Positions 1-64,000 of a stretch of 64,000 nt of DNA are shown in pieces. The translations under genes and the position numbers were made by a program. The notes under the pieces are model-generated. The model was not told where the DNA came from, did not search any database, and was given only the letters and a program-made list of their open reading frames with translations. Source of the DNA: Somniosus microcephalus (taxonomy: Eukaryota); contig CM126209.1 of the NCBI GenBank assembly GCA_052327205.1, positions 205,964,001 to 206,028,000 of the forward strand, in the 5' to 3' direction. Every line of letters starts with the position of its first letter. Positions within the stretch are counted from its first letter, which is position 1.

Positions 1-1932
1 CCTCTGTTCGCTCAGGCAGATGGGGCTCTGACCGAGGGCTCGGCAGTGGCAAGGGAGTGTGAGCGCTTGGAGAGGAGCCCCCACTTCCTTGTGCTTGAAC
101 ACCACCGTCCCTCTCATGGGTCACCCGCACTTCACTGCTAGCAAGTTTCCACAGAGCACCTTGCTGCCCATTGGTGGAGCCACGTGGACCCATCTCTCTA
201 CAGTCCTCATAACCGGGGCGCCCATATACCTCTGGTTCCTCTCCACGATAGATGGACTTCTATCCTCCATAGCTGGCCATCTATCTAGAAGAGCCACCAT
301 GTTGGCTTGTGTCTGGCGAGTTAGGTCTTCCATGGAGGTTGCCATCCTTTCCATGGCGGCATCTAGATTGCCCATAGCATTCACCACGGCATTGCTAATG
401 TTTATGATGGACTCCTCCATTCTCTGCACACTCGCAGTTACTGTGGAAGCAAACCCACTCAGAGCCTCCTGAAGCTCCAGCACCGCTCTCTTTCTGGATG
501 GCCCCAGAGGCTCAGTGTTTACATGCAGCTGAGCCAAGCTGGGAGAGCCCTGCGGCCTCTGACAAGGATTCTCCACTGCTGTCCCTGTCTCCACCATCTG
601 CTCCTGCTCACTTGTGAGCTGTGATACACCAGATGACAACACTACTCTATCTCGCAAAAAACCCACCGAGGTGAGCATCTCTGCACTGGTACTGGGTGCG
701 TTGAATGCTGGTGACGCTGCTCCCTCAGAGGCTGGTGGTTCCGGAACAGTGGGGAGCAGGGCTCTTGATGGTCCTGTGGGGGAGTAAAGGTGTGAGTTAG
801 ACAAGTGAAATGTATGTTGCAGACACATCCCACTGTGCAGATGCTTAGCACCCAATCTCTATGAACATCATATCCCACATTAGTCACTCATGAATGCTAA
901 ATCAGAGGGTTGGAAATCAATTCTGTCACCAGTTTGCTCTTCTACTCCCGTCTCTCCGTCCCCCACTTCCAGCTCCTCTGCAACTCTGACGATCTCCAAG
1001 GCTGCCTCCTCAATGCTCGTTAGGTGCATCAGGGATGGTGGGCCTCCTCCTGTCCTCCCTCTCTCCCTTTTATTGTAGGCTCTCTTCTCCTGTAATGAGG
1101 GACACAAGTGGAGTTTGAGAGAGATTGATGGAGTGAGTGTAAAGAATGGATGACATAGATGTTTAGAGGGAGACTATGAAGGAGTGAGGTGCACAAACCA
1201 AAGTCCCTCCCTGTGCGTTGTTAGTTGTTGGAATTGCATAAGAGTGTGAGTGATGCATAGTAAGATGGTGATGTGATTCTGTACAGAGAAAGAGAGGGAT
1301 GGATGAGGGTGCAAGGGATGTTAGAGTGAGTTTGGATGTGAAGGGAAAGGATGCCAAGGCAGAGTGATGGGGATGAGAAGAGATGGAAGGCAGATGGAAG
1401 GTAAGTGTGATGTTATACTCACTTTTTCTGATCGCAACAGATCATTAAACCTATTGCGACACTGCACCCAGGTTAGCCTGCAGACTGACCTCAAACTGAC
1501 CTCCTCAGCTATTTGCAGCCAAGCTGCCTTGGAATGCTGAGGAGGCCTCCTCCTTCCGTCTCCAGGGAAGAGGACCTCCCTACACCCTCTTGCTCCCTCC
1601 ACAAGAGCATGGAGGGAGTCCTGATCGAAGCGGGGAGAAGCCTTAGGTTTTTGCGCTGCCATACCTGCAGCAGCCAGCACTTCAGGGAACAAAATGGAAA
1701 TTAATCTGCAGAGGGGACATGGCCCCTTTAAATAATCAGACCAACATTGCTTCATCAGACGCGAGCAGCTGACCCGCACCCAGCAATTGCCTTGGAGAAC
1801 CCGCACGTCGGCCTTAACGAGGCCAATCATCGCAAAATTTCAACTGCAGGGTGGCGGGAACCGGGAGCGGGTCCGGAACCTGCCGACCAGCGGACCCACC
1901 ACCTTCCCGCCTCCAGGCGCAAAATCACGGCC
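1..1932 (-). mobile_element. PIF/Harbinger DNA transposon, right-hand part (continues past the left window edge)
   Basis: Carries a spliced Myb/SANT gene typical of Harbinger ORF2. Ends in AAAATCACGGCC (TIR GGCCGTGATTTT on the minus strand) followed by TTA, the usual Harbinger target. The transposase gene is not inside the window. Confidence 0.7.
121..1662 (-). CDS. Myb/SANT-like DNA-binding protein (Harbinger ORF2; MSANTD/NAIF1-like), 3 exons: 1662-1423, 1089-930, 773-121, about 350 aa
   Basis: Exon 1 MAAQKPKASPRFDQDSL...AAWLQIAEEV...RLTWVQCRNRFNDL is a trihelix/Myb_DNA-bind_5 pattern, and exon 2 has the ERGRTGGGP motif. Splice sites are canonical: AAA|GTGAGT (phase 0), TACAG|GAG, G|GTGACA (phase 1), CACAG|GA. 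The phases join the ORF-track frames 1321-1830, 880-1107 and 121-855. Exon 3 has a heptad-rich segment. Confidence 0.8.
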
Positions 1933-3203
1933 TTAGGTTTCATTAGGGAATTTGAAATTTTGTCTTTCTAGATGTGTTATGTACTTGCTAAGCATCAAAC
2001 ATTAAGTACATTCAACATTTATTCCCTTGAAATAGGACAAATTTGTTTGAAAATAAATTATTTATGCAGTATTATTATGTTTGGCTTTTGAAGCATGTAT
2101 GTGCAATGAGATTGAGAAAGAACAAAGACAATGGTGATTTGGGCATAAACCGTTCTTTCATCTTAATTTTCTAAAGAAAAATACCAACCATTGGAGAATT
2201 CTAAGCCCTATCAATCTGAATAAGCTTTGATGGAAAAGTAATTGGAGTGAAAACCAAAAAGGTCACATACTGATCCATGCAGAGTTCATCAGTTTCCAAT
2301 TTCCATCATATTGAGGACAACTAATTCAGCCAGGACACAGATTGAGATTTAAATATTTGTATGAATGGTAACAAAGCAATAAACCATTTCCAGCAATGTT
2401 AAAACAGCCTTATGCTGAACCTCACTCAGATAATTCCCAAAATGGAATATTAATTAATGAGTTAGAATACCAATCTGTACCATTGTTTTGCTCCTAATCA
2501 CTTTAAAAATGCATTGCTTGAGAACCAGTTAAAGACTTTGGACTTTATTTTATATTGATCAATAACTTATTTTGTTCATTTGAGATATCAAGGTGAAGGG
2601 CGAAGGCCCATAGTGCAGAGTATCACCTAGGTTGAAAAAAGTAAAAGATGAGGTAAATTAGGCAGGTATGATTACAAGACAGCAAACTTGGGTTTTAAAA
2701 GTCTGTAGGTTGTCGAAGGAAGAAGTAGGGAGTTTGAATATTTTGAAATCCTGACCATTGTACTGTGCGAGCATTCGTAGTTGTGAGCAGTGGGTGATGT
2801 GAAAGAACTCAATGAATGTAGAGTAGAACCATCAGCTAAAGACTAGATAAGGTTGAATGATGAGTGGAAGAATCATGGATCAGAAGAAGGAACGGAGTGG
2901 GACAGAGGAAAGAGTCCTAGTAGTCCTGTTTTAAATTAATAGCACTAGTGCTAATAATGTTCATTATGCTAGATACATTTATTCATCCAGTGTTAATGTA
3001 ATGCCATATTCACAGGAAACTACTTTGAATCCAAATCAGAGAAAATTAGATCTAATTTGATCCTTTTGGTTGCAGAATTCTAATTCAGTTTGGAACTCAT
3101 TGTGGCTCAATATAACCTGCAAGGTTGATCTCGTCAGTAGTGCTAATGTTGTGAATTGATCACTTTTGTATAGTGTGTAGATCTAAGTGTGTTTGTACCT
3201 CCA

Positions 3204-3439
3204 AGTTCCCCTCCAAGTCACACACCATCCTGGCTTAGAAGTATATCGCCGATCCTTCATCGTCACTGGGTCAAAATCCTGGAACTCCCTCCCTAACAGC
3301 ACTGTGGGAGTACCTTCACTACCTGGACTGCAGTGGTTGAAGAAGGCGGCACATTACCTCCTTCTCAAGGGCAATTAGGGATGGGCAATAAATACTGGCT
3401 TTGCCAGCAACGCCCACATCCCGGAACGAATAAAAAAAT
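3204..3439 (+). mobile_element. 5'-truncated 3' end of a CR1-group LINE (probably the same family as the LINE at 61541-64000)
   Basis: ORF2 C-terminus (SFIVTGSKSWNSLPNSTVG...KKAAHYLLLKGN*), a short 3' UTR with hairpin (GGGATGGGC...GCCCACATCCC) and an A-rich tail. Confidence 0.75.
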
Positions 3440-4370
3440 AGCATTAGTGGTGAATAGGAACAAAACTCCAGATTCTGAGTAATCTAAATTAGATCATTTG
3501 AAGCTTATTTGCAAATATATTGATTACAGCTTCTTTGGCATATGTGCAAAAGAATATTATGATAATGATGAGGCTGCAGCTATTGTCCTTAGGGTTCCAT
3601 TATTGGGATGTCTTTAGATGTAAGAATGAGAGATTAAAATCACGATTAAAATGGACGCTGTCTTCATGAAAATAAAATGACAAAGTGCTTTTTTGGTTGG
3701 GGAGCAAGAAGAGCCAGGGGATTTGTGTCATTTTTGCACCACCAATGTTAAACACCCTTTAAAAGTTTATAGCAAGAGGCCAACAATGCATTGGTCAGCT
3801 CCCACAACACTTCTCTGCATCAGGCACTGTCACTCCACACGATAGAGCACCCATTGTATAGTGCATACATCAGAATGTGTGAAGCATCTGTGGCACTGCG
3901 GGAGAAAAATTTGTGTTCGCCAGCAAAGTTGCCGGTGTTACCGCCAACTGCAGTTAACGGCGGCTGGAAATGTCCGCAACGCTAACTGAGTGAAATTGAT
4001 CTGGGAAGCATGGAGCTAGGTGGCGCAGCGCTCACCTTCCATGCAACGGCGTCCTGGTGGTGTTGCTGGAGGGATCCGGGACGAAGTTTCTGTCCAGGTC
4101 CGACGTTACAGCTTCCCACAGCCTCTGGGAGTGAAGCTGTGGAGCTCGCAGGGAATTGTGGACAATGACGAAGTCTGAGATTTAAAGGAGCCATGCACAC
4201 TGAAGCAATACAAAATAAAATGCAATGAATCAATACATTTTTCAGCCCTTTCTGCCTTTTAAGAAATATTCAATTTTTAAAAGAAGTTCCAAATGTGAAT
4301 ATTCAGCTGTTAAAGCTGAATTACCTTCATAACCTCAACAAATGGGAAAAAAGCCTCAGCACTAACACAC

Positions 4371-4598
4371 ATGGCTCAGCAAGCCAGGAAAGGGGCACCG
4401 AGGGCTTCACACATAGCACACTAGCTTTGTGCAGGGGGTCAACACTGCAAGAGTGGCCCTCTACCCATAGGGGTTAGGAGGCCCTCCAGAAAGAAGGATG
4501 TGGGAGTACATCACTAAGGCCGTCACTGCCAGCAGTGTTGCCCCCACCATTTGGCTCCATTGCCCCCAAAAACTTCATGACCTCAGACCACTGGTCAA
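4371..4598 (+). pseudogene. Decayed Harbinger Myb/SANT exon 1, split by the CR1 stack and resuming at 10270
   Basis: MAQQARKGAPR...MWEYITKAVTASSVAPTIWLHCPQKLHDLRPLV. It is colinear with the uninterrupted paralogue at 18015-18230 (GTGGTCAAG|GTCAGT). Confidence 0.7.
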
Positions 4599-6409
4599 CA
4601 TAGAAGATAGGAGCAGGAGCAGGCTATTCGGCCCCTCGAGCCTGCTCCGCCATTTAGCCTTAAGAAATATATCTAACTCCATCTTGAATATATTAAATGA
4701 ATTGGACTCAACTGCCTTTTGGGGTAAAGAATTTCACAGGTTCACCACTCTCTGGGTGAAGAAATTCCTCCACATCGTTGTCCTAAAAGGCTTACCCCTT
4801 ATGTTTAGACTGTGACCCCTGGTTCTGGACTCCCCCGCCATTGGGAAAATCCTTCTTTCATCTAGTCTGTCTAGTCCTGTTAGAATTTTATAAGTTTCAA
4901 TGAGATCCCCTCTCATTCTTCTAAACTCCAGCAAATATAAGCCCAATCGACCCAATCTCTCCTCTTACGTCATTCCTGCCATCCTAGGTATCAGTCTGGT
5001 GAATCTTCACTGCACTCCCTCCATGGCAAGAACATCCTTCCACAGATAAGCCGACCAAAAATGCACACAATACTCAAGGCGTGGTCTCACCAAGGCCCTG
5101 TACAACTGCAGCAAGACATCCTTGCTCCTGTACTCGAATCCTCTCTCTATGAAGACCAACATACCATTTGCCAACTTAACCGCCTGCTGCACCTGCATGC
5201 TTACCTTCAGCGACTGGTGCACAAGGACACCCAGGTCTCATTGCACTTCCCCTTCTCCCAATCTATTGCCGTTCAGATAATAATCTGCCTTCCTGTTTTT
5301 GCCACCAAAGTGGATAACCTCACATTTATCCACATTATGCTGCATCTGCCATGCATCTGCACAATCACCCAACCTGTCCAAATCATACTGGAGTTTCTCG
5401 GCACCCTCCTCACAGCACACACGCCCGCCCAGCTTTGTGTCATCTGCAAACTTGGGGATATTACATCTAGTTCCCTCGTCTAGATCATTAATGTATATTG
5501 TGAATAGCTGGGGTCCTAGCACCGATCCCTGCGGTACCCCACAGGTCACTACCTGCCACTCAGAAAAAGACCCGTTTATTTCAACTCTTTGCTACCTGTC
5601 TGCCAACTAGTTCTCTATCCAAGTCAGTACCTTACTCCAATCCCATGTGCTTTAACTTTAAACGCTAATCTCTTATGCAGGACCTTAATGAAAGCCTTCT
5701 GAAAGTCCAAATACACCACATCCACTGGTTCTCCCTTATCTATTCTACCAGTTACATCCTCAAAAATTCCAGTAGATTAGTCAAGCATGATTTACCTTTT
5801 GTAAATCCATGTTGACTTTGTCCAAACCTGTCACTGTTTCCAAGTGCTCTGCTATTACATCTTTTATAATGGACTCTAGCATTTTCCCCACTACCAATGT
5901 CAGGCTTACTGGTCTATAATTCCCCGTTTTCTCTCTACCATGTTTTTTAAATAGTGGGGTTACATTAGCTACCCTCCAATCCATGGGAACTGTGCCAGAG
6001 TCTATAGAATTTTGGAAGATGACCAACAATGCATCCACTATTTCTAGGGCCATTTCTTTAAGTGCCCTAGGATGTAGATTATCAGGCCCTGGAGATTTAT
6101 TGGCCTTCAATCCCGTCAATTTCCCAAACACCATTTCCCTACAAATACTGATTTCATTAAGTTCCTCCCTGTCATTAGACCCTATGTTCCCCGAAATCTC
6201 TGGGAGGTTATTTGTGTCCTCCTTTGTGAAGACAGAATCAAAGTATGTATTTAATTGGTCTGCCATTTCTTTGTTCCCCATTATAAATTCCCCTGATTCT
6301 GACGGCAAGGGACCTACGATTGACTTCACCAATCTTTTTCTCTTCAAATATCTATAGAAGCTTTTACAGTTAGATTTTATGTTCACTGCAAGCTTACTCT
6401 GATACTCTA

Positions 6410-7908
6410 TGTAAGGGGTTTTCCTTGAGAGATTTCCCTGAGGTTTCTCTCTCTAGAGGCCTCTCTCTCTTGCACAGTAAAATCTTGAGTGGCTCGACCC
6501 ACTCGCCCCTTAGATTCTATACTCTGGACTTAAGGGCAGGAACTACAATGTAGAGAAAACTCTTGTAGACCAAGCTTGATGAAACAAAATGAAATTTTAT
6601 TGCATAAGGAAAAATATCAAATCAAATGCAAGCAGATAAGGGAGTACATGGGAGGGAAGAACACACAAACAAATCATAATGACACAGTACTAACTAAGGC
6701 AAATACAGGTATCTTATATTCTACAAAGATCATCATGAAATAAGGAAACACACGGTACATCGAGGGACAACAACTCATGTTAATTGTACCCTTAAATCCA
6801 CCCCCTTATTAAACCTATCTAGATCTGATTGCGAAAGGCCAGAAACATGCTCACCAATCCCACTAGGAAGTACAAGGTTTTGAAATCGAGTCTGTGTTTG
6901 GTCCTTTCAGGCTTTCCATCTCCACATGGATCGTGGAGCCCCTGCGAGCTGCGCCACACCTCACTCCTGAGGTGGGGGTCGGAGGCGGCTGGACACCGGC
7001 GGGCCGAGGATCGTCGGCTCGACCCTGGTTAGAGGAACCTTGGGCTGGCTCCCATCGCTTCTTCAGTTTCTTTTTATCTCTTTTCCCGAGCCGGGGTGGC
7101 TGGAAGGTTTCTTCTCTTGGGGTTTTATTTTTTTTTGTTTCTTCTCCCAAGTTGGGTCGATGGCCTCTCGTTCCGGCAACGGCCCGGGGATGGTCGATGA
7201 TCTCCCGATGTGTTTCCCCGGGACGGGACGCCGGCTTCGAGACGGTCTTCTTGATGTTGGCTTGGCTCTTCCTCCTGCGAGTGCCTGCTTCTTCTTCTGG
7301 CTGTGATTCAAAACTCTCGTCTCAAGCTGCAAGCTTGCCCCAACTGCCGAAAAGTCTTCCAGATATACCTTTCTCCCAGAAACTTCCGTCTCCCGCCCAA
7401 AATCAGGTTAGTCTTTGTTTTACTTTTGGCGGGCTGGGAGCACAGCGGGGTAGTTATTATATTTTCAAATGTTTTCGATGGTCGGTAAAGGCCCATCTCT
7501 GGTCTGGAATTACCTTCATTGTTTTTGATGTCCTGCTGATCTCGTTATCTAGTCCTGGGTGCTGTTCTCATGAATATGAAATTGTCCCCTTTTGTCTGGG
7601 TCAACATTTAGATGGCCTCTGTTTCCAGGCCGATCTTGACTGGATCTGCATCTAATCCATATGCATACGTGTGGGTCTGGTTTCGCTCTCTCAGAAACGG
7701 CTTCTAGAACTTGCTGTGGGTTGAATCCACAAAGCTGTCTGAGGTTGCGCAGGAACCATTTTAAAGTGTACCAATAAGCTGGTCACATGGTATGGTGGCC
7801 ATTTTGTATGCCCCTTTTTTGGGCTTCTTTTAAAACAGTCTTTAGAATCATGGCCTCTTCTGCCATTTGACCCTTATTAATACAAAGTCCAATTTTGCGA
7901 ATCCTACA
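6410..7908 (-). mobile_element. Long (1499 bp) solo LTR of a Gypsy-like or retroviral element
   Basis: TGTAAGG...CCTACA termini and an exact 4-bp TSD TCTA (6406-6409, 7909-7912). CR1 ORF2 resumes precisely after it. The minus strand has AATAAA at 6601-6596 and a TATA-like GGTATAT near 7365. Confidence 0.8.
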
Positions 7909-9095
7909 TCTATTTTCCCTCTCTTAATTAATCCTTTTGTCCTCCTTTGCTGAATCCTAAACTGCTCCAAATCCTCAGGTTTGCTGCTTTTTCTGGCCAA
8001 TTTATATGTCCTCTCCTTGGATCTTATGCTATCCCTAATTTCCCTTGTTAGCCATGGTTACGCCACCTTTTTTGTTTTATTTTTATGCCAGACAGGGATG
8101 AACAAATTCTATAGTTCATCCAGGTGATCTTTAAGTGTTTGCCATTGCCTATCCACCGTCAACCCTTTAAGTAATGTTCCCCAATCCATTCTAGCCAACT
8201 TGCGCCACATACCATCGTAGTTTCCTTTATTTAAATTCAGGACCCTAGTCTGAGTCAACTACTTCACTCTCCATCTTAATGAAGAATTCTATCATATTAT
8301 GATCGCTCCTCCCCAAGGGGCCGCGCACAACAAGATTGCTAATCAATCCTTTCTCATTACATAATACCCAGTCTAAGATGGCCTGATCTCTAGTTGTTTC
8401 CTCGACATATTGGTCCAGGAAACCATCCCGTATACAATCTAGGAATTCCGCCTCCACAGTATTGTTACTAATTTGGTTAGCCCAATCTATATGTAGATTA
8501 AAGTCACCCATGATAACTGCTGTTACCTTATTGGACGCATCTCTAATTTCCTGTTTAATGCCATCCCCAACCTCAGCATTACTGTTTGGGTGTCTGCATA
8601 CCACTCCCACTCATATTTTCTGCTCCTTGGTATTTCTCAGCTCTACCCATACAGATTCCACATCATCAGAGCTAATATCCTTTCTTACTATTGTGTTAAT
8701 CTCCTCTTTAACCAGCAATGCTACCCCACCTCCTTTTCCCTTTTGCCTGTCCTTCCTGAATATTGAATACCCCTGGATGTTGAATTCCCAGCCTTGGTCA
8801 CCCTGGAGCTATGTCTCCGTAATCCCAATAATATCATATCCATTTACATCTATTTGTGCAGCTAATTCATCCACCTTATTACAAATGCTCCTCACATTAA
8901 GACACAAAGCCTTCAGGATTGTTTTTTTAACACTCTTAGTCATTTTAGAATTATTATTTATTGTAATGCTGTTTGATTTACACACTTGAATTCTCTGCCT
9001 TCCACTTTTGCTTTTCTCCTTCCTGTGTTTTGCTTCTATCCTTGCCTCCCATTCCTCTGTCTCCCTGCACAGGTTCCCAACCCCCTGCCATTTTA

Positions 9096-10219
9096 AGAAC
9101 ATAAGAACATAAGAAATAGGAGCAGGAGTAGGCCAATCGGCCCCTCGAGCCGGTTCCGCCATTCAATAAGATCATGGCTGATCTGATCCTAACCGCCAAT
9201 CCACTATCACAGAACCATCTCCTGAATCTAACAGAATTAGACACACGAAATAGGAGCAGGATCAGGCTACATGGCCTCTGGGCCCGCTCCGCTACCCACA
9301 GGGCCATGACCGATCCAAACCTAGACTCATGTCCAAATTCCTACCTGCTCCCCGTAACCCTTAATTCCCTTTACTTCTAGGAAACTGTCTATTTCTGTTT
9401 TAAATTTATGTAATGATGTAGCTTCTACAGCTTTTTGGGGCAGCATATTCCATGGACCTACCACCCTCTGAGTGAAGTAGTTCCTCCTCATCTCAGTTTT
9501 GAAAGAGCAGCCCCATATTCTAAGACTATGCCCCCTAGTTCTAGTTTCACCCATCATCGGGAACATCTTCCCCGCATCCACCCGATCCAACCCCTTCACA
9601 ATCTTATATGTTTCAATAAGATCGCCTCTCATTCTTCTGAACTCCAATGAGTAGAGTCCCAATCTACTCAACCTCTCCTCATATGTCCATCCCCTCATCC
9701 CCGGGATTAACCGAGTGAACCTTCTTTGTACTGACTCGAGAGCAAGTATGTCCTTTCTTAAGTATGGACACCAAAACTGTACGCAGTATTCCAGGTGCGG
9801 TCTCACCAATACCTTGTACAACTGAAGCAATACCTCCCTATTTTTATATTCTATCCCCCTAGCAATGAAAGCCAACATTCCATTGGCCTTCTTAATCACT
9901 TGCTGCACCTGCATACTAACCTTTTGAGTTTCGTGCACCAGGACCCCCAGATTCCTTTGTACTTCAGTACTTTCCAGTTTCTTGCCATTAAGATAATAAC
10001 TTGCTCTATGATTTTTCCTGCCAAAGCGCATATCCTCACACTTTCCAGTCTTGTATTCCATCTGCCAAATCTCTGCCCACTTACTTAGCCTGTCTATGTC
10101 CCCTTGCAGGTTTTTTATGTCCTCCTCACTCACTACTTTCCCTCCCATCTTAGTATCATCTGCAAACTTTGATATGTTACACTCGGTCCCCTCCTCCAAA
10201 TCGTTAATATAGATTGTAA
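9096..10219 (-). mobile_element. CR1 LINE copy B, 5'-truncated, nested in copy A
   Basis: Open RT C-terminal ORF 9327-10199 (KFADDTK, LVRPHLEYC), (TTCTTATG)n tail, and TSD ATTTTA at 9090-9095 and 10220-10225. Confidence 0.92.
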
Positions 10220-10269
10220 ATTTTAGGTTAAACCCTCCCCAACAGCACTAGCAAACACTCCCCCTAGGA

Positions 10270-11085
10270 GTCAAGGTCAGTGAATGCATCTTCAAAAGCC
10301 GTCTCCTACCAACTGCACCACTAGCCCCACATACTGCTCAATGCACAACCCCCAATCACTCACCTACCAACAATCTGCACCAATGACGAGGCACATCTCC
10401 TGTTCCTAGCCTCACCTCACCCCCTTGGAGGAAATGGTGCAGACCATTCTTGGCAGGGGCTTGGTTGAGTCCTTGGCCAGCAGTGGGGCTGAATAGATAC
10501 AAGATACGGGTATCCTCGTACATTATCCTCCTTTTGGTATCCACCCCTTGCTTTCCCGCCCTCCCATCAGCACAGCTCCATACTTGTGCCTTCCTCATTT
10601 CACACACCCAAGAAATGCAGCCTGCCCAGCCAGTGGGTCAATAAGAAGAGGCAGCCTGCCCAGCCAATGGGATTGCAGGCAGATAATTCCATCCCGGATA
10701 TCCCAGCCACAAATGGGTTTTCTGGGATGCATCCTCCCATCTGATTCCTCCTCTTCGGCTTCCTCCTCTTCTGCATTTTACTTTTCCCTCTGCAAGTGAA
10801 TGCTGTAAATGTGAAATGACAGCATAAGATGCTGCAAATACTCAGTTGGTCAGGCAGCATGTCGGCCTGAGACGTGAACTCTGTTTTTCTCTCCATGGAT
10901 GTTGCGTGACCTGCTGAGTATTTGCAGCATGTTCTGTCTTCTCATAGGCCTTCATTTACTATCCGAGTCCCTGCAAGCATCCAGCAGCACTCCCTACACA
11001 CTTAAAAAACTTTTCACATCTATTGCCGCCAGCCACCACTTCAATAAAATCAAAAAAAAAGTACAAACACTTAAGCTGCAATTTT
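10270..11085 (+). mobile_element. Decayed Harbinger-derived internal sequence (continuation of 4371-4598)
   Basis: Colinear with 18218-19240 (GTCAGTGAATGCATCTTCAAAAG..., TTGTGCCTTCCTCATTTCA..., CACTTCAATAAAAT). Confidence 0.65.
10829..10930. repeat. Inverted (hairpin) copy of a Penelope-type terminal repeat
   Basis: Perfect 17-bp inverted arms ATGCTGCAAATACTCAG / CTGAGTATTTGCAGCAT. Same repeat family as 13122-13232. Confidence 0.6.
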
Positions 11086-11096
11086 GCCAGCGCTCA

Positions 11097-11919
11097 GGGG
11101 ACAGTTTTGGAGGTGGGATATCCGGCAAAATCGCAGATTGACAGCAGGTCAGAAACCCGCTGTCAACCCGCCTCCAAACACTCTTCCCAGCTGTCGGGTC
11201 ATCGATTTGCTCATGGACCCGACACCTAGAGGCGGGAAGAAGATTACAGGCATTTAACTGCTTGTTAACACGTTGTTAACAGGCAGTTAAGAGGCTTTTT
11301 GCAATTTTGACAGGTCTACTTCTGGCTTGCCGACGTCCGGACACCACGCTAGGTAAGTGTGGTGTGCTGTGGGTCTACTGTAATGTTTGTGCACTGATGA
11401 AGCTGCAGAAGTGGTGTGAAGGATCCAATGGTACACTGGTGAGTTTCAGAGGTAAGGAAATGCTTGGAAAATCATTTTTAATGTATTTAGACTTTTCTGT
11501 AGGTGACAAGTTTTGAATTGTTTGTGTAGTCCCACCTCATTGGGAGAACCTCACCTGCAGCTGCCATCTGTTCTGGCCTAAGGAGGGAGTCACTGGAGAG
11601 CCTGGGTGCAAGGGCTCACCTTTGTACAGTGATTGTCAATGTTTGCAGCACCTCAATGCTGTCAAACACTGAAAAATCACCTGTCTGTCAAAAAAGATTG
11701 TGCGTGGCCCCTTTAAGAAAACCGGCAGATGACGTGTCATCAACTAACATCATCTGACACCGACTTTCTCTTAATTTGCCGGCAAGCCCGCTGATCGGGC
11801 TTAACATGGCCAGTTGACGCAATATCGCGTCTGTGCGTCGGACGTCGTTGGGGGTGGGATTGGAACCCGGAAAGCATCTGTCCTGCCCCCAAGCTGCACC
11901 GAGAGGTAAGATTGCGGCC
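11097..11919. mobile_element. Non-autonomous Harbinger-type element with a Myb N-terminal relic
   Basis: Ends AAGATTGCGGCC followed by TTA, like the terminus at 1932. The minus strand at about 11580-11610 reads APRLSSDSL, matching SPRFDQDSL of the Myb gene. The left boundary is approximate. Confidence 0.55.
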
Positions 11920-13121
11920 TTAAATTGAAACTTACCTGAATGATGTGTGTGTCCCTTTAAGAGATGCAGACATCGTCACTGTCAGCCTGCTTACACACCA
12001 GATTAACCTGGCATTCTTAGGACCCAGCACTAGGGTCAAAGTTCACATTAGTACCGTTACGTCGGTGTTGCACACTGATTGACATCACCACGCTGCCATT
12101 TTTTTTTCCAGGGCACTGCCAGTTAACAGCAGCGCAAAGGTGGAGAGGAATATGGCAGCCGTCGCGGAAACCGCCACCAGCTCGTGAAAGAGCAGCAGCC
12201 GCCATTTTATCACCATTTCCTGGCTCTACAGAGTGGCAGTAAGAAGATGAATTTTACGAGAGTCTACATACTTACCATGTACTAGGCTCAATAAGAACTT
12301 AAATGTTATTTAAAGTGGAGGATCGCCTCATAATGCATTTGGAATACCTGTATGAAAGAAGTGTTGCATAGGATATTCCTTTCCAGATGTTGGGTCCTTT
12401 ATCTTAAAGTGACTTCTTCAGTTATCATAACATCACATAGCACAGAAGGAGGCCATTCGGCCCATTGTGCTTGTGCCGGCTCTTTGAAAGAGCTATCCAA
12501 TTAACATTTACTGCCAGCATCTGCATTTGTTTCTACCTAGTTCAATGCTTGCTTGTTGTCCAGCTCTTTATCTATTAATTTGTTTAGCTGTTTTGCTGTT
12601 CCGCAAGGAATAAAGATACAGAGAGCTCCTTAATGCTGGACCCCATCTACGATCTATGCAAGCTTTCCTACCTGTATTTCATTGTTTACTTTCTATATAG
12701 GAGGTATGAGTGAGTGATGCAAGGTGGTGTCAAGTGCTTGGGCGAGGCCGATCACTCAGCTATCCCCTCCTCTTGTGCACCTAGGAGCAGAACAACATAT
12801 GTTAGAATTCTGGCTGTAAGACACCCCTTGAAACAAAGCTTAATAGCAAGGCACTGTAGTGTGTTATGCTGCAGGACTGCAGTGTATGTCTGTGTGTGAG
12901 CAAGTAATTGAGTTTGAGAAAGAAGATAAACTAATCAAAACCAAAGGATGATAATAACCACAAGCTCCAACGCACATTCGCCACTTCCTCTATTTCTTCT
13001 ATGCACAGAATCTCCACGGCCTTCACCTCATGAAGAATCAAGGGTCACAACTTAGGTGATCCCTTCTTACCTGCATATGATGACACCAGTTACCATCTCC
13101 TGCACGCAGATTGAAAAGAGT

Positions 13122-14037
13122 TAAATACAAAAGCAAAATACAGCAGATGCTGGAAATCTGAAATAAAAACAGAAAATGCTAGAAATACTCAGCAGGTCAG
13201 GCAGCATCTGTGGAGATAGAAACAGAGTTAATGGGCTGGATTTTGTCAATGGGGGTGGGACTGCTGGTTTTGGGGTTTTAGTCCCGCCCCCAACGACGTC
13301 CGGCCAACCCACGCTTTTTACCCTTGATTGACCGTTTTAAGCTTGCCCTGCGGGCTTAGCCGGCCAATTAAGGGAAAGCCGGTGACAGAGGACGTCAGCG
13401 TATGATGTTTCATCTGTCAAAACATTTTTTGGCAGCTTTGAGAAGCTGTCAAACACTGACAATCTCTGTTCTAAGGTGAGTCCTTGTACTGAAGACTCAC
13501 CAAACCTCTTTACTCAGCAGAAATCAGATGGCAGCTGCATCTGAGAATGCAGCAGCCATTTTGTCATCTCAGCCATTGAGATGAGGCACCTCCGGAACCC
13601 CAAGGGTTGAAGCCTGCAGGAAGAAACAAAGGTAAGTAAACTTTTCCTAACACTTTACACTCACCTCTCGCACCTACCTCTCCACACTTGCACCCATCAC
13701 TCACCTCCACAGCGCACTTTTCGATCCCTCTCACCCCCGCAGACCCACTGCTCACCTCGCTGACCGTGGTGAGGTTCGCAGCTGCGGGAAGCCCGCACTT
13801 GCAGGGGTAAAATGTTAACAGACAGTTAAATGGCTGTAATCCCCTTCCTGCCTCGAGGAGACGGATCCCTGCACGACTCGGGGACCCGCTGCCCGGGAAG
13901 ATGGAAAAAGGTGGGTTAGGAGCGGGTTCGGTACCCGCTCCCACTTTCTGCCATTTTCCCGGCAGTCCCGCCTCCATACCCACCTCCCCAGGGCTGGCAA
14001 AATTCCCCCCGTTCAGGTCAATGACCTTTCATCAGAG
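13122..14037 (-). repeat. Penelope-type 3' terminal repeat with a minimal hammerhead remnant, split by a MITE (13233-14010)
   Basis: The halves ...GAAACAGAGTTAAT and GTTCAGGTCAATGACCTTTCATCAGAG join. The minus strand reads CTGATGA-A-AGGTCA-T-TGACCT-GAAC. Family assignment is from recall of shark repeats. Confidence 0.55.
13233..14010. mobile_element. Harbinger-type MITE / non-autonomous DNA transposon
   Basis: Imperfect TIRs GGGCTGGATTTTGTCA / TGGCAAAATTCCCCCC, a clean interruption of another repeat, and a related copy at 28247-29087. Confidence 0.7.
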
Positions 14038-14466
14038 TTAAATGTTGGAATAAGGTATCTGAGAGAAGATGACGGCCACCCTAGTGCCTAGGTCAGCAGC
14101 CATTTTAAATGGATCTGTGAATATGCAACATGCACTTTGTGTTGGCTGTAGGCTTGGTGTTCTTTTGCTTATCAAATTTAATGAGACACAGGACAAATGC
14201 ATTGTCATGGCAGCAACACAGATTGCCCTTTTGAAAACCAAGGATTGCCTGTATATTTGGAAAGCACAGTGACCATTTGCCAGAGTGCTGTACATTGTCT
14301 CTCTGTGATGTTGCACCAAACTTACAGTAAGGTGTTGTTAATACAATGTAAGAGAACAATGTAAAAGTAAACACATGAGCAGTACTTACTTTGGTAACCT
14401 TTCTGAGACCAGCAAATTTTTTCCTCACTTCCTCTTTAGGTTCAGCCTACTGGTTCAGACAATAAT

Positions 14467-15185
14467 GGCCCAGAAATTCGGGCCGGAGGCTTCCCGCGGG
14501 TGCAAGCCTCCGACCTGCACTTAGCTAACGCGCCGGCCCTGGGCCTCCTCCAACTGCCGGCGTGCAGTGCTTGCGTATCCCAGGGGCGCAGTTAGTTCGA
14601 AGCATCCCCTGGGATCACGTGGGCCATGGAGAGCCAATGGTAGCAGGGAATGCCCATTCATAGATTTGACAGGAAGAGCTGTTAAAACTATAAATACTAT
14701 AAGCTCCAAAACATAACTAAAACTTCAAATAATTTTTTTTTAAATCACATTTTTAAAATAACTATAAATTACATAAAATAACTATTATAATTTAAATTTT
14801 TGAAAAAATCAATTACATTTTCTAACAGAGCTAAAAATAAACTTACCTTTCTTCAAAGTATTTAAAAATAATAAACCTGTGGAAAAATGTTTTAATTTTA
14901 ATTAATTCACCACTTACCTTGTTAAAAGCAGGCCTTGCGCCTGCTTTTTAAAAGTGTATGCTGGAGACTTACCCTCCCAGAGAAATCTGCAAAAAAAACA
15001 TAAGTTCCAGGCGCATGCACTGCCTCTCCGGCGCACGCGTTCGACCTCTGAACCCCTTCCTTTAAGGGAACGGAAGTTCCGGTTTCCCGCGCATGCACAG
15101 TGCATGCACGAAACCGGCATTTTTGTTGGGCCTGCGGGTGAGTACCCAGCGCTTACTCACCCGTGGGGACCCGAAGTTCTGGCCC
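14467..15185. mobile_element. Harbinger-type MITE
   Basis: TIRs GGCCCAGAAATTCGGG / CCCGAAGTTCTGGCCC with 3-bp AAT on both sides. GC-rich arms surround an AT-rich core, and TGGGATCACGTGGGCC is shared with the element at 20426. Confidence 0.75.
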
Positions 15186-17391
15186 AATATTAACTCTTTC
15201 TCAGAGTTCTATGTGAAGCAGCTCTGGCTGTGCAGACTACAGACAGCCCTCAGCTCCAAAAGGACGACCATTCTTTCCAACTTCGCCCTTCTTTACAGGA
15301 CCACCCATAGCAACACTTCCAAAGCAGCTTCATTGAAAGGGGTTTGACTTCAGTGACTTGTTCCAACGATTTCTCCCCCAGAGCCACTTTAAGAATGTGT
15401 CACAGCCCTTTAAGGACTGTTGTGCCCCATATCCTGCCCACTAATCCCTGTGTGCTTCAATGTACTGTGTGCCAGGAGTTTTGTGCAATTGTGGTAATGT
15501 GCTGACCTTGTATTATGGTGCAAGGGCAGCTCAATGCAGGGCAGGTTCACACAATACCCATGGAACAGTTGTCCTGGTGTGGCTGTGCCCAGTCGGCAGT
15601 ATCGATCCCAAGGGCTGATTTTTCTCTGCAGAAGTTCTTCAGCCAGCAAGGTGAGCAGTAATTTCCAGTTTTCCATGTAAACATATCTGTAAATGTAAAG
15701 ATTTCTGAAAGGCCACATCCCAACAATTCACGGCGGAAAACACAGGAAACTGCTGCTACATATTTGACGCTTTTCCTGACCCTGTTTTCAGGTTTGTTGC
15801 ACTGGCCTGCAATGCAACAGTTGCATTAGTGGACACTTGTAGTTACAGTGTGCTAGATTTTTAAATACAAAATCCTAACTGCAGTAACATGAAATAGCGT
15901 TCTATTGTTTCAGCCAAATGGAGATTAGTTTTTCTATAATTAATTAATTTAGTTCTGACTTTTCTGAGTATATAATTGATGTATACAGGCCTGCCTTAGT
16001 ACCTTCTGAACACCTCAAAGGCATTGCACTCAGTAAGATGAAGTAATAAGGAATAGGAGCAGGCGTCGGCCATACGGCCCCTTGAGCCTGCTAATACGGA
16101 AGCTACCAGTCTGAAATTTAATTGAAAAAGTTAGTTAGTGTCCTTTTCTTTCAAGGCACTGTTCATATCCGTAACTGTTGGCTCTTGTTATGCTATTATC
16201 AAGAGAATTAGATTAGAATGAATGACGCCTCAAAAATGACATTGCTCCAATCTTTGTTTATTTTTCTATTATCAGCCACAAGAGAAATGAAATCCGTAAT
16301 TGGAAAGCAAACTCAGAAGAGTGATTATCCACAAGTGTCATTTTGACATGCTGCAAATCAAAGAAAAGTGACAATGGGATGATTAAGATCAGAAAGATGA
16401 ATGCAACGCCAGTCCCCACATTTGTGAACCCTTCAGTGTGAACGCTGTTCAAGGCCTGGGGCTGAATCTCTGCTTACATGGTTACAAATGAGATTTCTGT
16501 GATCTCCTGAGCCTCCTATTACTGAACAGTTTCATTTAGGAACTGTCACATTGATGATAAATTTAAATCTGCTCTTTTGGAGGCTTTGACCATGCTCACA
16601 TATCATTGTCTACACAGGTGTCACAAAGCATTTAAGTCTGATAGAGTTGGCAAAGGAAGCTGGTTACGTGGACGAATTAGAAAGTAACCAAGTGTGACAA
16701 AAGCCAGCGGGGCCCTGATGTGATGCCAGATGCACATACAGATAGAAAATAGCTTCTCTGGCCTTTTCCTTCAAACCTACAGGCAATCAAAATAGGTTCT
16801 GATCACTCAGATAATCAAACAATTTTCATTTCATTTTTTAAAAGATACAGTAACCCTTTTATAGATCAATGTGGTCTGGATTTTACAATAATGTCCTCAG
16901 CAAATCACCTGCATTTTTTTTACGTAGCTAAGTCTCAAGATAAGGTTTTTTAGAACTGTGAACAATTTGGTAACAAAACCATCTGGATACACATCATCAT
17001 AAAATATATGTCACCCAATAGGGGCTTTTAACCTGTGTTACACTGAGGAAGGAGTGTTTTCTTGTGTTACACTGACTTTAAGGTCCATTAACTTGTGTTA
17101 CATTGAGCATAAGTTAATCATACTTCTGGTCATTTCTGCCCCCTCTTTTATTTTTCCCTCCTTGCAGGGTCTATGCCATAACCCATCTGTGTGCAGCTTG
17201 ACAATGAAAATTTTCTGGGCCAGAGATTTGTTCTTAACTTAAAAGGAAGAGCTGAACTTGCAAGTGGCCCAAACTGGTCTTTTTCTGGTTAGCTTATTAA
17301 TAGTCAACATTTTGCCAAATATTTTTGTTTCAGGTTTGCAATGACCTGTCATTTTAAATGATAATGCAGATGTACAGAATGCATCTAAAGC

Positions 17392-17549
17392 TATAAGGCT
17401 AAAGGGATCAAGGGATATGGGGAGAAGGCAGGGACAGGGTACTGAATTTGGATGATCAGCCATGATCTCATTGAATGGCGGAGCAGGCTCGAAGGGCCGA
17501 ATGGCCTACTCCTGCTCCTATCTTCTATGTTTCTATGTTTTCTATGTTT
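17392..17549 (+). mobile_element. Short CR1 3'-end insertion
   Basis: KAKGIKGYGEKAGTGY* ORF2 end, the conserved 3' UTR, and a (TTCTATGT)n tail. Confidence 0.85.
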
Positions 17550-17689
17550 CATACGTGTATTACGACTGTGTGTCTCCTTACAGTCATTTGTTGCAAGCTG
17601 GACAGTTTCCAGGCAAAAGGTTGTTTTATTTTAAGACTGAATAGATGGCCTCAGTGGATGAGGACAGATCAGCCTAGAAATTCGATAGT

Positions 17690-18980
17690 GCAAGAAAACG
17701 AGATATGCCCATGCCCGACCAAAAAGCACCAGCAGCACGTCATTTTCGTGCTACCTGCTAATTATCATGATTGTAGTGCACAGCCTAGCACTGAACGTAC
17801 TACTGACAGGCTGTGCGCTCAGCAGGGGGCTGAAGTTCGCTTTTCTTAAAGCTATCCTGCTCTTCTTAAAGGCAGTCTACAGCTCTTAAAGGTGAGTTGC
17901 CTTCTGCTGATGAAATGTTTTTAAAGTTTTTCAGCACTAGGCAGTCTGCACCTCTTAAAGGAGAGCTGCCTTCTGCCGATTAAAAATGGTAAAACTGCTT
18001 CAGCACTAACACAAATGGTTCAACAGGCAAGGGAAAGGGTACACGACACTTGAGCTTTATGCAGAGGGTCAACACTGGAAGAGAGGTCTTCTACCCACAG
18101 GGGTCCAGGGGGCCCTCCAGAACGAAGGATGTGGGATCACATCGCTGAGGTTGTCACTGCCAGCAGTGTCACCCCCTGGACCTGGCCAAAAGAAGTTTCA
18201 TGCCCTCAGACAAGTGGTCAAGGTCAGTGAATGCATCTTCAAAAGACATCTCCTACCAACTGCACCACTAGCCTCACACACTACTTAATGCACCACACCC
18301 CTAATACTCACCTACTAACAATCTCTACCAATGACAAGGTACACCTCACATTCCTAGCTTCACCTTGCCCCTTTGGAGGAGACATTGCTGGCCATTCCTG
18401 TCAGGGGTATAGCTGAGTCCTTGGCCAGCGGCGGGGCTGGAAGAATACAAGGTGACAGTATCCTTATATGTTATCCTCCTTCTTACATCCCACTTCCCCT
18501 TCATCCTTCAATATCTTCCGATTTACAAGCTGCACATGGTGTAAGCGTGCACCTCTTGCTTTACCCCCTCCCCTCACCACAACCCTACCCTTGTGCCTTC
18601 CTCATTTCAGACAGCCAAGAAATCCAGTCTGCCCAGCCAGTGGTTTAACAAGAAAAGGGAGAGGACAGTGAGGGAGAGGAAAGTGAAGAAGAAGAAGAAG
18701 AAGAAGAAAGAACACCATCACTCAATTTCACACTCCCAGCCACCAACAATGCCATCTGCAGTGTCCCCCACTGAAAGCCAGCAGCCTTCCACCAGCCATG
18801 TTGCAGCCACTGGGGTAGCACTGGGTCAGTAACAGAGGGAAGGTAAGGTGTGGGACAAATGTTGAAATGGGAATTGGGTTATGGTCACATGCAAGCGCAG
18901 GTGGATGTTTCGATCCTGGATATCCCAGCCAGAAAGGGGCTGTCTGGATTGCCTCCTTCCTTCTGTTTCCTCCTCGTCTG

Positions 18981-19012
<32 letters not shown>

Positions 19013-19370
19013 ACCCTCTGCGAGCAGCTTGTCCCCTTTGCTGCCTCTGCTCCATCTCCATGTGATGCTGCAGCACAAGGGTGACTGCAACTAGAGCCTC
19101 CAGGACTGGGAGCAAATGGTCTTCTCAGAGGCCTTCCTTTAAGAGCCAAAGCCTTGCAAATGTCCAGTAGCACTCCCCGCACACTTTAACAACTTTTTTT
19201 TAATGTATTGCACCAAGCCACTACTTCAATAAAATGTAAAGATGCCAGTACAAAAGCAAAATAGCAGCTGCCACGTTCCACGCCGGAAACAGGCGGAAAC
19301 AAGGCGGCCGCCATTTTTTCTACCAAACCAGCCTTAATGGCCATCGCAAATGGCTCCAATTTCCCGGCCG
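17690..19370 (+). mobile_element. Decayed Harbinger-derived element with Myb pseudo-exons
   Basis: MVQQARERV...MWDHIAEVVTASSV..TW..KKFHALRQVVK|GTCAGT at 18015-18230. Paralogous to 4371-4598/10270-11085. TIR-like end CAATTTCCCGGCC. Boundaries are approximate. Confidence 0.6.
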
Positions 19371-19422
19371 TCATGTTCCCCGATAATCAGGAGGAGTACA
19401 GGGTCAATCTCGGGCAGCCTAG

Positions 19423-19912
19423 CATAGAATCATAGAATCTTACCACACAGAAGGAGGCTATTCGGATGGTCGTGCCTGTGCCAGCACTTTGAAAGAGCTA
19501 TCAAATTTAGTCCCACACCCCAACTTTTTCCTCATAACTCGGCAAATTCAAGTACATGTCTAATTGTCTTTTGAAAGTTCCTATGGAATCTGCTCTCATC
19601 ACCCTTTCAGATAGTGCGTTCCAGATCTTAACAACCCTCATTGCCAAAAGGTCTCCTCATCTCCCCTTTAGTTCTTTTGCAATTGTTTTAAATCTGTGTC
19701 CTCTGGTTACCAACCCACTTGTGAGAGGAAACAGTTTCTTCTTATCTACTCCATTAAAACCCCTCATAATTTTGAATATTTCTATTAAATCTCACCTTAA
19801 CCTTCTCTGCTCTAAGGAGAACAATCCCAGCTTCTCCAATCTCTCCACATAACTGAAGTTCCTCAACCCTGGTATCATCCTGGTAAAATGTCTCTGTACA
19901 TTCTCCAAGGTC
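19423..19912 (-). mobile_element. Old CR1 LINE 3' fragment
   Basis: LENVQRHFTRMIPGLRNFSYVERLEKLGLFSLEQRRLR with a (ATTCTATG)n tail at 19423. Confidence 0.8.
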
Positions 19913-19959
19913 CACTGTGCTAATTTTTCCCAGATGTATTGATGACCGCACTTATCTGG

Positions 19960-20345
19960 AGATGGAAGATGAAGGAGCAAGCAGTCTGACAACACAGAGG
20001 TGGTCACGAGGCTGAGCGAAGTGATGGAGAGGTAGAGCTGGGTGTCATCAGCATCCTTATAGAAGCTGACCATGTGTCTGTGGATGATGTCACTGAGAGG
20101 CAGAAATGAGATGAGGAAGTGAAGGGGCGAAAAATCAATCCTTGTAAAACTCCAGTGTTGAGCAGGTGTGGGCAGGAACAGAAGCCGTTGCTGGAGTTGC
20201 ATTGGCTATTTTGGACAGGTAGGAGTGGAATCACACCAGAGCAGTCCAATGGAGTACGATAACAGAAGATAGGTGATAGAACAGGATGGTGTGGTCGACC
20301 ATGTTGAGCTCAAGGAGGACAAGTGGAGTTAACACACTGCAGTCA
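19960..20345 (-). mobile_element. Degenerate L2-type LINE RT fragment
   Basis: GVLQG...PLSDIIHRHMVSFYKDADDTQLYLS resembles the YADDTQLYLS motif of L2 RTs. Confidence 0.6.
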
Positions 20346-21199
20346 CATTTCATGGAAAGAAAGGTAAAGGAAAAAAAAACAAATGGATTAAATAAAATCT
20401 ACATAGAACAGATGGTGAAGATGATGGCCTAGAAATTGCGGTCGGGAGCGTATATCCGGAGTACGCCTCCGACTCACAAGACAATTCTGAAAGTACCTCC
20501 TGGCGCCCAGGCTGTGAAGAGTTGCGGACTCAGGCCTCGAGGCGGACGGCAGCGTAATGGCCCACGGATCCCAGAAACACAGGCAGTTCGGAAGCAAAGC
20601 TGGGATCACGTGGGCCCGGTCCTCCAATGACAAAGGAAAATTCCATTTCAATCATTTATGAAGGGAATCCCCTAATGATATGCAATGGAATCCCCAAATC
20701 TAATAATTATACAATGTACAGAATTGCAATTTTATTCATATGTTCCTTCATTGTACCAACCTCAATAAAAATGTCATTTTTTGAAAATTTTAAACATCAT
20801 TAAGACTGTAATCCGGGCCAATATTTGCATAAACTCATTTAGTAAAGTGTATGTGCATAATTTAGGATATAAAAATGTTTAATTTAAGGCTTAGATATCC
20901 CCTTACGCTTGTAAAGTCCGCGCCTCAATAATACATGGACTTCGGGAGAACAGTTTAACAGGTACTTTACTGAACAGGAGGCAACGTCAGACTGAAATAC
21001 AGAAGCCTGCTAGGGCCTTTTATACAGGGGTGGTCACTGCCGGTACTACAGTCTAAAACCAGTTATTCCCTTAAATGTACATACACAACAATTCCTCCCC
21101 TTTTAGATAAACAGTACATAACATTCATTTAACAACTAAATAATAACTAATTACAATTACAATTTTCTCAGTACTATATACATCAACTGAAATAATCAT

Positions 21200-24100
21200 T
21201 TATAAGTTCAGTCTTTGAGGAGGCTTCCTGATCCTGACTGGATAGCGCCTTTCTCGAGTATCCTGTTCTTGCGGTGAAGTCGATTCTGGCTCATTGTCAT
21301 TGGTTGGTTCGTCAGCTTCCCATACCACTGCTTCTGAGGTAGACGCAATCTGTACTTCGGGCTCATTACATGCTTGTGGTATAGGTTTGGCTTGTTCCTG
21401 TGACTCTAGAATCTGGTCAGCATGGCATCTCACAATGCTCTCTCCAACGTCCACTGTGTACATTAGTGGTCCCTGCTGTGTGCATATTGTTCCTGGCTGC
21501 CATTTTTCTGTTCAGTAGTCGCGAGCCAAGACTGGTTGCCCTATCTTGAAGCTCCTGGTTGGCTTCTCATTTATGTGCTGGAACTGCTTATCCTCAACAT
21601 CTCGTCTTATGTTTGGTTTGAGCAAATCCAAGCAACATCTTAGCCTTCGGTTGAAAAACAGTACGGCTGGAGTTTGGTTGGTTACTGCATGTGTCGCATT
21701 CCGGTAAGCAAACAAGAAATTATCCACCTTGTGTTGTAGTGGTATGTCGTCATTATACATTGCCTTTATGGCCTTTTTAAAGGTCTGAACAAACCTCTCA
21801 GCCAATCCATTTGTGGCTGGATGATATGGGGCAGATGTGTAATGTTTCACCCCATTATTCTGCAGGAACCTCCGGAAATCCTCAGACACAAACTGTGGCC
21901 CATTGTCGGAGCAAATCTGTTCTGGCAACCCATTCCTGGTGAAGATGGTCCTTAGGACTGCAATAGTTTTCTCCGTAGTGGTGGAGGACATTTTAATGAC
22001 CTCTGGCCATTTCGAATGGGCGTCCACAGCAATTAGAAACATTGAGTCCATAAATGGACCAGCAAAATCATTGTGTACCCGTTGCCATGGAGATGAGGGC
22101 CACTCCCATGGATGTAGCGGGGCCTGTGGTGGAGCGTTTTGGATCTTCTGGCATCCCGTGCATCTCTTGGTCATATCCTCGATTTCTTTATCGATTCCCG
22201 GCCACCACACAAACGCCCTGGCTAGGCTCTTCATTTTTACCCCTCCCGGATGACCCTCATGAAGCTCATTGAGCAATCTATCTCTCAACTTGGGTGGGAT
22301 TACCACTCGGGATCCACACATCAAGGTCCCCCGGCACACTGAGAGTTGTTCGCTCCTTGGCGAGAATGCTGGCAACAGTGAGTCGCCATATGCTGGCCAT
22401 CCCTTCACCGTCAAATCATAGACCCGAGAGAGTGTCGGATCATTTGTAACAGGCAAACATTCGACTATGGTCGCATGGAATATCTCCACAGAGTCCACTG
22501 CAGGTGCTTCTTCCACCGTAGGCAACGGTAGGTGCGACAGCCCATCAGCGTTTCCATGCTGTTTCGTACCCTTGTACTCTATGTCGTACTGATGTGCCCC
22601 TAGAAAAAGTGACCATCTTTGCAGCCGTTGCGCCGTCATCACCAGAACGCCCTTCTTTGGGTTAAAAATTGAGACCAGGGGCTGATGATCAGTCAGTAGC
22701 GTGAATTTCTGCCCGTGCAGATAGTGATTGAACTTCTTCACCCCCCACACAAGGCTGAGGGCCTCCCTGTCAATCTGGGCGTAGTTACGCTCGGCTGAGG
22801 TTATCGAGCGCGATGCAAAGGCTATTGGCCTCTCTGAACCGTCACGGAATTTGTGTGATAGCACCGCTCCAATGCCGTAAGGTGACGCATCACATGCCAA
22901 CCGAATCGGTAGTGTTGGGTTGTAGTGGGCCAATACTTCTTTTGAAGTGATTAGGCATTTACATTCCTGAACGGCATGCTTGCACTCATCACTCCATTTC
23001 CATGTTACTCCAGTTTGTAGCAGGGCGTTCAGTGGGTGCAGAATTGTAGATAAATTCGGCAAGAACTTATGGTAGTAGTTCACCAACCCGAGGAACGACC
23101 TTAGTTGCGACACATTTTCCGGTGCTGGAGCCTTGACTACAGCCTCATTCTTGTGCGGCGAATTATGCAACCCTTCCTCATCAATCATGTGGCCAGAATA
23201 CGAGATTTGTCTCCTGAAGAACTCGCATTTGGGGCGGTTGGCTCATAGCCCATATTCCTGTAATCTCGTGAGCACCTGCTCCAGGTTGGCAAGGTGTTCA
23301 CTGTCATTTTCGCCCATAACCAGGATGTCGTCTAAATAACACTGGGTCCCCGGAATCCCTTGCAGGACTTGTTCCATCGCCCTCTGCCAAATAGCCGGGG
23401 CTGATGCTACCCCGAATACCAGTCGATTGTACTGGTAAAGGCCTTTGTGAGTGTTTATCGTGAGGTATTTGCTAGATGCTTCTTCCACCTCCATTTGTAG
23501 ATACGCTTGGGCCAGATCAATCTTTGTAAAACGTTTCCCTCCAGATAGTGAGGCGAAAATATCTTCTATCCGTGGAAGTGGATATTGTACTGTGTGCAGG
23601 ACTGGGTTCACAGTCACCTTGAAGTCCCCACAGATGCGAACTTTCTTCAGCTCCCCAGGCATGCTGCTCAATGCTTTCTTCATTACAGGAACGATGGGTG
23701 TGGCCCACTCACTCCAGTCCACCTTGGACAGCACACCTGAACATTCCAGACTCTCCAGTTCAGCTTCAACGGCTGGGCGGATCGCGTATGGCACCGGTCT
23801 GGCCTTAAAAAATTTTGGGTTTGCGTTATCTTCAATCTTTATGGTTGCCTTTACTCCTTTTAGAGTCCCAAGTCCTTGTTGGAACATCTCTTCCGCGTCA
23901 GATAGAATTTGTGACAGATGTCCAGGTGCGACGTCATCATCCTTTTTGTCAGTCACAGTTAGCGCCTGAATGGAATGCCAATCCAATTGTATTTTTCGGA
24001 TCCATTCACGTCCCAATAATGGTGGTCCTCCATCTCGTAGTATATATATATATAGTTTCTGCGTTTCCTTGCCGTTATATTTGACTGGCACCCTTATTTT

Positions 24101-25116
24101 TCCTCTGGGGTGAACCTTTTGCCCCATGTATGTCTTCAATACAATGGACGTGTCCTTTAAGGGTATGTGTGAGAATAGCCGCTCATAGTCTCGTCGATTC
24201 ATGACAGTTAGGGCTGATCCTGTGTCCAATTCCATCTTTACTGGGGACCCTGCTATCGTGAGGGTGACCCAAATGGTTCGGTGATCCTCCTTTGTGATCA
24301 CGTTGTGTAACTTTGGACAACTTAGTCTCTTGCTCCCGGAGTCCTTATCACTCTCCTGATCTTCCGAACTACTGTCTGTCAGTTTCTTTACTTTCCTGTA
24401 CTGTTCTTTAGTAGTTCTTGTCGTGCTGGTTTTCTTTCCCGACCTGCAGACTTTTGCTATATGTCCCATTTTTCCGCATTGCCTGCATACTTTGTCCTTA
24501 AACCAGCAGTCCTTCTGCTCATGGGTTGTTCTGCCGCAGCGATAGCAGTTTTCTGCTCCATACGCCATTTCGTTAGCGCTGTATTCTTGTGGTTTCTGTT
24601 GTATTTCCGCAGCTCCCCGTGCTGCTGCTTTGTAGGATACTGCCACGCTGAAAGCCTGTTCGAGCATCAGGTCCCTTTTCAAAAGTAGTCGTTTCTGGGT
24701 TCCTTCACTCTGGAGCCCGCAGATAAACTTATCCCGTAAGGTGTCTGCCAGTCCTGCTCCGAACTGGCAGTGCTTCGATAACTTGTGTAGTTCCGTAAGA
24801 TAGTCAGCATTGCTCTCATCTTTGTGCTGGTTTCTTTTATGGAACTTGAATCTTTCTGCTATCAGCAGTGGTGTAGGGCTTAGGTGTTCCTGTAAGATAT
24901 GAACAATCTCCTCAAAACTTTTCTCCATTGGTTTAGCTGGGGTAATTAAATTCCGCAATAGGCCGTACGTACTCGCGCCCATCAGATTTAATAATACCGA
25001 CGCCCTCTTTCCATCAGCCACCTCATTTGCCTTGCAGTACACTTGAATTCTTTCCACATACGTGGTCCAGTCTTCTACCTCATTGTCGAAACAGTGATAC
25101 TGCCACTTTTCGGCAT
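21200..25116 (-). pseudogene. gag-pol: gag-pol polyprotein (2x CCHC, protease LDTGS, RT YLDD, RNase H, HHCC/DDE integrase), disrupted
   Basis: ORFs 23243-25057, 21512-23188 and 21200-21463. ATG at 25116 is followed by a frameshift, with premature stops at 23243 and 21512. Confidence 0.92.
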
Positions 25117-25129
25117 CTTGGGTGATTTA

Positions 25130-25246
25130 AAATGGCGCCTCCCGCGCTTTTGCTTCTTCCCCAATAGAATAAAATGGCGCCTCCCGCGCTTTTGCTTCTT
25201 CCCCAACGGGATAAAATGGCGCCTCCCGCGCTTTTCCTTCTTCCCC
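25130..25246 (-). repeat. Three tandem ~40-bp leader repeats upstream of gag
   Basis: AAAATGGCGCCTCCCGCGCTTT(TG/TC)CTTCTTCCCC x3. Homologous arrays are at 33878-33952 and 49492-49608. Confidence 0.9.
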
Positions 25247-27327
25247 TTGCTGCCACGCTGCTCCTAGCGTTCTACAGGGTAATGGCGGCGACCCGCGGCT
25301 TCGGCGCGTCTCGCTTTCCTTCCCCCCGTTTATTTTCTCTCCGCTGCCCTGTTCTCGAGCACTGACCGCGCCCTGTGCGCTCCACCCTCTCTCTCTCTTG
25401 TTTTCTTTTCCCGGCGACACTGCGCGGCCCGTTTTGTAGAGCCGCTCGATCGAGCTTGAGCCCGCCGCAGTCTGGAAGGGTCAGCGCGCTACCTGCTACC
25501 AGCACGATTTGCTGGAATGCCTTAACTGGGGAGCTAAACACAGCTCTCCACAGTCTCTCCCGCAATTCTCCGAACATCGATGAATTCTTTGGGTGGTTGC
25601 CCACGGTCGATGCCCGTTGCTCAGACTACGACCTCCAAGAACCCTCCTCTCAGGGCGAGATCCCCGTGAGATGATGCCACACTGCAGGTGAGTTCGAACT
25701 TACTCGTCGCCACTGTAAAGTCCGTGCCTCAATAATACACGGACTTCGGGAGAACAGTTTAACAGGTACTTTACTGAACAGGAGGCAACGTCAGACTGAA
25801 ATACAGAAGCCTGCTAGGGCCTTTTATACAGGGGTGGTCACTGCCGGTACTGCAGTCTAAAACCAGTTATTCCCTTAAAGGTACATACACAACAACGCTG
25901 ATGCAGCAGGCCCTATACCGGCTTGCATCAACTGTAAGACTTATGTGGGTAATTGCTGGCCAGTCGCTGGGCAAGTAGCCCAACTCTGCGCCAGCGATTG
26001 CTTCCTCGAACTCCCCGCAGATCGCCTGTCAATGAGTACGTTGACAGGCTGCAAGATCTGGATTTCGCTCATTCGCAAGCACACGTTGAAAACTGGAACT
26101 TGTGGGGCATTTCAAAGGGAATACGATGGCGTACTCTGAAAGTATGCTGTCACATACACGGCAATTTCAGGGCCAATGAAGAAAGTGCCGCTTTTATCTT
26201 TTAGTCTCATATTAGTTTAATGTACTGCTGATGACATTCGCTTTATAGATGCATGAACAGTTTTAGATGAGACACCATTGATTATTGTGCCCATATTTAT
26301 CAATATCATGGTTTCTCCAGTATGAAAAGAAAATGAGTGAGATTCCGCCATCATTCAAACAACCTTTCAAAAATCAATTTTATTTGTGAAAGTCTGCACT
26401 TAAATTTTGTCAGTGGAAGAATTTTTAAAGATCTAAATAGCATTAGACCATCCAATTCCAAGCAGTGGTTTATAAACCTGCCCCATTCAGTTCCTATAAG
26501 TATTACACTTGTTCATCTTGTCTCTAATTTATCTTGTCTCTACCTGTATGAATTTAAATTGAATATATGCCTGTAACATTTTGACTTAACCATATTCACT
26601 CGCACCATTACACTTTTCAGTTGGATGCTGTCTGTCATATCCTGTTGTTGTAATTACAGTTTTACTCCACCTAACAGTAATCAGCAATGTCAGAGTTTAC
26701 AGACTCTGCCTTTCAAAACACCTAGTGAAATTATTTCAATCAATATTTGTAAACTTTTTGAGCACACAAAATAAAATATTATTTAGTAAATATATCCCAG
26801 ATCTAATTACCCAAATGGTATCTCTTCAATTCCTAATTAGCTTACTGAAAAGTACCTGGGGTAGGATAGTTATTGAGATGTTATTAAATGGATAATCATG
26901 AAAAAAAAAATTGTTTTTTGTCTTGAAAAATTACATGAAGACTTAACAGGCAATCTCATTAATGTGGACACTTTGTGAGAGAAAACAAATGAGCATTTGA
27001 GATATTTATGTTGCAAAAGACATTGAAGAGAATTTGAGGGTGAATTTCAGTGCTACATTTCAGCTGAAGCTTTGTCTGATCAATTGCAGACTTCACAGAC
27101 GGGGCACTTTTATTGTTCTGTTTAGTTGAAAATCTTTCCTGTTAGTTTGAAGGGAAGAGCTTCAGAGGAACCTAGGGTAGTTAATATGACTGGAAAATTC
27201 CACTCACCTATTTGCCTGGGGACAGTTACTTTTGAGCTCTGATGAGCTGGAAAATAGAACTTTCAAGTAGCAAGAGTGTTTATTACTCTTATCTGTTTAT
27301 TCTTTCCTTGTTTTTTGCTGCATCTAA

Positions 27328-27927
27328 TCCTCAGCAGGAGGCGAGGCGCTACTGGAAGCGCTCCCCTTCTCTCTTGGGGTGCTCCCATTCAATATTGCGG
27401 CGCTACCTGCAGCAGCGCCACGCGCACCGGCATGTAGCGCCGTGGTAGTACAGGCCTCTCTCCCCGGATTAAAGGGGAGGGGCCTAGCCACAGCCCGCAC
27501 TGGGGGCCCTGCTGGACCACTGGGCAACGGGATGCTGGCAAAAGAGCCTCATGATGAGTGCCAGGCTGCCCAATCACAGCTGGCACCCCGCAAAAGGAGG
27601 CGAGAGGGGGCAGGTGCTGGCAGGTGGCCCAAAAAAAATGGCCACCCAGCACCTGCCCTTTAATTTATGCTGCCCCAGCTGCAAAAATGCCACCCTAACC
27701 CTGTCGGACATAGCGTCCAGCGGTAGGTCGGGGGCGCAAGCCAAGTTTGCAGCTGGGGCACGAGCGGGGCGCTGCGTATGCCGATTACATCATCGTCAGA
27801 GGCTCAGCGCCACAGGGTGCAACTAGCTATCGCCACCGCTAACCTCCTGCTGATTTTCATGGGAGGCGTTAGTGGCACCTCGCCCGGGGCGCTAACGGGA
27901 GGCACAAAGCAACCGAATTTTTCCCCC
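27328..27927. mobile_element. GC-rich Harbinger-type MITE fragment
   Basis: Abrupt GC-rich block ending CCGAATTTTTCCCCC followed by TTA. The left TIR is not seen. Confidence 0.45.
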
Positions 27928-28246
27928 TTAAAGTCTAAAGGTGACCTTAAAATAGTTTTGAATTGCCTGTTAACAAGCTCTTAATAATTTAAATTTCCTT
28001 CCCTGCCGCTTGGTGTCGGGTCTGTTGAGCGATGACAGACCTGACACCTGGGAGATTAGCATGGAGGTGGGTTGACAGCGGGTTCCCTACCCGCTGTCAA
28101 AAAAAAAGTTCCCACCAGATCCGCCACCAAACGCGCCTACTGACCCCCCAAAAAAATTCCCCCTGTTAGTTCCATTAACAGCATTCCAGAAGTGTCATTT
28201 TTTCAGCTTCCCCTTTTTCCTTGCTCTTCTGAAGTCTAGCCACTGA

Positions 28247-29087
28247 GGGGGTGATTTTGCCAATGGGGAGCTTTTGGAGGCGGGACTCCCAGTTGTCGGG
28301 TTTCAGTCCCGCCTCCATCAACTTCTGGCCAACCCACGCTATTTTCCCTTGATTGACCTTGTTCAGCCCGCCCATTGGGCTTAACAGGCCAATTGAGGGA
28401 AAGCCGGTTGCAGAGAACATCAACGTGTGATGTTTCATCTGTCAAAAAGTTTTAACAGATGAATTGTCATCGTTTGACAGCTCTGTGAAGCTGTCAGTGA
28501 CATTCTCTGTAGTTTGATGAGGTCTTGAATTCAAGACCTCATCAAACCTCTTTCTTTTGCAGAAATGAGATGGTTGTTGCATTGGAGAATGCAACGGCCA
28601 TCTGTCATCTCCAATGCGGAGGTCCGAGACTCTCCGCATACACACCGACTGAAGCCTGCAGGAAGAAACAAAGGTAAGTACACTTTTACTAACACTTTGC
28701 ACTTACCTCAGATACTCACCTCTCTACTCTTGCACCCATCACTTACCTTCACAGCACACTTTTGCACCCCCCTGACCCCCGCAGACCCACTACTCGCCTC
28801 GCTGACCTGGCGGGCTTCGGAACCTTCGGGAAGCTCGCACTTGTGAGGGCAAAAAGGGGATAATCCTATTTTCTGCCTGTTAACTACCTGTTAACAGGCA
28901 GTTAATAGGCTTTGATCCCTTCCTGCCTCCAAGGAGACGGGACCCTGCGTGGGACAGCTACCCACTTTCTGGGAAGATGGCATGGAGGCGGGTTGGGGGC
29001 AATTTCAGCACCCGCCCCCAAATTCTGCCATTTTCCCAGCAGTCCCGCCTCCATACCCGCCTCCCCAGGGCTGGCATCACCACGCCC
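28247..29087. mobile_element. Harbinger-type MITE, same family as 13233-14010
   Basis: Starts GGGGGTGATTTTGCCAATGGGG and is colinear with the 13233 copy through CCGCCTCCATACC...CCCAGGGCTGGCA. Confidence 0.7.
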
Positions 29088-29934
29088 TTTTTTAGATTCC
29101 TGGAGTGCCACTCTGACAATGGAAGTGGAGTGGAGCAGAGCTCCTGTCTGCCAATGGAGGCCGCTGTAGGCCCATCCTAAATTGTGGAGACAGGGTTATT
29201 AACATAAGCGAGGGTGGGTGATTCATACATGTAAGGGCACTTCAGAGCACTGGTCTGTTCCACTTCTGTAAATTCGGGCAGACCACAGACATTCTGCTAA
29301 ACAGACCCCTAAGACCATGAAGAACTGAAATGTTTTAAAAAGGTAATTTAATTTTCTGCTCCGAAGGGAGTACATTGGCGTATAATTAAAGGTAATCAAT
29401 CCCCTCTGGGATCAATATCCTTCATCTTGGTCAGTCTTGGGGCCTTTACTAAGACCTCAATGGAACTCATGTCATCTATCAGCTGGCAAGATTTTCAGTG
29501 GTCTTTTCTAGGTGTCATTGCAGGGATTCCTGAGGGAACCCAGGAGTTCCACCAGGTGCAGAAGCTTGATTTAGGGGGATAGGCAGAAGACTCACTCACC
29601 CACGACCATCAGAATTTCACATGCCTTTTGCAAAGGGAAGAAATCCGGTGGCTCCATTTATCAAACCAAATTCCAGCCCCCAGCATGAGATCTGCCCTCT
29701 CTCTGCCTTCTCTGGCCCCTGTAATTTTGGATTCATGTTGGGGTATGGTTCCACAGGCACTGGACTGCTTCCAGTACCCTAGTAAATATGCTTCCTGTGT
29801 TTGCCTAGACATTGAGCCCTCAAATTCCATGGGAGTTCCGCCAGTCTCCACTGCAACTCCAGCAGGGCGCCGGTAGAACCTCTGCATAATTTAAGCACCA
29901 CAGTGTCAATGGGAGAATGATGGAAAAGGCATCA

Positions 29935-31061
29935 CATCTGAGTTTGACACTATCTTAACCTGATGGCCACACATGTGCACTGTCCAGCAAGGGTCACTGG
30001 ACAACAACCAGGAGACGGATCCTGGCTGAGTTTCCTGCTTGCTAACCAGTATGTATTCAGACTAACTGTAATTCCTGGCTACTGTCCTGGGCCAGATCAA
30101 TTAATGTTGCATAGATCAGGGTTTCAGTTCAGTACCACATGTGGTAGCAGGTGGTGCATTTTTCACTAAAAGAGCTCTGTAAGTGTTCTTAACAGAATCC
30201 GTCACAGTCAGAATTGCAAAACAATCAATATGTTCACTTGTGACATTGACTATAATCCACATGAGGCTTTGCACTTGTGACTTATCCTGGCAGCTTTATT
30301 TATCATGTCACAATGCTGGGTATGCATATCCTTTGTTTATCTCTGATTATCTGCAAAGTTTCAGTTTGCCTCAACTGGCAGCACTCTTGGCTGTAAATCA
30401 GAAGTTGTGGGTTCAAGCACGACTTGAACATTTAGGCACATAATCAAGGGTGACAATCCACTGCAGTATTGAGGGAATATAGAAATCCACTCATTAATTG
30501 TAGCACTGACTCAGAGATTCCATTGAGTTTTGTCTTCTTAGAAATGTTACCTATATTTATTGCCACCTTCTGGAGATTAAAATAATTAGGCAGGCTCCAT
30601 AATGGTGCTAATTATCCAGGGTATTTTAAAGGGTCAAATTGACTTTCTCAAGCCATTCTTTCTCACATCCTTTATATCATTAGAGTAGAAAAGAAATGTA
30701 GTTGCATTTACCATGGAAATAAACTTTACCTAGACTGGATCTAGTCTTTTCTCTATTTTCTTTTCTCCCTCGCCCTGCTGTCCAGCTATGTTATCCTTGT
30801 CAATTTGTGTTGTATCAAATTATTTTATGCTTCTGTTAGATTAGACGCATCCATGAATATTTCATCATATTATTTCATCTGAGTTTGACACTATCTTAAC
30901 CTGATGACCACACATGTGCACTGTCCAGCAAGGGTAACTGGACAACAACCAGGAGACGGATCCTGGCTGAGTTTCCTGTTCCCTAATCAGTATGTATTCA
31001 GACAAACTGTAATTCCTGGCCAGATCAAATAATCTTGCATAGATCAGGGTTTCAGCTCCGT
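29935..31061. repeat. Local direct repeat, ~190-bp units at 29935-30133 and 30876-31061
   Basis: CATCTGAGTTTGACACTATCTTAACCTGATG...GATCAGGGTTTCAG is present twice with scattered substitutions and one indel. Confidence 0.85.
30362..30480 (+). mobile_element. Degenerate tRNA-derived SINE head (Deu-SINE-like)
   Basis: A-box-like segment, B box GGGTTCAAGC, then GCACATAATCAAGGGTGACA..CAGTATTGAGGGA. Family is from recall. Confidence 0.45.
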
Positions 31062-31410
31062 GGTTATTCCTTCATAACCACAAAATGCATAATGAATACC
31101 TCTTACTATTTTCTCAACCATGAATAAATCTGAAAATCAATATTGACCCTGCAGCTGCTATTATTTATATTCATTGATACATGTTTGTTTCCAATATCTA
31201 TTACTAAAGATACAATGATAGGAGCTCCACATTGGGCGCTGTTAGACAGGAGCTACAGAGTATTGTTTTGTACCTAACAAAATAAAATATTTTAGATTCT
31301 TTTCAAACTTATAGAATATCCATTTCTCAGCTATTACATAATATTAAATACGTATAACATCTGCACATTGCAAAAGTTATATAGGCTGTTCGGTACTTAA
31401 AGGGTTAGAA

Positions 31411-32890
31411 ACATAGAAGATAGGAGCAGGAGTAGGCCATTCGGCCCCTCGAGCCTGCTCCGCCATTTAATGAGATCATGGCTGATCATACTAATTCAGT
31501 ACCCTGTCCCTGCTTTCTCCATATCCCTTGATCCCTTTAGCCTTAAGAAATATATCTAACTCCTCCTTGAATATATGTAATGAATTAGCCTCAACTGCCT
31601 TTTGTGGTAGAGAATTCCACAGGTTCACCACTCTCTGGGTGAAGAAATTCCTCCTCATCTCTGTCCTAAATGGCTTACCCCTTATCTTTAGACTGTGACC
31701 CCTGGTTCTGGACTCCCCCACCATCGGGAACATCCTTCCTGCATCTAGTCTGTCTAGTCCTGTTAGAAATTTATAAGTTTCAATGAGATCCCCTCTCATT
31801 CTTCTAAACTCCAGCGAATATAAGCCCAATCGACCCAATCTCTCCTCATACGTCATTCCTGCCATCCCAGGTATCAGTCTGGTGAATCTTCGACACACTC
31901 CCTCCATGGCAAGAACATCCTTCCTCAGATAAGGCGACCAAAACTGCACACAATACTCAAGGTGTGGTCTCACCAAGGCCCTGTACAACTGCAGCAAGAC
32001 ATCCTTGCACCTGTATTTGAATCCTCTCACTATGAAGGCCAACATACCATTTGCCTTCTTAATCGCCTGCTGCATCTGCATGCTTACCTTCAGCGACTGG
32101 TGCACAAGGACACCCAGGTCTCGTTACAGTTCACCTTCTCCCAATCTATTGCCGTTCAGATAATAACCTGCCTTCCTGTTTTTGCCACCAAAGTGGATAA
32201 CCTCGCATTTATCCACATTATGCTGCATCTGCCATGCATCTGCCCAATCACCCAACCTGTCCAAATCATACTGGAGTTTCTCTGCATCCTCCTCACAGCA
32301 CACACACCAACCCAGCTTTGTGTCATCTGCAAATTTGGGGATATTACATCTAGTTCCCTTGTCTAGATCATTAATATATATTGTGAATAGCTGGGGTCCT
32401 AGCACCGATCCCTGCGGTACCCCACTAGTCGCTGCCTGCCACTCAGAAAAAGACCCGTTTATTCCAACTCTTTGCTTCTTGTCTGCCAACCAGTTCTCTA
32501 TCCAAGTCAGTACCATACCCCCAATCCCATGTGCTTTAACTTTACACACTAATCTCTTATGTGGGACCTTATCAAAAGCCTTCTGAAAGTCCAAATACAC
32601 CACATCCACTGGTTCTCCCTTATCTATTCTACCAGTTACATCTTCAAAAAATTCCAGTAGATTAGTCAAGCACGATTTACCTTTTGTAAATCCATGTTGA
32701 CTTTGTCCGATCCTGTCACTGTTTTCCAAGTGCTCTGCTATTACATCCTTTATAATGGACTCTAGCATTTTCCCCACTACCGATGCCAGGCTTACCGGTC
32801 TATAATTCCCCGTTTTCTCTCTGCCACCTTTTTTGAATAGTGGGGTTACATTAGCTACCCTCCAATCCATGGGGACTGTTCCAGAGTCTA
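31411..32890 (-). mobile_element. CR1 LINE copy E, 5'-truncated (same subfamily as copy A)
   Basis: RT ORFs 32124-32870 and 31491-32105 separated by one stop. TAGAA is on both flanks (31406-31410, 32891-32895). Confidence 0.93.
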
Positions 32891-33225
32891 TAGAAGTAAA
32901 ATTTGGTATTCTGGATTAAGCGATGGGAGTTATAGACAAAAACTGATCTCAATCCAGACTCCTCCTGTTAGCTAATATCTGAAAAATTTAACTGCAATAG
33001 CACACCGTGTACCTGATTCAAACAGCATTTTGAACAAGCATAGAATTAAAATGGACCAATTCTAGTCCCATTCACCTTGGATATTACACAATCCCAGAGG
33101 GCAAACCCCCTCCCCATTCCCTCCTATTTTATAGAATTTCAAAGAAGCAAAGCCCTCCCCATTCGTTACCATTATATAGAGCGACCAATAATCTAATGGT
33201 GCCGGGACTGCTACACATTGGGCAC

Positions 33226-36200
33226 TGTTGTGTATGTACCTTTAAGAGAATAACTGGTCTCAGACTGCAGTACCGGCAGTGACCACCCCTGTATAAAAGG
33301 CGCTAGAGAGCCTCGGTTGTTTAGTTTAGTTATGGACTTCCACCAGTAAACATTGTTTTCACTCCTGCTAGTCCGTGTCTAAATCATTCACGGACTTAAC
33401 ATTGGCGACGAGTAAGAAACGAACTTACCTGCAACTCAGCAGCAGCTCCGACGACGTTGTTGAAGGTCGGAGACAGAAAAAAAAAAAGAGGCCATTGAAA
33501 CTCGAGAAACGGGCGTCGACCGTCAATCATCGATTTAAAAAAATTGCAGGAGCGACTTCCAGAGCCAGGCTGGGTTCCTCGGTCCGTGGTTTCCCAGCTA
33601 ATCGGGCTGGTGGCAGGTAGTGCTCTGATCCTTCCTGGGCTGCGGCGGGCTGAAGCTCGATTGGGTGGCCTTTCAACGGGGCCGGGCAGCGAGTCGGGAA
33701 GCAAAGAGAGAGAGAGAAGGTGGAGCACACAGGGCGTGGCTGGCGTTTCGAAGCCGGGCAGCGTTCGGACCTCAGAAGAGGGAGGAAAGTGTCCCAGAGG
33801 GTCCACTCCATGACGGGAAAATAATAAAAGAAAAAGAATACGCGCAAGAAACCGTGGAAAGCAGCACTAACAACAGCGGGGAAGAAGACAAAGCGCGGGA
33901 GGCGCCATTTTGTTAAATCGGAGAAGAAGGCAAAGCGGGGGAGGCGCCATTTTAGATTTGCAAGATGCCGAAGACTGGCTGTATCACTGCTTTTGATAAT
34001 ACATTAGAGGACTGGACCACGTATGTGGAAAGAGTCAAGGTATATTTCGAGGCAAAAGAAATAGCGGAGGGGAAAAAGGCATCAATATTGCTAAACTTAA
34101 TGGGCGCTAGAACGTACGACCTATTGCGGGATCTGATTACTCCATCCAAACCGAAGGCGAAGAGTTTTAATGAAATTGTTGCTGTTCTACAGGAGCACTT
34201 AAACCCTGCACCGCTGTTGATAGCAGAAAGATTTAAATTCCACAGGAGAACTCAGCACAAACATGAGAGCAATGCTGAGTATCTTACGGAACTACATAAG
34301 CTATCAAAGCACTGCCAGTTCGGAGCAGGACTGGCAGATACCCTACGGGACAAATTTGTCTGTGGACTCCTGAGTGAAGGAACACAGAAGAAGTTACTCG
34401 CAGAAAAAGAGCTGACGCTAGATAAGGCTTTCAGCGTGGCAGTATCGTATGAAGCAGCAGCCAGGGGAGCTGCAGAAATTCAACAAAAACCACAGGAATA
34501 CGGCACCCACGAAATGACACGGGGATTTGCAAAATGTTATCGCTGCGGCAGAACTAACCATGACCAGAAGGACTGCTGGTCCAAAGACAAAATATGCAGA
34601 CAATGCGGGAAGCTTGGACACATTGCACGAGTTTGTAGGTCTGGGAAGAAGACCAGCGACAACAAAAAGGCTACTAAGGAACCGTACAAGAAAGTACAAA
34701 AGATGACGGACAGTAGTTCCGAAGACCAGATGAGCGATAGTGAATCCGGAAACAGGAGACTAAGCTGTCCCAAACTTCACAATGTAATCGCAAAAGAGGA
34801 TCACCGAACCATTTGGGTCACCCTCACGATAGCAGGGTCCCAAGTTAAAATGGAATTGGATACAGGATCAGCGCTAACCGTCATGAATCGACGAGACTAC
34901 GAGCGGCTATTTTCACACATACCCTTGAGAGAGACATCCATCGTCTTGACGACGTATACCGGGCAAAAAGTATACCCCAGAGGAAAAATAAGGGTGTCTG
35001 TCGAATACAATGGCAAGAAAATACGGAAATTGTATCTCTACATACTGCCAAATGGTGGACCACCGTTATTGGGACGGGAATGGATCAGGAAGATAAACTT
35101 AGATTGGCATTCCATTCATGCAATGACGGTGGACGGTAAAAAAGATGAAGACGTCACTCCTGGACGATTGTCAACAATCTTAGCTAACGCCAAAGAGGTA
35201 TTTCAACAAGAACTGGGCACGCTTAAAGGCGTAACCGCCTCGTTAAAAATAGAAGAGAATGCAGTTCCCAAGTTTTTCAAAGCGAGACCGGTACCATATG
35301 CAATTCGCCCAGCCGTCGAGGCAGAGCTGGAGAACCTGGAGAAGGCGGGCGTGTTGTCTAAGGTCGACTGGAGCGAGTGGGCGATACCCATCATTCCTGT
35401 CATGAAGAAAACGTTAAGCAATACGTCCGGAGAGCCAAGGAAGATTCGCATCTGTGGGGATTTCAAGGTGACGGTGAACCCTGTCCTTCACACAGTACAA
35501 TATCCTCTTCCAAGGATAGAAGACATCTTCGCCTCACTGTCTGGAGGGAAGCGTTTTACAAAAATTGACCTAGCACAAGCATATTTGCAGATGGAGGTTG
35601 AAGAGTCCTCTAGGAAGTATCTCACGATAAACACTCACAAGGGTCTTTACCAGTATCTTCGATTGGTATTCGGAGTAGCATCGGCTCCGGCGATATGGCA
35701 AAGAGCGATGGAACAAGTCCTGCAAGGGATTCCGGGGACTCAGTGTTACTTGGACGACATCCTTGTAACAGGTGAAGATGACAGTGAACACCTTAACAAC
35801 CTAGAACAGGTGCTCACTAGACTACGGGAACATGGGCTGCGAGCCAACCGCCCCAAGTGCGAATTTTTTAAGAAACAGATATCGTATTGTGGCCACGTGA
35901 TTGATGAAGAGGGGTTACATAAGTCCCCTGACAAAATTGAAGCGGTTGTTAAGGCCCCAGCGCCTGAAAATGTGTCACAACTGAGGTCATTCCTCGGGTT
36001 GGTGAATTACTATCATAAGTTTTTGCCGAATTTGTCGACAATTCTGCACCCACTGAACGCCCTGCTACGAACGGGGGTAGCATGGAAATGGAGCGATGAT
36101 TGTAAACGTGCTTTTCAGAAGAGTAAGGACTTAATCACTTCGAAGGAAGTATTGGCTCACTACAACCCAGCACTGCCAATCAGGCTGGCGTGTGATGCGT

Positions 36201-38209
36201 CTCCCTACGGCATTGGGGCGGTACTGTCACATAAATTCCTTGATGGTTTGGAGAGGCCGATAGCTTTTGCGTCACGCTCGTTAACTTCTGCCGAGCGTAA
36301 CTATGCCCAGATTGACAGAGAGGCCCTCAGCCTAGTGTGGGGTGAAGACGTTCAATCACTATCTGCACGGTCAAAAATTTACTCTACTAACCATTCATCA
36401 ACCTCTTGTCTCCATGTTCCAACCCTCAGAAGGGCGTACCGATAATGACAGCAATGGCTGCAGAGATGGTCCCTTTTCCTAGGGGCACACCAATATGACA
36501 TCGAGTACAAAGGAACTAAACAGCATGGAAATTCTGATGGATTGTCACGTCTACCGTTGCCGACGGTGGAAGAAGAAGACCTTGCAGCGGATCCAATGGA
36601 GTTATTCCACTCGACCATAGTCGAATATCTCCCTGTGACGAATGCAAACATAGAAAAGGAAACACGGAATGACCCGACACTATCACGGGTCTATGATTTA
36701 ATGGTGAAGGGATGACCAGCACATGGTGAACCACTGCTGCCAGCATTCTCACCGAGAAGACAACAGCTGTCAGTGTGCAGAGGAACCTTGATGTGTGGAT
36801 CCAGAGTAGTAATTCCACCTAAGTTGACGGATAGAGTGCTCAATGAGCTTCATGAGGGTCATCTGGGTGGGGTAAAAATGAAGAACTTAGCCAGAGCGTT
36901 TGTGTGGTGTCCGGGAATCGATAGAGAAATCGAAGAGATGACCAAGAGCTGTGCAGGTTGCCAGAAGGTCCAAAACGCCCCACCACAAGCTCCTCTGCAT
37001 CCATGGGAGTGGCCCTCATCTCCATGGCAAAAGGTGCACATTGATTTTGCTGGTCCCTTCATGGACTCGATGTTTTTAATTGCGGTGGATGCACATTCAA
37101 AGTGGCCAGAGGTAATAAAAATGTCCTCAACCACCACGGAAAAAACTATCACAGTTTTACGAACCATATTCGCCAGGAATGGGCTGCCTGAACAGATTTG
37201 CTCTGACAATGGACCACAGTTTGTGTCTGAAGAGTTCCGGAGGTTCTTAAAGAACAATGGTGTTAAGCATTACACATCTGCCCCATATCATCTAGCCACT
37301 AATGGATTGGCTGAGAGGTTTGTCCAAACATTCAAGAAGGCTATCAAGGCAATGTGTAATGAAGATATACCCCTACAACACAAGGTGGACATCTTCTTGT
37401 TTGCCTACCGGAATGCGACACATGCGGTTACCAACCAAACTCCAGCCATGATGTTCTTCAATCGAAGACTACGATGCCACTTGGATTTGGTTAAGCCAAA
37501 CGTCCGAAGAGATGTGGAGAACAGGCAGTTTCAGAATATGAATGAAAGGCCGACCAGGAGTTTTAAGATAGGTCAACCAGTTTTGGCCCGGGACTACCGC
37601 ACTGAGAAATGGCAGCCAGGAACGATTTGTACACGACAAGGACCTCTCATGTATACCGTGGACGTTGGGGAGAGCATTGTAAGACGCCATGCTGACCAGA
37701 TTCTAGAGTCACTGGAAAACGTCAACTCCACACCACGATCTGATACACCTGGTAATGAAATCGACGTTCCAATTGCAGCTACCGCAGAACCGGTAATATT
37801 GGAAGCAGATGAACCAAACAACGACATTGATTCCGACTCAACATTGCCAGAAGAACCTGTTACCCCAAAGAGGCGTTATCCAGACAGAATCAGGAAGCCT
37901 CCTCAAAGACTGAACTTATAATTGCTTAAACTTAACCACTGTATCTAGTAACAGTAATTGTGATTGTAATTCGTTATCATTTAGTTGTTAAATGAATGTT
38001 ATGTACTGTTTATCTAAAAGGGGAGGAATTGTTGTGTATGTACCTTTAAGAGAATAACTGGTCTCAGACTGCAGTACCGGCAGTGACCACCCCTGTATAA
38101 AAGGCGCTAGAGAGCCTCGGTTGTTTAGTTTCGTTATGGACTTCCACCAGTAAACATCTGTTGTTTTCACTCCTGCTAGTCCGTGTCTAAATCATTCATG
38201 GACTTAACA
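33226..38209 (+). mobile_element. Full-length Ty3/Gypsy (Mag clade), copy 2
   Basis: LTRs at 33226-33401 and 38030-38209 (2 substitutions plus a 4-bp indel), TSD GGCAC, PBS TGGCGACGAG at 33403-33412, PPT AAAAGGGGAGGAA. Confidence 0.95.
33965..37921 (+). pseudogene. gag-pol: gag-pol polyprotein, frameshifted in RNase H
   Basis: 826-aa ORF (gag, PR, RT, start of RH) plus a 382-aa integrase ORF. Frameshifts lie around 36340-36430 and there is a stop near 36713. Confidence 0.93.
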
Positions 38210-38415
38210 GGCACTGTGTACACATGTGGAACAACAGGCTGACTTTGTTCGATAATGAGAAGTTAGCTCATTTAAATATTTTGATGGCCCTCCCAGAGCT
38301 TAGGGCATAGCAAGGTCGGAGCACTCAAATACAGGGAGGGGAAGCAGGATAGCCAGTGCCAGCATCTCTTACAGTGCTGCTAGCTGCCCTTAAAATTGTC
38401 CTTCTCCAGAGTTTC

Positions 38416-38740
38416 AAAAATGGGTGTGTCCAAAACAACCCCATTCAGCAATCTTGCAGTCAGGGTCCAAGAGCAAAGGGTTGCTGTGTTTGGAGGAGGG
38501 AGGCACCCTGCAATAAAGAGTACCACCAGAGCAGCATGGCTAGAGGTGACAGAGTCCATGAATACAGGTTCATCTGTGGCCCAAATTGTGGAGCAGGTGT
38601 GAAAGAAAGTTTCTGGGCTCTCCAAGTAGCTGAGTTAACTGTGCAAACATGGCTGTATCTTAAAATGTTGTCTTACATGCTATTCTTATTGCCCTTCCCT
38701 GTGAATTCACAGAGGGAGAATGAAGTGCATAATGTAAACT
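38416..38740 (+). pseudogene. Highly decayed Harbinger Myb/SANT exon(s)
   Basis: MGVSKTTPFS...VAVFGGG...TTRAAWLEVTESMNTGSSVAQIVEQV*KK follows the trihelix W..VA..VN....R..EQ.RKK pattern. Confidence 0.55.
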
Positions 38741-38812
38741 GTTCAACTTTCTAAATGCACAGGTATACTCATATTCTTCATTAGAGCTGCGTAATGTTGC
38801 CACATCTAATTG

Positions 38813-39255
38813 TTCTTCTTCTTCTTATCGTGTCCACGGACAGTCTATACATAGCCCAGCCAGAACTGGACACATTTTTGCGCCTTGTTGTTGGATTCGG
38901 CAAGACCTGCAACAGTGCAGGGTTCCTCTAGCGATGGGCATTGCAGGAGATGTTGCATAGTCTGTGCCTCAGTTCCACATTCACAAGTTGTCGGGCTGGT
39001 TGAATATCCCCATTTGCTTAGTGACACCTTTGAGCAACCTACACCGGTCCTAAGCCTGTTAAGGTACTTCCAGATTGCCCAGTTGCAATTAGCTCCTGGG
39101 GGAAGGCTTTCATCAGGTAAAATTTCCATCGCTGGGGTTGTTCAAGACTGGCGAGCCGGTCTTTCCACAAGGCGATGCGGGCTTCAGATGAGGTTGATTG
39201 TAATGGAACAACACTGTTCATGAAGCTCTTCCTTGACTTTAGGCGGCTGGGTGTA
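38813..39255 (-). mobile_element. Vingi/Ingi-type LINE 3' fragment
   Basis: RLKSRKSF...WKYLNRLRTGVG...KWGY...CECG...QTMQHLLQC C-terminal CCHC, a very short 3' UTR and a (GAA)n tail. Confidence 0.7.
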
Positions 39256-39849
39256 GGTATATGACAATGCAGAGGGTGCCTCTCATCTGATGTTGACTGT
39301 GTGCCATATTAAATATGGCAAGTGAAAATGCTGCATGTTCACACACTGGTATAAGGTGGGTAATGTCCTGGGCATTTAGGGTGCACACATCTCTCTCATT
39401 TCTCTGCCCAACATATGCCTCTTTTATATCTACTTGCGAGAGAAGATTACATAATAGGAGACACCAAATGCAGATAGGAGGAGATTTTTCCAAGCTGCGA
39501 ACCTTGACTGGGGAGGGCTCTGAAGAACTTAGACACACAGGCAATAGAGGAAGTTGGGAAAGGGGAGGCTAGAAGCCTAGCTAAGGCTCATGGCTAATAC
39601 CATGCTTTTTCTCATAAGGGCGTCAACATAAGGGCAGATCGTTATTCAGTGCAGAAGGTATCAACATAGCTGTCTGGTATACCTCCTCCTCCACAACCTC
39701 CAAACATGAAGCATATGCCAGAGGAATACAAATATATATCACACAATATCAAATATCATGGGGTAAAAATACTGAAGTGCAGATTTAAGAAACTGATTAT
39801 GCAGAGGTAAGACCATTTATCCCTAAGCTGGAAAATCTCATGTCACTAG

Positions 39850-41290
39850 TGTCATGAATCTTATCATGACTCATGAAGTAACACTGGGCAGCCAGCTGGT
39901 GGCGCCGTCCAAGGAGTATAAATACTCGGGCATGGGCCCAGCTTGCTCAGGATGTTTCTGTAACCAGGAACTAGTGATGTAACTAGAAATCTCATGGTTT
40001 TGAAGCAGTTGATTAAAGCCTTGTTTTATACTCAAACCAAGTGCTCAGTAGTCTTTTTACATCAATTTAATCAACTGAACCTGCTCCACGCTCTGAGTGG
40101 TTTTGGAAACAGACGGCTACGACTCAAACCGTAGAAGGGAACTCAGACGAAGTAATCGATCCATCATGGAGAAACTACTCAGACCCGCTTGTCTCGACCT
40201 GGACCCGAATACACTTACAGCTGCTAAGGTATGGAAACACTGGTATCGTACCTTTAGCAACTTCCTTGAGGAATGTGGTGAGAATGTTCCTAATAAGTTA
40301 CGAATGCTTGCCAACTATGTATCCCCTCATGTGTTTGACTATATCAAAGACTGTGTAGACTATGACGCCGCTATCCAAATACTACAGCAACTATATGTTA
40401 AGTCCCCAAATGAAATTTTTGCTCGGCATCTACTGGCCACAACTTGACAACAACCCGGGGAATCACTTGATGAATTCCTTCAGAAACTTCGCAGGCTCAG
40501 CAAGGATTGTAATCTTAAAGCTGTCACAGCTGAGCAGTACCAGGAGGAGTTAATTCATGATTCCTTTATTAATGGGATTGCGTCTCCCTTCATACATCAG
40601 CGTCTGTTGGAGAATAAAACCCTCAAGTTACAGGCTGCCTATGACCAGGCATGCTCTCTAGACTTAGCAAAGAAGAATGCAGACACCTACCTTTCACCAC
40701 GTGCACAGGCTGCTGCTATCACTTTTAGTGACTCCTTCGACAGGCCTCGGGCGGAAGCCCTCACTGATGATGACTCCCACCTCATTGATGACAACCCTGG
40801 CCACCCGAAGCCAGGACACCGGTCAATCCCCGGCTACCAACCAAGATGACGCCAGCTCTGCACCTGTAGGGACCCACACCCAGAGTCACAATCTCCCCAG
40901 TCTTCCACAGGTCGATCAAGGCGACACGGGCCCCGTCGATCTACCAGTATGGACCAAGCGACCCAGGAACCAAGACACGGTTTGAGGAGACATGCCTTCC
41001 AGCCACAAGCGAAGATCTAAAAGACTGCGCCTATTCGTGGTCCGCCTAATCCACTAGAAGGAAGTAGTCGGACTTCCAAAACTTTCAGGCGGGAAGGATG
41101 TCATGAATCTTATCATGACTCATGAAGTAACACTGGGCGGCCAGCTGGTGTCGCCGTCCAAGGAGTATAAATACTCGGGCATGGGCCCAGCTTGCTCAGG
41201 ATGTTTCTGTAACCAGGAACAAGTGATGTAACTAGAAATCTCATGGTTTTGAAACAGTTGATTAAAGCCTTGTTTTATACTCAAACATCA
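39850..41290 (+). mobile_element. Internally deleted non-autonomous Gypsy-type LTR element (gag remnant only)
   Basis: LTRs at 39850-40064 and 41099-41290 (3' copy has a 23-bp deletion), TG...CA ends, TSD ACTAG. TATA at ~39917, PPT CAGGCGGGAAGGA, gag-like MEKLLRPACLDLDPN...KVWKHWYRTF from 40167. No TGG PBS. Confidence 0.88.
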
Positions 41291-43266
41291 ACTAGCAACC
41301 ATGCAGCTATGCAGCAAAGAACCATTATTGGCTAATTAAAAATGGAACTAGCAGGAGGGTATTGAAAATAGTTTAAGAAATTTCTGTAAATAATTCTTCT
41401 CTTGAAGAATTTGTTTCACTTAAGAACTGAATGTCTTGGATGCTTTTCAGGTGCTCCAGGTGCATCTTATCTAAATTTACATAAAAACCCAACCTTTGAG
41501 ATTTTTGCTTAGTACGTGCTTCCAGGTGGCATTAATGAGAGCAATGTACATCCGGTATAGATTGGGCCTCAAGCCTGTGCACCAAATGTGGTGTCTAATG
41601 CACAGCAATGCTAGAGGCACCACAGATTGCATTACTGGCCACAGAATTTCAATGGACCAAGTCACTTCTCATTCATTCCCACTGCGCAGAATATCAATAG
41701 GCAAAACCTCATCCAAATGATTTCCATCATATAGAATCCCAATGAATCAAATCCCTTTCCAACTCATACTAGTTTACACAATTCCAACGGACCAAATCTA
41801 CTCCTGTATTCTCACATTGTACATAGACCCATGGAAGTTTACAGCACAGAAGAATGCCATTGCACCCATCGTGTCAGTGCTCTATGCTAGAGCAATCCAA
41901 AACTAATCACACTGCTCCATTCTCTCCTCATAGCCCTGCATCTTCCTCTGTCAAATCACAGTGTGACCACAACCCCTTCCCACGTGGTCCCATTGTACAC
42001 AGAATCATGTTGGAACCATAATCTATTTTATTAATTCCCATTGTACAGAATTACACGGGAGTATAACCCATCCAGTACCATTGTACTGATGTCCTTGTTC
42101 AGTCAGAACAATTGAATACATCATTTTAATTGAAGTACACGATAACCCCCAGTTGTTCACAGGCTAGAGCCTTTGCATGGTGATTATTTTAGTCCGTGAC
42201 CTAATCTTTCCTGAACACAGCTGCACATATTTAGACTCTAAGGTTTCATAATACTATTAATTTTTGTTAAATTTATTATCACCCAAAAATGTTTTGTGTT
42301 GTCTTTGATTCATTTGCAGCATGAATGATCAAGGGAACTGAGACAGAAACATTATAAATTGGTCATTTGCAGTTGAGGGAAATCCTAATTGAGGCACAGA
42401 ATTCTGTGACAATTGAGCTATGAGGTATGTGTTTAGCATCATTCAGCTGTGTTTAGAATTACATTCCCTATAAGATACTAACATGACACACAACTACATG
42501 TTTATGTGTCCCACCACAGGAAACTTGCACTTGCACTCACCATCCCTCAGAAAATCTGTTTGAATTCATTCTGGGAAGAATCCAGCAGGCACTTCCCACA
42601 ATAATAACAGGCTCTGACATTTGCCGTACAAAGGGCATATGTAAGGGAAACAGATGATCATTTTGAACTTGGTTTTTCCGCTTCAAAAATATGGTGATTG
42701 GAAAGGTTAAGATTTATCTTTGGTATTAAAACACCTGAATGCAGCTAATGAACCTCTCCTTTGATGTTACTAAAACTAAAATTTACAATCCCTCATTTTC
42801 TAGCTCTGGGAATGATTATGAGATTACATGTGAAGCTGAATATTGTAAACATGAATCTAAACACATTCAAACAGGAGGAGGATAACTCTATTCGGCCAAT
42901 GGCTTTGGAGTCCAAGAGTAAACCTCAAGTCTGCAGCCTTTCAAATAAAGAAACAACATTTTATCATTGGGCAGAAACAGACTTGGCAAAACACTAATGT
43001 TGCATCACAAAAAGGATTGAATATTTATTGAGAAATCGTTCTCTATCAACATTAGAGTTTTGCAAAGTTTGTTTTTGTCTCAGTATAGCTTGGGTATAAT
43101 TATCAAATCAAGATTCTAGATTATAATTGGAGGAATTTTGGTATCTTTATTGATTTGACCTCACCATTTCTGCAGATAAAGTGCAGTTTGTCAATGAATA
43201 TCCAAATTTATCTGTATGTACGTCCAATGATTTAGTCATTGTATAGTTTTCAGATGTTGGTTAACC

Positions 43267-43756
43267 TTTTTCTTTTTAGGCAGTCACTCGGAACCGAGGA
43301 TGACTTGCTTCCACACTAAAAATGAGTTCTCAGGTGACTGATGAGTCCAATGCGGGACCTACAGTCTCTGTCACAGGTGGGGCAGACGGTGGTTGAAGGG
43401 GCGGGTGGGTGGGGTGCTTGGGCTGATGTGTGCTTCTTCCGCTGTTTGCGCTTGGCTTCCGCTTGCTCCCGGCGAAGAGAGTCAAGGTGTTCGGCGCCTT
43501 CCCGGATGCTTCTCCTCCACTTTGTGCGGTCTTGGGCCAGGGATTCCCAGGTGTCGGTGGGGATGTTGCACTTTTTCATGGAGGCTTTGAGGGTGTCCTT
43601 GAAGCGGTTCCTCTGCCGACCTGGGGCTCTCTTGCCATGTTAGATCTCCGAGTAGAGCGCTTGTTGTGGGAGTCTCGTCTCAGGCATGCGGACAATGTGG
43701 CCCATCCATCGGAGCTGATCGAGCGTGGTCAAAGCTTCGATGCTGGAGACTATAGA
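43267..43756 (-). mobile_element. RTE-clade LINE 3' fragment
   Basis: QLRWMGHIVRMPETRLP...WESLAQDRTKWR...CPTCDRDCRSRIGLISHLRTH, with an 11-bp TSD GTTGGTTAACC (43256-43266, 43757-43767). Confidence 0.9.
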
Positions 43757-43934
43757 GTTGGTTAACCATTCTATAGAGGATAGTATGATCAGCAAAATGT
43801 ACACGATCACATCCATTAATTGATTAATAAGGCAGGATACCACACTCTATCAAAAAATACTGCTCTGATTACGTGTTAAGTATCAAGAGAATCACCATTT
43901 CTGGACTACAAAATTGTGACCATCAAAAATCGAC

Positions 43935-44108
43935 GGGAGTAATTCTAACTTTCAGCCATGATGTAAAATCATGATCACGCTTTATACACCCCGCTTGATG
44001 GTCCATTACTTTGAAGTCAATGGAAAGGAAAATCAGGTGGGGCGTATAATGGGTGGCCAATCTGATATCACCTGTTTAACACCATCGCCGAAAGTTAAAA
44101 TGACCTCC
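43935..44108. mobile_element. Small palindromic MITE
   Basis: Imperfect TIRs GGGAGTAATTCTAACTTTC / GAAAGTTAAAATGACCTCC, with a central CCATT...AATGG palindrome. Confidence 0.6.
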
Positions 44109-44481
44109 ATCATGTTTGCACTGAAGCCAGTCTGGTAACTAGACAAGAGGTAGCACTTGAATTGGGCAACAGCTTTACATTTACTATGGCTTCTATGAGC
44201 TTTAGTACAAACAGCAGTAGGAATACAGGTTGGTATCTATTGGAGTATTAGTTTGATTCCTTTTGTGGACAGAAATAGTGTTCATATTCTTTCAATCAGA
44301 TGGAAAAATATCAGTTGACTACGACATATATGTCCTTTATTTCTTGTATTCTCCTCCAGCTGAAATGACAGGCATTATAGATTTCTCCATTCAATGCTAC
44401 AGAGATTTGTGCCATAATAATCTGTATGTTTGAGTTGTTTCTATTTAGTCTTTTATAATATGTTGCAATTTTACCGATATA

Positions 44482-46813
44482 ACTAGGGCTGTAGAGAAGG
44501 CTTTAAACTAAATAGTGGAGTGGGGGGGGGCGGAGATCCAGATGAGCGGGAATTTAAGAAGTCAATGAGAAATGAGAAAACAACAGAGCAGGATAAAGAT
44601 GGGGAAAATAATAACCAGAGTGTGACACGAAGGGACAGAATGTTTAAAAATAAGAGTGCAACAGAAAATGGGGCCAAAACAAGGAGAAATGGTAAAAAGA
44701 CAAAGTTAAAAGCTCTACATCTGAATGCACGCAGCCATCGTAACAAGATAGATGAGTTGACGGCACAAATAGATACAAATGGGTATGATCTGATTGCCAT
44801 TACAGAGACATGGTTGCAAGGTGATCAGGGCTGGGAACTGAATATTCCAGGGTATCTGACAATTTGGAAGGATGGACAGAAAGGAAAGGGAGGTGGGATG
44901 GCTTTGTTGGTAAAGGATGGGATCAGTGCAGTGGTGAGAAGTGATATTGGATCAGAAGATCAAGATGTAGAATCCGTTTGGGTGGAGATAAAAAATAATA
45001 AAGTGAAAAAGTTTCTGGTGGGTATAGTCTACAGGCCCCCGAATAGTAGCAATACTGTTGGACAGAGTATAAATCAACAAAGAATGGAGGCCTGTAAAAA
45101 AGGTACGGTAATAATTGTGGGTGATTTTAATCTACATATTGATTGGACAAATCAAATTGGTCATGGTAGTCTTGAGGAGGAGTTCATAGAGTGCATCCGG
45201 GATGGTTTCCTAGAACAGTATATAATGGAACCAACCAGGGAGCAGGCTATCTTGGATCTGGTACTGTGTAATGAGACAGAATTAATAAATGATCTCATAG
45301 TAAAGGATCCTCTAGGAAAGAGTGATCATAGCATGGTTGAATTTCAAATTCAGTTGGAGGGTGAGAAAGTTGTATCTCAAACCAGTATCCTGATCTTAAA
45401 CAAAGGCAAGTACAATGAAATGAGGGCAGAACTGGCTAAAGTGGACTGGAAACATAAATTAAAGGGTAAGACAGTTGAGGAGATATTTCATAACTCTCAA
45501 CAAAAATATATTACAGTGAGAAAGAAAGATTTTAAGAGCACCATCCATGGCTAACTAAGGAAGTAAAGGATGGTATCAAATTAAGAATGAAGGCATACAA
45601 TGTTGTCAAGATTGGTGGGTGACCAAAGGATTGGAAAAAAAATTTAAAACAGCAAAGGATGACTAAAAAAATAAAAAAGAGAGAGAAGATGAATTATGAG
45701 AGAAAACTGACAAGAAACATTAAAACAGATAGAGCTTCTACAGGTATATAAAAAGGAAGAGAATAGCTAAAGTAAATGTTGGTCCCTTCGAGGATGAGAC
45801 TGGGGAATTAATAATGGAGAACGGGGAAATGGCAGAGACTCTGAACAAATATTTTGTATCTGTCTTCAGAGTAGAAGACACTAACAACATCCCAAAAATG
45901 GATAATCAAGGGGCCACAGGGAGGGGGGAACTAAAGACAATCATTATCACTAAGGAAATAGTACTTGGTAAAATAATGGGACTAAAAGACGACAAGTCCC
46001 CTGGACCAGATGGCCTGCACCCCAGGGTCTTAAAAGAAGTGGCTGCAGAGATAGTGGATGCATTGGTTGCAATATACCAAAATTCCCTGGACTCTGGAGA
46101 GGTCCCAGCGGATTGGAAAACCACAAATGTAACACACCTATTTTAAGAAAGGAGGGAGACAGAAAGCAGGAAACTATAGACCAGTTAGCCTAACATCTGT
46201 CATTGGGAAAATGCTGGGGTCCTTCATTAAGGAAGCAGTAGCAGGGCATTTGGAAAATCATAATGCAGTCAGGCAGAGTCAGCATGGTTTTATGAAAGGG
46301 AAATCATGTTTAACAAATTTGCTGGTGTTCTTTGAGGATGTAACGAATAGGGTGGACAAAGGTGAACCAGTATATGTGGTGTATTTGGATTTCCAGAAGG
46401 CATTTGATAAGGTGCCACATAAAAGGTTACTGCATAAGATAAGAGCTCATGGAATTGGGGGTAATATATTAGCATGGATAGAGAATTGGCTATTGAACAG
46501 AAAATAGAGAGTCAGGATAAATGGGTCATTTTCCAGTTGGCAAATGGTAACTAGTGGGGTGCCACAGGGATCGGTGCTGGGGCCTCAACTATTTACAATC
46601 TACATTAATAACTTGGATGAAGTGACTGAGTGTAATGTAGCCAAGTTTGTGGAAGATACAAAGATGGGTGGGAAAGCAAGTTGTGTAGAGGACTCAAAGA
46701 ATCTGCAAAGGGATATAGACAGGCTAAGTGAATGGGCAAACATTTGGCAGATGGAGTATAATGTGGGAAAGTGCGAGATTATCCACTTTTGCAGGAAAAA
46801 TAAAAAAGTAAAT
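44482..46813 (+). mobile_element. CR1 LINE copy D: ORF1 end plus decayed ORF2, 3' part missing
   Basis: APE ORF 44520-45554 and RT fragments to 46810. It ends abruptly at the LTR starting 46814 and does not resume after 48580. Confidence 0.92.
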
Positions 46814-48580
46814 TGTAGGAACGGAGGTTCCTATCAAAAGACTGAGTTCAACTCAGATAATTAAATTAATGAACTTTAATGATAACAAACGAGTTTAAAC
46901 TGGAAACTGCTAGGACACATCAATAACAGGTATATTCTCTCTGAGGACTCCACGAGGACTGATCCCCTGATCAGGAGAGTGACGTCATGACGTCATCACG
47001 TTCTTCCCGCCATTGGGGTATCACGTGACTAACGGCATGATGTCATCATGTGCTTTAAAGGTAACTGGCATTGTACAGTCAAACAGTGTAATTAAAGGTA
47101 CAGGCACAGACAGTAACTACATTGCTGTTAAAGGAATTATGTACAACCGCTCTGAGTCCTTTGGTGGCTCCGCCACATGCGCCCCCCCAGAATTGTCTTT
47201 AACAGAAAAGGTTAGGCGAGGAGGAGGCCTGATGAGCCTGTCCGATCGACTTCGATACCATACAAAGCGTTGGCCACTGAAGCAGACCTGGACCCGCCGT
47301 GTCCCACAAGTATGAATCGCACCCCCATTGGCAGCTTGGAGGGGAGAACCGCGCCTGCCGGACAGAAGGTCGAGGACTGACGCAGGAAGGATGCTGCACT
47401 GTGCCCCTGTGTCGCACAAAAAACGATGGCCCGAGATGGAGTCGGTTAAATAAAGTAGTTTTCCAGAATCGCCGATCGCCATCGTGGCTGCAGGGCACGC
47501 CCCGGAGTCGGTGTTCTTGATGCGCAGTTGCTTGTTCGGTGTTCTGGGCACGAAACTGCAAGGCGGACGGCAGCTTCTGGCCTTCACGCCAAACCGAGTG
47601 TGGTAATAACAGAAACCGGTTGTTGGAGGCGTCGAGGCAGGGCCCTTTGGGGCGGGGCGTCTCGTGACGGCGCAGTTTGTTGTCGGACCGCGTATATTTT
47701 ATCCGCCTCTTCGACGCGCGCTATGCAATCCCTGGCGTCCGATCTGGTGAGGGCCACCTGCACCTGCTCGGGCAGTTGACTGAGGAACAGTTCGCGGAAC
47801 AGGAAACATTGCGGTTCAGACCCCAGGAGTGTGAGCATCTGGCTCATCAACTCCGAAGGTTTGGAGTCTCCTAATCCGGGCAGCGTGAGTAGGTGGTGTG
47901 CGCGCTCTGCCTTCGTAAGGCCGAATTCCTGCACTAGCCGTGCCTTAATGGCGACATACTTGTCGGTGGCTGGGGGGTTCTCCAGTAGGCTGATGATCCT
48001 CGACGCCGTCGAGCTGTCGAGTGCGGAGACCACGTAAAGATAACAGGTCTGATCCTGCACGACATTGCGGAGCTCGAACTGCGCCTCCGCTTGTACGAAT
48101 CAGGAGGCCGCCTGTTGCTCCCAAAATTGGGGGAGCTTCAAAGCCACTGTGTTGGCTTCCATCAGGGCCCTGCGTACCGTTTCCGCTGCGAAGAACGTCC
48201 GCGAGGATTCGGGGTCATCAATGTAGGAGTGCTTGAACTCCTAACGAAAGTACTGAGACTGAAACTAGCAGTTAACCAAACGTGGTTTAATGCACTAGTA
48301 AAAGTTACAAACAAAAGCGCAGGAGAAACTCTATACAGGTCTGTACACCAACTGGTTCCACGAGGACAGAGGGGGAACACCTCTCCCCTCTGACGTCATG
48401 ACATCATCACGTTTCCCACCGTTGGGAACATCATGTGACCTGCGTGATGACGTCATCGCGCTGGATCGCCATTTTACCGAACCCGTGCTGTTAATACAGA
48501 GCAAACACTTAAAGGTAACAAGCCCCTGTTAAAGGCAATTATATACATTACTGCAAGAGTCTCTTGGTGGCTTTGCCACA
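46814..48580 (-). mobile_element. Non-autonomous CsRN1-type Gypsy (gag + protease only) with two dissimilar LTRs
   Basis: LTR-like blocks TGTAGGA...GCCACA at 46814-47177 and 48222-48580, a degenerate tRNA-Trp PBS (TGATGACCCCGA, 48220-48209), and a PPT at 47178-47190. gag starts at 48162, protease motif FLCDTGA is present, then the sequence jumps to the integrase tail (YRSRSDRLIRPPPRL). No TSD. Confidence 0.85.
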
Positions 48581-48688
48581 GTGTGAAATTTGTCCGTTTT
48601 AATAAAAATTAAATTTTTTAAGGAACTTTTCAAAAAATGTTTTTTTTTAAGTTTGCCTATCTTTATTTCAGGTTTGCGTTTTCCCCAT

Positions 48689-48790
48689 GACTAATGATCC
48701 AGAGATGTGAGTTCAAACCCCACCACGGCAGCTGGAGAATTTAAATTCAGTTAATTAAATAAATCTGGAATAAAAAGCTAGTATCAGTAA
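48689..48790 (+). mobile_element. 5' part of a SINE-like tRNA-derived head belonging to the LINE that resumes at 61541
   Basis: B-box GAGTTCAAACC at 48709-48719. It joins 61541 across the Gypsy TSD AGTAA. Confidence 0.7.
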
Positions 48791-50166
48791 TGTTGTGTAT
48801 GTACCTTTAAGAGAATAACTGGTCTCAGACTGCAGTACCGGCAGTGACCACCCCTGTATAAAAGGCGCTAGTAAGCCTCTGTAGTTTCAGTTTCCCGATT
48901 GACTCCTTTCAGTAAAGACTTGTTTTGTTCAACTCCTGCTGTCCGTGTCTCAATCATACATGGACATAATACTGGCGACGAGCAGATACGAACTTACCTA
49001 CAGTCTGCACCACCTCCTGGGATCCATTCCTGAAGCGAAGTGAGCAGAGGTCGAGGCCAGAAGGAAGAAAGAAGCAGTAGAAATGGGCATCGACCGTGGG
49101 CATCCACCCCTGTGTTAGCGGAGTTGAAGATTGCTGGAGAAGCTGTCGAAAGCGGGGCCTGGTACCTGTCGACGTTGCTTCAGCTAATCGGGCTGGTGGC
49201 AGGTAGCACACTGATCCTTCCTGGGCTGCGGCGGTCGCGAACTCGAGCGGGTTGCTTGCAACGGGGCCGAGCAGCATTGTCGGGAAGAGGAGAGAGAGAG
49301 GGTGGAGCACACAGGGCGCGGCCGGTGCTACGAAGCCGGGCTGCGTATAGACCCGAGAAGAGGGAGGCAAGAGTCCCACAGGGTTGTTCCACGACAGAAA
49401 ATTAATTAAAAAAAGAAATATTAAACGCGCAGGAAACTGCAAGGAGCTGCAGGTTGCAACGGAAACCGCGGAAAGCAGCGCTAGCAACAGCGGGGAAGAA
49501 GGCAAAGCGTGGGAGGCGCCATCTTAATCAGCGGGGAAGAAGGAAAAGCGTGGGAGGTGCCATTTAGTTAAATCGGGGAAGAAGGCAAAGCGCGGGAGGC
49601 GTCATTTTGATTTTCAAGATGCCGAAGACTGGCTGTATCACTGCCTTTGATAATACAATAGAGGACTGGACCACGTATGTGGAAAGTGTCGAGGTATATT
49701 GCGAGGCAAACGAAATAGCCGATGAGAAAAAGGCATCGGTATTGCTAAACTTAATGGGTGCTAGAACGTACGGCCTGTTGCGGGACCTGATTACTCCAGC
49801 CAAACCGAAGGCGAAGAGTTTTAACAAAATTGTTGCTGTCCTACAGGAACACCTAAACCCTGCACTGCTGTTGATAGCAGAAAGATTTAAATTCCACAGG
49901 AGAACTCAGCATAAAGATGAGAGCAATGCTGAGTACCTTACGGAACTACGCAAGCTATCAAAGTACTGCCAGTTCGGAGCAGGACTGACAGATACCCTAC
50001 GGGACAAATTTGTCTGTGGACTCCTGAGTGAAGGAACACAGAAACATAGAAACATAGAAACATAGAGATAGGAACAGGAGTAGGCCATTCGGCCCTTCGA
50101 GCCCGCTCCGCCATTCAATGAGATCATGGCTGATCTTCGTCTGAGATCATAGCTGATCTTACCAGT

Positions 50167-53076
50167 TCAGTACCCCGTCCCCGCCTTTTCTCCGTAACCC
50201 TTAATCCCCTTAGCCTTCAGAAATATATCCAATTCTCTCTTGAAAATATTTATTGAATTAGCCTTCGCAGCCCTCTGTGGCAGGGAATTCCACAGGCTCA
50301 CCACTCTTTGAGTGAAGAAATTCTTCCTCATCTCTGTTTTAAATGATTTGCCCGCTATTTTTAGACTGTGGCCCCTGGTTCTGTGCTCCCCGGCCATTGG
50401 AAACATTCTCTCTGAATTCAGCCTGTCCAGGCCTGCCATAATTTTATATGTTTCGATGAGATCCCCTCTCAATCTTCTAAACTCCAGTGAGTACAAGCCC
50501 AAACTATTTAATCTCTCTTCGTAGGTCATTCCCGCCATTACAGGTATCAGCCTGGTGAATCGCCGTTGCACTCTTTCCATGGCAAGAACATCCTTCCGCA
50601 GATGGGGCGACCAAAACTGTACACAATACTCCAGATGCGGTCTCACCAGCACCTTGTACAGCTGTGGTAAGGTATCCCTATTCCTATACTCGAACCCCCT
50701 TGATATGAAGGCCAACATACCATTTGCCTTCTTAATCGCCTGTTGCACCTGCATGCTCTCCTTCAGTGACTGGTGCACAAGAACACCCAGGTCCCTCTGC
50801 ACTTCCCCATCTCCCAATCTATTGCCATTTAGATAATAATCTACCCTCCTGTTTTTACCCCCAAAGTGGATAACCTCGCATTTATCCACATTATAGTGCA
50901 TCTGCCACGTATCCGCCCATTCCCCCAACCTGTCCAAATCGCACTGTAGCCTCCTGACATCCTCATCAGAGCCCACCCCTCCTCCTAGTTTAGTGTCGTC
51001 AGCGAATTTGGAAATATTGCATCCAATTCCCTGATCCAGATCATTTATATATATTGTGAACAGCTGGGGTCCCAGGACAGATCCTTGCGGCACCCCGCTG
51101 GTCACTGCCTGCCACTCCGAAAACGAGCCGTTTATTCCAACTCTCTGTTTTCTATCCGCCAGCCAGTTCTCTATCCACGTTAATACTTTGCCCCCAATCC
51201 CATGAGCCTTAATTTTGCATGATAATCTTTTGTGTGGAATCTTATCGAAGGCTTTCTGGAAGTCAAGGTACACCACATCCACTGGCTCTCCCCCATCTAT
51301 TTTACCAGTTACTTCCTCAAAAAATTCCAGCAGATTAGTCAAACACGATTTACCCTTTGTAAATCCATGTTGACTCTGTCCGATCCTTTCCCCATTTGTC
51401 AAGTGCTCCGCTATTTTATCCTTAATAATGGACTCTAGCATTCTGCCCACAACCGATGTAAGGCTTACTGGTCTATAATTCCCTGCTTTCTCTCTACCCC
51501 CCTTTTTAAATATTGGGGTAACATTAGCTACCCTCCAATCCACGGGTACTGTTCCCGAGTCAATGGAGTTCCGGAAGATGATCCTTAGAGCATCTGCTAT
51601 CTCCAGGGCCACCTCCTTAAGTACCCTAGGATGTAGTTTATCAGGCCCCGGGGATTTGTCGGCCTTCAGTCCCCTCAACTTACCCAGCACCATATCCCTA
51701 GAGATACTAATTTCTGTCAGCTCCTCCCTCTCATTAGTCCCTATGTTTGCCGATATTCCTGGGAGGTTATTTGTGTCCTCCTTTGTGAATACAGAACCAA
51801 AGTATGAGTTTAATTGGTCTGCCATTTCCTTATTCTCCATTATATATTCTCCCGAATCGGACTGCAAGGGACCGACTTGGGATTTTACCAGTCTTTTCCT
51901 CCTGATATACCGATAAAAGCTTTTGCAGTCTGTCTTTATGTTTGCTGCAAGTTTACTTTCGTATTCTATTTTCCCCTTCCTGATTAATCCCTTTGTCCTC
52001 TTTTGCTGTATCTTGTACTGCCCCCAATCTTCCGGTCTGGTGCTTTTTTTTGCCAGTTGATATGCCCTTTTTTTTGATTTTATGCTGTCCCTAATTTCCC
52101 TCGTTATCCACGGTTGAGTCACCTTTTTAGGTTTATTTTTGTGCCAAACCGGTATAAACATGTTCTGGAATTCTTCCATTCTATCTTTGAATGCTTGCCA
52201 TTGTCTATCCACTGTCAATCCCCCCAGAAACACCACCCAATCAATCTTACCCAATTCCCGTCTCATACCCTCGTAATTCCCTTTATTTAAGTTCTGGACC
52301 TTAGTCTCTGATTCAATTTCCTCACTCTCCATCTCGACTGAGAGCTCGATCATATTATGATCGCTCTGACCCAAGGGGCCTCGTACAAGAAGATTGCTGA
52401 TAAGTCCCTTCTCATTGCACAATACCCAGTCTAAAATGGCCTGATCTCGAGTCGGCTCCTCGACATATTGGTCCAGATAACCGTCCCGAAAACATTCCAG
52501 GAATTCCTCCTCCTCAGAATTTTTACTAGTTTGGGTAGTCCAATCAATATGTAAATTAAAGTCACCCATGATGACAGCTGTGCTCTTATCGCACGCTTCT
52601 CTAATTTCCCTTTTTATGCCTTCCCTCACCTCCATATTACTATTTGGAGGCCTATATATCACACCCACTAACGTTTTCCTCCCCTTGCTATTTCTCATTT
52701 CTACCCATACAGATTCCGTTTCATCCGAGATAATATCCTTCCTTTCCATTGCATTAATCCCCTCCTTTACCAGCAATGCTACCCCACCTCCCCTACCTTT
52801 TTGCCGATCCTTCCTAAATATTGTATATCCCTGGATGTTAAGTTCCCAGCCTTGCCCACCCTGCAGCCACGTTTCTGTAATCCCAATCAAATCATACTTG
52901 TTTACCTCTATTTCCACAACTAATTCATCCACCTTGTTCCTAATGCTTCTAGCATTAAGATACAAAGCCTTCAGGCTTGCTTTTTTCACACTCTCATTAT
53001 GAATTAGTTTGGCCCTTTGTGTTTCTCTCCTTTGCTTATTGCTTCTCACCTTTCTACCATCTATTTCTGACTTCAT
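50167..53076 (-). CDS. CR1 ORF2 (APE endonuclease + reverse transcriptase), 969 aa, uninterrupted
   Basis: YLNARSIRNK, GITETW, GDFN, SDHN, YLDFQKAFD, GVPQGSVLGP and FADD are all in one frame. Confidence 0.93.
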   Translation of the reverse strand: MKSEIDGRKVRSNKQRRETQRAKLIHNESVKKASLKALYLNARSIRNKVDELVVEIEVNKYDLIGITETWLQGGQGWELNIQGYTIFRKDRQKGRGGGVALLVKEGINAMERKDIISDETESVWVEMRNSKGRKTLVGVIYRPPNSNMEVREGIKREIREACDKSTAVIMGDFNLHIDWTTQTSKNSEEEEFLECFRDGYLDQYVEEPTRDQAILDWVLCNEKGLISNLLVRGPLGQSDHNMIELSVEMESEEIESETKVQNLNKGNYEGMRRELGKIDWVVFLGGLTVDRQWQAFKDRMEEFQNMFIPVWHKNKPKKVTQPWITREIRDSIKSKKRAYQLAKKSTRPEDWGQYKIQQKRTKGLIRKGKIEYESKLAANIKTDCKSFYRYIRRKRLVKSQVGPLQSDSGEYIMENKEMADQLNSYFGSVFTKEDTNNLPGISANIGTNEREELTEISISRDMVLGKLRGLKADKSPGPDKLHPRVLKEVALEIADALRIIFRNSIDSGTVPVDWRVANVTPIFKKGGREKAGNYRPVSLTSVVGRMLESIIKDKIAEHLTNGERIGQSQHGFTKGKSCLTNLLEFFEEVTGKIDGGEPVDVVYLDFQKAFDKIPHKRLSCKIKAHGIGGKVLTWIENWLADRKQRVGINGSFSEWQAVTSGVPQGSVLGPQLFTIYINDLDQGIGCNISKFADDTKLGGGVGSDEDVRRLQCDLDRLGEWADTWQMHYNVDKCEVIHFGGKNRRVDYYLNGNRLGDGEVQRDLGVLVHQSLKESMQVQQAIKKANGMLAFISRGFEYRNRDTLPQLYKVLVRPHLEYCVQFWSPHLRKDVLAMERVQRRFTRLIPVMAGMTYEERLNSLGLYSLEFRRLRGDLIETYKIMAGLDRLNSERMFPMAGEHRTRGHSLKIAGKSFKTEMRKNFFTQRVVSLWNSLPQRAAKANSINIFKRELDIFLKAKGIKGYGEKAGTGY

Positions 53077-53123
53077 ATGACTTCCCTCTTTTCCACTACC
53101 TAGGTTCCCATCCCCCTGCCAAA

Positions 53124-53280
53124 TTAGTTTAAATCCTCCCGAACCGCCCTAGAAAATATTACCCCGAGGACATCGGCTCCCTCACAGTTCAGGTGTAGAC
53201 CGTCCCCTTGGTACAGGTCACTCCTCCCCAGGAACTGGTTCCAATGCCTCAAGAATTTAAATCCCTCTCCCTTGCACCTT
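53124..53280 (-). pseudogene. CR1 ORF1 C-terminal fragment (SGNH esterase-like domain)
   Basis: Manual translation RCKGEGFKFLRHWNQFLGRSDLYQGDGLHLNCEGADVLGVIFSRAVREDLN*, with the DGLH block-V motif. Confidence 0.8.
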
Positions 53281-53959
53281 AACAGAAGAAGTTAACTCTC
53301 AGAGAAAGAGCTGACGCTAGATAAGGCTTTCAGCGTGGCAGTATCGTACGAAGCAGCAGCCAGGGGAGCTGCAGAAATACAACAAAAGCCACAGGAATAC
53401 GGCACCCACGAAATGACACGGGGATTTGCAAAATGTTATCGCTGCGGCAGAACTAACCATGACCAGAATGACTGCTGGTCCAAGGACAAAATATGCAGGC
53501 AATGCGGAAAGATGGGACACATTGCACGAGTTTGCAGGTCTGGGAAGAAGACCAGCGACAACAAAAAGGCTACTAAGGAACCGTACAAGAAAGTACAAAA
53601 GATGACGGACAGTAGTTCCGAAGACCAGATGAGCGATAGTGAATCCGGGAACGGGAGACTAAGCTGTCTCAAACTTCACAATGTAATCACAAAAGAGGAT
53701 CACCGAACCATTTGGGTCGCCCTCACGGTAGCAGGGTCCCAAGTTAAAATGGAATTGGATACAGGATCAGCGCTAACCGTCATGAATCGACGAGACTACG
53801 AGCGGCTATTCTCACACATACACTTGAGAGAGACATCCATCGTCTTGACGACGTATATGGGGCAAAAAGTATACCCCAGAGGAAAAATAAGGGTGCCTGT
53901 CGAATTCAACGGCAAGAAAATACGGAAATTGTATCTCTACATTCTGCAAAATGGTGGAC

Positions 53960-56900
53960 TGTGGCGGATCGCCACCTAAACGGGCGCAATCCACTTTTCC
54001 GTCCGTGGACAATAAATCGGGCACCTCGCCTTTAAGAAGCATGCTGCCTTTAAGGCATGACAAAGGAGCGGGCGTCGTCCTCAGTGTGTACTCAAAAGTG
54101 CGGGTGTCGCCCTCAGGCTGTTTTCGGGTTTAGCAGAGAGAGGAGCTGGGGCAGCCATCTCTCAAGAGAATGTAATAAAAGCCATGTGTTCCTCAGATCG
54201 GTTCGGCCTCCATTCGTGTTCCGCGGCAGCCGCAACATTGGTGACCCCGACGCTCAGAACGTATTCCGAGCACTGCAATGGCGGACACGAACGCAGTTTC
54301 CGTGAAACTGCCGGAGTTTTGGGAAAACCAGCCCGAAGCCTGGTTCCTCCAAGCTGAGCCCCAATTCCGGCTGCGACACATCACCACAGATGGGACGAAT
54401 ATTGACTACCTCGTCGCATCACTTGGTATCTCCACAGTCACGAAGGTCTGGATAGCGCTGCAGAACTCAGCAGAGGAGGGCAAGTATGCACATCTTAAGG
54501 CCGCGCTCCTTAAAAAATTTACGACCTCGACATACCAGCGAAACTGCCGCCTCCTCGACCTTCCAGGCCTCGGTGACGCCTCACCGTCAGACCTCCTCTC
54601 CCACATGCTCTCACTCACCGACGAGAGCCCACCCGGGTCCCTCTTCCGCACGCTGTTCATCCGCCAGCTACCTCCCAGCATCCGTCCAGCGATCGTGGCG
54701 TCCGGCCTCACGGACCTAGAAGCCCTGGCCGACGAGGCCGACAAGCTGCTGTCCACTCACTCCAGCCACAACGTCGCTCCGGACCTGGCAGCCACAGCCT
54801 GGGCGCGCCCCTCACCGGCCACCACACGGCCACAAGGCATTGCCACGGGGCCCACGGGGCCTTCGCGCCCTACAGACCCGGGCTACTGTTACTACCACGC
54901 ACGGTTCGGCACCAGGGCACAACGGTGCACACCTCCCTGCTCCTTCAAGTCCGCCCCCGTACCAGCCCCCGCGATGGCCGTGGGCCACGCGGGCTACCTG
55001 CTGTACGTCACGGATGACAAAACCGGCCGCCGGTTCCTGTGCGACACTGGAGCTCAGCACAGCATCATCCCGGCCTCCGCCCTCGACATCCAAAAGGGCG
55101 AATGAGGACAGGCGCTGGCTGCCGCTAACGGCTCGGACATCCGGACGTATGGCACCCGCACAGTCACCCTCGACCTCGCTGGTCGCCGCTACCGATGGGA
55201 GTTCATCACTGCCAAGGTACTCTCCCCTCTCATCGGCGCAGACTTCCTGTGCGCCCACGGCCTACTGGTAGACATCCCTCGACACCGCCTCGTGGACATG
55301 AACACCATGTCTCCCATCCTGGGCGCCATGGCCCCCCGTCAACCCGCCGACATGGCGTCACAGTGCCACGCCCGGGCCACGGATGACTACTCGGCACTGC
55401 TGGCCGAATTCCCGGCCCTCACCAACCCGACCTTCTCCGCGGAGGTCGCCAAACACGGGGTGGAACACTTCATCCCCACCACAGGCCCACCAGTGTACGC
55501 CCACGCCCGCAGGCTGGACCCGGCCAAACTGGAGGTCGCGCGCACCGAGTTTGCCACGATGGAACAGCTCGGCATCATCCGCCGCTCCAACAGTCCCTGG
55601 GCCTCCCCACTCCACATCGCCCCCAAACCAGGCGGGGGTTGGCACCCCTGCGGGGATTACCGCCGCCTCAACGATGCCACCACCCCTGATCGGTACCCCG
55701 TGCCGCACATTCAGGACTTCTCGGCTAGACTGGCCGGCCGCTCAGTCTTTTCCAAAGTTGACCTGGTGCGCGGCTACCACCAAGTCCCCGTCCACCCCGC
55801 GGACGTCCCCAAGACAGCCGTAATCACCCCCTTCGGGCTTTTCGAGTTCCTGCGGATGCCCTTCGGCCTCAAAAATGCGGCCCAGGCATTCCAACAGCTC
55901 ATGGACTCGGTCCTTCGGGACCTGAAGTTCCTGTTCGTCTACCTGGACGGCATCCTGGTAGCCAGTTCCTCCAAGCAGGAACACCTCGAACACCTCGCAT
56001 CCTGTTCGGGTGCCTCAGCGACCACGGGCTCATCCTCAGCCCAGCCAAGTGCCAGTTCGGCCTGGACAAGATCGACTTCCTCGGCCACCACATCACCCAT
56101 GCTGGGGCCATTCCCCTGCCCACCAAGGTGCAGGCCGTCCAGCAATTTCCCTGCCCCACCACCATCAAAGGACTCCAGGAGTTCCTCGGGATGGTGAATT
56201 TCTACAACCGCTTCATCCCCAAAGCGGCATCCCTCATGAAGCCCCTGTATGAAGCCCTCCAGGGCAGGAGCGGCAAGATGGCGGTCGAATGGACGGCAGA
56301 CGTATCAGCCGCCTTCAACTCCACCAAGACCGCGCTCACCGACGCCACCCTGCTCGCGCAGCCACGGCCCAATGCCAGAGTAGCTCTCAACACGGACGCC
56401 TCCGACCACGCGGTCGGCGCCGTGTACGAGCAGTGGGTCGACGGCGCCTGGCAACCACTTGCCTTCTTCAGCCGCCAACTACGCCCCCCGGAGGACAAGT
56501 ACAGCACCTTCGACCGCGAGCTCCTCGCGCTGTACCTGGCGGTCCGCCATTTTCGGTTTTTGCTGGAGGGCCACCCCTTCACTGCGTTTGTCGACCACAA
56601 ACCCCTGACATTCGCAATGGCAAAGACAACCGACCCCTGGTCCGCCAGGCAGCAGCGCCAGCTCGCGGCAGTGTCCGAGTTCACCACGGACATCCAACAC
56701 GTCTCCGGCCGAGACAACGTGGTAGCCGACTGCCTCTCCCACCCCGCCATCCACGCCGCACACCTGGCAGTCGACTACACTCAACTCGCAGCAGACCAGC
56801 TCACGGACCCTAATCTGCTCTCCGCACCTACCAACCTACCAGGGCTACGCCTGGCCGACGTCGCCTGCGGCCCGACCGCAGTCACGGTCAAGTGCGACAT

Positions 56901-58387
56901 ATCCCTATCTCAACCTCGGCCCGTCGTCCCAGCGTCCTGGCGCCGCCGGGTATTCGAGATTCTCCACAACCTCTCCCACCCCGGCGCCCGCGCATCCATC
57001 AAATTGGTAGCCAACCGCTTTGTCTGGCGCGGCCTTCGCAAGGATGTGCGTACTTGGGCCAACTCCTGCCTAGCCTGCCAACGGGCCAAGGTGCAGCAAC
57101 ACACGAAAGCACCCCTCGAGGAGTTCACCATCCCTTCACGTAGATTCGACCACATCCACGTGGACATCGTCAGGCCCCTGCCGCCGTCGCAAGGCCACAC
57201 GCACTTGCTGACGATCGTCGACCGCACTACGCGCTGGCCCGAGGCAATTCCACTGACCTCTACCACCACCGCCGACATCGCCAGGGCCTTCGTCAGCACC
57301 TGGATCACACGGTTCGGCGTCCCCTCCGACATGACGTCGGACAGAGCTCCGCAATTTACCTCTGAACTCTGGACCGCCATCGCACGCAATCTCGGGGTGA
57401 CCATTCACCGCACCACAGCGTACCACCCCCAAGCCAACGGACTGTGTGAGCGGTTCCACAGATCCTTGAAGGCATCTCTTCGAGCCAGCCTCCAGGACGG
57501 CACCTGGACCGACCGACTCCCGTGGGTCCTCCTCGGCCTGCGCTCCGCGGTTAAAGAAGACCTCCACGCATCGGCAGCAGAGGTCGTGTACGGCCAGCCG
57601 CTGCGCGTACCCGGCGAGTTCCTGCCCACCGCCACGACACCCTGGTCAGCCGACCAGCAACGCCACGACTTCGCCTCACCGGCGCTACAGTGCACCCCGG
57701 TGCCCATTGCCCGGCACGGCGAATCCACCTCACACGTCCCGCTAAGCCTGCACCAGGCATGGTTCGTTTTCGTCCGGCACGATGCCCACCACGGACCCCT
57801 TCAACCCCCGTACGACGGGCCCTACAAGATGCTACAGGCTGGGGACAAATTTTTCGACCTACAAGTGGGCGACAGGACTGAAAAAGTGTCGGTTGACCGA
57901 CTCAAGCCAGCACACTCGGAGCCCGGTGAGCAGGTCCCAGTAGCTCGTCCACCGCCACGCAGCCGACCTGCCCTCAAGCCAGTACACCCGGCTGCTCCAC
58001 GGCCGGCCGTTCCACGTCCACCGGCGTCCTACAAGAGCCGTTCCGGCCGGCCCATCAGACCGCCGCACCGTCTCGTCCACACCTCCTAAGCGGATTCTGG
58101 GGGGAGCTGTGTGGCGGATCGCCACCTAAACGGGCGCAATCAACTTTTCCGTCCGTGGACAATAAATTGGGCACCTCGCCTTTAAGAAGCATGCTGCCTT
58201 TAAGGCATGACAAAGGAGCGGGCGTCGTCCTCAGTGTGTACTCAAAAGCGCGGGTGTCGCCCTCAGGCTGTTTTCGGGTTTAGCAGAGAGAGGAGCTGGG
58301 GCAGCCATCTCTCAAGAGAATGTAATAAAAGCCATGTGTTCCTCAGATCGGTTCGGCCTCCATTCGTGTTCCGCGGCAGCTGCAACA
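53960..58387 (+). mobile_element. Full-length CsRN1-type Ty3/Gypsy nested in copy 3
   Basis: 278-bp LTRs at 53960-54237 and 58110-58387 (4 mismatches), TSD GGAC, tRNA-Trp PBS TGGTGACCCCGACG at 54239-54252, PPT TCTGGGGGGAG. Confidence 0.95.
54278..58089 (+). pseudogene. gag-pol: Single-ORF gag-pol (CHCC gag motif, PR, RT, RH, INT) with one stop, one frameshift and a YLDG active site
   Basis: VKLPEFW..PEAWF, CYYHARFG..AQRC..PC and LCDTGA are present. TGA at 55103-55105 is in frame with 55292, and there is a frameshift near 55995. The integrase ORF 56128-58089 ends with a GPY motif. Confidence 0.92.
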
Positions 58388-61246
58388 GGACCACTGTTAT
58401 TGGGACGTGAATGGATCAGGAAGATAAGCTTAGATTGGCACTCCATTCATGCAATGACGGTGGATGGTAAAAAAGATGAAAACGTCACTCCTGGACGATT
58501 GTCAACAATCTTAGCTAACGCCAAAGAGGTATTTCAACAAGAACTGGGCACTCTTAAAGGCGTAATCACCTCGATAAAAATAGAAAAGAATGCAATTCCC
58601 AAGTTTTTCAAAGTACCATATGCAATTCGCCCAGCCGTCGAGGCAGAGCTGGAGAATCTGGAGAAGGCAGGCGTGTTGTCTAAGGTCAACTGGAGCGAGT
58701 GGGCGACACCCATCGTTCCTGTCATAAAGAAAACGTTAAGCAATAAGTCTGAGGAGCCAAGGAAGGTTCATATCTGTGGGGATTTCAAGGTGACGGTGAA
58801 CCCAGTCCTTCACACAGTACAATATCCTCTTCCAAGGATAGAAGACATCTTCGCCTCACTATCTGGAGGGAAGCGTTTTACAAAAATTGACCTAGCACAA
58901 GCATATTTGCAGATGGAGGTTGAAGAATCCTCTAGGAAGTATCTCACGATAAACACTCACAAAGGTCTTTACCAGTATCATCGATTGGTATTCGGAGTAG
59001 CATCGGCTCCGGCGATATGGCAAAGAGCGATGGAACAAGTCCTGCAAGGGATTCCGGGGACTCAGTGTTACTTGGACGACATCCTTGTGACAGGTGAAGA
59101 TGACAGTGAACACCTTAACAACCTAGAACAGGTGCTCACTAGACTACGGGAACATGGGCTACGAGCCAACCGCCCCAAGTGCGAGTTTTTTAAGAAACAG
59201 ATATCGTATTGTGGCCACGTGATTGATGAAGAGGGGTTACATAAGTCCCCTGACAAAATTGAAGCGGTTGTTAAGGCCCCAGCGCCTGAAAATGTGTTGC
59301 AACTGAGGTCATTCCTCAGAGTGGTGAATTACTATCATAAGTTTTTGCCGAATTTGTCGACAATTCTGCACCCACTGAACGCCCTACTACGAACGGGAGT
59401 AGCATGGAAATGGAGCAATGACTGTAAGCGGGCCTTTCAGAAGAGTAAGGACATAATCACTTCAAAAGAAGTATTGGCTCACTACAACCCAGCACTGCCG
59501 ATCAGACTGGCGTGTGATGCGTCTCCCTACGGCATTGGGGCGGTACTGTCACATAAATTCCTTGATGGTTTAGAGAGGCCGATAGCTTTTGCGTCATGCT
59601 TCTTAACTTCTGCCGAGTGTAACTACGCCCAGATTGACAGAGAGGCCCTCAGCCTAGTGTGGAGGGTGAAGAAGTTCAATCACTACCTGCACGGTCAAAA
59701 ATTTACTCTACTAACCGATCATCAACCTCTTGTCTCCATTTTCAATCTTCAGAAGGGTGTACCGATAATGACAGCGCAACGGCTGCAGTGGTGGTCCCTT
59801 TTCCTAGGGGCACACCAATATGACATCGAGTACAAAGGAACTAAACAGCATGGAAATTCTGATGGATTGTCACGCCTACCGTTGCCGACGGTGGAAGAAG
59901 AAGACCTTGCAGTGGATCCAATGGAGTTATTCCACTCGAACATAGTCGAATGTCTCCCTGTGACGAATGCAAACATAGAAAAGGAAACACGGAATGACCC
60001 GACACTATCACAGGTCTATGATTTAATGGTGAAGGGATGGCCAGCACATGGCGAACCACTGCTGCCAGCATTCTCGCCGAGAAGAGAACAGCTGTCAGTG
60101 TGCAGAGGAACTTTGATGTGTGGATCCAGAGTAGTAATTCCACCTAAGTTGACGGATAGAGTGCTCAATGAGCTTCATGAGGGTCATCTGGGTGGGGTAA
60201 AAATGAAGAACTTAGCCAGAGCGTTTGTGTGGTGGCCGGGAATCGATAGAGAAATCGAAGAGATGACCAAGAGCTGTGCAGGATGCCAGAAGGTCCAAAA
60301 CGCCCCACCACAAGCTCCTCTGCATCCATGGGAGTGGCCCTCATCTCCATGGCAAAGGGTGCACATTGATTTTGCTGGTCCCTTCATGGACTCGATGTTT
60401 TTAATTACGGTGGATGCACATTCAAAGTGGCCAGAGGTAATAAAAATGTCCTCAACCACCACAGAAAAAACTATCACAGTTTTACGAACCATATTCGCCA
60501 GGAATGGGCTGCCTGAACAGATTTGCTCTGACAATGGACCACAGTTTGTGTCTGAAGAGTTCCGGAGGTTCTTAAAGAACAATGGTGTTAAGCATTACAC
60601 ATCTGCCCCATATCATCCAGCCACTAATGGATTGGCCGAGAGGTTTGTTCAAACATTCAAGAAGGCTATCAAGGCAATGTGTAATGAAGATATACCCCTA
60701 CAACACAAGGTGGACAACTTCTTGTTTGCCTACCGGAATGCGACACATGCGGTTACCAACCAAACTCCAGCCATGATGTTCTTCAATCGAAGACTACGAT
60801 GCCGCTTGGATTTGGTTAAGCCAAACGTCCGAAAAGATGTGGAGAACAGGCAGTTTCAGAATATGAATGAAAGGCCGACCAGGAGTTTTAAGATAGGTCA
60901 ACCAGTTTTGGCCCGGGACTACCGCACTGAGAAATGGCAGCCAGGAACGATTTGTACACGGCAAGGACCTCTCATGTATACCGCAGACGTTGGAGAGAGC
61001 ATTGTAAGACGCCATGCTGACCAGATTCTAGAGTCACTGGAAAACGTCAACTCCACACCACGATCTGATACACCTGGCAATGAAATCGACGTACAAATTG
61101 CAGCTACCGCAGAATCGGTGATATTGGAAGCAGATGAACCAAACAACGACATTGATCCCGACTCAACCTTGCCAGAAGAACCTGATACCCCAAAGAGGCG
61201 TTATCCAGACAGAATCAGGAAGCCTCCTCAAAGACTGAACTTATAA
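58388..61246 (+). pseudogene. pol: pol (RT-RNase H-integrase) of Gypsy copy 3, open frame but disconnected from gag
   Basis: Near-identical to copy 2 pol with YLDD. It has a 9-bp in-frame deletion near 58612. Confidence 0.9.
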
Positions 61247-61540
61247 TTGCTTAAACTCAACCAATGTATCTAGCAACCGTAATTGTGATTGTAATTAGTT
61301 ATCATTTAGTTGTTAAATGGATGTTATGTACTGTTTATCTAAAAGGGGAGGAATTGTTGTGTATGTACCTTTAAGAGAATAACTGGTCTCAGACTGCAGT
61401 ACCAGCAGTGACCACCCCTGTATAAAAGGCGCTAGTAAGCCTCTGTAGTTTCAGTTTCCCGATTGACTCCTTTCAGTAAAGACTTGTTTTGTTCAACTCC
61501 TGCTGTCCGTGTCTCAATCATACATGGACATAATAAGTAA

Positions 61541-64000
61541 TGGTAACCATGAAACTATTGGATTGTCATTAAAAACCCATCTGGTTCACTAATGTCCTTT
61601 AGGGAAGGAAATCTGCCGGCCTTACCTGGTCTGGCCTATATGTGACTCCAGACCGACAGCAATGTGTTTGAATGTTAACTGCCCTCTGAAATGGCCTAGC
61701 AAGTCACTCAGTTGTATAAAACCGCTACGAAAAACAACAAGAATAAAACCGGATGGGCCACCCGACATCGAATTCGGCACCGGCTACAGAGACAGCAACG
61801 GCACACCCAGCCCAGTCAACCCTGCAAAGTCCTCCTCACTAACATCTGGGGACTTGTGCCAAAATTGGGAGAGTTGTCCCACAGACGAATCAAGCAACAG
61901 CCTAACATAGTCATACTCACAGAATCATACCTTTCAGCCAACATCCCAAACTCCACCATCACCATCTCTGGGTATGTCCAGTCCCACGGGCTGGACAGAC
62001 CCACCAGGGGTGAGGGCACAGTGGTATACAGTCGGGAAGGAGTGGCCCTGGGAGTCCTCAACATTGACCCATGAAGTCTCATGGCTTCAGGTCAAGCATG
62101 GGCAAAGAAACCTCCTGCTGATTGCCACCTACTGCCCTCCCTCAGCTGATGAATCAGTACTCCTCCATGTTGAACATCATTTGGAAGAAGCACTGAGAGT
62201 AGCAAGGGCACAGAATGTACTCTGGGTGAGGGACTTCAATGTCCATCACCAAGATTGGCTCGGTAGCACCACTACTGACTGAGCTGGCCGAGTCCTGAAG
62301 GACATAACTGCCAGTCTGGGCCTGCGACAGGTGGTGAGAGAACCAACACGAGGGAAAAACCTGCTTGACCTCATCCTCACCAAACTACCTGTCGCAGATG
62401 CATCTGTCCATGACAGCATTGGTAGCAGTGTCCACCGCACAGTCATTGTGGAGACGAAGTCCCATCTTCACACTGAGGACAACCTCCATCGTGTTGTGTG
62501 GCACTTCCACCGTGCTAATTGGGATAGATTCAGAACAGATCAAGCAGCTCAAAACTGGGCATCCATGAGTCGCTGTGGGCCATCAGCAGCAGCAGAATTG
62601 TATTCCACCACAATCTGTAACCTCATGGCCCGGCATATCTCTCATTCTACCATTGCCATCAAACCAGGGAACCAACCCTGGTTCAATAAAGAGTGTAGAA
62701 GCGCATGCCAGGAGCAGCACCAGGCGTACCTAAAAATGAGGTGCCAATTTGGGGAAGCTGCAACACAGGACTACCGGCATGCTAAAACGTGGAAGCAGCA
62801 TGTTGTAGATAGGGCTAAGCGATCCCACAATTAATGGATCAGATCAAAGCTCTGCAGTCCTGCCACATCCAGTCGTGAATGGTGGTGGACCATTAAACAA
62901 CTAACAGGAGGAGGAGGCTCCATGAATATCCCCATCCTCAATGATGGTGGAGCCCAGCACGTGAGTGCAAAAGACAAGGCTGAAGCATTTGCAACCATCT
63001 TCAGCCAGAAGTGCCAAGTGGATGTTCCATATTGGCCTATTCCTGAGGACCCCACCATCACAGAAGCCAGTCTTCAGCCAATTCGATTCACTCCACGTGA
63101 TATCAAGTAACGGCTGAGCGCACTGGATACAGCAAAGGCTACGCGCCCCGACAACATCCTGGCTATGGGGCTGAAGACCTGTGCTCCAGAACTAGCTGTG
63201 CCTCTTGCCAAGCTGTTCCAGTACAGCTACAACACTGGCATCTACCCGACAATGTGGAGAACTGCCCAGGTATGCCCTGTCCACAAAAAGCAGGACAAAT
63301 CCAACCCAGCCAATTACAGCCCCATCAGTCTAGTCTCAATCATTATCAAAGTGATGGAAGGTGTCATCGACAGTGCTATCAAGCGGCACTTATTCACCAA
63401 TAGCCTGCTCATGGATGCCCAGTTTGGGTTCTGCCAAGATCACTCGGCTCCTGACCTCATTACAACCTTGGTCCAAACATGGACAAAGGAGCTGAATTTC
63501 AGAAGTGAGGTGAGAGTGACTGCCCTTGACATCAAAGCAGCATTTGACCGAGTGTGGCATCAAGGAGCCCTAGTAAAATTGAAGTCAATGGGAATCGGGG
63601 GGAAAACTCTCCACTGGCTGGAGTCATACCTAGTACAAAGAAAGATGGTTGTGGTGGTTGAAGGTCAATCATCACAGCCCCAGGACATCGCGGCAGGAGT
63701 TCCTCAGGGCAGTGTCCTAGGCCCAACCATCCTCAGCTGTTTCATCAATGATCTTCCCTCCAACATAAGGTCAGAAATGGGGATGTTCACTGATGACTGC
63801 AGTGTTCAGCGCCATTCACAACTCCTCAGATAATGAAGCAGTCCATGCCCGGATGCAACAAGACCTGGACGATGTTCAGGCTTGGGCTGATAAGTGGCAG
63901 GTAACATTCGTGCCACAGAAGTGCCAGGCAATGACCATCTACAACAAGCGAGAGTCTAACCACCTCCCCTTGACATTCAATCGTATTACCATCACTGAAT
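61541..64000 (+). mobile_element. Single-ORF CR1-group LINE (APE-RT), decayed, running off the window
   Basis: TNIWGL..K, ILTES, DFN, PTRGKNLLDLILT, ALDIKAAFDRVWH, GVPQGSVLGP and FTDD occur across broken ORFs 61712-63833. There is no ORF1 between the SINE-like leader and the APE domain. Confidence 0.88.

Follow-up and report, generated by a model that had tools for sequence, protein, structure and literature searches.

The window, the whole stretch of 64,000 nucleotides of DNA that was analyzed, harbors an internally deleted copy of a Ty3/gypsy element of 1.44 kb (positions 39850-41290). All features of the element are read on the forward strand. Its TG...CA long terminal repeats (LTRs), polypurine tract and 5-bp target duplication are membership features of Ty3/gypsy. 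The target-site duplication has the same letters in its left copy (39845-39849) and its right copy (41291-41295). The 5' LTR of 215 nt (39850-40064) belongs to a family that is termed A here, and the 3' LTR (41099-41290) shows ~98% identity over 188 nt and a ~27-nt deletion near its end. The interior begins with a 5' fragment of gag (40166-40802), which is interrupted by a stop at 40445-40447 and truncated by an internal deletion of ~3.4 kb that took away PR, RT, RH and most of IN. The polypurine tract (41088-41098) occupies the position that it has in longer copies. The window additionally contains two Mag-like Gypsy elements (33226-38209 and 48791-61535, the second with nested insertions) and two LINE ORF2 copies that are presumably CR1-like (50167-53148 and 44487-46864; one a 993-aa open frame, one fragmented).

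The 5' LTR carries a TATA box at 39917-39924, whose sequence is common to the sister families B and C. Transcription would start at 39945-39951 (TATA +28 to +34), a putative position that is transferred to family A from the primer-side end points of the sister families E, D and B. In families A/B and E, the TATA box overlaps a predicted hairpin (window 39911-39929; LTR of L212). Farther downstream, a 12-nt arm (40006-40017) ends in the poly(A)-type hexamer ATTAAA and is followed directly on its 3' side by a second helix (40018-40044, RNAfold) that is bulged in family A. A single A (40065) is the spacer that separates the LTR end from the primer binding site (PBS, 40066-40077), which lacks TGG and is complementary to the arm of the element's own LTR. 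The original prediction had described 40066-40077 as the exact reverse complement of 40006-40017, with ATTAAA in the arm, a TATA box starting at 39917 and no TGG tRNA site after the 5' LTR. Re-reading of the sequence bore out these coordinates, and TGG is also absent from the PBS of every family compared here (0 of 20).

Family A is represented by 573 exact LTR-PBS junctions in the 6.4-Gb genome, and its longer copies measure ~4.6-4.8 kb. Longer relatives encode a single ORF with the Pfam order gag (CCHC)-protease-RT-RNase H-integrase, and the best solved relative is the Ty3 Gag-Pol. A GalEa copia identity, an idea suggested by the start of gag, was ruled out by this domain order. No chromo or SH3_Tf2-1 match was found in three of three long ORFs or in the integrase pieces of family A. 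An RT tree of 25 rows places the 17 focal rows together on a single branch (100/100), separate from the sushi-like, Mag-like and CsRn1-like rows; these labels (PF24626 match for sushi-like) follow our own reading and known motifs, in a tree without named reference sequences. Identity between the focal RT and elements of these three kinds from the same genome is 28-32%. The expectation that the element is not a chromovirus has thus held, given the missing chromodomain and an RT branch separate from the sushi-like elements.

Gag relatives amount to 75 matches among 440 candidates and are distributed over crustaceans, one mollusc, cnidarians and one scorpion; viral contigs yielded no relatives. 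Penaeus monodon majanivirus B has an annotated gag relative (P0028). A further relative (L140) is found on a bacterial MAG contig, likely as host contamination. One family A copy contains an insertion (L033:4249-8622, reverse complement numbering) that we take to be retrovirus-like from its motifs.

A junction-anchored complement of 12 nt appears in 1 of 20,000 dinucleotide shuffles of the window LTR, and 25 of 30 close copies of the window element pair without a mismatch. The global folding energy of 39940-40170 is ordinary (z -0.24), so the signal consists of the anchored duplex and its covariation rather than of overall stability. Covariation was tabulated for 20 families, six from the element's own genome (A, B, C, D1, D2 and E), 13 from metagenome contigs and one from a genome contig. 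The metagenome search returned 39 loci, 10 of which were set aside as duplicates or for having no upstream DNA. The 29 examined loci comprise the 13 in the table, three duplicates, two decayed copies (1-2 mismatches) and 11 without an upstream LTR. The LTR ends of families A-E were verified against 3' or solo LTRs, and the anchor was placed by hand for L074 and three L091-type families.

All 20 families form a PBS/arm duplex of 8-18 bp with differing sequences, and the arm, of 9-18 bases, is located 24-76 nt upstream of the PBS. The covariation check on relatives that had been proposed for the element was run on this table and gives Watson-Crick pairs in 154 of 160 cells at positions 4-11, whereas shuffled partners (100,000 trials) average 98 and reach at most 126. 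The 11 distant representatives pair in 86 of 88 cells compared to 52 for shuffles (max 78), and slid registers pair in 12-49 of 160 cells. Compensatory changes are present even among close subfamilies. When copies are chosen by their PBS alone, an arm of at least 11 bp is found in 23/30 (B/C), 19/20 (D) and 18/20 (E). The spacer A occurs in 20/20 families, a count that is partly built into the anchor motif. A second helix with at least four contiguous pairs at the first base past the arm is predicted in 14/20 families by RNAfold, a figure that stands without a shuffle control. Covariation among the families shows that the PBS would pair in the RNA with the arm of the element's own LTR.

The priming looks independent of tRNA, as had been suggested, with a PBS that follows its own LTR arm across families and no TGG. 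Against four distinct host tRNAs (Cys, Lys) from essentially one array, the best match is 4-6 nt. A tandem tRNA-Cys array with a period of ~1.6 kb was observed in the same genome (G000:C24:42.9-43.2 Mb, L240-L268). The duplex might serve only to hide the 5' poly(A) signal, with priming left to another molecule such as an internal tRNA fragment. Such a role would fit the 13/20 families in which AATAAA or ATTAAA ends the arm, and with a start at TATA +30 the hexamer would be transcribed at both ends of the RNA, with a PBS behind the 5' copy only. However, in 7/20 families the duplex is retained although the hexamer is located in the loop (four) or no canonical hexamer exists (three), and conservation of the duplex is therefore independent of masking. 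Furthermore, the duplex sets in one base beyond the LTR, at the point from which priming has to proceed, the PBS sequences are too varied for one tRNA and track the arm, and G-U pairs occupy just 4 of 220 cells at positions 1-11. Masking as the only function is thus very improbable.

Masking of the poly(A) signal, which the original prediction had put forward, stands as a possible second job of the duplex and falls as a general one, with the hexamer inside the arm in 13/20 families and the duplex in 20/20. Beside self-priming, such a second job is conceivable, although we lean somewhat against it. In families whose arm terminates in the hexamer, this duplex would conceal it, and would do so only in the 5' LTR. 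The retroviral poly(A) hairpin, for example that of HIV-1, is a 5' LTR structure that is likewise able to hide the hexamer. There, the hairpin is formed within R/U5 and priming uses a tRNA, whereas the focal clade would mask the hexamer with its PBS.

Tf1 is a demonstrated case of self-priming, a trait treated as a mark of the Tf1/sushi group. A sushi-like chromovirus element of the same genome (L233-L238, G000; found with PF24626) has an 11-nt self-complement ~30 nt past a TATA-like box and ~150 nt from the LTR end, a layout as in Tf1. A helix directly follows its primer, and its one-base spacer is the same as in the focal clade. The Mag-like elements of the window carry canonical TGG primer sites. 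The distance from the TATA or TATA-like box to the end of the arm is 75-103 nt in the focal families.

The 5' end of the primer can be approached through fold-back insertions, in which LTR-A-PBS is continued by an inverted copy of the LTR part that lies upstream of the arm. Family A has 36 such sites, B/C have 56 plus 8, D has 55 and E has 212, compared to 573 (A), 1712 (B/C), 2977 (D) and 3549 (E) normal LTR-PBS junctions. Fold-backs are ~2-6% as many as normal junctions, an approximate value as pattern lengths differ. The loci examined were 85 of 212 in E, 45 of 55 in D and 37 in B. In E (n=85), 26 inverted copies measure less than 39 nt, 10 measure 39-47 nt, 24 measure 48-56 nt, none 57-65 nt and 10 measure 66-210 nt, and 15 extend to the LTR start. 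In other words, 24/85 loci end at TATA +28 to +36 and 0 in the next 9 nt (p ~1e-7). A polymerase II start is expected ~30 nt past TATA, which is where the 48-56 nt group ends. As a caveat on this edge, RNA parameters place the base of a -6 to -7 kcal hairpin at +29 to +33; stronger RNA hairpins at +10, +47 and +59 are without a comparable pile-up, and DNA parameters place none at the edge.

Six of 45 loci in D end at 43-46 nt, which corresponds to +29 to +32 from the TATA-like TTAAAT, and 20/45 reach the LTR start. In B, 33/37 primer-side copies reach the LTR 5' end, and 2-3/37 end near the predicted start (L389 at +30, L548 at +26 and L534 at +42). Sense sequence is resumed inside the element in 41 E loci at 36 different points, which marks them as independent events, and 12/14 short E fold-back elements have 5-bp target duplications and hence were made before integration. 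These structures are most simply explained if plus-strand synthesis ran along an attached capped primer as far as its 5' end and subsequently misprimed. The aberrant insertions put the RNA start ~30 nt past TATA and 45-70 nt before the arm 3' end, in agreement with the earlier suspicion that the pairing arm lies away from the cap end.

Fold-backs could instead be DNA-level template switches at an inverted repeat, which would be silent on the primer and leave the duplex with another role. The many inverted copies that reach the LTR 5' end (33/37 in B, 20/45 in D, 15/85 in E), as from snap-back of plus strong-stop DNA, indicate that DNA snap-back makes fold-backs too. A DNA template, however, gives no edge at TATA +30, where no DNA hairpin base is found, and the target duplications of the short fold-backs place their origin before integration. 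The sushi-like element has an equivalent inverted repeat without such products (0 extended fold-back junctions against 451 exact normal LTR-PBS junctions). DNA-level switching as the whole explanation is extremely improbable. Two kinds of rearrangement were seen besides. In palindromic insertions, an LTR, complete or in part, is joined to U3-R in inverted orientation up to the LTR start (L278 and ~30 B, 20 D and 15 E loci); these insertions likely result from snap-back of plus strong-stop DNA. In a family D copy (L410), the stretch from arm to PBS is inverted in place and followed by normal leader and gag.

The fold-backs also bear on a plain Tf1-type arrangement, in which the transcript would begin at the arm itself, with an A 11 nt before the cut, and provide an 11-nt primer. 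The arm has A at -11 and G at -10, each in 17/20 families, the pairing often stops at 11-14 bp, and one D subfamily has a mismatch at position 12, all of which would suit so short a primer. But no TATA-like box was found ~30 nt before the arm in families A-E, unlike in the sushi-like control, and primer-side copies run far beyond the arm and stop at TATA +30, compared to 0/451 in the control with its 11-nt primer. A transcript that begins at the arm is thus quite unlikely. A second, trimming cut at the 5' side of the arm that leaves a short final primer is possible.

The 3' end of the primer may be reflected in a second set of insertions. In the window element, the RNA cut is predicted directly after 40017. 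In B, foreign DNA is joined exactly at the first base past the arm, the predicted cut, in 3/37 loci, and 4/37 loci fold back at most 1 nt from it. One B locus (L389) spans the predicted cut through U5 and PBS to the predicted cap. In 29 of the 30 A loci examined, the arm is followed by a T and the reverse complement of the last bases of the LTR (mostly 20), after which the sequence resumes at GCCT. No private variants are common to these copies (distance 5.4% within the group, compared to 4.8% to normal copies), and target duplications are present in 22 of 24 resolved cases. The A insertion is the product that is expected if strong-stop DNA ends at the cut, folds back via the second helix, and copies itself and the primer. 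It could also stem from a pause at the second helix without any cut. A U5-side end at the cut was seen in 0/45 D and 0/85 E loci. As a possible footprint of first-strand transfer, A/B LTR mosaics were considered and set aside; four cross the arm and three have a breakpoint in the 17-nt interval with the predicted cut, but this interval was bracketed by the design of the search, and the result is weak either way. A set of 27-against-0 mosaics around the TATA box proved to be a B subfamily in 15 loci examined.

The original prediction had considered the 3' R copy as the primer. Here, the arm near the RNA 3' end would pair with the PBS, be freed from the poly(A) tail by a cut and prime synthesis, and the 5' R would be copied to the cap. 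The same arm is present in the 3' copy, and in 14/167 loci (3/45 in D, 5/85 in E, 6/37 in B) the primer side follows U3 and the polypurine tract; these loci still fit a 3'-copy or a DNA-level route. A primer from the 3' copy, however, would run on into U3 and give no edge at the start site, whereas E and D have one, and its strong-stop DNA should run to the cap, whereas 7/37 B and 29/30 A loci stop or fold back at the arm 3' edge. The distance to the PBS is also 24-76 nt from the 5' arm, compared to ~4.5 kb from the 3' arm. The 5' capped copy is favored by the sharp edge at the predicted start, and priming from the 3' R is unlikely.

The preferred reading, to which we assign a probability of roughly three in four, is a Tf1-like self-priming from a 5' capped fragment that is cut after the arm, giving a long primer that is paired only by its last 11-17 bases. 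Pairing and insertion structures are observed, and from these and the Tf1 precedent we infer the cap position, the cut and the enzyme. Transcription would begin ~30 nt past TATA. The arm, 45-70 nt into the RNA, would then fold onto the PBS one base beyond the LTR end, and the second helix would stack at the arm 3' edge. By analogy to Tf1, the RNase H of the element, a domain found by Pfam in longer relatives, would cut between the arm and the following (G/A)CCT, a position suggested by the aberrant insertions, and yield a long capped primer that is paired only by its last bases. Judging from the same insertions, minus strong-stop DNA of 24-76 nt would end at the cut and jump to the 3' R. Subsequently, plus-strand synthesis might extend over the entire attached primer as far as the cap, and the flap, being unpaired, would sometimes misprime and generate the fold-back insertions. 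In the available part of a study on Ty3, a second round of plus-strand priming avoids use of the first product (PMC5371799), and the clade could by analogy share this route.

RNA reads from two runs of a related species show a sense excess inside the element in one run (45-104 vs 9-22) but not in the other. No start site, poly(A) site or splice joint is callable from these two runs, in which read-through from solo LTRs swamps the LTR. A pyrimidine tract with AG that resembles a splice acceptor is present 20-76 nt upstream of the arm 3' end in several relatives (L140, L074, L079, L091, L093, L101, L211 and L215; counted without a control). It possibly marks an LTR intron; no splice joint was seen in the RNA reads of families A/B.

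The focal clade resembles Tf1/Tf2 of Schizosaccharomyces pombe, Tj1 and the Tf1/sushi group in that the PBS is complementary to the element's own LTR and not to a tRNA. It differs from Tf1/sushi by the absence of a chromodomain and by an RT that is ~29% identical and placed on a separate branch. The arm of the focal clade usually ends in a poly(A) hexamer, unlike in Tf1/sushi, and its loop measures 24-76 nt compared to ~150 in the sushi-like control. The clade is a non-chromovirus Ty3/gypsy group that probably works like Tf1 yet lies outside Tf1/sushi, from which it departs in chromodomain, RT position and, judging indirectly from the primer-side end points, cap-end primer. According to the available text of PMC7175516, Tf1 RNA pairs through its first 11 bases with the PBS, and RNase H cleaves it between bases 11 and 12; these 11 bases constitute the primer, whereas that of the focal clade would measure 45-70 nt and be paired at its 3' end alone. 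An accessible portion of PMC11042837 states that the Tf1 primer gets copied into cDNA. In the predicted folds, the second helix of the focal clade lies within the LTR, whereas the three-duplex "pretzel" of Tf1, as outlined in the accessible part of 10.1101/2022.12.06.519325, involves PBS-adjacent sequence.

For plant elements, namely Tcn1 (Ty3/gypsy) and TAR/Houba/Osr-1 (Ty1/copia), self-priming has been predicted from PBS-LTR complementarity, according to the available section of PMC6317226. Tcn1 is a chromovirus and TAR a copia element, unlike the focal clade. The fungal GalEa copia elements have no tRNA PBS and a conserved hairpin, the Conserved Hairpin Site, at the PBS position, which is a further likeness, but both arms of that hairpin come after the LTR, and the available part of the report (PMC5445492) notes that an LTR complement was not found. 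Literature searches that did not extend to subscription papers (e.g. Butler 2001) or the notes in Repbase brought up no description of self-priming for this clade. As a new element of the present analysis, the data indicate that aberrant insertions preserve reverse-transcription intermediates, which inform on primer length and cut site.

The broader interpretation, which we hold at slightly less than even odds, is that of a widespread animal Gypsy clade (crustaceans, molluscs, cnidarians, scorpion and this genome) in which self-priming would have evolved independently of Tf1/sushi. Its capped 45-70-nt primer would be anchored only at the 3' end, one duplex would make the primer and silence the 5' poly(A) signal, and mis-copied insertions would map cap and cut to the base. 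A second Gypsy lineage that self-primes with a paired part far from the cap would mean that a cap-end position is not required, and primer formation would be linked to poly(A) site choice. It also raises the question of how plus-strand synthesis handles a primer without a stop signal; the 2-6% fold-back products suggest that it often fails. Finally, primer ends may be readable from aberrant insertions in any high-copy LTR family without a tRNA site.

Follow-up and report, generated by a model that had tools for sequence, protein, structure and literature searches.

How bicistronic LINE RNAs make their ORF2 protein is an open question, and CR1, abundant in vertebrates, is one of the principal LINEs in birds, reptiles and cartilaginous fish. 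The question arises concretely in a 64,000-nt stretch of the Greenland shark (Somniosus microcephalus) genome, hereafter the window, where a CR1 copy (copy D) ends its ORF1 on a slippery heptamer with an adjoining stop codon and continues into ORF2 one base back. How do ribosomes reach ORF2 at such a junction?

The earlier note on this DNA had placed the heptamer in the ORF1 register of copy D, directly before TAA, and both the sequence and its translation agree (Table 1). From the heptamer, the −1 frame of copy D reads FKLNSGVGGGGDPDEREFKKSM, which is, as the note had also said, the frame of ORF2; the full stop-to-stop ORF spans 44487–45554, and position 44520, from which the note had counted it, is only its first GTG. 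TTTAAAC occurs at seven sites on the two strands of the window and is directly followed by a stop only in copies C and D. The start of copy D at 44479 lies 23 nt 5′ of the heptamer, and 37 of the 39 other genomic matches listed cover query positions 180–601, which likewise begin at 44479. Copy D is 90.8% identical over 2381 nt to the D-lineage locus L190 (BLASTN). Because it is 5′-truncated and its ORF2 lies in four pieces (44487–45554, 45733–46146, 46133–46507 and 46508–46864), copy D is a dead relic of its lineage's master element, itself incapable of frameshift or fusion synthesis.

Table 1. Features of CR1 copies D and C in the window (positions count from the first letter of the window).
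Feature	Position	Strand	Detail
CR1 LINE copy D	44479..46814	+	5′-truncated, 3′ side interrupted, ORF2 broken
End of ORF1 (SGNH esterase), ~10 codons and stop, ITRAVEKALN then stop	44479..44511	+	translation
Slippery heptamer U_UUA_AAC (TTTAAAC), in ORF1 register	44502..44508	+	register AGG GCT GTA GAG AAG GCT TTA AAC TAA
ORF1 stop TAA, adjoining the heptamer 3′ end	44509..44511	+	translation
G-rich tract, candidate linear stimulator	44517..44535	+	G9 at 44522-44530; G7 in modal D form
−1 frame: linker and APE endonuclease of ORF2	44502..45554	+	Pfam PF03372, residues 75-276, E 4.5e-13
First in-frame AUG of ORF2 in copy D; absent from some lineages	44565..44567	+	sequence
CR1 copy C: ORF1 tail, open 993-aa ORF2 (APE and RT), 3′ hairpin, 8-nt tandem tail	50034..53283	-	
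Heptamer TTTAAAC of copy C (young lineage)	53133..53127	-	then TAA at 53126-53124

The nature of the element is clear from its relatives. In D relatives, ORF1 extends upstream of copy D's break, ending in DGLHLNHAGARVLANRITRAVERALN and a stop, and the SGNH esterase motifs of the C-lineage ORF1 are also visible in it. The C-lineage ORF1 encodes a 312-aa protein that is rich in Cys at its N-terminus and contains an SGNH esterase domain (Pfam PF13472, E 5e-13). Copy C itself has 14 other genomic matches at 99–100% identity, with its open ORF2 frame at 50167–53148 on the minus strand, and CR1 ORF2 carries the APE endonuclease and reverse transcriptase (RT) by Pfam (PF03372, PF14529 and PF00078). 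CR1 LINEs end in a 3′ hairpin and a short tandem tail instead of poly(A). Copy C carries an 8-nt unit four times (50035–50066), 3′ hairpins of −14.7 to −23.5 kcal/mol were found in 10 elements, and D-lineage elements also have short-repeat tails. Since D relatives run upstream into ORF1 and the C-lineage ORF1 carries the SGNH esterase, the site marks the point where ORF1 meets ORF2 in esterase-type vertebrate CR1 LINEs. Canonical vertebrate CR1 as set out in sections of PMC13343379 and PMC3905857 has the same SGNH-esterase ORF1, APE and RT ORF2 and short-repeat 3′ end, and the copies described here belong to it.

The genome of the window measures 6.4 Gb, with the closest named ORF1 homologues coming from sharks and rays, and it offers thousands of junctions for comparison. 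A genome-wide pattern search for the ORF1 motif DGLHL alone gave 32,227 matches (3,174 in the control). The same motif followed at a fixed distance by Leu-Asn-stop in any codons gave 20,227 and by exactly TTTAAAC-TAR 19,045, with 0 and 2 matches in reversed-pattern controls. Because genomic copies are not independent, we compared lineage groups besides raw counts (135 of 162 junctions, sorted into 36 groups, with many singletons of the same lineages). The terminal Leu of ORF1 was TTA in 32 of the 32 groups having Leu, against four to five codons in use for Leu at codons 3, 5 and 13 and a background of TTA in 29/182 Leu codons and AAC in 45/121 Asn codons; the T preceding TTA was kept under Ala, Gly and Asp codons. 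The earlier note had proposed comparing the heptamer with nearby third positions, a comparison that bears out the Leu codon and less so the AAC that follows it: several other third positions of the ORF1 tail are nearly fixed in this genome (His4 CAC 35/36, Asn6 AAC 33/34, codon 18 T 34/36, codon 23 G 35/36), so that AAC alone is weak evidence for a shift-site constraint. Four-fold endonuclease sites are near saturation between lineages (identical at 10/23 between C and D, 6/17 between D and F and 4/15 between C and the metagenome locus L203, all small numbers). Across 24 representatives chosen among site-bearing copies (16 Greenland shark-genome loci and 8 metagenome contigs), TTAAAC never varies, and 23 also have the first T. 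The stop after the heptamer is TAA or TAG in this genome and TGA in metagenome locus L208. From this pattern of conservation, the junction reads as a real, deeply conserved recoding-like signal.

Conservation of this kind might also arise if ORF1p needs its C-terminal Leu-Asn and the bases persist by descent and inter-lineage exchange, ORF2 being made in some other way. L341 and N342 are indeed invariant columns in 21 ORF1 proteins, and a mosaic lineage carries an F-type ORF1 tail on an E-type linker at the junction; yet this reading would leave unexplained the choice of codons, the scarcity of stops in a single frame (see below), the phase and the recurrence of these bases in bird/reptile-like loci and in others far more remote, which makes it very improbable. 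The mosaic was seen as an observation in its own right at five loci of contig C1 (L088, L098, L123, L124 and L130), where the switch falls just before the heptamer; the four that reach codon 45 have GTG in place of ATG45, suggesting exchange of ORF1 at the junction.

Phase was examined in an unselected sample of 96 motif matches lying within the initial 7.7 Mb of contig C1, taken with the junction ignored. The heptamer was present in 74 of the 96; of the 22 matches lacking it, 3 were RT-domain matches and most others showed single changes, deletions or interruptions. ORF2 was in phase with the heptamer in 52 of the 61 unselected copies with a detectable endonuclease motif, and the first 30 codons held 30 stops in the ORF2 frame against 161 in the 0 frame and 149 in the +1 frame (2220 codons each). 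Among representatives, picked with open linkers, linker lengths were 135, 138, 150, 165, 171, 174, 180, 198, 207 and 258 nt, all multiples of 3. The linkers of C and D had been described as unalignable, and BLASTN similarity between the two copies does start only at 44694, where the endonuclease begins.

The register was also followed within lineages, where the downstream G-run varies in length. The earlier note's expectation that the G-run keeps ORF2 in frame across D-lineage copies was borne out by the mode: in the first 100 of 355 genome-wide matches, the heptamer-to-anchor length was 36 nt, which is in frame, in 53 copies, shorter in 9 and longer in 38, with 64 in frame overall. The 47 non-modal copies fall 11, 18 and 18 by phase, and out-of-frame copies amount to 36/100 in D and 48/100 in the sister lineage c4. 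The D spread is what a G7 master followed by one-sided expansion of the G-run would give. In c4 the modal length is in frame (27/100, and 52/100 in frame overall), and sister lineage c8, with a stable G5, keeps the frame in 23 of 26 copies with a locatable stop (30 fetched). Because G-runs expand one-sidedly after insertion, the mode and not the majority column is the right register statistic. The column-majority consensus, which we rejected as misleading, was out of frame when built from 50 D copies enriched for long G-runs, and likewise when built from 5 c4 copies. D copies chosen by likeness to copy D were in frame in 13/30 cases and those chosen by an ORF1 40-mer in 15 of 27 (30 picked), the two sets sharing at least 2 copies. 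Copy D itself is in frame partly by luck, since its G-run region is 9 nt longer than the lineage mode (anchor offset 37 vs 28). A linker stop in c8 that looked like a counter-example was dropped, as the variant occurs in 2 copies, the sole carriers among 30.

Runs of this kind also raise the idea that the frames are joined in RNA, by splicing, by transcriptional slippage at a G or A run, or by editing. G-runs flanking the heptamer easily change length in DNA copies, and some F/H copies gained an upstream G; on the other side, C and D lack the upstream G-run, and 4264 and 6748 RNA reads over the C junction in two RNA-seq runs gave no indels or splice joints listed at a 2% threshold, a weak observation given reads from many copies and both strands. 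For the same reason, these reads show neither a bicistronic mRNA nor translation. We give RNA-level joining hardly any credence. The F/H copies in question (L079, L086, L090 and L144) have one extra G in the G-run upstream of the heptamer, which puts ORF1 in frame with ORF2 and is probably a post-insertion mutation.

Start codons were a second point of the earlier note, which had taken a differently placed first AUG in C and D as a sign that selection acts on the shift site rather than on a start codon. Counted from the heptamer, the first AUG is placed much alike (codon 20 in C, 22 in D and 19 in modal D), and it differs only when counted from the endonuclease motif (38 vs 51 codons). The C–D comparison leaves an AUG start possible, because in both an in-frame AUG sits 54–63 nt from the heptamer. 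Support for the note's proposal comes instead from lineages F, G and the GTG form of E, which have no in-frame AUG before the endonuclease motifs. In lineage F the first Met is residue 179 in 12 of the 17 copies, inside the endonuclease, where it aligns to the MGDFN motif of the L1 endonuclease, far into the domain. Two F copies, L117 and L146, have an open 975-codon ORF2 with first Met 179; the 5 remaining of the 17 have an earlier private Met, which in two lies before the endonuclease. Relative to its sister H, F has a 15-nt in-frame gap at the position of H's Met44. In lineage G the first Met falls at 131–214 in 3/3 copies, and in part of lineage E GTG replaces ATG45, leaving the first Met at 140. 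AUG loss alone proves nothing, since L1 makes ORF2p without needing its AUG (as stated in parts of PMC11485995 and PMC5009743). Judged on these sequences, lineage F nonetheless does much to decide against an AUG start. One further F copy, L112, likewise open over 975 codons, carries G_TTA_AAC where the heptamer should stand and has an in-frame ATG of its own at codon 10.

These data bear most directly on termination–reinitiation, the main rival, in which ribosomes would restart near the ORF1 stop, either AUG-independently as in L1 or at UAAUG as in SART1, with the heptamer and G tract as a reinitiation signal. The precedent comes from LINEs themselves, as SART1 reinitiates at UAAUG and L1 is described as reinitiating in passages of PMC3708506, PMC10275272 and PMC11485995. 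An in-frame AUG precedes the endonuclease in C, D, H, the ATG form of E, c4, c7, c8, L202, L203 and L210, and restarting right at the stop, one base back, would likewise require an open −1 frame; moreover, no classical frameshift structure was found (see below). Yet viral TURBS sites have stop and start within ~20 nt, according to a passage of PMC10275272, and the in-frame AUGs of this genome's lineages lie at least 44 nt past the stop or are absent. Among 19 representatives, an ORF2 AUG overlapping the ORF1 stop or within ~20–30 nt of it was found only in L202 (2 nt after the stop). In addition, the first AUG encountered is often out of frame: the first one after the stop is so in C, F, H and G, in strong context. 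Reinitiation would finally leave unexplained why an X_XXY_YYZ word stands in register with a fixed TTA and preceding T, and on balance we consider it unlikely.

Because ORF1 ends on the heptamer and stop, ORF2 lies one base back and some lineages have no start codon before the enzyme core, the CR1 enzyme is likely made by a −1 slip. Programmed −1 frameshifting at the junction, giving an esterase–endonuclease–RT fusion, is thus the explanation that we expect to hold. A minority of ribosomes would slip back one base on U_UUA_AAC and continue into an ORF1–ORF2 fusion comprising zinc finger, esterase, linker, endonuclease and reverse transcriptase, whereas the majority would terminate at the codon that follows, releasing ORF1p. 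If so, ORF1p and ORF2p would be made in a ratio set by a conserved −1 site, which would also tie the RT to ORF1p in one chain, like retroviral Gag-Pol, and CR1 ORF2 proteins annotated from their first Met would be mis-started.

We looked for the signal beyond this genome. Of 49 motif-bearing ORF1 homologues, 37 (sharks, rays and turtles) finish on xLN, 26 residues past the motif. In metagenomes, where 15 of 34 loci were inspected, TTTAAAC stands at the ORF1 end of seven (L202, L203, L205, L207, L208, L211 and L214) and GTTAAAC at that of L210; the remaining inspected loci stop short of the junction, break off within it (L201) or prove to be unrelated SGNH genes. The −1 frame runs into the endonuclease in L202, L203, L208, L210 and L211, and L211 keeps LN-stop despite a longer ORF1 tail. 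We take L202, L203, L205, L207, L208 and L214 to be bird/reptile-like, since they resemble a turtle query and chicken CR1. L210 and L211 branch apart in a small endonuclease-fragment tree built from the loci of this study. The bird/reptile-like and the distant metagenome loci share the heptamer, its phase and a G5 tract 10 nt 3′ of it. No related junction was found in viral contigs, and only bacterial SGNH proteins were found in prokaryote genome contigs.

Several protein records touch on the same junction. P0078 (the sole match) and P0029 (from near-length matches) read the esterase directly into FKL... and the endonuclease. We did not count these naturally fused long proteins as support for frameshifting, because they are single ray gene models and could be indel copies; the record name of P0078, 'hydroxyacid oxidase 2 isoform X1', is probably a wrong annotation. 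The protein P0071, a distant ORF1 homologue, ends in HSKN, a tail that an A_AAA_AAC heptamer could encode. P0012, a CR1 ORF1 homologue at 59% identity, is labelled as a Pseudomonas aeruginosa SGNH hydrolase, likely through host DNA contamination of the record.

What could stimulate a slip at this site? Downstream of the heptamer, G occupies offsets 17–21 from the heptamer start in 96, 96, 88, 91 and 83% of the 24 representatives, a G5 starting 10 nt after the heptamer. The first GGGG stands at offset 17 in 17 of 27 representatives and at 14–15 in 6, and is absent in 4. The G5 begins on the third base of a codon for Q, G, K, L, W or S; at codon 7, which follows, 19 of 21 Gly are written GGG, vs 63/205 in the background. 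No local stem-loop was found 3′ of the heptamer in 10 elements (folding z −1.83 to +2.10, quadruplexes excluded), the region being rich in purines and offering little to pair with. We rejected base-pairing between the G tract and the 3′ tail of the element for want of covariation (10 elements, matched vs mismatched p 0.37); it beat shuffles in one of the 10 (C, p 0.013), and the tail forms its own hairpin. The best mean upstream pairing site for the G tract is the CCLPG codons of ORF1, ~410 nt upstream, again with no covariation (p 0.54 in 21 representatives and p 0.56 in 22). Two-tier G-quadruplexes were placed by ViennaRNA in most elements, with z < −2 in only 2 of 10, both with expanded runs. 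With no stem-loop and no covarying long-range partner found, the canonical 3′ structure is not the stimulator. The pause would most likely come from the stop codon and the linear G tract, protein-bound or as a weak G-quadruplex, and not from a stem-loop or pseudoknot. As a separate observation, in L082, L092, L132 and L136 (c7, c11, c13 and c23) the 20–42 nt past the heptamer pair with CCLPGA codons ~410 nt upstream at −23 to −33 kcal/mol (shuffle p ≤ 0.035); this long complementarity is missing in D, c4 and the bird/reptile-like loci.

Known shift sites offer both likeness and difference. Few heptamers shift as readily as U_UUA_AAC on mammalian ribosomes, and the coronavirus IBV (U_UUA_AAC) and equine arteritis virus (G_UUA type) use the same heptamer class, L210 showing the G_UUA_AAC form, according to sections of PMC5009743. 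The viral U_UUA_AAC sites described there have a 3′ structure after a spacer of 5–9 nt, whereas in CR1 none was found and the stop immediately adjoins the heptamer. By analogy, the CR1 junction would work like a viral −1 site, but one without the canonical 3′ structure. Closer in layout is the PRRSV nsp2 site, where nsp1-beta and PCBP act on CCCANCUCC 11 nt 3′ of the shift site without RNA structure (same source, in part). CR1 shares with it a linear low-complexity motif at a similar fixed distance, but the CR1 motif is G-rich and the heptamer another one, so that the likeness we see is positional only. Natural use of a G-quadruplex for frameshifting was 'not currently known' to this 2016 review, in the passages that treat it. 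More tentatively, CR1 elements from sharks to bird/reptile types may make a Gag-Pol-like fusion by a cassette of their own, consisting of U_UUA_AAC, an immediate stop, 7 nt and a G5 that would act as a linear protein-bound or G-quadruplex stimulator. The cassette spans ~40 nt, and its type of stimulator may be new.

Frameshifting has precedent among LINEs. A −1 frameshift is stated as needed for ORF2 of the Dictyostelium elements TRE5-A and TRE3-A (a passage of PMC5911963), which are also APE-type LINEs but differ from CR1 in lineage and ORF1, and a frameshift is stated for HeT-A (a passage of PMC5009743). For CR1, the word 'frameshift' is absent from the main texts of PMC13343379, PMC11303007 and PMC3905857; the main text of PMC13343379 gave 0 matches for 'slippery', 'overlap' and 'start codon', and the ORF2 translation mode is not addressed in the portions of PMC13343379 and PMC3905857 that treat the element. 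Across the literature on CR1 and LINE frameshifting, judged mostly from listings and with CR1 papers of the 1990s outside the coverage, we found no description of the heptamer junction. The 1997 papers on chicken and turtle CR1 may mention the ORF overlap. L1, SART1 and zebrafish ZfL2-1 are likewise bicistronic LINE RNAs with unusual ORF2 translation, ORF2 of ZfL2-1 reportedly being made by stop-codon suppression (Kajikawa, 2012). The parts of the literature that treat L1 and SART1 describe no counterpart of the CR1 heptamer.

Other repeats surround these copies. The 5′ end of copy C adjoins an inverted Gypsy fragment (window 53283–54240) that is 96% identical to 34384–35060 and 99% identical to 58110–58387. 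ORFs of Gypsy-type LTR retrotransposons (RT, RNase H, protease and integrase) lie at 21512–25126, 33956–37921, 55762–58089 and 58211–61246 of the window. Tandem repeats occur in the CR1 5′ region upstream of ORF1 in L033 (1–700, element orientation), L004, L009 and L012. Finally, two CR1 3′ ends stand in tandem on the minus strand of the window (9099–9184 and 9241–9330), one degenerate and one intact.

What the first reader, a model, noticed from the sequence alone, without database searches (positions are those of the whole stretch)
53076..53140. Candidate -1 programmed ribosomal frameshift (U_UUA_AAC) fusing CR1 ORF1 to ORF2
Seen: on the minus strand ORF1 of CR1 copy C ends GAG GAT TTA AAC TAA. 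The heptamer T_TTA_AAC (53133-53127) is in exact X_XXY_YYZ register immediately before the stop. A -1 slip gives F-K-L-I-W-Q-G-D-G-N-L-G-S-G-K-E-G-S-H-M..., with no stop, in frame with the 969-aa ORF2. A G-rich tract (GGCAGGGGGATGGGAACCTAGG) begins 6 nt after the heptamer, where stimulators sit. Established: UUUAAAC is the coronavirus ORF1a/1b slippery site, G-quadruplexes and hairpins can stimulate -1 PRF, and studied LINEs (L1, SART1) make ORF2 by re-initiation or coupling instead. Inference: these CR1s may express an esterase-APE-RT fusion in gag-pol style. I cannot tell from here whether this is already reported.
Basis: partly seen in the sequence, partly recalled or inferred. Interest (0 to 1): 0.85.

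Follow-up and report, generated by a model that had tools for sequence, protein, structure and literature searches.

The report
Slippery frameshift site in CR1 retrotransposons
A very common vertebrate jumping gene (CR1) ends its first gene with the same seven-letter slippery sequence in sharks, reptiles and other animals, and some of its families have no start codon ahead of the second gene's catalytic residues, so ribosomes likely make the copying enzyme by slipping back one base, as retroviruses and coronaviruses do.

Summary
Observation confirmed. T_TTA_AAC (53133-53127) precedes the ORF1 stop, and its -1 frame runs open for 988 codons through endonuclease and reverse transcriptase. The window copy is 5'-truncated, so the evidence comes from relatives. 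The heptamer is exact in 154 of 165 searched junctions and 14 of 18 ORF1 ends in 1 Mb of random genome. Across 19 lineages the last Leu and Asn are the only single-codon columns of 29 conserved ones. One distant element uses G_GGA_AAC; protein ends (GN, KN) suggest other slippery variants. One young subfamily with intact ORF2 has its first Met at codon 178, beyond catalytic residues under purifying selection. A G-run follows the site in 20 of 21 lineages, but I found no conserved hairpin or long-range partner, so the stimulator is unproven. Best reading: programmed -1 frameshifting makes an ORF1-ORF2 fusion (0.85); not measured. Ten paper searches found no report for CR1; several older CR1 papers were unreadable, and a -1 frameshift is stated for Dictyostelium TRE5-A/TRE3-A. 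The scan noted the same idea on another genome (e1-8041403).

The parts
50044..53278 (-). 5'-truncated CR1 LINE copy of a young, abundant subfamily, inserted in a Gypsy gag gene
   Evidence: (13 other copies at 99-100% from query base 12-13 on)
53124..53278 (-). 3' remnant of ORF1 (end of SGNH esterase domain, ending L-N-stop)
   Evidence: the full 312-aa ORF1 of a sister copy (L004) matches Pfam Lipase_GDSL_2
53127..53133 (-). slippery heptamer T_TTA_AAC (X_XXY_YYZ) in register
53124..53126 (-). ORF1 stop codon directly after the heptamer
   Evidence: TAA in 162 of 165 shark junctions, TAG/TGA in other animals
53099..53120 (-). G-rich tract, core G5 run at 53116-53112; candidate 3' stimulator (role inferred)
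52962..53126 (-). stop-free, basic linker in the -1 frame, near-neutral at protein level, holding a non-conserved ATG at 53076
50167..53133 (-). ORF2 frame (-1): APE endonuclease plus reverse transcriptase, 988 codons from the heptamer
50044..50166 (-). 3' UTR ending in 8-nt tandem repeats, no poly(A)
44502..44511 (+). same heptamer plus stop in a second, divergent CR1 subfamily copy, ORF2 again in the -1 frame

Best explanation
CR1 LINEs with an esterase ORF1 likely make their endonuclease-reverse transcriptase by programmed -1 ribosomal frameshifting at the conserved slippery heptamer that ends ORF1, which would give an ORF1-ORF2 fusion. Shown: heptamer in register, adjacent stop, ORF2 always one base back and open, no conserved AUG, a conserved G-run 8-13 nt downstream. 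Inferred: most ribosomes stop and release ORF1p (312 aa in this subfamily); a minority slip with tRNA-Leu and tRNA-Asn on U_UUA_AAC and read through a flexible basic linker of 37-88 codons into APE and RT, giving about 1,298 aa here. No protease domain was found, so the fusion would stay uncut and could co-assemble with ORF1p, fixing the ORF1p:RT ratio as gag/gag-pol does. The pause is most likely supplied by the G-run (a two-tier quadruplex or a protein-binding site) together with the stop codon; this step is the weakest.
For: (1) Heptamer exact in 154 of 165 searched junctions and in 14 of 18 ORF1 ends in 1 Mb of random stretches, all 18 within one mismatch. (2) Of 29 conserved degenerate ORF1 columns over 19 lineages, only the last two use one codon (TTA 17/17, AAC 18/18); five other Leu columns use 3-5 codons. 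(3) The residue before L-N lacks a T-ending codon in only 1 of 94 proteins, against 12% background, p=1e-4. (4) Other heptamers occur: DNA of L061 has G_GGA_AAC and L058 G_TTA_AAC, both with a long open -1 frame into APE. Among 111 distant ORF1 representatives, 62 end in a slippery-compatible dipeptide (LN 45, GN 10, KN 3); without LN 17 of 66 against 7.9%, p=1e-5; 28 of the other 49 have a compatible tripeptide at the domain end against 104 of 637 control windows. U_UUA_AAC, G_GGA_AAC and A_AAA_AAC are three of four named among the shiftiest heptamers for mammalian ribosomes (PMC5009743). (5) Subfamily L157: intact 971-975-codon ORF2, first Met at codon 178 in 15 of 21 open copies (73-162 in the rest), after the N, E and YRPP motifs; dN/dS 0.08-0.23 upstream of that Met. 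L232 first Met 129-139 or none; L059 none before the motif. (6) 0 stops in 997 linker codons in the -1 frame against 69 and 121. (7) Published consensus sequences of coelacanth, crocodilians, frog, bowfin, a teleost, chimaera, rays, sharks and a lizard carry it at the ORF1 end (PMC13343379 supplement). (8) Two L2-like loci instead have an ATG overlapping the ORF1 end (L093, L099).
Against: No frameshift or fusion protein was measured. No stable local hairpin (z +1.3 to -2.3 in 21 lineages) and a quadruplex predicted in only 10 of 21, not in the window's subfamily. No conserved long-range partner of the G-run. 13 of 17 lineage representatives do have an in-frame AUG ahead of the APE motif, so reinitiation could run alongside. 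21 of 111 distant ORF1 ends show no compatible motif, and the GN/KN/FF cases rest on protein letters except for L061. Lineages are related, so counts are not independent events. L1 is described as making ORF2 independently of its AUG (PMC5009743), so lack of an AUG alone does not prove a frameshift. PMC3708506 argues that ORF1 products need to be separate from ORF2p.
Confidence: 0.85

Rival explanations
1. ORF2 is made by termination and reinitiation, at a nearby AUG or AUG-independently as described for L1; the heptamer and G-run would act as a termination/reinitiation signal.
For: The stop always abuts the motif in vertebrate copies. 13 of 17 representatives have an in-frame AUG before the APE motif. 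Precedents: SART1 UAAUG coupling (PMC2699510) and L1 (PMC5009743).
Against: It does not predict an X_XXY_YYZ pattern with changing X and Y, a fixed -1 register, or a stop-free frame between stop and AUG. No stop-start overlap in the junctions. AUG position varies from codon 4 to 178. In the KN group the motif stays at the domain end while the stop lies further on.
Confidence: 0.08
2. L-N is kept for ORF1 protein function, or the motif is another RNA/DNA signal (splice or branch site, internal promoter, packaging), and ORF2 comes from a separate or spliced transcript.
For: L and N are invariant in alignment A1 (rows were chosen for reaching the C-terminus). The motif contains branch-point-like or acceptor-like letters in some lineages (my reading, recalled consensus).
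Against: Protein constraint cannot fix codons or the base before them. The stop is TAA, TAG or TGA, so an AG acceptor is not kept. In two RNA runs covering the junction bins at roughly 200-730 reads, no joint, indel or pile of starts was listed at the junction at a 3% threshold (mixed copies, 7 start/end rows hidden).
Confidence: 0.04
3. The frame is restored at RNA or DNA level: polymerase slippage at homopolymer runs beside the site yields in-frame ORF1-ORF2 templates, or rare fused copies supply ORF2p in trans to AUG-less subfamilies.
For: Six of 42 copies in subfamilies L157/L168 have one extra base in a poly-G run before the heptamer, and four have 1,286-codon fused frames.
Against: Run lengths +2, +6 and +7 also occur, as expected from homopolymer instability; the search favoured long frames; most lineages have no such run yet keep the heptamer; no indel listed at the junction in RNA reads.
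Confidence: 0.03

Closest known systems
Retroviral gag-pol and coronavirus ORF1a/1b -1 programmed frameshifting
   Same: X_XXY_YYZ heptamer in register at the end of the upstream ORF, polymerase in the -1 frame; U_UUA_AAC is the IBV site (PMC5009743 passages).
   Different: Non-LTR element; no protease domain found; no pseudoknot or stable stem-loop found, a G-run instead; upstream protein is a zinc-finger/esterase, not Gag.
Dictyostelium TRE5-A and TRE3-A (APE-type non-LTR elements)
   Same: A review legend states that both need a -1 frameshift for ORF2 (PMC5911963).
   Different: Another lineage, unrelated ORF1, amoebae; I saw no shift site, conservation analysis or assay in the passages read.
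SART1 and L1 ORF2 translation
   Same: Bicistronic LINE RNA, low-level ORF2 expression.
   Different: SART1 uses UAAUG stop-start coupling; L1 uses an unknown AUG-independent initiation; both give a separate ORF2p.
Canonical CR1 with esterase ORF1 (PMC13343379; CR1 subgroup 7 of PMC4120745)
   Same: Esterase ORF1, APE-RT ORF2, tandem-repeat tail.
   Different: Described as two ORFs; term searches for frameshift and overlap gave 0 hits in both main texts.

Membership tests
-1 programmed ribosomal frameshift (tandem slippage) | X_XXY_YYZ heptamer in the upstream reading frame | tested here: met
-1 programmed ribosomal frameshift (tandem slippage) | downstream ORF in the -1 frame, open from the shift site, not dependent on its own AUG | tested here: met
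-1 programmed ribosomal frameshift (tandem slippage) | site conserved at nucleotide level beyond protein need | tested here: met
   alternative heptamer in L061
-1 programmed ribosomal frameshift (tandem slippage) | 3' stimulator 5-9 nt downstream (pseudoknot, stem-loop, quadruplex or protein site) | tested here: inconclusive
   G-run conserved in 20 of 21 lineages, GGG in 29 of 42 Gly codons against 147 of 458; no stable hairpin, quadruplex predicted in 10 of 21, no long-range partner; pseudoknots not modelled
-1 programmed ribosomal frameshift (tandem slippage) | measured frameshifting or transframe protein | not testable with these tools
   needs reporter, ribosome profiling or mass spectrometry
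CR1 LINE with esterase ORF1 | SGNH esterase ORF1 | tested here: met
   Pfam PF13472 E 5.5e-13 on sister copy L004
CR1 LINE with esterase ORF1 | APE plus RT in ORF2; tandem-repeat 3' end without poly(A) | tested here: met
CR1 LINE with esterase ORF1 | RT phylogeny inside the CR1 clade | not tested
   no tree built; the junction resembles consensus sequences labelled CR1 in the PMC13343379 supplement
Stop-start coupled translation (SART1 type) | AUG overlapping or abutting the ORF1 stop | tested here: not met
   nearest in-frame AUG at codon 4-178 or absent; overlap seen only in L2-like L093/L099
L1-type AUG-independent reinitiation | separate ORF2p that depends on ORF1 termination | not testable with these tools
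   needs experiment

The most novel reading that the evidence does not exclude
Probability: 0.35. Interest if true: 0.92.

Novelty: new variant of a known kind. Interest (0 to 1): 0.8.

Why it matters
How LINEs translate ORF2 is an open question (PMC3708506, PMC5009743 passages). CR1 is the dominant retrotransposon group in most vertebrates (PMC13343379 abstract). A gag-pol-style frameshift would redefine the CR1 enzyme as an ORF1-ORF2 fusion, change how intact, potentially active CR1 copies are called (AUG-less ORF2s would not be broken), guide CR1 retrotransposition constructs, and offer a large natural series of frameshift cassettes with a possibly new G-run stimulator. It is testable with one reporter.

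Tried and rejected
Local hairpin: z-scores unremarkable. Long-range pairing of the G-run: best partners differ between subfamilies; a 9-bp match about 1,450 nt downstream is confined to two sister subfamilies. Fused 1,286-codon copies as support: rejected, explained by poly-G length changes and search bias. Prokaryote genome scan gave only weak hits (E 5e-8 or worse) to apparent bacterial hydrolases, not examined further; viral scans gave one weak hit and none. Run search: no RNA holder listed; the raw-read lay shows transcripts of mixed copies on both strands and says nothing on translation. Cluster look-up named no organism for the GN/KN proteins, so 'invertebrate' for them and for L058/L059/L061, and 'bird-like' for L060-L086, are my inferences from likeness. 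Supplement of PMC4316615: file 2 gave unrelated matches, file 1 was not searched. Not held: Kojima 2005, Kapitonov and Jurka 2003, Alisch 2006. Haas 1997 and Kajikawa 1997 on chicken and turtle CR1 (recalled) were not looked up.

Full report
1. The observation. The minus strand reads GAG GAT TTA AAC TAA, with the heptamer T_TTA_AAC at 53133-53127, the G-rich tract from 53120 and the first -1-frame ATG at 53076. The -1 frame runs 988 codons through APE and RT. The copy is 5'-truncated at about 53278 and lies inside a Gypsy gag gene, so only about 50 ORF1 codons remain; full-length sister copies have a 312-aa zinc-finger-like/esterase ORF1. By chance 35 of 5649 stop triplets in the window follow such a heptamer. 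A second, divergent CR1 in the window has the same heptamer and stop at 44502. The genome is 6.45 Gb, and the best named protein hits are from sharks and rays.

2. Conservation in this genome. Six searches gave 157 loci. With 20 random stretches these gave 165 ORF1 ends, located by a profile that omits the last 12 residues and then anchored on the best motif match within 50 nt: 154 have the exact heptamer and 162 have TAA. Four of the queries included the terminal L-N, so I also took 100 arbitrary 10-kb stretches. These held 18 ORF1 ends: 14 exact, 18 within one mismatch; 15 lie 28-29 nt from the profile end, and three sit further on behind long G-runs, two of which I read by eye. The copies fall into 10 clusters of three or more plus 7 singletons, and most copies per cluster have the APE motif in the -1 frame and open: 42/43, 18/21, 21/22, 18/19, 14/19, 8/11, 8/10, 2/3, 2/3, 2/2.

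3. Nucleotide, not protein, constraint. I aligned 143 esterase domains from 19 lineages (11 shark, 8 from metagenome records; copies with broken frames were dropped) and counted the commonest codon per lineage. Of 29 conserved degenerate columns only the last two are single-codon: TTA 17/17 and AAC 18/18. Five other Leu columns use 3-5 codons and another Asn column splits 14:5. The first base of the heptamer is the third base of a variable codon; among 94 proteins ending in L-N only 1 has a preceding residue without a T-ending codon, against 12% background. The lineages are related, but the control columns share the same tree.

4. Other animals. Forty of 47 homologues with a locatable C-terminus end in L-N, including named sharks, rays and turtles. 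Of 57 metagenome loci, eight showed the ORF1 end in frame with a heptamer and stop: six T_TTA_AAC, one G_TTA_AAC (L058) and one G_GGA_AAC (L061); three more were found by pattern. Two L2-like loci have an ATG overlapping the ORF1 end instead; the rest were truncated, broken or unrelated. In the supplement of PMC13343379, 17 of 23 matches to TTTAAACTA lie at a CR1-type ORF1 end by my reading of the rows shown (coelacanth, crocodilians, frog, bowfin, a teleost, chimaera, rays, sharks); 6 are elsewhere; a lizard row has the TGA form. That list is pattern-selected and has no denominator. A profile search of 50%-identity representatives gave 142 new proteins, 111 with a locatable end: 62 end in a slippery-compatible dipeptide (LN 45, GN 10, KN 3, four others); without LN, 17 of 66 against 7.9%. 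Of the other 49, 28 have a compatible tripeptide at the domain end, many of them K-N followed by a variable tail, against 104 of 637 control windows; 21 have none. The Phe/Leu-type matches could reflect helix composition. LN, GN and KN correspond to U_UUA_AAC, G_GGA_AAC and A_AAA_AAC, named among the shiftiest heptamers in PMC5009743. Codons were seen only for L061.

5. No usable AUG. Across 17 lineage representatives (picked among open copies) the linker to the APE motif is 37-88 codons, with 0 stops in the -1 frame against 69 and 121 in the others; the first Met lies at codon 4 to 178 or is absent. In subfamily L157, copies with complete 971-975-codon ORF2 have their first Met at 178, directly before G-D-F-N and after the N, E and YRPP motifs (catalytic roles of these motifs are recalled from L1 endonuclease). 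The APE stretch upstream of that Met has dN/dS 0.08-0.23 against sister lineages, and 0.13 on fixed differences (4 synonymous, 2 non-synonymous; small numbers). The linker is near neutral, 0.6-1.1. So this stretch is translated without an AUG, or was until recently. Against this, 13 of 17 representatives do have an AUG ahead of the motif.

6. The stimulator. A run of four or more G starts 8-13 nt after the heptamer in 20 of 21 lineages, and its G4Hunter score is in the top 4% of ORF2 windows in all 21. In random copies the run is 88-100% conserved while the spacer before it is 38-88%. Gly codons there are GGG in 29 of 42 against 147 of 458 elsewhere, pointing to an RNA-level signal. But no stable hairpin is predicted, a two-tier quadruplex appears in only 10 of 21 and not in the window's subfamily, and no long-range partner is shared. 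Its function is inferred from position.

7. RNA. Two raw RNA runs with the same species label as close DNA holders cover the junction; no joint or indel was listed there at 3%. These reads mix many copies and strands, so this only fails to support splicing.

8. Mechanism and rivals. Tandem -1 slippage explains the register, the fixed codons, the change of heptamer type, the open linker and the dispensable AUG together; I give it 0.85. The junction would read L-N-L-I-W and the fusion would be about 1,298 aa in this subfamily (312 + 986). Reinitiation (0.08), another signal with a separate transcript (0.04) and template-level slippage (0.03) each explain only part. Four natural in-frame fusions come from an unstable poly-G run and are not counted as support.

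9. Literature. Ten searches found no paper proposing a frameshift for CR1. Seen as term-search passages only: PMC11835228 (first 300,000 characters; frameshift passages concern ALV), PMC5009743 (first 300,000 of 449,034 characters; 0 hits for CR1), PMC7175516, PMC2699510, PMC5911963, PMC5006619, PMC13343379 (61, 70, and supplement rows 66, 69, 83), PMC3905857, PMC4120745, PMC3708506, PMC4316615 (supplement file 2 only). PMC5911963 states a -1 frameshift for TRE5-A and TRE3-A, so the principle is not new for non-LTR elements. The 1990s-2000s CR1 papers, Repbase/Dfam notes and bioRxiv supplements were out of reach and may mention it.

10. Verdict. Real feature, strongly conserved, most likely a -1 programmed frameshift; a new variant of a known kind; interest 0.8.

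Noticed in passing
window 49568-50065 and 53296-53979 (+): A Gypsy gag gene is split by the CR1 insertion; a second, GC-rich Gypsy-type element follows at about 54245-58089. The window is a nest of Gypsy and CR1 elements.
   Followed up: partly
L093:1677-1700; L099 near 735: L2-like esterase elements have an ATG overlapping the last ORF1 codons, suggesting stop-start coupling in the sister clade, a natural contrast to the CR1 frameshift.
   Followed up: partly
L158, L171, L173, L177 (also L235, L248): One extra base in a poly-G run before the heptamer puts ORF1 and ORF2 in one frame (1,286 codons in four copies).
   Followed up: yes
window 9094 (-) and about 44477 (+): Two other CR1 copies in the window are 5'-truncated within about 25 nt of the junction; whether truncations cluster at the G-run was not tested.
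   Followed up: no
loci L232-L256 versus L015 and L168 clusters: One subfamily joins an L157/L168-like ORF1 end to an L015-like ORF2 start, suggesting recombination at the junction.
   Followed up: no
proteins P0062, P0063, P0071, P0073, P0013: CR1 ORF1 pieces appear in annotated host gene isoforms (ray TMEM204, ABHD14A-like) and in a protein labelled Pseudomonas, probably annotation artefacts or contamination.
   Followed up: no
L004:1-716: The 5' UTR of the young subfamily has tandem repeats and donor-like motifs just upstream of ORF1; no joints were listed there in the raw RNA reads beyond the repeats.
   Followed up: partly
window 62283-63833 (+): A different APE-RT LINE lineage, not examined.
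   Followed up: no
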